DNA of 63,946 bases, filler included, from Sphaeroforma arctica JP610 (GCF_001186125.1; 5 parts of 3 records of this genome joined end to end with filler, not necessarily neighbours in it); one strand, 5' to 3'. Counted from the whole stretch's first letter, positions 1-63,946 are shown. Made by a program: numbers and translations. The notes: generated from the letters alone by a model not told the origin.

Positions 1-3000
1 ATAAATACTTAGAGATTCATATATATATATTTGCATGTTTTTATTAAATTTTACATATATTATATTTTTGATATTTATCTGAGAGTACCATTCCACGCCT
101 CTCCTAAAGGTTCGTCACAGCATCTTATCTCAAGCATCAATGGCATGTTGATCCTGGTCCACCTTCTGACTTTGGAATCAGCAAGTGGTCTTTTCTCGCG
201 GTATCGAACGCGCAGGCCAGCATCTTTTTCTCCGTTTGCCTTGTGATCATTTGGGTATGCACTATTGTTTAAGTTTTATGAAACGCTTAGATGCACATAT
301 ATGTTCATAGAGAGAAATTTGAGGAGCTTTACAACCGTTTTGAACGTATCTCGGTTGAGAGGAATAACATGGGTTATTAATTTGTTGGAGGCACTGGCTA
401 CCCGTTGTTTTGAAATTGCTGTGTGAAGTATATTTGTTCTTCTGGATGCAGTATCCATTACCAACTTGCAATATTCATCGCTGAAAAGTGCTTCTTGTAT
501 GTTTCCGTGTATGTGTGTTCTTTAGGCTACACATGCCGATCTGCACAATTCTAGTTCTTCTATATGGCGACTGTTAACATCATACATAGATGAAAACAAC
601 CTGTTTCATGAAAGCAAACATAATGTTTACGGTAAGGTTTCATAGTTTTACGATTATATGTCTGTACCTCTGTCTCATAATTGTACCTTTTTCCATTAAA
701 AGGATGCTTATACAAAACGTGGATGGGTAATATATAGTGCTGCTCTTGTGCATATATGTGGTGATGCCGAGAGTACATCGTAGCCGCCTCTATTCAGGGC
801 ACGGAGTCAATCGTCGCGATTATGTCTTAGCATTAAAAGATATGCGAATCGACTCGCAATTACATTTTCTGGATATCCTTATATCAATTAATCGCCGTAT
901 TACTTGCTTTTGACGGTGTAACTCTGTCATCAGATTGCCGCTGCAGTCGATCGGTACGAGGCTTTTATGATGCTCAACCAAACTAGCTTCTACGGGCCAT
1001 ATAATTCAGGTATGATGTTAGGGCCCTAGCATTATGCTCTTGTTTGCGATGCTTTGCGTATAGGGTATTGGGATATACAGAATAAAAAGGATTTGTCATC
1101 TAAATCTTAGGTCACTGTTGTTTATGGTGACTACCGGCATCATGCGGAGCCGAGCAGCATGCAAACAAGTCAAACGCGTAAACAGATTATGAATGCTGTT
1201 GCATAAATACCTGCAAAGCTATGTGTGTATACACATGCTTGTGTATGAGATTGCATAAGCACATGTGCTATGTATGTCGTGAATTGTACCAATTTCTAGA
1301 ACTGCTTAATGCATATTGATATAAGATAGGTACGCATATCGATGTGAACTACATCTCCATGCTTGCCAAGTCTTAGGGACTTTCACCACACATAGTTGCT
1401 CGGTTCTCATATGTAGCGGCCTTTATCCCACACTGCGGCTATACACAGCCTCTCCCAGCAGGACTATCGGTGGTGGCTATCAAGGTATAGGCTGAATACT
1501 CGCATAAAGTTCAAAAGATTCCATACGCTTGAAGGGCCAGGAAAAGGTCAAGAGCAGACAGCATGGTTTCCATACACCGGCTCTGTCCCCCATGCACCGC
1601 GTCTTTCGTCGGACTGTTGGCAGAACTGAAGGTCACACCTGACATAGCGTGTGCTGTACAATCGGTTAATGGGAGCAAAATGCACACAACATTCCCTAGC
1701 TCGAAGGGCCAGGACAGGATCAAGAGCAGACAACATGATCTCCGTATAAAGGCTCTGTTTTCCTTTCCTGCGGCTATATACGGCCACAGTCAGAAGAGCG
1801 CAAGGTAGCAGCTGGCGACGTGCGATGTATGGTCGGGCAACGAAAGCAGTAGATATCATCCCAAAGCAATCAGAGTGCCAGAGCTAAATTTCAACCAGAT
1901 ATGAAAATCATGGGTTTTCATGTTAAACTGTCTTCTAACCGCACGACGGCTGTAGACAGCCACTTTTAGCAATACGAAAAGTGGCGGCCAGAAGTGGGAT
2001 GATTTAAGAAGTACTGGAAGTAAGATATATGAAACATTCCATGGCCCCTGAAATGCCAGGAATACATCAAGCGATGTGTTCGTATGAATGATGATACCAC
2101 CGCGAGTTCAGTATAGTTTGAACGTTTCTATAATGGGGATCTTGACCAAACCCCACAGTTTGCATAAAGCTTATGGCATGCATCTACAGGTCTTTATAAC
2201 AACGTTGCATATGGCTTAGTCGAGTGTGTGTAGCTTGCTCAACTTCTTGGAGGGGATAGCAACTGAGCCGTGATGGTGCTACATGGGAGTCATCCGGCCA
2301 GGGAGCTTTAAGGCGAACGTATCACGTATAGACCATATGACAATGGAATACTCTTACAAGATATCCGACAGGTTGTACGATCTGGAATTACTCCTATAGG
2401 ATATGCGACGATCGTAGGACCACGGGACACCCCATCAGCTGCGTTACATCAAGAAGAGTGATGTATGTCAATGCATGCACGTACGATCACTAAAATCAAG
2501 GACAGCCTTAGTTTGCAATTATAATATCACTTTTCTTCTCGATTGACACTTAACTGCGAAAGAGGTGACTGAGTACCTAGCTGCCGTTATCTGCGCAAAA
2601 AAATTATTCCAGGCTGTAGCATATCAGGCAGATAAGTAGACAATGTTGTAAAAACATGCGAGGCATGTATAAAAAAATACCAGTCGCCTAGGACCAAGGC
2701 TTCGATGCTCTGGTCATCAAAGTAAACTTAATGCTCTGGTTTTATACGGGTATTCCATTCTCAGTAGGCGTAGTCTCACTTGTGCATGGGAAAACCACTA
2801 ATGCTATAGAATGCGGGACGATGATGAATTTGGATTGGCATATGCCAATCTATTTATTTTTAATATAGAACTAAACAGGGAAAAGAACTTCATTTATTTT
2901 CCAAATGTCGTCTAAACCCGCTGTGACGCCAAAGTTGAATACAGATCTGCTACAGGTCATTCCTGTCTTCTCACGCGCGTTGTAAAGCAACCAGCATGCC

Positions 3001-3352
3001 CCCTGGACATAGAAACGTATGGGGATATGGCAATACGCCTTTCTCCGGGCGATACCCGCATTGAGCATTTCAAGAGCATCTCAACGCTCCTTCAATACTT
3101 GCCTGAGTGACTAGCTGCCCGCCCGGGCAATCGCTAGTCTCTGCTCTGGTAAAACGAATGCACCATCAGCGCACTCCAAAGTATCGGTAAGGTAGGTGTA
3201 CCTCAGAAAATGCTCATCCATTATACGAGTGAGTCTCAAATATGTCCAGCATTCGCGCGCCTCGCTTGCCGAACTCTCTCAACGAAGATTATATATTCAT
3301 ATACATGGGTGAAATACTACACAAATATTCACTATATTCTGTCAACCCCAAA

Positions 3353-5606
3353 TTACTGCTTGGTCTGGTCCGTCTTGTCGGTGTCTGGAACGGGCTCGTA
3401 GTGGTTGCCGTTGAACTTCATCGACGGCGGCGCAGCCGCGAGTATCTCGCTTTGCTGGAAGTCATACGCAGGGGGCCCCTCCTGTTCCTCGAACAGCTTG
3501 GAATAGTCCAAGGGACTGCTCGCCGCCTGCTTGCGCCTGGCAACGATGACAATCAACACGGCACCCACTGAAACGACCGCAAGGATAATGCCGGCCACGG
3601 CGCAGATCCAGAACAGGTCAGATAAGCCGCTGCTTTCACTCTCCCCACTGCTGTGGGAGGCAGAGGTACCCGAGCTTGCACCTGCACCCGTACTGCCACT
3701 GTCAGGGCCACATGCGCCCTCGTGCTTCAGCTCAATGAATGACTTATCCCCACACTTGGCGCTTTCTAACTCACACTTGTTGGAGTATGTGTTGCCATCC
3801 GTTGCACAAACAGGCGCGTATTCGGCAGTGCAGAAGCTCAGCTCACAGCAATATCCAGGGAACTGCACAGTCAATTCGTCGTTCAACTGGCACGCGCCAA
3901 TCTCCATCTCGCACACGTTGGAATAAGTCTTGCCGTTGCTCGCACACACGGGTATGAGTATGCGGTTGCAGGGCTTGAGACAGCTGTCCTTCTCCGCCGT
4001 CTCCGCGTCAGCTTCGTTAGCCTTTGCGTTGGCACCTTCATCTACCTCGGCCTCACATGGGCCATTATGGGATACGGTGAGTGCCTCGTTGATCTCACAG
4101 CCTGATACCTCCATCACGCACTTGTTGGGATATGTTTTTCCGTTGGACGCACACACAGGGCGCAGATTGCGAGGACAGGGGCGTCTGCAGGACTCCTTCG
4201 AATCAACAGTAGACTTGCCCTCAGGCTCCTGCATTCAGAAGAAAACAAATCGGAATTTTAGTTTCAATATTCGAGTTCGGCAATTTTGTTCGTGTGACAA
4301 ATAAATCTATCATCGTGTGCCAGATAGATAGTTTCGCTTCCCGTTGGAATGTGCGAGTCTCTCGGCCAAGGGCAACAACACCCAACTCGAAGACGAGGAC
4401 TAGTAGAAAACTGCCACTACCACATCAACACGAGAGGCCAAGCACGAGCGAACCACTACGAATTGTATACTTGATATCAAGACAACGGATTGGGTTCATA
4501 TCGTACTACATATAGTATATTTAATTAACTTAATGATCGAGACAACGGGTTCATATACAAGAAACGGCATACGAATGAGCAAGCTGAAAAATATCACAAG
4601 ACGATAGGAACATGGGTACACTATTTGTTCTCACTACACAAGCTTAGAGAAGTCCGATGTGCACACCCGTGATCAAGCGAGACATCGATCAAAGCCCTTA
4701 CAAACGAGGTGCACAAGGGCAACATCTAACTCAAGATACACATATAAAATTCAATCAATAAACACAGCAATGCACTGCGTCGAAACCCTTAACCAAAATT
4801 TCGCACGCATACGCTAGAGATTACGAAGGAATAAGTGCAAACATAAGATATATGACAGTAGACGTAACCCCTGGGATACATACTTCATCATTAGGGACGA
4901 CGGGGCCAAGATTCAAAATTAATATAGTCTCGCACACGCCCTCGCTCTGCACAGTCACCTTAGTACTGCTAATACAATTGGCATTACCCAACTCACATTC
5001 GTTGGAATACGTAGCGCCATCAGAGCCACAAACAGGCTTGTAACTCTGAGCGCAAAACTTAAAGCAATCCATATCGATTATGGGTATGGGTTCATCTGCT
5101 TTGTTTCCAGTGTTTTCATTCGTTTCTGATTTTGTTCCAGTGACTGGGATAGTTACCACTGTATCTTTGCATTCACCCTCATACAAGACGGTAAAGTGCT
5201 CCTGCTTCTCGCACGCCTTGCTTCGCATCACACACTTGTTTGAGTAGGTGTTGCCGTCCGACGCACACACCGGGCGGTAATCCATTGTGCACATCAGCGG
5301 ACAATCGATAAGATGTTTTACCTTCTTGGCAAAATCATCGACTGTCATTTCTACAGCTTTCTCTACGTCAGGAGCTCCCTCTTTGACCTGATGAGCTATA
5401 GTATCACTGACTTCCTTCGCTTTATCGGTAGCTTGGTGGACTGCAGCTTTAATCTTATCAGCAATGTCGTGAATGTCACGCAGTTCTGTCGCGTCACGGT
5501 ATTCGTGTTCATGACGATGTTCGTGTAAATGATCCGCATGTACACCGTGCACTGATCTCAGCGTGGCCAGCGTGGAGAGCGCTAAGAGTGCGTATGTTGT
5601 TTTCAT
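3353..5606 (-). CDS. Type I membrane protein with five Kazal-type serine protease inhibitor domains (2 exons: 5606-4884, 4228-3353; about 532 aa)
   Basis: Signal peptide MKTTYALLALSTLATL. Five C-x3/4-C-x5-PVC[AG][ST][DN]GxTYxNxC-x6-C...G-x-C domains. TM helix LFWICAVAGIILAVVSVGAVLIVIVA followed by RRK. A phase-0 GTATGT donor (4883) and CAG acceptor (4229) join the two ORFs in frame (PNDE|EPEG). Confidence 0.85.
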
Positions 5607-6428
5607 AGTGTTCGTTTCAATTGTTCTTTCTCAATATGCTGCACCTTCAGTCCGTAGTAAGTCCACTCGTAAACTATGCGTGTATACCATCTATACTCTG
5701 CACTACTAATCAATATAGGAGCGCGACTTATTAACATGCCCCAGATTCCACTATCTTACACAGAGTTGGACAGGCAACTTCGGTGTTCGGGGTCTATATA
5801 GATGGATTATTAATACTTGTTTCTAGAAAAAACCATCTGTAAACCTGGTTTTCAGCTTTTTAAATAAAAAATGGGGTTCTTTTTACTCCTTTTTATTGCA
5901 AAAACAAATACAAGAAAAACATTAAAAAACCAAAACCAAAGTTGTACCGACGTATGCACGAGAAAACTCAAAGATAGACTATAAACTAAAGGTTTTCAGT
6001 CAAATATAAACCAAGAAGGCTTGGTGCAAATTTCGAATGTAAATATTGTATCTAAATATGTAAATATTTGCATTTCTATGTAAATCAAAAGACGTTGGCG
6101 TTTTTAGACAGACTGTCACTGTGACTGTAATTGACATATTATATTGCCTTTTCTAAAAAAAAAATTGTAGTTCAAGGGTTCAGAACGTCAATTGCTTTAT
6201 GTTCATTGGTGCTGTATAGTGACATTCGTATTTTCTTTATAAAAAACCCACCAGGCGGTCCAGGGATTCCAGAGTCCAGGCCCCTGGTTTACTTGCTGGG
6301 GCTGGGGGAGTCTGGGAGCCTGGGTTTAGCCCCCTTTGTGGGACAACGGACGTCGGAGTCTCGGACGGAAGGTCTAATATTGGTTTCGGTTGTTTTCTAA
6401 AAAAACCAAAAAACCCCCAAAAAAATAG

Positions 6429-6520
6429 CACGGCCCTCTGGGTAGGGTCTCGAGCAGAAATCAAGGTTTCTCTCTACAACAATCGAAAATTTAGCAGAGA
6501 CCCAAATCCAGAGGGCCGTG
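6429..6520. mobile_element. 92-bp MITE-like inverted-repeat element
   Basis: Perfect 13-bp terminal inverted repeats CACGGCCCTCTGG/CCAGAGGGCCGTG plus inner GGGTCTC/GAGACCC. Flanked by direct repeat AAAATAG (6422-6428, 6521-6527). Confidence 0.45.
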
Positions 6521-6715
6521 AAAATAGTACTTAAAATATTCCGCCTTGCTCGTGTTTTCAAGTTGAGTTTTTAGGGTTTGGGTTTTTTTTTTCAAGCGGA
6601 AGTGCTTTTTGAGCAGTTGGAATCAGTATCTGGTTGACACGCTCACTATGTACAGTACAGATCAATGTACATATAGACTACTTAGTATTTCAATTTTCAA
6701 TGGTTTCTTTGCAGT

Positions 6716-11849
<5,134 letters not shown>

Positions 11850-14622
11850 AATTCTATTTATCAACACTACGCACCTATGAAGATATATGGGACGGCAACA
11901 CCTTTTTATATGAACACGCAAGCAAGCAGAGGTATCACAAGCCTAGCTGACAGCTTACGGTTGTACTACTGTGATCGTGTAGTTAGCGTTAAGACATTTT
12001 TGAATTCACTCAAATAGTCGCATACTGATATAGAGATTTAGGCAATGGAGAACCCTGGGGGGCGCTGTACGTAGTCAGTATTCTACACAATGATCGATAG
12101 TTTAAGTGAAAAAGACATTCTTGGCATTTCTGAAGGGTTCGAATTCGCACCAGTCTCAACGCAAGTTCGTGACTGATACCCACTCGGCACCCAAAGCGTG
12201 GATCCATTAGGTGTAGCCGCCGCAGGCTGGCACCTAGTAAGTATGTGCGAGTGTGTACCATGAGCTTACTGGGTAATAGTCGAGGAAGCTCTTGAGTTGA
12301 TCAAATTGAAACGGGAATGTACCTGGTTTTGAGCGGCCGGACCGGATGCGTGACTGTTGCAGCTCGCATACGAATCCAAGCGGCGGATCCAGACACGCAC
12401 GTACCCACAAGCACACAGTGTGACTTAGCTGAAGTAAAGGTCTCCATCTCGGAGTAAATTGGGTAAAGAATAAGCTAGGAAAGTGCGATAGTATAATCAA
12501 TCAGTGTGTTTCATAGATATCTAGTTGTATTTTGTTACCCACTTTGCACAGGAGCAACGTTGTCAAATTTTATAGTTATTTACCAATAATCGTACCACCT
12601 ATTGACACGTGACCTCGTATGCCGTGGAACATATACACGCGTGTAGCTTCCGCGATTGCTGTGTGTGTATGTCTCTTGAAGGCTCACTGGAAGTACGTAC
12701 ACGTATCACTTTTCCGACGATATTTGGGAACTTTCCGGTTGGTAAGAGGCTAGATAGCTCAACTGAGATAAGTGATGCATCGCTTCGAATATTTAAATAC
12801 ACACGGAACCCTCTACACGGCAGAATTCCCAGAGACTGCTATGAGGATAGGTGATGAAATAAGTCCACAAGCACAAAGCCAGTGATTTCACTGATACATC
12901 AAGAAATGGTGCGGGTCACGCACTACACCAACACTGCTGCCCACTTTCCCTTTTAATCATATACGTGAAACGTAAGGTAAAAACGGAGAAGTGGATTATT
13001 GATGGAGGACAGATTGAAAGTTACATGATACTTTCGTTATATGATGTTCAGAGGAGCGACTCTGAAGCAGAGATTGTGTGCACCTTTTACCGTTTTCGAA
13101 AACATCGTTACCCTATCGGACGGGGCATAAGAAAACCTGTTCTAAACACGGAGAGCCACTTATAGGAGTCCTTTAGTACTTAAATGATGCCATCTCTCAA
13201 GGTCTCCCGATTGCATCTATTGATTGACTGGTAACCACCCCAAGGTTCGAGTGCGTAGGCATACTGGAACCGAATCGTAGTCAACGTTGTCACTTCCCTC
13301 AAAAAGCATATTCTGAGCACGGGGTGTTATATCACTAAAGCATTTTTACAGACTACAAGTGTATCATTCAATCGAATCGAATACGCGCCCTAGTCTTGGC
13401 CAGAGAGATCGGTATCATGGGTATCAGGCCAGTATCCACTAAACATTGGGAGAGTGGTACGTGTATACAAGCATAGTGGGGAGGTAATACACGGCATGGA
13501 GACCAAGTCGAAAGCGGTTATGCATCGCATTACGAGCTGCGCAGTTCAGGCAGGGACATATATACATACATATCATTGTATATACTCGTCTAAGAATGCT
13601 ACCAATAGCTAGTCCGCCATACCGCGCCAAGTCTCCACCATACCGTCACTCTCGAATTGACTAGAAGTATTATATGACAACCCAGACCCAGGAGACACCC
13701 ACACCAACCTCCGCATTGTCTCGTAGGTAAAAGCAGACGACTCCAAACGATCCCCAGAGCGGCTGCAAATTTTACACACCGTTGTGCAGGTTGTGCGCAT
13801 TCACATATAGATACCTCTGTACACTATTAGACTAGCCGTCCCTCTATTTCAAAAAATAGATCGATTTGCACCAGATTTGAACCATGGTAGCTTGAGGCAC
13901 ATTTTACCATCGATGCTGACAGCGTCAGAATCATCCCGATACAGAGCTACGCAGTCACGACCGTTTCAGACAAATCTCGTAGTGGACTGGAAGTGTTTAT
14001 AGAACTGACTTTTCTCCACGGATCCAAGTTTACTACAGTTGCCGATATCGGCAAGAGAGAAGATGGGCTTGATATACGAGATGCGACTTGTGCCTCCCGC
14101 CAATTGGCTACATATGTGTGAATGTATCTGGCAAATGCCACCAACGATAGGTTCACGCTGCGCTACAGCAGCAGTAGTAAGTATACTTTTCGGTACCATT
14201 CAAGATGGTAGAGGTATTGATGACACTGGTGTTCGGCTGCATGGGTATAGTTCAAACTTAGTATCTGCCCAGTAGTACGCCCGGTATCCAATTCGTGTTA
14301 GCCAGTAAATTAACAGGTATGAGTGGTACTATGCCAAAAGGCCAAGACTTCCTCAAAGGCACCATTCCGTAGGAGCATGTGTGCAATATATTACTATCCG
14401 AGATGTTCTACATCTTGTAATAACATTTTACGTTGTCAAAGGTATGGTCCATCATTGAGTAGCCGGCCAAGTTATGCCATACGAGTGTGTGACAATGGCT
14501 ATAGACAATCAAGTAGAATTACATGCCACAGCCAGTGGCGAGTGCACTTGAACTACAATGCGTGAGAGATGTGCTACACACCTCCACAGCGGAGAGTATT
14601 CCAACGGCAACCTTCGTAAATG

Positions 14623-17600
14623 TCAACTTGTCTTGCCATTCTTTGTACCAAGCCTACTGCGTTTAGGTGCCACTGTCTGCGAACCCTCGCCCTCGAGTGC
14701 AACAGTTGCACTGCGTGTCGCCCGCCCACCCTTCCCTCTATATCCGCTTTGAGTACTATATGAGTGCGACGTAGAAGCTGCGCTAGTCTGTATCCCAGCC
14801 CCTTTACGTTCTATATGTGTTTTTGCTTGTAGAGATTCAGTTGCAGTCTCTCCCGTTTTCTCTTGCCCATGATCGCTCGTAAAGGCTTGGCTAAGGCGGC
14901 CACCGCTGGACGGCCGTTTCTCCGAACGGGACGAGGCCGCATTCTGTTGTACAGGCGATGTGTGATGGGATGATCTATGAGCTATTTTCTGATATGTATC
15001 AAGTGTTGTGTCATGAGACATGTTATGCGATGTATTGAGTGATGTATTATGTGATTTGTCAAGAGACATGTTATGAGATGTATTCAGTGTTGTGTTTTGT
15101 GGTTTGTTGTGTAATATATTAAGAGATGTGTTCTGGATTGTATATATTTCCCGTGCCGTGCGCGTGTTGTGCTGTTTGTAAGGTCTATTCTGTAGAGACC
15201 ACTGTGGCTCATTGTTGAGTGTCTTTGTATTGGAAGGTTGCACGGTCTGTGTCACCGCCTGGGTATGCTGGCGTGACGTCTGTGCTTGTGTCGCCTTCCC
15301 CTTCTTGGGCGATACAGATGGGAAGAAATACAGCTCAGCATTTTTCTTTCCATCTGTACCCTGTGCTCCTAACGTCCTGTGCTTAGGAGTATTTGACTGT
15401 GAGTGTGCCTGCGTCTGTGAAGTGAACGCGTTCGCGAGACTTGCCTCCGGGCTGTTCTTCTGCACGCTTATACCATCGGTACTTGCGGCGGTATGTACTT
15501 GCGGTAACCGTTGCTCGTCGCGGGTACTCTGGGTACTCTGACCCGTAGGTCTGTATCTATACTTAACGTCTTCTTCTCGATGTAGGCTTCTACAGTTCTC
15601 AGGGGTTGCTGTACCGTTATCCCACCCTCGTCCCGCAATCCTCCTCTCCCCTCCCTCAGGTATATATGGCTGCCTATGTTCGCTATTATCTACCTTCACA
15701 TCACTGCGGTTCTCACTATAATCATCCCTACCATGACCACCACTACTACCATTCCCAAACGGCGGCGACGGTATGCCAATCAGCGCCAGCGGACACACCG
15801 GTTGCAGAAACTCGTGCATCAGACAGTCTCTGGGCATAAGCCGTTGCTCGGCGTCATACTGCAGCAATCCCCGCAGCAAATCCAAGAAATCATTGTCCGC
15901 AGTTGGCATCAAGTCTCTGAGTTTGCCCTGCAGAGTCCCATCATTGTGCGCTGTGTCGAAGAGATTGGATTTGCTGGCGTACGAGCGGTAGTACTTGCCT
16001 GCCCGGTAGGACGGGGGAGGAGGGCTGAGGAGTCCCGCCATTTCTATGGCTAGGTCGGTGCGAGTGCGTGACCGGAAGAGCACGTGGCCTCGGTACAGCT
16101 CCACCAACAGACAGCCCAGCGACCACATGTCGATGGCTTTATTAAACGGCAGCCCGTACACCACCTGTGGTAGTATACGCAATTTGCAACAAACTATTAG
16201 TATAAGTACATTGGCAGTGCACGTTGTTTGAAGATAATTTGTGGGGAAAATCAGGGTATGAGACATTTGAGTTAAGCAGACATCGTGGGAAGCTAAAGTG
16301 TGTAGAAAAATTGGGCAGTACACGTTGTATAAAGCAAATGCGAACGGCTATGAAGAAAGGCAGTCCGGAAACCACCCACCCGTCGCAGCTACGGTATGAT
16401 AAGGTTTGTATAAGAAATTTGGCATCGCACATTGAAGTGCAAGTGACGCTGACTCTGATGAATGGCAGGCCATGCACCATCTATGGCCGTGAAAATCATA
16501 AGCAAACACAGGGTAGGAGAAATCTGACACACAAGCATTGTTAAAAGCTAAAGTATATGACTTTCGTAGAAGGTTCCCCTTACACTGCCTGTACCGGTAT
16601 CAACCATAATCAATATGGAGAGCTCGGCACTGAATTTCGTTTGAAATTGAAGTGTCGTTTATTTTGGTGAGAGGCAACCCATACACCACCGGTAGCAGAA
16701 GGAAGCATACACTTGGTATGATTAATTTGGCATTGCCCAATGTTTGAAGTAAAGTGCCAGGGTGACTGGTATTCTCTGCACTACCCGTTGCGTGTACACA
16801 AATATATACCATGGGTTTATAGCAGGTACTTATTCAGGTGCGTCAAGATGTGGCCTCTCACACGATATCTCTGCACACACACGTACCAAAATACCCCAAG
16901 CGCCCAATTCGAGAGGCCTGGTATTAAGAGTATTCGGTCCGATCTGATTACGTGTCCTACACGGCATTCCCGATATTTATGCCTATTAATATACACGAAT
17001 ATACTCTAATGTATCAAAACTAGTACCAAACCAGGTACATCATGATAAGCAGGCACACACAGCATGTACGTACACACTTGCGACCAACGTACCTCAGGGG
17101 CTCTATAAGAGAGGCTCTGTATCTCAAAATCCTGAAAGTATTCGGCCAGATCAGATTCAGTGTCCCACACGGCATTCCCGAAATCACACAGCCGCACGCC
17201 CATACTGGACACATCGCCCCTGGGATCCGCCAAGTCACACAGTACATTATCTGGCTTGAGATCTGCGTGTATCACACCGTTGTCTCCCAGTAGCATCAGC
17301 GCTGTGCACAGCTGGAAGGTGATGGTCCGCAGGCGCTGTGTGCGGCTGAGGGGTTCGCCTTGGGGTAGACTGAGTGGGTAGGGGCTTAGTACTGGCAGTA
17401 GCAGTCCCAGACAGTCTTGGGCCACACCCCCGAACAAGATGTTGCGCGTGTGTCCGGCGGGGTCGGCGTCTTTGAGAACTGCCAGGATCTCGCATTCCTA
17501 TTATGGTTTAGCATTCGGAGGATAAAGGTTATTCAGCCGTGCTTTTGGAAGGGCAAGCGAGCATTTAATAGTATACTATTGCAGTTGTATAGACTAGTAT

Positions 17601-18496
17601 TGTCGTTGACGGAGTGGTAACCCGTTATGGTGGTGGCCCTTCGTTAAACTTGGCACATAAGGCCTATTTTCTATACATATTCGGAAAGTGTAATCATCGC
17701 AGATCAATATGAATATGGACAAGGCCCACCGTTGTGGTATTTTAATCAAATTGTGAACCACAGATAAGAAAGCGTTACAATCGAAACTGTAGTGGAACAG
17801 TACAAAAGTCCATTGTGAACCAACGCAATTAGTCTCGTCGTACCTCGAATCCTTCCCAACGATTCCCTATAGAAACCTACATATCATGCAATGAATGATC
17901 GATATCGTATAATCTATACGGTGCAGCAGAAGCTACGCATTGAAACCCACATACGGACGGATTTCTACTTTCTACATAGACATCAGCTCACTTACCTCTA
18001 CGGATTGCATCTAGCTTTCTAATACGCGCAGGCATATACATTATGCGTAAGCAGATATGTGTTCATGTTATCATCATAAATTTCCATACACAAATCACTT
18101 GCTAACATAAATTCAAGAAATAGCTCTTGGTACCGATAAATACCACCAGTAGTAAAACGCGCAAATAAATAGTTCCACACGAGTATCCACTACCAATAAT
18201 TGACGAAAACGAAGGCTACTAGTTGAATACATACATACACAAGCATCTACACATACCCGGGCAGCTATTGGGGCATATTCTGCGTAATACACCTTTAAAG
18301 CGAGGTTCTGACACTTGTGCGTCGATCTATCGACTACTAGATAGGTCTGTGAGAAGCGTCCTTTCCCGAGAAGTCGCACAACCCCATACCTATCATCCAC
18401 CATCGACCCAATCCTCAACAAGCTCATAATTTTACTCTCTCGATCGTTCACACGAGTGAGTGTACGTTGTCTGTTATTATTGATTATTCCTGACAT
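14623..18496 (-). CDS. CMGC kinase, divergent DYRK/HIPK-like, with long low-complexity C-tail (exons about 18496-18257, 17497-17093, 16164-14623; start codon uncertain)
   Basis: LGKGRFSQTY, ALKV, AAR|ECEIL, VIHADLKPDNVL, LCDFGNA, IQSLSYRAPE|VVYGLPFNKAIDMWSLGCLLVEL, DFLDLLRGLLQYDAEQRL. Phase-0 GT-AG junctions at 18256/17498 and 17092/16165. Confidence 0.88.
16165..16700 (-). repeat. Decayed tandem array (about 105-bp period) of the kinase intron 2/exon 3 junction
   Basis: Pseudo-exon starts at 16689 (VVYGLPLTKIND), 16588 (AV*GEPSTKVI), 16480 (MVHGLPFIRVS), 16375 (VVSGLPFFIAV) and 16266 (MSHTLIF), versus the true start at 16164 (VVYGLPFNKAID). Confidence 0.75.
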
Positions 18497-19361
18497 CACT
18501 ATTGTGCTGTGACTGTTGTGACGGATTATTTTGTGTGCTTGAGTTTGTGACTTCGCACCATACGTACACCGCTGGAGGTATATTCATCTGTACAAGTATG
18601 TGTATTGCGCGTGCCGATCACCACAGTACCGTCAACCTGATCTTTGGTATATGTGAGGTATTGGTGGCATATCTTTGGCGTGTTATTCCTCACCCGTGCT
18701 TGATGCAATGTGACGACAATACGTGGTGCATGCAACGATTACGCTGAGCATTTGAAAACTATAACAGGGCAGAAAATCCCATTTGCTGTATGTTAGTGTC
18801 TCTCGCTCATTTCATATGCCTACAGAGTACGATATCAAATTTATTACACTTAATGTACCGTAATCAATATTATTTGGTATAATAAACCGCTATATTCATA
18901 TTGCCGGAAATTGGCGGGAAAATGTACGGTACCGAACGATATTTCTAGACGGTTTAACTTTCCACCAATGAGCGCGTGAAATAATGGGACGACGACAACA
19001 TGTGTCAAAATAATGTCAAAAAAAAGCCATTCGCCATCATCGTACGACGAGCAATCAAAACTTTCGGTTCGGCACATCGCACGAGTTAGAATGTAACTAT
19101 GTACTTTTGACATGCTACTACGTCTACGGAATACTGATATTATTTACTATAGGCCAAGCACTGATAAATTGGCAGCAATGCATAGGAGTAATTATTTACA
19201 ACACTTCTCTTGTGTGAAGGTAAATACCCCACACTCCAGGGTTAATAAATTCATTGTGAGGTTAATATATAGCAATTTGAAAAAAGGATACGCATCCCTT
19301 CGAATTTTTGTATTGTTGGGAGTGCTGTGTAGTGAGTGTACACGTATTGTGCAAGTTTACG

Positions 19362-21030
19362 ATGTGTTTAGTAAAAACTGCCGCAGGCGCCTCTAAGGGG
19401 GCCAAGGCAGTGCCCAGTGATCAAGCGAATGCGAAGTTGCAATCGGTAAGTGAATGACTACTCGTAAAGTATAGTTTGATTGAGTTGAATCAAAACGATA
19501 GGAATAAAACGCAAATCAGGCCCACCGCGCCAGAAAGATGAGTTGTGATAGTATCGATTGCTCGCACTATAGTTTGACTGAGCCTATGAAGACAGGTAAT
19601 AATATACAAATTAGATTAACTGCACCAGTTGGATAGATTCATACAATAACAATTAACTGGGAAGCGCTATTTTGTGGTGCTACAAATACATTTCAATGTC
19701 AATAAGTATCTAATATAGTATAACCACAAGGAACGAATATTACTTTAACAAATCTAGTGCCAAAACAAACTTGACAGACCCGTAACTTCTCCCCACCTTT
19801 TATGCAGTAGTGCGCTCTGGCTATGCAGTAGTACAGATCGTAATATTGATGCATGCATATCACTTTAGTCGTGATATATTTATCTCCACATATATAAGCA
19901 CAACTTCAACAGGCTCACTATTTCATACGAGTGCCTTGGACTTACATATCTGACCCTTTAAAGTGAACTGAATCCGACCCAGATACTGAAAGTACACCCT
20001 TATGATGGCTGCCACTGTCGCTTGGACGACAATATTAGTCATATTGTTGCTGTTCATAGTATCGAGAGGTTTGATTCTTTTTTTGTAGGTTGCCGACAGT
20101 ATGGATTCGGACGAGGCACAGTCTCAAATCTCGTATAATTTTCAACACAAATCTATCTAAATTCGGAGTTATCCCTTCCTATCTAATCAACTAACCGAAA
20201 TACATCAACGCTAATATCACAGGGAAAGGATGAAGCGAATGAGCCCACATGGGGACGTAACAAGCACGTCAAGCCTTTGACCTGGGTCATAGTCGCGTTT
20301 CTGCTATTCTTTGCTCCAGTCATTGTGGAGTATGTCGTAGTGTGTATGACACAGTACGATGGAGCACTGAGTGGACCGATCAACGATCTGTTTTTAGCTG
20401 AGGAAACCATTACGTTTTCCGAGTTTTTGATCGAGAAGGTAGGTCGAGGCATGAGAATGCGTTTAGTCTTGAGCGTGTATATCCGTTCATAGAAGAGTGA
20501 TTATCATGCATTCCATGGTGATGAACAAAGAGGTTAGCAGAAGGCTAACTTTAGGATTTGGTTGTGTAGTTATCTATGCCGGTGAATGCTGCAATACAGG
20601 AGGAATGAAGTGCTGTATATGTTGTGGTCCTACATAAAGGGTTCCGTATAATGAAGTGAATAACGTGCCTGCGTTCATATAGTCTATCATTGTGTCGTGG
20701 ATTTTTGCCTAAAATTTAATAGTCTATATAGATGTTTTTTTTAGTATACATGGCTTGTAGCATACATAACTTATGTTATTCCGTAAATGTGCGCGCATGT
20801 TGTACTACGTATATACAGCTCATTTGTATAATGTAAATGCATACCGCTGAGGTCGCCAGAGACACTGGGACTCAGTGTTCTTGCCTACTTACACAAGCAC
20901 ATCAATGTGCGTGGCATTTCTGTTGCGCAGCAACCATAGACACGTTCGCAGTATTGTTGTACACACAAACACACGCATACACACGCACAAACACACGCGC
21001 GCGCACATGCACACTTTTTATATATCTATA

Positions 21031-21078
<48 letters not shown>

Positions 21079-22198
21079 CTCAGTGGTAGGGCTTCACTCA
21101 CGGCTATGCTATACAGACACCACATGCCCATCTCACTCATGCTAGTCCTGTAATATGTTACTATGCCTTCCCATCAGGTGTACAAGCCTATTGCTGAACC
21201 CGAGGGGTTTTTCTTACAAACGGCAAAGATTTACGTCACGTGGTTGCTCTTCCAGGCGTTGCTTGCGGTCACTGTCCCTGGACCCATCGGGTATGTTCTC
21301 AAAACCCTAAAGCCCTAGTACCCTAGACAATATCACTGATTATTTCGCACAATTTTTGGGAATAATAGATCTCTTCTTCTTTTGTGTTATTTTCAAATAT
21401 AGACATGACCAGTGGCTGTCGATTGGATATGCAATAGTTTCAAATACTTACTAGATGTTCTAATTTTGGGTACTGTGGTGATATGGTTTGTTCCGGGATT
21501 AGTTGATATCTTTGATGATTGGCATGCAGGGAGTCAAGGTAGGATGCCAGTCATCTACTTGTCTGCCAGCACTACGGCGGAGCGTACGCAATCGGTTTCT
21601 TAGTTGTGTGCGTTTGTTATTAGGAATGCAGCATGGATTGCTTATAATTATTTTGTTGCATTCGATTAGCGGCAAATAATATCAACATATGGTGAATGCT
21701 CATAGAGTGTTCGTTACCCGCTATGATTTTTGTAGTCAAAAGCCACTATCAATGTCGTAGTGAAATGAATATGCTGCGTCAAGTCTCTTTGTTGGACTAT
21801 CCCCGGGAACTGATATGGCTCACAGAAGCCAGGTTTGTAGACTGGATTGATAATATACATAGCACAATTTATAACTTGTATCCCTGTTCTTGGTTTTGTA
21901 TACACCACTAGATATGGACAATCCACACCAGCTGGGCATAAGCTCGAGTATCTGGTGAACGGGCTTAACTGCTGGGTGGTAACGCATATTTTCTTTGTGG
22001 TTGGTGCATGGGGCTTCGGATGGTGGAAACCAACGATCATTTATGACCACTGGGCTCAGGTAAGTTTTGCTGAATATGTGGACTGTTCCAACAAAGTGGG
22101 ACTAATTTGACTCTATACCCACACACAAACACACACACATACATACANNNNNNNNNNNNNNNNNNNNACACACACACACACACATATTATTATATACT

Positions 22199-22233
<35 letters not shown>

Positions 22234-24222
22234 ATGCATATGTATATATATATATATATTTGTGTGTATAGGTATATGTGGATATATATGTATATATGCA
22301 TATATATATTATATGTATATATGCATATATATATATATGTATATATTTATGTACATAATATATATATATATATATACATACATTTACGTCTATACATATT
22401 AATATATATATATATATGTATGTATGTTTGTATATGCATACGTATATATTTACGTATATATTTGATGTATGTATATGTTTTAATGCAAGTGTATATATCT
22501 ACTGGTATTTACTGATATCTCCCAACGCATCGGTGAATAAAATACATACAATGAATTGAGTATCGCATCATGTTTCAACATGTCATCAGAAAGCTTGTAC
22601 GAACATACATGAATTACATGCCTATACACATTCATTCTTGAGAGTTCTCCTACCATATTGTCGATGATTGTTCTACGTACTTGTACGCTATATTCGTATG
22701 CAAGATTTATAGAATACGGAAGGTGTATCATAACATATTCCGGCAGAACCGTATTCTCCATAACCTTGTTCTCAGTTGTGTGATAACGCATTGTCTACAA
22801 ACTATATAAACGTATAAATGTGTTTATTTAACGAATATGTGTATGTATGGGTATATTTCATGAATATGGCATATATATATATATATATCTGTATATATAT
22901 TATATATTCAAATAGCAATTATATCTGCGTTGGTCTGATCTCCTTATACTTTACCTAGATGCGCAATGGTACCTCGTCGCACATATATACAATATCGGTA
23001 TACTCAATCAACGTCTACGATGGCCTGGTGCCATCAATATATTCTTCTTGTGAGAATCAATTAACACCCTTATGCATAATCAATAGGATCTTCGTTTGCC
23101 TGTTGTCTTTGCGGTATACACGCGTATAAAGTATACGGCACTTGGTCACGAATATTTTGCAATCCGTTTTGTAGTATGGTCATTCTAACCATGACCAATC
23201 TCGCCTATTTCCCACAGCTTTCTATCTGCATGCACTTGTACGGCTTTGCGCTGTCACTGTTCTGCTACATCAAGGCGTTTGTCGCACCCACCCACGCCGG
23301 CGATGTCAAAACATCGGACTCTATGGTGTTCAACTTCTTTATGGGTGTTGAATTCAACCCCAGAATCGGCTCACTAGACTTTAAGGTACGCTACGCTATG
23401 GCTGGGATGAGTGGTTGTTAACATGCGAGTGACGGAACACACTGACTAAATTACGGCCCACGAGAATGATTGTGCATTGTATTGTGTCATATTCCGTGGT
23501 GTTCGCTGTTTTGTGTTGTGTTGGTTGAATTTGAATTTATATCCAGAATCGGCTCATTAAGATTTTTCTTTTATATTCACCCACCTGTCTTACAGCTGTT
23601 CCACAACGGACGCATTGGAATCATTCTCTGGACACTCGTGAACATCTCCTGTGCCGCAGCCCAGTACGAACGCCACGGCGACATAACCAACTCCATGATC
23701 ATGGTCAACATTGGTCATGCCGTGTATGTGCTCGACTTCTTCTTCAACGAGGATTGGTACCTGCGCACCATTGACATATGCCACGACCACTTTGGGTTCT
23801 ACCTGGCCTGGGGAGATGCCGTGTGGCTACCCATTATGTATGCGCTACAGGTATGTATTGACTTCTGTGGCCAGTTGTAGAGCGGGATGTATCAATCTTA
23901 ATACATTGCCTACATTTTCTTCATGCAACGCTGACTAGAGCTATTTTTTATTTTTTATTTTTTTACACAACGCTTGTTAGAGCCCCTTCATGGTGACGCA
24001 CCCGCACGAATTGAACACCAACGAGGTGGTGGTTATTTCGGCTTTCTTCTGTCTCGGTATGATTTTGGAATGCACAAAGTTCATATAGATGTATATATAT
24101 ATTTATATATATTATATATTCTATTCTATTCTATTCTATTCTATTATCTCAAATATATATATAGTATATATATATATATGCCATAAATATGCCATATATA
24201 CATATATATATAAATATATGCC

Positions 24223-24253
<31 letters not shown>

Positions 24254-26353
24254 AACTGATAATATAGGCATACATGTATTGTATAGATGTACATATAGTT
24301 TTATATATGTTGGTTATATTTTTCTCGCCTTTAGTACACCTCTCGCTTTGCACATATCGCGTAGCGTACATAGTCCCCAGACACGCACCAAATATATGAC
24401 TCTTCTTTATACCATGACCTATAACGGTCATGGCTGAAGACGCGATTCAGTTCATATTTCTTGTGCAGTGCCATCCGATACCATAATTTTGCTGCCTCAA
24501 AAGTTTTGAAACTCACCTATGTCTGAATGCAATTGAGAAGGTATCGGATTTGTGAGGCTCAAGGGGTTTAGCAAGTTATTGTAACATGGGAGAGCCATGC
24601 AGTTTAATTACCAATTTTAGTATCTCCCGATGCTTAAACAGTACGCGAATACGTTCTATCCTGCCGATCTGTGTGCCCTCTGTGATATATCGTAGCCTGA
24701 AGTGCTGTACGGTTTGCTCTTGATTATGAATCGACCCGATGTTTTAGGAGTACACAAACCCTTTTTCTATCCTGCCGATTTGTGTGCTATCCGTATTATG
24801 TACTGTTCAGAATACACTAAGTATATCAATACTACCTCTCATGCATTGTTCCCCTACTAACATCAGAATATGCGTCTTATTCGTCCTATATATTCGTGAG
24901 TATGTTTTTCATAGTCCCAAAAAGCGGTTTTTAAGCAATCTCGTGCACTTTGTACCCAAATCAGGATACTACATCTTCAGAGATGTGAACCATCAGAAGG
25001 ATATCTTCCGATCATCCAATGGCAAAGCGCTCATCTGGGGCAAGAAAGCCACCTACATAGATGCCACATATGTGACAGCCGATGGAAGCACACGCAACAG
25101 GTAAATATGTGTATTTTTGAATATTGTATCGTATATATATATATATATATCATATACATATACATATATATGTATATATATATACGTATATATATATATA
25201 TATATATATATATACTTACGTTACGTTTAGTTATATATATTTATTAGTTTNNNNNNNNNNNNNNNNNNNNTATATATATATATATATATATATACTATAC
25301 TATATATATGTATATATATATACGTATATATATATATATATATATATATATACTTTCAACGGTTTTGTATACATATGTATTATTTTGTGAGGCCATCCTT
25401 GTTGCTTCTTATATATCACTTTTTCCGTCGCCTATCGTTCTTTGTTGATGAACCAAGTCATTATATGATATCTTGAGAAATTCCTATTCGCGACAGACAG
25501 GCGTACCAGTATGCCGGTACCAGAAATAGATTTGTGTCATCATAATATACTAGTCAATGCACACGAATAGGCACTGTAGCTGTTCCACCATTGCCAATCT
25601 ACTATCGTTGTTTGAATTCATCTCACCCGTTTGTCTGCACGCACATTGTCACATGCCTGCGTAACAATCAAAGCATACCCCGCAGCTGCACGGTTTGTGC
25701 ACTTAGATTGACATTGTTTTGCGCTGTATTGCTGACGATTATTAGTAATATATTATGTAATCCGATAGCCCTGGTGCACGCACCATTACTACCGCGGTCC
25801 TTCTACTTCTATCAATACGCGATGTCTACCTACATGGCCACGCCATTGTTCCATGTCTTGTCTGCTGCTGTCCACTAATATCGTCATTTTAATGTCCTAT
25901 AAGTAGCCTGCTACTAACCAGTGGGTGGTGGGGCGTGGCGCGACACTCCAACTACCTAGCTGATCTGCTGATGTCGCTGTGTTTCTGTCTGGTGACGGGC
26001 TACACTCACGCCCTGCCGTACTTCTACATCTGCCAGATGATCTGCCTGCTAGTAGGCCGAATTTACAGGTATGTGTAGTCATAACCATTATTATATATAT
26101 ATTTATATATACCTAATCATTTGTATCCGTATTCACTCAACTGAGAACACTTATAGCATGCGATTTAGCTATAGCTAGCGGGATAGGAGCCAATAGATAT
26201 AGCTATACTGAATCGACCATTTACATACATAGTCACTCGTTTGAGACCGTTCGATGATGCAGGGATGAGGGCCGGTGTAAGGGCAAGTATGGCAAGTTCT
26301 GGGATGAATACTGTGCCCAGGTGCCTTACAGACTGATCCCTGGAATTTGGTAG
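19362..26353 (+). CDS. DHCR7: 7-dehydrocholesterol reductase, ERG4/ERG24 family (10 exons: 19362-19445, 20223-20438, 21178-21290, 21912-22059, 23218-23385, 23596-23850, 23981-24056, 24965-25100, 25907-26068, 26263-26353)
   Basis: [126 protein letters not shown]. Junctions are GT-AG and phase-consistent; exon 1 is less certain. Confidence 0.92.
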
Positions 26354-27973
26354 TAAAGTCCGCTTGACGCGTGACCGAGACACTCATGTATAAACCTAAG
26401 TTTGACGCGGACTAGGAAAAGCTCAGTCGCATAATAGAAATAGAAATAGTCTAATTAATTAAAACGTTTTCAAAGTGCACTTTGCTTACTGTAGGTACCA
26501 AAACACTTAAATGTTTACCCGTTTAGTAAGGGCCAGACAACACTGAATGCAAGTTCCACATGACCACACTTATAAGTTATAGACCTTGACGGAATGGGCT
26601 ACGAATAATATGCAGAATAAAGTACGTAACTCGCAATTTTAGAGGACATAGTAAGACGACCCTCAAATTAACGTCTCAACGGCAACGGCACTTTTCGAAA
26701 TTTTTAATTTCTGTTCCTAAATCAATGGCCTCAGAAGTAGCCAGTACTAAGTTTTTGTCTCGGATGGGAAAGACCCGATTTTAATTGGCGCTTGACCCGG
26801 CGCTACGACGCCACATTCCTCCTTGCATTTCCAATTTAATCCTCCTTGAATTTCCAATTTTGCTCTGTATATAAAGAAAAAAGACCCGTGAATAGATGTG
26901 TAATTGGTGTCATTCGCGCACAGCTATTGTCACGCATGACCAGTTTAAGGACAAACACAGAAACGAATGCCAAGTGAAAGTCTCCTAAAACAGTCAATCC
27001 CGAAAGAAAATATCCCGATACAGCGTCTACCAAAAGGAACGTTCCTTGAAAGAATGTTCTTCGGAACACTCTCTCCGCAGTTACACAACCGCCCATGCTC
27101 AACCGAAAAGGATGCGTGACAATCAGATTGAGATGTACCAATGAAGTTGACTAAACTGTATAACGTTTCTATAATATTCGACCAAAGCCTGAATTAGCGA
27201 TACAAACCACAAGTATGTACTCCATCTTTATTCGAACACTTTACGCCGTTGAAATGTACGACAGATTCTCAACAATTGAGTGGGGCATGGAAGAGAAGAT
27301 TTTAAGTGTCCTACATAGAATACTTTTTTCGACACCCTAGTTCTCTCCTATACCCCTTCTGAACAATCAACTATCCCAACAGGTATCCGATTTAGACACC
27401 TTGTTGTACTAACTGTGTATAGAGAGTGCTCCTGAGCCGCCGTTCATGTGACGTAAAACGCTCTCGCGCTCTGAAGGTTGGCACACTACTCGATATAGTG
27501 TCATTTAACCAACGTGTAGTGTCAGTGGTATCTATCGCACATGTGCAGTGATTAACTGTATCACAAGCAATTATTCACTCTCACACAAGGGGCTAAATGC
27601 TCACATAAATGGAGCAATACACACTCACGAATGGGCGGCTCATATTCCCACGTTTAGAGCTATATACACTCACAAAAGGATTGGGGCGGGAGGACAATAC
27701 CTAGATGCAATTGGATGTCCTTGGCATCAAGCTTTTTGGCATTTCGATGTTTGGCCAATTGGCAGGCAAACATAGTCACGCTGTCAATGAAGTCGTCGGC
27801 AATATATAGTAATATCTGATGGTACATGTGAAATCAAATGATAATAATTAGTAGATATTTCTATATATATACCNNNNNNNNNNNNNNNNNNNNNNNNNNN
27901 NNNNNNNNNNNNNNNNNTTAATTAATTAANNNNNNNNNNNNNNNNNNNNNNNNNNNNNNNNNNNNNNNNNNNN

Positions 27974-30900
27974 CACAAGGATATGGATGCCCAGGAGGTC
28001 CTGAAGGTTAAGATTGGTGACTGGAATCGGGGTGGTATTTCGGAAAAATTGACCAAGTCAGAGGTGAAGAATATGAAGTGGTGTGCTATGCCATATTTGG
28101 TGTACAAAAGCCTGGCTTTGTTCCGTTGACTGCTGATGACTGGCGGCTGTGTATTAACTATAAGAAGACTAACACGCAGTTTGAGTGTGAGGCGTACCCG
28201 GTACCCACAGAGAGGCAATTTTTGTCCTCAGTCAGGGGGCGCAAGTATAGGACCATTGTTGATCTTGGTCAGGGCTTCTGTCAGCAGAAGTTGAGTAAAG
28301 AGTCGCAGCAGTATACCACTTTTTGGACTCCGTGGGGACCTCACAAGTTCATAGGGATGCCATTTGGGCTGAAGCCGGCCTCGTGGATTATGCAGAAACG
28401 CATGGTGTTGGTTTTTGACGAGGTGCCTAATCATGAGGTGTACATTGATGATATTGGTACAGGGCATGCTGATGGTCGTGAGCATTGGGATGCTCTGGTG
28501 TTACTGGTGGCGGCCTGTCAGAAGTATAACGTGAAATTGTCGTTGGCCAAGTCTAGCTTTGCGTATCACACACAATCGTTTATGGCTCTGGGCCGGATGG
28601 TCGATGAGAATGGTGCGTCCGTCTCTGAGGATCGGTTGGAGGCCATTTTTCGGATGCCTCGGCCAACGACGAAATATTTATTAAAATCATGGTTTCATAC
28701 TCTCACGTTTTGGCTTGAGTATATACCGGACTATGCGCGGATCACAGCACCGTTGTCTGATATGTTGAGAGACGACGTTGTTTTTTCCTGGGGTTTGCTT
28801 CAGCAATCAGCGTTTGATACGGTGTTGAAGGGTGTGGCTGAACGTGCAGTCTTGATTGAAGGCTTGGCGGATTGTTAGGCGGTCGGTGCACGACTTGGTG
28901 GTCTATACTGATCATGAGCCGTTAGCTGCTATGATGCAGAAGGAGCCGCATGAGTTTGACGATTCAGTGCGGGGCAGGCGTATGGGTCGGTATGTTCAGG
29001 GCCTGCGGGACTTTAACTTGGTTTTGAAGCATATTCCGGGTGAAGATAATCCGGTAGCGGACGTGATGTCTCGTTTGGGGTATCCTATTGATCCGATTAT
29101 GCAAGTGGAGTCTCCGCTAATCAAGAAGCGTGGAGTTTTGCAGATCCCTTGGTTACGGTGCCTGACACGGAAGAATACTCGTTGGCACCCAAGTATTTTG
29201 ACAAGGCGTTGTAGAGGGTTGGTCCCTTTGATGTTGAAGGATTTGCGTTGCCGGGCAATAACTTGATGGTGCCATATTACTCGCCCACTTTAGACGGTGG
29301 GGTGTTTGCTTTGGACACTTGGTTCGGGCGGAGTTGGTACATGAACGCTCCGTTCTCCAAGTTGGATGCTGTTGTTCAGCGGGTGAAGGCGGATAGAGCC
29401 ACTGCGACGCTGGTAGTACCGTATTATCCGGAGGCTGCTTGGTTTAAGCAGCTGGTACCATTGTTGGCGGATACGTCAATTGTCATTCCGCCTACGCATG
29501 GTGTGCTCTTGAAGCATGGGCGTGAGGCGATGCCGCCGCCGCCGTTTGTGACATTAATTTGTCATCTTAGTCCTCGTTGTGAGAAGTTCACGTTGGCTGA
29601 GGAGTTTTGGGTGGTGGTGGACGCGCATCGGCCTGTGACCAGTACTGTGGTTGGTGCGTTGACGGTGCGACCGGATGACTTGGAGTCCTGTATGGTGCAG
29701 GATCGCGTGGCTTCGGCAGAGGCTGGTGTAGTTACGAAGCCTGTCCGGTGTGTACGTTACCCCAGGCTAGGAGGTTTTTTCCTACAAACAGTTGAGCATG
29801 TGGTGGGTTCATGTACTTTTATGACGACCACTGTCATGCCTGGGGAGTTGGTGTTGGAGGAGGCCATGAGTCGGGCCGAGCGTGAGTTTGAGGCGCATCA
29901 GATCCGTGCAGTTGCTGTCATGACTCGTGCGCAACGGCTGCGAGCATCCGCTGCTGAGGTGGAGGTGACTGCTAGTGGTGAACCTCCGACTGAGGAGCCG
30001 GCGTTCGTGTTGGCCAGGCCTCAGGAGCAGTTGGCAGCACCTGGAGTGGATACTTCTCCTGGGTTACCGTTTTTTGGTCCACGCACAGAAAGAGAGTTTC
30101 TCGAAGACGTGCGATGTGGGCTGTATGGTATTGGAGTGGGGGGTTCTGTTGTCATGCGTGTTTTGCGTTACACGCATGAGCTGTTCTCATGTCGCTACGG
30201 ATCGCTTAATCCATCTCGTGAAAGAGTTGTGGGGTTGGACTGGCTTGCGGGCGCAGTGTGAGCATGTTAGACGTAGCTGTGGGCCGTGTCAGGAGGTTTC
30301 TCCTATTCTTGGACTGACTCGAGGGCTGCTCCAGCAGCCGGAGCGTCCGGATTCAGTTATGGCTGAGATTGGCATGGATTTTGTTCAGTTCCCAACTACG
30401 AATGCGGGGGGTATGAAGTATGCCCTTTTGGCGGTGGATGCTCTTACTCATATGGTGTTTGTTCGGGTCTTTCCGCCTAGTGTTGCTGCTGGGGACGCTG
30501 TGCGTTTCTTGGAGGAGCAAGTTTTGGAGCTGGGAGTGCCGCAGAGAATTACGATGGTTGCTGACTCTGTGTTCAACACTAATGCTATGGTTAACTTTTG
30601 TGAGGCTAGACAGATTGTGCCGCGTAATGTGTCGATCGATCGTCACCAAGGAAATGGGAGAGCGGAGGTTCTCATCCGTGCGGTGAAGGACTGGTTCAAA
30701 CGTGAGGTGGCGGCTGCTGATGCGGACGTAGGGTCATGGGTATACTCAGTTTATGATGTGGTTCGGACTTACAATGCGACGGTGAACTCGGTTACTGGGT
30801 TTTCCCCGTACTTTCACATGACGGGGCACACATTTCTGCATACTCAGCGGGATCAGCTGCAAGAGAGGGTTCTGGCAATGCTGTTAACAGAGCGTGGTAC

Positions 30901-31103
30901 GGAGGCTATGGTACGTGATGCGGTTGCAGTGCAGCGTGATCTGCGTGCGCAGGAGTCCCAGCGTAGGGCGGCTGACTTGCATCGTGTTGATGTGCCAGCG
31001 TTCGCTGTAGGTGACTGGGTGCGGTATAAAATCCGTGGTGCTGGTCATGCGTTGCTACGCGGTATGATGGTCCGGCCAAAATTGTTGCTGTCCTGCCCAA
31101 TTT
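27974..31103 (+). mobile_element. Ty3/gypsy LTR retrotransposon 'A', pol fragment (RT, partly deleted RNase H, N6-adenine MTase, integrase), decayed
   Basis: RT: WRLCINY, VDLGQGFCQ, MPFGL, VYIDD. RH C-part: VYTDHEPL, HIPGEDNPVADVMSR. IN: H..SH..C.PC, GMDFV, AVDALT, GNGRAE, YNATVNSVTGFSPY, VGDWV..YDGP. Stops and frameshifts present. Cut at 31103 by an LTR. Confidence 0.92.
29170..29580 (+). pseudogene. Dam/DIRS-type N6-adenine DNA methyltransferase domain in element A
   Basis: EYSLAPKYFDKAL*RVGPFDVEGFALPGNN...VFALDTWFGRSWYMNAPFSKLDAVVQRVKADRATATLVVPYYPEAAWF; NAPF at 29344-29355. Confidence 0.8.
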
Positions 31104-31762
31104 TGTAATAAGCCGGGCCTCCATATTAGACTCTATGTATAAACGTACTCTTAAGCAGTACGCAAATTATAAACGTACTCTTAATAGTACGAGGAACTTA
31201 AGTTTCCTAAATGTACTCTTAATAGTACGAGGAACTTAAGTCTCCTAAACGTGCTCTTAATAGCACGAGGAACTTAGGTTTCCTAAAATGGGTTTTAATG
31301 GTTTTATTAATTAAACCTTTTCCATTTAACATATCAGATATTTGGATGAGGCCATTAAAAGGCCTCAGTAAAATACCAAACATAAAAGAGTTAGTCTAGT
31401 TCTATTAATAGAGCTTTATTTACTTTCCAATTTTATTTATGTCTGAATACTTTGGTAGCGAGATGGCTCAACCGAATATAGGTTTCTAGGGACTATTAAC
31501 GTTACCTAGTTGATCCTCTGATAAGCCAACCAGATGTGCCAGTCTGATGAAGGCTAAGTCGATAATTCTTGATAGTGGCAAGCTATTGGTTAAGACAATA
31601 ACTAAAGACGTCAAGAGTATTTTTATTTTATCTCTTTTTTCTAAAGATAGGATTTTATGAGTCTCTCGGATTCGCCCCAGAATAGAGCGACAACGAAACA
31701 CTAAATAAAATCCCTTTCGGTGGAAACGTACTGAGAGGATTATATATAGGCAATGTCTCAGC
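31104..31762 (+). repeat. 5' LTR of element B (3' end in N gap)
   Basis: Colinear with 38306-38992, with substitutions and indels. Confidence 0.9.
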
Positions 31763-31818
31763 TNNNNNNNNNNNNNNNNNNNNGTTAAGAGACAAGCTAG
31801 TAGTCATAAGTTAAGATT

Positions 31819-33996
31819 ATGACCAAGAAAGACAACACTCCTTCTAAGAAGCGTAGAGCTGAAAAGAAGAAGATGGAGAGAGAAGTCGCTAACGCTGCCG
31901 CAGCTATTACTGCTGCGCAAGCAACCGACGCCGCTGCTGATGCATTTAAGCGCACTGTAGCCAAAGCACTTGCCTCTGACAATTATAGTCAAAAGGACAA
32001 TGCTTCAGATAAGGAAATAGCCACTCCGCTTAAGGAGACTACTTCTTCTGACAGAGCCCGAGGGCCAACTATAGCCTCAACTTCAAAACTTGCATTAACG
32101 AAGCCAAAACGTGAGACAAGGGATACGTCGCAAGACGCCCCAACCCATTCTTCTGACGAAAATCAGAAAGGAAAGTCCCCAATTATGAGGGCGTCCTCAA
32201 TTATAGGGGACAAGGACAAATCTCAGAAGGAACCTATTATGGAACCAGAAGAGGAGGCAAGCTCAAGTAGCAAAACCGAATCTACGTCCGAGACTTCTAA
32301 GCCGAAGCACATAAGTAAGTTAATTACTAAATACGCTGATCTTAAGAATCAGTTAGCTACTATTATGAAAGACTTGACTGTCGAGCATGTAGATCAATTA
32401 GAAAGATCAGGAACACATACACAGCGCTTACGCGAGCATGTTTCCCCGGGCATTACTGAAGCCCTACAGAAGTGGACAGAACGTCGACAGGCAATTACGC
32501 CCAAAGACTCAAGCTCGACACCTGAGTCATATGATCCAGAGATACACAGCGTCGATATACCGTACGAGGCATTACTGCCAGAAGAACAGGCTAATCATTC
32601 GCCTGTTCTGACACCTGGTCGTGAGTCACCTGTCCTCAAAGGTATTATAGACCGAGAGGTAAGGAAATATACTACGCCACTTGTACCCAATTGGGAGGAC
32701 AATCGTCGGAAACCAGTTAAGACTGGGTATGTTATTCCGACGCCAAGGGATATTAATCATCCCCGCAGACGTGTGAACGATGTCGAGTTTAATCGCTTCG
32801 ACCGCACGGCTTTACACCAACCCGCAGAGGATTTCCACTCTGACGAGGTGACCGACCTTAATAAATCGGTCGACGACTTTACCAATAAAATGGAAGTCGC
32901 CCATGCTGCGCATCATGCTAATGACGTAGCATACTATGCGAATATTATTGCGATTAAGCAAAAGCGCATAGACCAATTACTTCAGGCCCAACGTGGACAA
33001 GACCACAGGGACAACCAGAAGTACAAAGGACAGATCAGTCGACTTAAGTCGAACTGGAATGCCAACAGCAAGCAGGTCGAGTTTATAAACAACCATGACC
33101 TCGACACGCTAACTTGTACGCTTAATGCGTTTACGGTCATGCTGGAGACGAATGATATCGCTCCCCAGCAATGGATCTCTGCCTTAATGCAGACATTTGA
33201 CCCTACAGGTACCATTTATCTGATCCTGCAGCGACACCAGCATGAGCTAGACACTTGTCGTGACTGGTCAGTTGTGTGTTGGTTGGTCACATCCTTGTTA
33301 AGTAAGGATATGCGTAGCCCTGGGCTGAGTTCAATTTTAAATGAACCAGCCGAGAACACGCCCATTCAGAGTTATATTCTGAAGTTAGACGCTGACCTGA
33401 AACGTCCCGATATAACAAAGGACAAGGCACAGCGATGGTCCGAATTCCTGGTTAGGTACGTGTTCTGTAATAACATAGGGAATAACGACCGTGAGAGTCT
33501 GTACACCGAGTTGCGACGTAAACACGCGACTGAGGCTCGAGACAAAGGACATGAAACAAAGTTTCATCTATCCCGATTTACATGGGAACAGTTTTATGAT
33601 ACTGTATCCACTCTTTTTCCCGCACATCGAGTAACATCGAAGGGAAAAGCGGCTGCTAAGAAGCCGCGGGAGCACCCCGATCACGGATACGTATCCAGGC
33701 AGACCTCAAACAAGAGACCCCAACATACACGTGCTCGCGAATCCACTTTCACAACGCGACTCAATAAACGGGCACGCGCAGGAGCGAAGGACATGGAACC
33801 TCCATTTAAGGAGATTAAGAAATGTGCCGACGCCCAGTGTGGGTATGACATGTACCAATTACCCCCTAACGGTTATTGGAATGGTAGACATGCATCCACC
33901 TGTACACACTTTCTTACTAAGTGTGGCAAGTGTGAGAAGACCAATGGTTATCACACTAAGTCTTGTGACCGAAAGCCCAACATTAAGTTGGAGTGA
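31819..33996 (+). CDS. Gag-like protein of element B (725 aa, intact)
   Basis: Lies between the LTR and the protease. Long disordered N-terminus. C-terminal Cys/His clusters CADAQC..H..C and CGKCEKTNGYHTKSC. Confidence 0.85.
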   Translation: MTKKDNTPSKKRRAEKKKMEREVANAAAAITAAQATDAAADAFKRTVAKALASDNYSQKDNASDKEIATPLKETTSSDRARGPTIASTSKLALTKPKRETRDTSQDAPTHSSDENQKGKSPIMRASSIIGDKDKSQKEPIMEPEEEASSSSKTESTSETSKPKHISKLITKYADLKNQLATIMKDLTVEHVDQLERSGTHTQRLREHVSPGITEALQKWTERRQAITPKDSSSTPESYDPEIHSVDIPYEALLPEEQANHSPVLTPGRESPVLKGIIDREVRKYTTPLVPNWEDNRRKPVKTGYVIPTPRDINHPRRRVNDVEFNRFDRTALHQPAEDFHSDEVTDLNKSVDDFTNKMEVAHAAHHANDVAYYANIIAIKQKRIDQLLQAQRGQDHRDNQKYKGQISRLKSNWNANSKQVEFINNHDLDTLTCTLNAFTVMLETNDIAPQQWISALMQTFDPTGTIYLILQRHQHELDTCRDWSVVCWLVTSLLSKDMRSPGLSSILNEPAENTPIQSYILKLDADLKRPDITKDKAQRWSEFLVRYVFCNNIGNNDRESLYTELRRKHATEARDKGHETKFHLSRFTWEQFYDTVSTLFPAHRVTSKGKAAAKKPREHPDHGYVSRQTSNKRPQHTRARESTFTTRLNKRARAGAKDMEPPFKEIKKCADAQCGYDMYQLPPNGYWNGRHASTCTHFLTKCGKCEKTNGYHTKSCDRKPNIKLE

Positions 33997-36900
33997 CGGT
34001 ACTACCAGGTACAATCATTACACAGACAATACAACGACTCTTTAGATGAGCGTGTAATATTCCCTGTACATTGCAATGGAAATAAATCCTTGCGTTGATT
34101 GATCCTGGTTCAGAAATTTCATGTATATCCGATCGCTTTGTATTAATGAAAGATATCGAAAGGAGAACACAAACAACTCATCTCATTTTAACTGATGATA
34201 AAACTGCTACGTGTGATACCATCGCCACAGATGTTAAAATCTCCCTGGCCGATGGTAGGAGTATCACTACTCAAGCTGTGATAGTTAAGATGTCACAGAA
34301 GTACGACATTATAGTCGGAATGAGTGATTTACTCACTCTAGGTATAATCGTAACTGGTCTACCAATTAACATAGATCCATTAAAGGATCAACCAGACGAT
34401 ATCTGTCTGAACCCATATAAGCCCCCGTCAGACACAGTCAAGGCATTAATACCTGACTTTGCGAATAAAATCATGGATCTGATTCTAGCTAATATGAAGA
34501 TGAAGATCACAGATTGGGCAAAATTACGTTTCAACGACGGGCATGTCAGCCTTGACTTAACCAAGGTAGACTGTAAACAGTTAAAGTGTCCCTCAAGGAA
34601 CTATATATCCTGGAGACACGAGGCCGTGGGAAAAGAACAAGTTGAGAAATGGCTAGCAGATGGAGTGATATAAATTAACTATCAACAGACGCCAGTTAAC
34701 TTGGCACTGCTAGCCGTAGACCAACATAACTCTGACGGATCGTTTAAGAAAGTCAGAGTATGTTTAGATATGAGTCCAATACATAAATTATTACTTACTC
34801 ATAGCTTCCACTTACCTCGTATTAACGAGCTACTGCGAAGGATGGAAGGTGCTACATTGTTTACAACTATAGACCTTACACAAGGATACCATCAAATGCA
34901 GGTATATGAACCCCACCGTAAATGCTTTAGCTTTACGTGGAAAGGCAAACAATACCGGTTCAGAGGTGCACCATTCGGGTTACACTCTTTACCAGCATTC
35001 TTCCAACAAGTAATAGAAGAAATGTTTGCAGACATGCCTAACGTGCAAGTCTATATAGATGACATAGTCATCTTTTCTAAGACTACAGGCGAACACGCCG
35101 CATTAGTCAAACGAGTCCTTAAGAGACTCAATGAGCAAAACTTCAAGATTAACGAGAAGAAATGCCACTTCGCAATGAGAGAAATACAGCTCTTAGGCTA
35201 CCATATATCTTGGGAAGGTATTAAGATCGACCCCGGTAAGGTAGAACACCTGTTAGATTGGCGAACACCAACTACAGGAAGAGATGTTAACAGCATGTGT
35301 GGGTTTGTAAACTTCTTTTCAGATGGAGTACCACACTTAGCTGACTACCTTAAACCTTTTGGACACTTAAGATGTCATAAAGGCAAACTAGGAGACTTGT
35401 GGACTAAAGAGTGTGTTGACGCATTTAAAGCGTTCAAACACGCAGTCCAACAAGCCCCAGTTGTACAAGGGCCAGTCGATGGCGTGCCGTTTGAAATAGC
35501 AACGGACGCATCAGACTTAGCCTTAGGAGGAGTATTATATCAGGTTATAGATAACAAACCTAGATATATACTATTCTTTAGTCGAGCAATGAATGCTTCA
35601 CAGTTGAATTATCCAACTGTTAAACAAGCGCAATTAGCCATAGTGGCAGCTCTAACACACTTCCGATATTAATTATACGGAACAGCATTTACGTTGATGT
35701 GTGATCAGAAATCTCTTCAATATATGAAAGAGATAAAACCCGACTCACAATTACTGAGTCGTTGGCATGATACAATATCAAAGTTTCATTCTGATATAAA
35801 ACATCTGCCAGGAATACATAACCATTTACCGGATATGTTATCACGCTTCGTACCGGACTTTAATAAATCCGTACGTGAGTTACTAGCCACTGACTGGAAG
35901 TGTAATCCCAGGTGGTTTGAACTGGCTCAAAAGATATTTGGGCCACATACCATAGATATGTTTGCTGCACATCATAATGCACAACTATCGAATTACAGGA
36001 CTTTACATCATCCTTTGGGAGACGCCTTTCAAATAGACCTCTCCAAACATAATGCTGGGTTAATCCATCATGGCAGTTAATTGCCCAGTTATTAAATTAT
36101 GTTCATATACATAAAGCTACCATCACGTTGTGTTGCCCATTACGGAGGAAAGATCCATGGTTCAATAAATTAATAAGCATGATACATTGCGATCCAATAT
36201 ATTTAGATAGGGAAGTAGATACTTTCCTATATCAGGGAACCCGAGCCGTCCAGAAGACGCCCTGGAGACATACTATAATATGTCGTATAGGTCCCATTGG
36301 AACAACCAAATGGACCCCTTCTGAGACCTTCCTTAACAAGGTCAAAGAATCAGAGATTCCACTCTCTACCCAATTGAACGTTAAGCAGTTCAAAGCCAAC
36401 ACAGCACTTGAAGTCTGTGCACAAGAAATACAATCTACTAATGACACTACAGTTAAGAAGCGTCAGTCACTAGCTATGACTCTGTTTAATATCATAAAGT
36501 CCAAGCCCGAAGTCTTTCAAACCCTATTTTTAAAGGTATTAATAAAAGATAATCCTAAAGCATATACACATATAATGCGACTATTAAATATATCAGGTGT
36601 ATCAAACGCACACGAGCGCACTTATGACACTCATGCGAACGAAGGACAGGAGTCTGAAAGCACTACAGACTTAGAGACCACGCAAGTGGATTCTCAACAC
36701 CCTACCTTTATTCTGGAAGAGCAGAATGATGAAAACCCATTCTTGCTTGGCTGACGCAAACCCATAAGCTGAAGCACCAGAACGTAGTAGACGCACTTAA
36801 AGATGCTAAGCGAAATGGGATCGCGCACCCAAAGCTGGCAACTTTAGTTGATAGAGTATATCAGTCATGTACAGACTGTGATCTCAATCAGATCAAGCGC

Positions 36901-38264
36901 TATGGGTTCGCACCGCTTAAAAGAGTGTGACTGAAGATGTTCCATGGCGCAGGGTCATCATTGATCTGATTGACCTGCCTACGTCCGAGCACACAGGCGA
37001 CAGTTACGTATGCCACTTCTTTGATGTGGCATCACGGTTTAACTTGCTCTATCAATTAAAGGATAAGAATACGCAGACCGTGGCAGAACTATGTTGCCAA
37101 GTCTTTGCTGACCACGGGTGGCCGGGTATTTTGTGCACTGATAACGGTAGTGAGTTCTGCGATGACGTAATGGAATCGCTAGTACTCGTATCAGGCATAT
37201 GCCATAAGAGAGGTGTGCCATATAAGTCGCAAACGCAAGGTGCGAATGAAACGCGCCATAGAAGAATTAAGTTCTTCTTGCGTACTGCATTAACGGATGA
37301 TGCAGATGATTGGCAGTACCACCTTAAGTGGGTACAAACACCGATGAACGAGTGTGCTGATCCGGTTAAAGGAACCACACCTACTCACTATTTTCGTGGC
37401 AGATATAGTGAGTTGTAAATCCTCTTTAACAAGGACGAACCTGATCACCATGAGTTACCATGGTTATAGAAGGTCCAACGTATTTATAACGTTGTATATG
37501 CTTGCTTGCGAGAAATACGCAATTTAGCCTTATTAAAAAGGCAAAAGCGATGTAACACTACCAAGAAGATAGCAGAGTATCAGGTTGGTGACAGAGTTAA
37601 CATCCGTCAACGTAATTCCGATACTACTGTATTAACATCTAAATGGATAGGTCCATATATAATCTCTTTAGCAGACACTACAAGTGGAACGTACTAGGTA
37701 AATAACCCCGATGGTTCTAGTGCGCTTAATATAGGCACAACTCGTATTCCGACTACAGAGATTATACTCGCAAGAAAACATGACTCTAATGCCCCTCTTG
37801 ATCGTTCTGAATTTAAAGACATTATATGGAGAACGGATAAGGGAGTCTATACATACTATCGTACACGTTTTATAGACAGTACAATAGCTGAGTTGACTTC
37901 AGATGCTTTCGATAACCAAGACTATTTAAAAGCCTTTAATTGAAAATGGCGTAAACGCCTGCATAAGTCACAAGCTGAAAAAGATAGCATGTTTCCATCG
38001 ACTGAAGGCACGGAAGTTAAAACTTATCCGCCTACAGAATTTATCCCGAGCTTTAATGCTCATCCTTCATATGTGCTTAAGACACTGAAGCGTAAGAAAC
38101 GTCCAGTCGACCACCACGGACCTACTAGACCTAAGCTCAAAAGTTACATGGTAACCGAGAATGCTTTACTTCTCCGCCTGGGAAACATTAACTATATGTT
38201 ATGCTACTTAATGTTTTCGACCCATTTCCTTTCTCGCTTTTTGACCCATAATCAGCCTGAGTAA
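33997..38264 (+). pseudogene. pol of element B (PR about 34050-34350, RT about 34700-35250, RH about 35480-35850, MTase about 35890-36330, IN about 36760-37700, chromo-like about 37800-37945)
   Basis: Domain motifs occur in order across ORFs 34095, 34701, 35694, 36128, 36927 and 37506, separated by stops and frameshifts. Confidence 0.9.
35890..36330 (+). pseudogene. Dam/DIRS-type N6-adenine DNA methyltransferase domain in element B
   Basis: TDWKCNPRWFELAQKIFGPHTIDMFAAHHNAQL...GDAFQIDL..(frameshift)WVNPSWQLIAQLLNYV..ITLCCPLRRKDPWF; NPSW at 36062-36073. Confidence 0.85.
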
Positions 38265-38305
38265 GCAACTTGCTTCTCATGGGTCTCAAAGCTGGGTGGG
38301 GGCTG

Positions 38306-39192
38306 TGTAATAAGCCTGGCCTCCACATTAGACTCTATGTATAAACGTACTCTTAAGCAGTACGTAAATTATAAACGTACTCTTAATAGTACGAGGAATT
38401 TTAAGTTTCCTAAATGTACTCTTAATAGCACGAGGAACTTAAGTTTCCTAAATGGTTTTTAATGGGTTTTATTAATTAGTACCTTTTCCATTTTACATAT
38501 CAGATATTTGGACGAGGCCATTAAAAGGCCTCAGTAATATACCAAACATAAGAGTTGGTCTAGTTCTATCAATAGAACTATATTTACTTTCCAACTTTAT
38601 TTATACTGAATACTTCGGTAGCGAGATGGCTCAACATAATATAGGTTTCTAGGGACTATTAACGTTACCTAGTTGATCCTCCGAACAGCCAACCAGATGT
38701 GCCGGTCTGATGAAGACAAAGTCGGTAATTCTTGATAGTGGCAAGTTATTGGTTGAAACAATAACTAAGGATATATTCTATTAGATTATCTTATCCCTCG
38801 GGATGTCCATCCCCATAGGACATCAAGAGTATTTCTTCTTCTTCTTTTTTTCTAAAGATAGGATTTTATGAGTCTCTCGGATTCGCCCAAATGAAACATA
38901 CCATAGTTTCTAATAGAGCGACAACGAAACACTAAATAAAATCCCTTCGGCGGAAACAGTACTGAGAGGACTATATATAGGCAATGTCTCAGCCTCACAA
39001 TACCTCATAATATATAGGCAATGTCTCAGCCTCACAATACCTCAGAGTAATGCTGTTTTCACGAGGCATACCTGACTTTACTAAAAGTCTTATTTCGTTT
39101 GTTTACTTTGATATTTACACGATACTTAGAATTTACCTACGCGTTTATTTATTCTATGGCATTAGTATCCCCTTAATAGACCGAATCTTACA
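38306..39192 (+). repeat. 3' LTR of element B (about 887 bp)
   Basis: TGTAA...TTACA termini, preceded by a PPT. Confidence 0.85.
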
Positions 39193-39829
39193 TATATNNN
39201 NNNNNNNNNNNNNNNNNNNNNNNNNNNNNNNNNNNNNNNNNTTAATTAATTAANNNNNNNNNNNNNNNNNNNNNNNNNNNNNNNNNNNNNNNNNNNNCTT
39301 GATCTGGTTCTTTTCACAATCAGTACAGCGTCGGTATACTTCACGTATGGGTTCTTTCAGCACCTGGGTGATCAAGCCCTGCACGAATAGCCATCTTATA
39401 AGTATGCTCATATGCTCGATGAGTTAAATTATGTATTACTTTAACTCTACTCTCGAGTTCTTCTAAGTCAGTCAGATTCTGTGTAACGCTGGCTGGATGA
39501 ACCATAGTCCCGTTAGATAGGGCAACTTCAGTATCAGGAGGGGTAGATTCCTGAGATACGTAGTTAACAACATTAGATTGTTGAAGTATCTTCTTCAGTT
39601 GTTTCACACCTCTTGGGTGTTCTTTAAGCAGTGCTTTAAGTAGTTGAGTGCGAGCTTCAGGTTCTCTTAGAGCTTTGAGTCTTTGATCCATGGCCTTAGC
39701 TAGTTCCATGTTTTTACGATCTAATGCCGCCTCAATCGGCATTACCTCGACTGCATTCTTGTTGGATGCATGTGTTGTACGAGTCTTGAGCTTTTGTTCA
39801 AACTCCTTAGACTACTCTAGTTTAGCTAA

Positions 39830-40270
39830 GAACTCGGTTGAGGGTTTCCACTTAGCGGTACCTGCAGGACCGATGCGACAAACGACGGTGTGTTTCCAAG
39901 GTGTCATCTTAATAGAATAGGTTCCCTGATACAAGAACGTGTCGGTTTCACGGTCGACATAGATAGGCTCGTCTTGTATCATATTAATTAAATCACGTAT
40001 CCATGGGTCGGAGCTACGTAAGGGACAACACATCGTAATGGTAGATTTAGTAATATTAACATAATTTAACAACTGTGCGATAAGTTGCCAAGGGGGGTAA
40101 GCCCACCCATTATGCTTTGATAAGTCAAGTTGAAAGGCATCACCTTTAGGATGAATCAACGACCTATAATCAGAAACCTGTTTGTTATGTTCTGCGGCGA
40201 ACATATCAATAGTAAATGGACCCCATCTTGATTGAGCGAGGTTAAACCATTTCTTATTAAGCATCCAATC
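39830..40270 (-). pseudogene. Dam/DIRS-type N6-adenine DNA methyltransferase domain in element C (uninterrupted frame)
   Basis: DWMLNKKWFNLAQSRWGPFTIDMFAAEHNKQV..GDAFQLDLSKHNGWAYPPWQLIAQLLNYVNITKSTITMCCPLRSSDPW; YPPW at 40088-40099. Confidence 0.87.
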
Positions 40271-41946
40271 GGTTGCTAATAACTCTTTAACTGTTTTCTG
40301 GTAGGTATAATATTATTTATTTCAAAAATAGCTTCTGGTAGTGAGGGATAAGTCGAGAGAGCATGTCAGGAAGATGATTATGTATTCCTGGTATGTGTGT
40401 AATGTTAAAAGCGAATTTAGCAATAATGACATGCCAGCGGCTCACCAACTGTGAATCAGGGTTCATGTCCTTTAAATATGTTAAAGACTTTTGATCACAG
40501 GCGACAGTGAAGTAACTTCCATAAAGGTAGTCTTTAAACTGTCTTAGCGCAGTAGCTATAGCAAGGAGCTCTTGTTTAACGGTAGGGTAATTCCGTTGAC
40601 TCTTATTATAACTCTTGCTAAAAAATTGCATGTAGCGCGGCTTACCATTTATCGTTTGGTATAGCACTCCACCTACCGCTCAATCTGAAGCGTCGGTTGC
40701 TACTTGGAATGGGACGCCATCCACAGGGTATTGCATGATGGGTGCGTCCATTACTTTACTTTTAACTAGCTTAAATGCATCATCACATTCATTAGTCCAG
40801 AGCTTTCCCAAAGGTCCTTTGTACAGCCGTAGGTGACTGAAAGGCTTTAAGTAATGAGAAAGATGAGGTACTGAATCCGAGAAGAAGTTAACAACCCCAC
40901 ACACAGAGTTCACATCTCTGCCAGCAATCGGTGTTGATAAATCCAACAGAATTTGTTTCTTGCCAGGATCAATTTCTACCCCTGCTGCACATACCTTGCA
41001 ACCAAGTAAGTGTATAGTATCTTTAGCAAAAGAACACTTGTCCTCGTTAATCTTAAGTTTGGCATGGTTTAGTCGCTTTATGACTTCTTTAACGAGTTTA
41101 GCGTGTTCATGTGCTGTCCTTGTAAATATAACTATATCATCTAAATATACTTATACGTTATCCGACAGGTCCGCAAATAGTTCCATCATAACTTGTTGGA
41201 AGAAAGAAGGTAACATGTGTAAGCCTTCAGGTGCACCTTTAAACTAGTACTTCTTACCTTGCCAATTAAAGGAAAAGTATTTCCTATGCGGCTCATATAT
41301 TTGTAATTGATGGAATGCAGCTTTTAAGTCTACCTTGGAAAAGATAGTCGTACCTTCCATTTTGCGTAGTATCTCGCTTATCTTTGGTAAGGGAAGACTA
41401 TGTTGCGGAATTAGTTTGTTGATTGGTGACAGGTCTAGTACTACTCTTGTTTTACTAAACGTTCCATCAGATCTATATTGGTCGACCGCTAAAAGAGCTA
41501 AGTTAACTGGGGTTGCATCATAATTGATTTCAATTAGACCCTGTTTTAACCAATCTTCAATGTGGGTTTTGACAACGTCTTTGTGTCTCCAACTCTAGTA
41601 GTTATGTGAAGCCCTAAAACGTACCCGTTAGAGAACTTAAACATACACCAGTCAGTAATTAAGTCCATAATTGTATCGGTAAAGTGCGGAATCATATCCT
41701 TTGCTTCACCTTCCGGAGATTTAGATATCTTTAACATGTTATCATCTGACTGATCTTTATTTGGGTCTAGCCCATTAGGCAGACCAGTGAGAGTTATACC
41801 TAAACCGAGAAGATCAGTCATACCTATAATTAAATCGTATTTCTGAGACATGTCAGTAACGATTAGGTGAGTCTTTACTTCTCTTCTATCTGACAACAAT
41901 ATGTGTGCATAGTCAATGGCTTCTTCGCAAGTGGTAACTTTGCCAT

Positions 41947-42126
41947 TGTAGTAAACACATCAAAATACGATACTAAAACCTACTGAGTCCTCCTGAGGCT
42001 CAGTGCGGTGTATTTATTCTTATATTTGATTGTCTACTTGGTCTACAAATAATTCACCTCGTGTGAATTAATTGTAAACTAATTCTAACTCCACACTGAT
42101 AGTGGTTTAAGGGGACTTTTACTACA
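41947..42126. mobile_element. 180-bp solo-LTR-like insertion in the protease of element C
   Basis: TGTAGTAAA...TTTACTACA termini with 4-bp TSD CCAT (41943-41946, 42127-42130). Removing it restores the frame ILGNG|KVTTCEEA. Confidence 0.85.
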
Positions 42127-43573
42127 CCATTTCCCAAGATTAAATTAGTTGTTTCGTTATGGATAGCCATATCTATAGCGTGGGCTACTCGGCGTGAGAT
42201 AGCAGAGACTTCAGCCCCTGGATCAAAAAGTGCTATAACTTTTTTTCCATTTACATAAACAGTTTGATTTATACGTTCATCTCCTTTGGTATAGATTTTA
42301 TTGAACTTTTTCTCAAAATCTTGCTCTAGTGCACACATATGGAACTATCAGTGCTTAACTTGGACGTCCGGTATGTCCTTGCAATCATCTTTGTGCCCTG
42401 CAAGTAGTACACTCTTTCATATAGTGTCCAAAGTTTGGCTTGCCTGGTGCACACTTATCAGAGTCGTGTTTACCATTCTACTTGCCATCACGTTTAGTGA
42501 GGTTGTAACCACACTTCTTGCAAGGTGCTCTCTTCTTCCTTTTACCCTTTAGTTCAGTAGAAGTAGAGCCTTTACCACCTCCAGCAGTAGTGCGAGGTTT
42601 CTCTATATCGCGGTACGCTTAGCGGGCTGGGTAAAACTCAAGGTACTAAGTACTCTAGTAGATGGGTTGGTATGCTTTTGAACTATCTTCTCGATGACAG
42701 ACCAAGTCATAGATCGCAAATCACCATAGGCGATAATATCATCATTGACCTTCTTAAAAAGGTTAGCCCCCAGAGTCTCCATCGTCTGACAAATTAATAA
42801 ATATTCGCCAGTATAGGTACGACCTCCCATCCAAGTGTTCATAAGTGTCATATGAGCTAGAGCACCTCGAATAGTAGTATCGTTCGCAAAGGACTTGCGA
42901 GACTCTAGAAGTTCACGGTCACGTGCATCTTAAAAGAAGGCGTTAAGTATATTCTCACGCAACTGGCGCCAGATAGGGCTTTCCAGTTGGGCTCATGGGC
43001 CTTCAAGATAGGTTTCCATTCCTCTGACTCACAGAAACGAATAAAGACATTCATCATCTGCTTATCCTTAAGGCTGGCAGACTCCTTAAGTTGGTCAAAG
43101 GGCTTCGGTGTCTCCACTGTACTCTCATTAGTAGAGAAATCGACCTCAGCCTTCGCGTTACCTAGCTGCTTTATAAAGCTTGGTTCGAAGCGTTCACGAG
43201 GCTCACGCTCAGTGCTACGAGCTGCTAGTGCCAAGATGGAGTCTATCTTCTTTCTCTTGTTATCGATTAAATAGCGAATATTATCCGCTTTCTTATCGTC
43301 AAGGTCTGAGTCATTCAATAGACGGTCCTCAAGGACTTGCATACCAGAACGTAATAGCCTGAGACGATGTTGTCTGATTCTCACTTCCTCGTCTTCAGAG
43401 CTAGAGTGGGTACTCTTTAGTGAGATACTGGTATAACGATTACCAACGTCGTGATTACCAGGGTTAAATGGTAAATGAGGATCGATGTTATGAGGGTGGT
43501 AAGCCTCATCGATTTCCGTACGATCATAGCCTCTGACAGGGTTAGGTTTGTCAAGAGGATGGTCGATTGTAGC

Positions 43574-43672
43574 TTCCGAGCTATAGAGATTAAATATTGA
43601 GGTTTTACCCACTTCACCAGCGGTAACTGGCTCAATGGTAAAACCTCAATATTTAATCTCTATAGTTCGGAA
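43574..43672. repeat. 36-bp inverted repeat (fold-back) at the junction of elements C and E
   Basis: 43574-43609 and 43637-43672 are reverse complements with one mismatch. Confidence 0.9.
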
Positions 43673-57700: not shown

Positions 57701-60344
57701 ATCATGTTCATGTACAGGATGTTACCATCACGCTGTGTTGTTCCTTAAGACGTTCAGATAAAGTGGCTCAACAAATGATTTCTATACTTCGATGCGAGCC
57801 AACCTATGTGGATAGAGAGGTAGATACTTTCCTCTACCAGAGTACCCGTGCAGTTTAAAAGAAGCCTTGGGCCCCAGTTGGAACAACTGTGTAGGCGCCA
57901 TCTGCAACTTTCAAAAGAAAGGTTAAAAAATTCAAGATTCCACTATTGACACCTTGGTCTGAAGATGAAATCAAGACAAAATAGGCACCTACAATGTGTT
58001 TAATATTGAGATACGAGCTGACTACACAGAATCGATGACGAGCGCATTACTAGTGATGGAAAACTACAAGAAGATTCGTTCGGACAGAACAACTAGCTAC
58101 AAAGCTGATATTGGGCTTCTTAAGCAACTGATGAACGACTTCCCAGATGTATAGGAGTACGTTTCCCAGCTAATGGACAAAAAAAATATTAGTCGTATGC
58201 ATATCTTTGAGTCTTCACGCGAAGTTGGACTAAAAGAGACTTGCAGTTAAGCTGATGCTGCAATGGAATCCTCGCCTTCTGATTTCGGTGTTTTAGAATC
58301 AATCGAGGTACCCATTTTGAAATGGTTTAAATATAATCATGCTCTTGAATAAATGGATACTGCGAAGGTCATTTTGTTTTTTTGCAAAAGATACGGGATT
58401 ATACACTCGCATCTTAAAAAGTTTATATCTCATGTGTATCACGAATGCAATGACTGTGACGCAAAGTTAACCGGATTATGCGCTACGAATACGCACCTAT
58501 GCGAATCTTATCGGAAGACAAGCCGTGGCACCGTGTTATCATTGATTCGGTTAAGCACAATGTCCGAACACAAGTATGTCTGTCACATGTTTGATGTTGC
58601 TTCACGACATAACCTGTTATATTCTCTGAAAGATATATGTTTCGCAAATTTTAGCTGGCCAGCCATATTGTGCACTGACAACGGTAGTGAGTTTACAGGA
58701 GATGCCATGACGAAACTGTTACTCGTTGCAGGCACATGGCACAAAATGGATGTGCTTACAAACTTCATACGCAAGGTGCAAACGAGAAGCTTATGCGAGG
58801 AGCGTTACTTGATGATGATGACATGTAGCCATATCCGACTAACTGGGTACGAACACAAGCGAGCGAAGTACTGGATTCTGTCACTGGTACAACGCCCGCT
58901 CGCTATTTCAGAAGGCGTTGTAGTGAATTCAAAGTAAATTTCAACAAGAAGTTTGAGGATGATCACGTGTCACCGTGTTCTAAGAAGATGCGTAGAACTA
59001 GATACATAGTCTTTCCTTGTTTGAGAGAGATGAATTTGAAAAATGAACAGAAGCGATGGAACAATACAAAGAAAATAGTCGATTTAGAGATCAGGGATAT
59101 GGTTAACATTGTGGCTCGCAATTCCGACACGGCTGTGCTTACTACTAGGTATATTGGATCGTTCATGATTTCAGTGGCCGATAAAAAAAAGCGGACCGTA
59201 TGAGTTCAATAACGTTGACAGGTGCCTTATTATCGGCCTACATGCGCTCCGACGACTAAAATCGTGAGGCTACTCATCTCATGTCCTATGAGTATAAAAA
59301 GATTCTCGGAAAGTACAAAGATGACAACATTACATACTACACGACGAAATTTGCAGATGGAGCACAATACGATCCATCACCGTCAGCATTTTGTATTAAA
59401 AGCCTTCTTGAGAAGTTTCGTAAATGCCTACACAAAAATAAGGCTGACACTAAAGTGATCTTACCTAAAAACAAATATTTTGTGTAGTCAAGGTATATAC
59501 TCATGCATCATTCATTCCAACTTTCAAAGATCATGTTATGTATGACCATCCTGTCTGCCACCGAGAACCACAAGAAGCTAATCCCAAACGTATCAGAGTA
59601 ACTGAGAAATTTAAATGTCTAAGAATACTTTGTCTGAGGAAGTACAATGCTAAAAGACATTGAGGCTATTATCTAATTGAATCTCGTTTTCGCTTATATA
59701 ATTGATGTGACCTTTTTGAGGCTATGTGATTAGAACCACATATAAGCCAGCATTGCAACCTTCAATTTGAAGGGGGAGGGGGGAGAGGCTGTGTAAAAAT
59801 AGCGTGTTCCTGATAGAAGAATCTATTGTGAAATAGAACATAACGAGTCCTCCTGGCCAGTCAACTAGATCTACCTGTCTATGCCTTAAAGGGGACGGAT
59901 AACTAGGTAATAAAAGTGACGGGGTTCTAGGTGCGGTGGAAATATTGCACGAGCTTGGTGTTCTGACTTTGAGTTTTGATTTTTCTAAAATGTATTTAAA
60001 ATTGGTTTATTGATAATTATCATTGAATTGTTTCGAGGCATTAATACGACCAATGAAACGAATCCAATTTTAGATGTGGACACCAGATAAACCTAGACCG
60101 AATTAGTGAATGTCCACGGCAGAACTATATAGACAAAAGTCTCAATCTAAAATCTCCTGATCTTTAGCTCACTACCGAGGGCTGAAGCTAAACTTGATTT
60201 ATTTTCGCAATTTATCGTATGTCCTTTAACTTTACTTTTAGTACGCTAAATTCAACCTGGTTAAGCCAACTTCACATATGCGAGTATATCTATACTCAAG
60301 AATTGTGTATTATATAAAATAGAGTACCAGTAATGTCATCACAA
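54770..60344 (+). mobile_element. Highly decayed Ty3/gypsy element 'D' (B lineage) with MTase, IN, chromo-like domain, PPT and 3' LTR (boundaries approximate)
   Basis: LALLAVDQFDS, FHLPRINEILRRIE, GAPFG, VATD, PDMLSRFVP, ANPPW (57664-57678), CHMFDVASR, LCTDNGSEF, RNSDT..YIGSF. PPT GAAGGGGGAGGGGGGAGAGG at about 59769-59788, then TGTAAAA at 59792. Confidence 0.85.
57540..57900 (+). pseudogene. N6-adenine MTase domain remnant in element D
   Basis: TEWKENPIWVKIAGNIYGPHTTNIFVA ... RANPPWLLMTQLLNHVHVQDVTITLCC; NPPW intact at 57667-57678. Confidence 0.8.
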
Positions 60345-60975
60345 CCTGTAACCTACCAATATTCCTGGGATATGCCAAAAATTCTGCGTTTGTAAATGCC
60401 GCCGATGGAAAGACCAACTTGTAAGCTCGAGGCATGACATGACGAAAGACATTCATTGGATAGGTTTCTTTTGTTTAGAGGCATTATTAGTACAATATGG
60501 ATCTGATGCTTGCGCATCGCATGTTAGCTCATATATAAAGCTTAAAAAATTTAGGGGCCAGTTATGATCTATTTTGCAGTCTTATTATAGGGGTACCTAC
60601 AGCACCCCCGTACTCCCTTTTAATCCACTGAGATTGATACAACAAAAAGCAGCAAATGCTGATTGGTCCATAACAGGTCACTCTGTCCAGGCAGCATAAC
60701 AGAACGAAGTCAATGTTTACTAACGTTCTATTTATATATTGTGCCTCCGAGTTCACTAGTTCAATGTTCGGGCACCATAGTGTGTAATGTCTACATATAC
60801 AGCATGGATTCTACGATAGCCTGGTCCTTTGTATGTCCTCCTTTGCGATGGTTCCTCGCTGTCGGCGGCCAGCTAAGCAACTAGTAATGTCGTGTCCACT
60901 CAGGACACACCACGTTGCACTGATGGCATGGGTAGTCAATAGAATATATCGCTCAGACATAAAGCCTCTGTCCCA

Positions 60976-62107
60976 CCTCTTTAGATGTATACTTACGTAT
61001 ACCTACAAATACACTCGGGAGTAGTCTGATGTAATGTTATACAGCCACTCTGTACTGTAATAAGCTCTGAATCGCAGTCTATACCTAAGGAGAGAAATGT
61101 CTTAACTCCTGATGCGCAATTGCATATCTATCTTTAGTCGCTTGGTAGTTCCAATTCCAACGGCGTGTCGCGTCATTGATTTTGATAGTCTTTCTTTGTA
61201 TCGCGATGACCAGAATTCAACCCTGGATAAAACAAAGAGCTTAAATTTGTCCTCTTGTTTCTTATGTAGGCGTTTACGCCACTTCTTGTTATTTCTTATT
61301 CAATTAATCTGCATTTTCAAAATCGGCAGGCATGAGGTTGTACACTTCATTGTAGTAGAACTATGTCCAATAGTATGTAATTTCATTAATGGATTTAATA
61401 CCCAAGATTTTCTTGGACTCGTCTATACGTGCAACAGAGTTGTATCGGATCGCTTGATATCCTGGATTATCCCATAATAGGAGCGCTTGGTCCATCAACA
61501 TTATTCACTTTCAAAGTTTCAGTTTTCTCGTCGTGGGCGGAAATCACATACAGTCCTACAAATTAGGAATAGAGCACCCCTGTATCAGAATTACGCTGTT
61601 TATTATTCACAATAACACCTTTCTTAAAGAAAAATTGCTTCTTTTTGCTTATAGACCTTCGTTCTTGAGCTTTTAAAAGTTCAACGTTTCTCTCTTGAGG
61701 TAGGATACATGACCCTCTTTAGATTCTACTATCTTGTATACTTACGTATACCTACATAATATACTCGGGAGTAGTATGATTTACCATTATACTGCCACTC
61801 TGTACTGTAATATGCTCTGAATCGCAGTCTATACCTAAGGAGAGAAATGTCTTAACTCCTGATGCGCAATTGCATATCTATCTTTAGTCGCTTGATAGTT
61901 CCAGTTCCAACAGCGTGTCGCGTCATTGATTCTGGTAGTCTTTCTTTGTATCGCGATGACCAGAATTAAACCTTGGATAAAACAAAGAGCTTTTATATAT
62001 CCTCCTGATTCTTATGTAGACGTTTACGCCACTTCTATTTATTTTTTATTCAATTAATCTGGATTTCAAAATCGGCAGGCATGAGATTGTACACTTCATC
62101 GTAGTAA
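60976..62107 (-). mobile_element. 3' fragments of another B-lineage copy (IN C-terminus and tail), partly duplicated
   Basis: Minus strand encodes QRNSDTGVL and KWRKRLHK as in B. The segment at about 60985-61355 is repeated at about 61735-62107. Confidence 0.7.
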
Positions 62108-62109
62108 AA

Positions 62110-62143
<34 letters not shown>

Positions 62144-62162
62144 GAGAGAGAGAGAGAGAGAG

Positions 62163-62244
<82 letters not shown>
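62108..62244. repeat. (TA)n/(GA)n microsatellite
   Basis: Directly visible dinucleotide runs. Confidence 0.95.
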
Positions 62245-62246
<2 letters not shown>

Positions 62247-62940
62247 CGTTTCAATACTACATTTATCGTATGCAACCAGGAGGATTTTTTGTATCGTCCG
62301 GATATCCACATATGCTATTGGATCATAGACTGTGAGTCATTGAACCAAGAGTCTGACTTCTTCAAGGAGAGTGTTATGGTGGATTTCCTTTTGTTTAAAT
62401 AAGCAAATCCCTTATCAACCGTCAAGGTGGGTTTGCCCATGCTTTGTGTTACGCGAGATCACTCTCATTCAGAGACATAGTCGGTATTGTGCGTTATGTG
62501 ACGCGCACACATAACTAGTGATATGTGTGCCCATCTTTCTTCAGCTACTCTGAGAAGTGTGACGTAGCTCTAGNNNNNNNNNNNNNNNNNNNNNNNNNNN
62601 NNNNNNNNNNNNNNNNNTTAATTAATTAANNNNNNNNNNNNNNNNNNNNNNNNNNNNNNNNNNNNNNNNNNNNATATATATAAGTATGAATATATTTATA
62701 CATAGTGGTGCAAAATAGGCTCATGAGTGTGCTTGTATTTGTATGTACTATTTATACCTACGTCTGTCTTTTGTCAATAGTTTGTCGGAGCTGAAGTGTA
62801 TATTCTCGTAATTTGTGTGAACGTTTGAAATGGTTGTCATATATCCACACTGTTCGTTTTAAAGTTATGAATCTATGTACTGTTTTGAACCTGTTTCTCA
62901 TTATGATACTATCACATCGCTTATTTTCTGCTTCAACCAG

Positions 62941-63164
62941 GAAAAAGAAAAGATTGATAAGAGCCAGAAGAAATCACCTGGAAGTTTCCGCCGTTTTGTG
63001 AGGAAATTAAGTCAAGAGAAGCTCAAATTAGGTTAGAAATTGATCTAGCATATACATTAACACTTCTCTAGGATCTGTTCTGCAGTTCTAATTTATAGTC
63101 TAGTGATCATTCTAGCCTAACATACACTATTGGGATGCGAAATGTGGATATATATTCTATTTAA

Positions 63165-63204
<40 letters not shown>

Positions 63205-63904
63205 AAGTATGTATGTATGTGTATGTGTTTGTATATATATATATGAAAGGCACAACAATAGGACAGAGGAGTATATTAGTAAGTGTCGGCGGTGTATGGT
63301 TTTCTATATTGAATCGGCTGAAGACTCTGGAGAGCACCCAGATGTGTCAGTCAATGGAAAATGTAGCTGGCGTTTCAGTTTATCGCATGCATCCTGCATA
63401 TAAGTGGAAAGTGCGGTATGTAGAGGTATCTATAGTTGAAGGTACAATCAGTTGTACTCGAAAGATCATCACATACGTATGTATAGGCACGTAATTGTCT
63501 ATTCATATTGTCTTCCAGACGAACCGATAATACACATACATTTGAAATGGTGACGGCGATAGCACACCAGAAAAGGCGCAGGCCGGAAATGTAAGCTACT
63601 TTGCTCATATCACTCGATAATCCAATCATACAATTACACACCGCAAGGACATACACCATCACGTCTGTACACGTACACACATACAATACACTACAACAGA
63701 TAACCTCACAATGCAACCCCTCTCACAGCCACACCCTCAGGCTCAAGCGGCAATTCGCCAACCACCACGAAAATCAACGCATCAACAGCGGGTGTGACGT
63801 CAACGCCAACATGGGCGGAGCAGCAGCTCAAAGGTACCCAAGGCATGGCAGACATGTTTGCCAACCGCATGAGACAGAGTCCCAGTATTAACAATCCAAG
63901 CGGG
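62941..63904 (+). CDS. Possible internal exons of an unknown gene (62941-63031, 63729-63904)
   Basis: AG/GT-bounded open segments EKEKIDKSQKKSPGSFRRFVRKLSQEKLKL and ATPSGSSGNSPTTTK...SPSINNPSG; no recognisable domain. Confidence 0.3.
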
Positions 63905-63946
63905 GTAGGTAGAAGTACTATGCGTCTATACATATGTTTATCTACA

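What the first reader, a model, noticed from the sequence alone, without database searches (positions are those of the whole stretch)
29170..57900. Ty3/gypsy LTR retrotransposons with a DDE integrase that carry an N6-adenine DNA methyltransferase between RNase H and integrase
Seen: elements A (29170-29580), B (35890-36330), C (40270-39830) and D (57540-57900) each have a domain of about 140 aa right after the RNase H end (ADxxSR/PDMLSR) and before the HHCC integrase. It follows the pattern dW.L...F......GP..[ID/VE].FA...N...DAF...W.[N/Y]PP[W/F]..+..++.........++P.....W, with motif IV variants NAPF, NPSW, YPPW and NPPW. Established: this pattern matches the phage Dam-like (Pfam Dam, PF05869-type) MT domain of DIRS1-type tyrosine-recombinase retrotransposons, while canonical gypsy pol is PR-RT-RH-IN with no such domain. 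Here the elements have direct TG..CA LTRs and a PPT (B, D), a protease (B, C) and a DDE integrase. Inference: this is an LTR retrotransposon group that may adenine-methylate its own cDNA or insertion site, to protect it or mimic host 6mA-marked active chromatin. I cannot confirm it is undescribed, and every copy here is decayed.
Basis: partly seen in the sequence, partly recalled or inferred. Interest (0 to 1): 0.92.

Follow-up and report, generated by a model that had tools for sequence, protein, structure and literature searches.

The report
Known methylase-carrying gypsy retrotransposons, ichthyosporean
These are four broken copies of gypsy-type jumping genes in a single-celled relative of animals that carry an adenine-methyltransferase-fold domain between RNase H and integrase; the design is real and kept by selection, it was described in this same host group in a 2026 preprint, and the domain likely methylates the element's own nucleic acid, which is untested.

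Summary
Observation confirmed, headline already in print. Four decayed elements carry a ~140-aa Dam-like domain between RNase H and integrase. A natural unbroken 1,400-aa relative shows PR-RT-RH-MT-IN in one frame. RTs group with LTR elements, not DIRS. The host is Sphaeroforma-like, and B and C fall in an RT clade with Abeoforma proteins: this is the 'Ichthyosporean DAM-LTR lineage' of Fernandez-Moreno et al. (bioRxiv, May 2026), who also report 6mA enrichment and a negative E. coli assay. This scan found the architecture before on other genomes. Corrections: paired LTRs exist only for B; C's YPPW is private decay (public copies have Asn); C's integrase core lies beyond an assembly gap. Three additions: (1) the domain is under purifying selection, and its closest solved fold is the RNA cap methylase PCIF1 (Z 10.6) ahead of Dam (8.1), so an RNA substrate is open; (2) the lineage has a degenerate C-terminal chromodomain, which the preprint says it lacks; (3) element A is a separate, divergent family (NAPF, EGFA) whose domain resembles a Pirum protein. 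Activity is untested.

The parts
28021..28878 (+). Element A reverse transcriptase (5' part of the element lost at an assembly gap)
   Evidence: Pfam RVT_1 E 8.9e-13; long branch on the LTR side of the RT tree
28856..29075 (+). Element A RNase H end (ADVMSR)
   Evidence: Pfam RT_RNaseH E 0.092; translation
29164..29574 (+). Element A methyltransferase-fold domain, EGFA...N and NAPF, one in-frame stop
   Evidence: profile 115 bits; Pfam Dam E 0.044; PHROG 111 E 0.016; 88-90% identical to S. arctica SARC_04494 and SARC_12758
29969..31103 (+). Element A integrase (H2C2 30185-30301, rve 30374-30625), cut by the insertion of B
   Evidence: Pfam H2C2 E 0.0024, rve E 0.0017; even G+T-rich make-up from RT to integrase
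31104..31763 (+). Element B 5' LTR (end hidden by a 20-base N run)
31810..33996 (+). Element B gag-like ORF, 728 aa stop to stop, Cys/His-rich end
   Evidence: no Pfam match; gag by position (inferred)
34086..35786 (+). Element B protease, RT, RNase H (one frame, two stops)
   Evidence: Pfam RVP_2 1.3e-5, RVT_1 5e-27, RT_RNaseH_2 2.8e-24
35889..36292 (+). Element B methyltransferase-fold domain, DMFAA and NPSW, frameshift just before motif IV
36763..37700 (+). Element B integrase (H2C2, rve, SH3-like tail), broken
   Evidence: Pfam rve E 4.3e-9; tblastn with P0001
37773..37940 (+). Element B degenerate chromodomain-like tail
   Evidence: 52% identical to the P0001 tail; model pLDDT 81, best Foldseek rows are chromodomains, TM 0.72, E 0.11
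38294..38999 (+). Element B polypurine tract (38294-38303) and 3' LTR (38306-38999, TG..CA)
40332..43645 (-). Element C gag-like pieces, protease, RT, RNase H
   Evidence: Pfam RVT_1 and RT_RNaseH; 77-90% identical to P0001
39869..40276 (-). Element C methyltransferase-fold domain, open frame, DMFAA and YPPW (Tyr is private to this copy)
   Evidence: Pfam Dam E 8.5e-6; model pLDDT 94.5
39298..39811 (-). Element C linker and start of the integrase zinc finger, cut by an assembly gap
56015..57500 (+). Element D protease end, RT and RNase H remnants
   Evidence: tblastn with P0001 E 6e-43 and 1.7e-30
57543..57873 (+). Element D methyltransferase-fold remnant with NPPW
   Evidence: profile iE 4.2e-14 and 0.0075 in two frames
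58116..59469 (+). Element D integrase remnant and chromodomain-like tail (59284-59433)
   Evidence: Pfam rve E 2.6e-4
59769..59791 (+). Element D polypurine tract and TG start of a likely 3' LTR; no 5' copy found

Best explanation
These are decayed Ty3/gypsy LTR retrotransposons of the published ichthyosporean DAM-LTR kind, whose Pol carries an N6-adenine methyltransferase-fold domain between RNase H and integrase that likely methylates the element's own nucleic acid during replication. Shown here: the domain order in one reading frame, the LTR-type RT, the Rossmann fold, the intact DxFA...N, DAF and NPPW motifs in the B/C family, and purifying selection on the domain. Inferred: Pol is packaged in the particle and cut by the element's protease; the small domain has no target-recognition part of its own, so it would be brought to its substrate by RT/RNase H or integrase; it would place 6mA on the RNA-DNA intermediate or cDNA, and host AMT1 would keep the mark after integration so that the new copy sits in transcription-permissive chromatin (the preprint's model). 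Identity about 0.95; this mechanism about 0.4.
For: P0001, a natural 1,400-aa protein 84% identical to C's domain over its full length: protease 27-112, RT 259-408, RNase H 473-601, Dam 638-703, H2C2 914-959, rve 974-1071; best solved relative Ty3 Gag-Pol, E 6e-63. RT trees: all three window RTs tested lie on the LTR side, against DIRS-like rows (100 SH-aLRT; 100/100); B and C sit in a 13-row clade (100/99) with P0006 and P0010, both Abeoforma whisleri. Motif IV is NPPW or NPPF in 16 of 21 LTR-type relatives. In 4 of 4 public runs at least 99% of depth has Asn where C has Tyr. Of the 25 variant rows listed for C's domain, the 17 that differ among copies or runs are 12 synonymous, against 20% synonymous sites (binomial p 9e-6), while the 8 private to the window copy are 7 non-synonymous (Fisher p 0.011). 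The domain is as conserved as RT and RNase H: P0001 against Abeoforma P0010, MT 43%, RT 47%, RH 41%, IN 34%. Model pLDDT 94.5, matches are SAM-dependent methyltransferases. The preprint reports more 6mA-marked and more expressed copies among DAM-LTRs than other LTRs in S. arctica and A. whisleri.
Against: The preprint's expression of DIRS, DAM-LTR and adintovirus domains in dam-minus E. coli raised no 6mA. Iyer et al. 2016 judged DIRS-type domains likely inactive (PMC4738411 section 9). 5 of 21 LTR-type relatives depart from NPP[WF], among them the unbroken P0001 itself (CPPW). The best structural match is an RNA enzyme, PCIF1, not Dam. The published 6mA link is a correlation; more transcription could bring host 6mA. 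My selection counts come from contigs, ignore transition bias and may include related samples.
Confidence: 0.42

Rival explanations
1. The domain is a non-catalytic or weakly catalytic binder: it holds SAM, adenine, the template RNA or a host factor and is kept for that structural job.
For: Negative E. coli assay; Iyer et al. propose inactive binding or PCIF1 mimicry; family A keeps the domain under selection (25 of 37 listed variants synonymous against 24% expected) with NAPF and Glu in motif I; earlier scan notes report degenerate motifs in other genomes (unchecked).
Against: Motif I Asp is kept in 80 of 83 and the motif IV Asn in 65 of 83 other domains; the high-depth C family keeps Asn.
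Confidence: 0.28
2. The domain is an RNA adenine methyltransferase like PCIF1/CAPAM and would mark the element's own transcript (cap-adjacent or internal adenosine), which helps stability, translation or packaging.
For: Top Foldseek match human PCIF1, E 8e-4, probability 1.0; VIA-align Z 10.6, rmsd 2.9, 136 aligned, ahead of rRNA dimethylases (8.8) and EcoDam and T4Dam (8.1, 106-109 aligned); weak sequence match to zebrafish PCIF1, E 0.37; Iyer et al. place DIRS domains in the PCIF1 clade; it would explain a negative DNA assay. The preprint's main text has 0 mentions of PCIF1.
Against: The nearest profile matches are phage DNA methylases (PF05869, PHROG 111), and my searches showed no solved structure of that family, so PCIF1 may be first only for lack of a closer one. 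The 142-aa domain spans PCIF1 residues 236-651 with only 136 aligned, so it lacks PCIF1's inserted domain; P0001 shows no WW domain.
Confidence: 0.22
3. The domain is a neutral passenger, or each case is a nested DIRS piece inside a gypsy element.
For: All four window copies are broken; Pfam scores are under the curated cut-off.
Against: Same position in one open frame in P0001, P0005, P0010, P0015, P0019 and others; synonymous excess; RT is not DIRS-like; no tyrosine recombinase among 19 window ORFs scanned.
Confidence: 0.03

Closest known systems
Ichthyosporean DAM-LTR lineage (Fernandez-Moreno et al., bioRxiv 10.64898/2026.05.21.726589; whole main text read, supplements closed)
   Same: Ty3/gypsy organisation with a PF05869-type domain; same host group (Sphaeroforma, Abeoforma, Pirum); B and C share an RT clade with Abeoforma proteins; same 6mA hypothesis.
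   Different: The preprint says the lineage lacks chromodomains; a degenerate one is present. Family A lies outside the B/C RT clade and its S. arctica relatives get no Pfam Dam match, so that screen may have missed it. The preprint does not discuss PCIF1 in its main text.
DIRS1-type tyrosine-recombinase retrotransposons with an MT domain (Iyer et al. 2016, PMC4738411, section 9 and passages read)
   Same: Same methyltransferase domain directly after RT-RNase H; many of the 150 best profile hits have the RT-RH-MT(end) layout that I took as DIRS-like.
   Different: Here a protease, an H2C2/DDE integrase, direct LTRs and a purine tract; RT in a different clade; no tyrosine recombinase seen.
Chlorophyte DAM-chromovirus-like clade and EpiLTRs (same preprint)
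   Same: RT-RH-DAM-IN order with a C-terminal chromodomain (seen here in P0016, P0027, P0031, P0092).
   Different: Their chromodomains pass Pfam's cut-off; no cytosine methyltransferase is seen in the window elements or P0001.
PCIF1/CAPAM cap-specific adenosine N6-methyltransferase (PDB 6irw, 6irx)
   Same: Closest solved fold.
   Different: 12-15% identity; no WW domain and no inserted domain; substrate unknown here.
Gypsy-DNMT3 elements of charophytes (de Mendoza et al. 2018, PMC5890265; search listing and start of abstract only, plus its mention in the preprint)
   Same: A gypsy element that has taken up a DNA methyltransferase domain.
   Different: Cytosine C5 enzyme, unrelated family.

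Membership tests
Ty3/gypsy LTR retrotransposon | Pol order PR-RT-RH-IN | tested here: met
   B and P0001; A lacks its 5' part at a gap
Ty3/gypsy LTR retrotransposon | H2C2 plus DDE (rve) integrase | tested here: met
   rve in A, B, D and P0001; H2C2 in A and weakly P0001; C cut by a gap
Ty3/gypsy LTR retrotransposon | RT groups with LTR elements, not DIRS | tested here: met
   A, B, C; best solved match of P0001 is Ty3. D's RT was too broken and was left out. DIRS-like rows were labelled by layout, not from a curated set
Ty3/gypsy LTR retrotransposon | Direct TG..CA LTRs and polypurine tract | tested here: met
   B: both LTRs and tract; D: tract and TG only; A and C: not seen
Ty3/gypsy LTR retrotransposon | Target-site duplication and primer-binding site | tested here: inconclusive
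   No duplication recognised around B; the primer site falls in an N run
DIRS1-type retrotransposon | Tyrosine recombinase instead of DDE integrase | tested here: not met
   rve present; no recombinase family in 19 window ORFs or P0001
DIRS1-type retrotransposon | RT in the DIRS clade | tested here: not met
Ichthyosporean DAM-LTR lineage | Dam (PF05869) domain in a gypsy Pol of an ichthyosporean host | tested here: met
   88-91% identity to S. arctica proteins
Ichthyosporean DAM-LTR lineage | B and C group with Abeoforma DAM-LTR proteins | tested here: met
   RT clade 100/99 with P0006 and P0010; MT tree weaker, 84/68. The preprint's own alignments were not available
Ichthyosporean DAM-LTR lineage | A groups with the same clade | tested here: inconclusive
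   RT outside the clade on a long branch, AU p 0.049; MT joins Pirum P0030 at 93/95 with a long-branch warning
Ichthyosporean DAM-LTR lineage | No chromodomain (as the preprint states) | tested here: not met
   Clade tail profile matches HP1 chromodomain E 1.8e-9; 7 of 11 tails match Pfam Chromo at E up to 1, best 3.6e-5. This corrects a descriptive remark; it does not remove membership
N6-adenine amino-methyltransferase | Rossmann-type SAM-dependent fold | tested here: met
N6-adenine amino-methyltransferase | Motif I acid and motif IV (N/D)PP(Y/F/W) | tested here: met
   B/C family: DxFA and NPPW; family A has E and NAPF, so only partly
N6-adenine amino-methyltransferase | Methyl transfer to adenine, and its substrate | not testable with these tools
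   Published E. coli test negative
PCIF1/CAPAM | WW domain and large inserted domain around the catalytic core | tested here: not met
   No WW in P0001; 136 residues aligned over PCIF1 236-651

The most novel reading that the evidence does not exclude
The retrotransposon 'Dam' domain is an active PCIF1-like enzyme that methylates the element's own RNA rather than DNA, and Sphaeroforma carries two separate lineages of such elements (B/C/D with a vestigial chromodomain, and the divergent family A), the second not yet described.
Probability: 0.15. Interest if true: 0.7.

Novelty: already known. Interest (0 to 1): 0.27.

Why it matters
What retrotransposon adenine-methyltransferase domains do has been open since they were seen in DIRS elements. 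The architecture itself is no longer news, but the C family has very deep cover in public runs, keeps the catalytic motif and is under selection in a culturable host with a published 6mA map, so it is a good source of a natural domain to assay. The PCIF1 likeness names a substrate class (RNA, cap-adjacent adenosine) that the one published assay did not test. The vestigial chromodomain suggests that the ichthyosporean lineage came from a chromodomain-bearing DAM-LTR, which bears on how many independent captures there were.

Tried and rejected
No whole genome is held for this window, so no genome-wide copy survey. The protein atlas did not answer. No RNA holder was listed on record, so nothing is said on expression. 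No unbroken relative of family A was found: the MT search gave two short S. arctica proteins, and the RT search gave 6 gypsy Pols at 29-30% identity, none with the MT domain; A's RH-MT-IN linkage therefore rests on this one copy and its even base make-up. A chromodomain profile from the 7 non-Sphaeroforma tails alone scored P0001 (E 1.2e-4) and P0005 (E 0.046) but not the window's B or D tails; the link for B goes through P0001 and the predicted fold, whose Foldseek E-values are 0.11 and higher and whose alignment included chromodomain-like rows. The second structure search for that tail could not be queued. A 5' LTR for D was sought and not found. The repeat pair 43899/53265 is not C's LTR pair (see noticed). 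Summed contig depth was not used as copy number. In my MT tree all 21 LTR-type domains fall on one side with one DIRS-like row (99/98), which would suggest fewer captures than the preprint's four or more; I do not claim this, as the rows were picked by a profile of these same elements, 149 columns were kept and the bootstrap had not settled. Look-up by sequence among earlier scan findings gave nothing.
Full report
1. Is it there? Yes. Six-frame translation shows a ~140-aa domain after the RNase H end in four elements. Pfam Dam (PF05869) matches C at E 8.5e-6, B at 0.013 and A at 0.044, all under the curated cut-off; PHROG 111 matches 3 of 6 queries weakly. A profile of 88 related domains finds the four places and nothing else above iE 0.13 in the window. 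RT, RNase H, protease and rve matches flank it in gypsy order. B has two LTRs, 586 of 624 aligned bases identical, and a purine tract; D has a tract and a TG but no second LTR copy. B is nested in the end of A's integrase. N gaps with a stop-codon spacer cut off A's start and C's integrase.

2. What is it? The longer-protein search with C's domain gave 2 hits among 96 candidates: P0001, a natural 1,400-aa protein with protease, RT, RNase H, Dam, H2C2 and rve in one frame, and a Sphaeroforma arctica protein at 91%. A's domain matched two S. arctica proteins at 88-90%. The host is thus Sphaeroforma or very near it (inference). P0001's best solved relative is Ty3 Gag-Pol. A profile search of 1.84 billion proteins gave 3,952 hits at E up to 0.001; I scanned 34 of the best 150 with Pfam, chosen for length, and found both RT-RH-Dam-rve polyproteins and RT-RH-Dam(end) proteins that I labelled DIRS-like. 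In an RT tree of 47 rows (25 of 49 DIRS-like rows used) the three window RTs lie on the LTR side with support 100. A careful tree of 34 rows puts B and C in a 13-row clade (100/99) that includes two Abeoforma whisleri proteins. D was left out of the trees; its DNA is about 70% like B's over short stretches.

3. Is the domain kept by selection? Contigs of 4 public runs laid on C's domain gave 25 variant rows. Eight are shared by all runs and so are private to the window copy; 7 of these change the residue, including the Tyr of YPPW, where at least 99% of depth has Asn. The other 17 differ among copies or runs, and 12 are silent against 20% silent sites (p 9e-6; contrast Fisher p 0.011). For A the table showed 40 rows with 181 more cut; 37 of the 40 lie in the domain and 25 are silent against 24%; none of the rows shown touches NAPF, and SARC_12758 also has NAPF. 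These counts ignore transition bias and come from contigs. Across families the domain is as conserved as RT and RNase H. Motif I Asp is kept in 80 of 83 other domains and motif IV Asn in 65 of 83; 16 of 21 LTR-type relatives have NPPW or NPPF, but P0001 has CPPW.

4. Fold. The model of C's domain has pLDDT 94.5. Foldseek ranks human and zebrafish PCIF1/CAPAM first (E 8e-4). VIA-align gives PCIF1 Z 10.6 (rmsd 2.9, 136 aligned), rRNA dimethylases up to 8.8, EcoDam and T4Dam 8.1. Iyer et al. 2016 (PMC4738411, section 9 read) place DIRS domains in the PCIF1 clade and call them likely inactive. A search for PCIF1 with DIRS and methyltransferase returned 2 papers, only that one relevant.

5. Is it known? 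Yes. A search for gypsy, adenine methyltransferase, retrotransposon and integrase returned the preprint by Fernandez-Moreno et al. (whole main text read; supplements closed). It claims the first DAM domains in non-DIRS LTR elements and defines an ichthyosporean lineage in Pirum, Abeoforma and S. arctica. It reports more 6mA and more expression on these elements, a negative E. coli assay, and the model that DAM marks RNA-DNA intermediates which host AMT1 then maintains. Earlier notes of this scan list 23 findings with the same words in at least 3 genomes; I had found the preprint before that look-up.

6. What this window adds. (a) A degenerate chromodomain follows the integrase. An alignment of 11 tails from the B/C clade matches the HP1 chromodomain at E 1.8e-9, 7 of 11 members match Pfam Chromo weakly, and the model of B's tail is nearest to chromodomains. 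The Sphaeroforma tails are the most eroded: a profile without them scores P0001 at 1.2e-4 but misses the window copies, and they lack the conserved Trp residues, so histone binding is doubtful (inference from recalled HP1 cage residues). The preprint says that this lineage lacks chromodomains; a search on Sphaeroforma, retrotransposon, gypsy and chromodomain showed no other paper on it among 15 of 337 listed. (b) Element A is a second family: RT at most 31% identical to any row, outside the B/C clade (AU p 0.049, long branch); its domain shares two rare changes (Tyr for Trp, Glu for Asp) with a Pirum gemmata protein. (c) The PCIF1 likeness, which the preprint's main text does not mention.

7. 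Mechanism. Shown: architecture, fold, motifs, selection. Inferred: the domain is made as part of Pol, packaged, and acts on the element's own nucleic acid. I put about 0.42 on DNA or hybrid methylation that seeds host 6mA, 0.28 on binding without useful catalysis, 0.22 on RNA methylation, 0.03 on a passenger.

8. Verdict. Real, well supported, already described in this host group. Interest 0.27, carried by the testable RNA-substrate rival and the two small corrections.

Noticed in passing
window 43899-44316 and 53265-53581: Two ~92-95% identical TG..CA repeats. Read on the minus strand the lower copy is preceded by a purine-rich run and the pair is flanked by ATAT on both outer sides, like a 9.7-kb LTR element with a 4-base duplication, but an assembly gap lies between and no RT was found inside.
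   Followed up: partly
window 60986-62113: Two 380-base direct repeats (92%) around a 280-base integrase remnant on the minus strand (61703-61425, E 6e-9 to P0001): a small deleted LTR element.
   Followed up: partly
window 53700-54614 (-): Gag-like remnant of another element (coiled stretch, later a Cys/His knuckle by eye).
   Followed up: no
window 3353-5630 (-): Host gene or genes with several Kazal-like repeats (recalled motif, not scanned) and a likely C-terminal membrane segment.
   Followed up: no
window 14623-18583 (-): Spliced protein-kinase-like gene (HADLKPDN and YRAPE motifs by eye).
   Followed up: no
window 23470-25104: Exons that resemble a sterol reductase (recalled likeness, not tested).
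   Followed up: no
proteins P0061 and P0077: Polyproteins with an Exo/endo/phosphatase domain, then Dam, then RT, RNase H and H2C2: the methyltransferase lies before RT, behind an endonuclease-family domain. RT falls on the LTR side on a long branch.
   Followed up: partly
window 27874, 39198, 47790, 62574: 100-base N gaps with a TTAATTAATTAA spacer, likely artificial contig joins; they produce the longest 'inverted repeats'.
   Followed up: yes
window 38960-39043: The last ~35 bases of B's 3' LTR are duplicated in tandem, which blurs the LTR end and any target-site duplication.
   Followed up: partly
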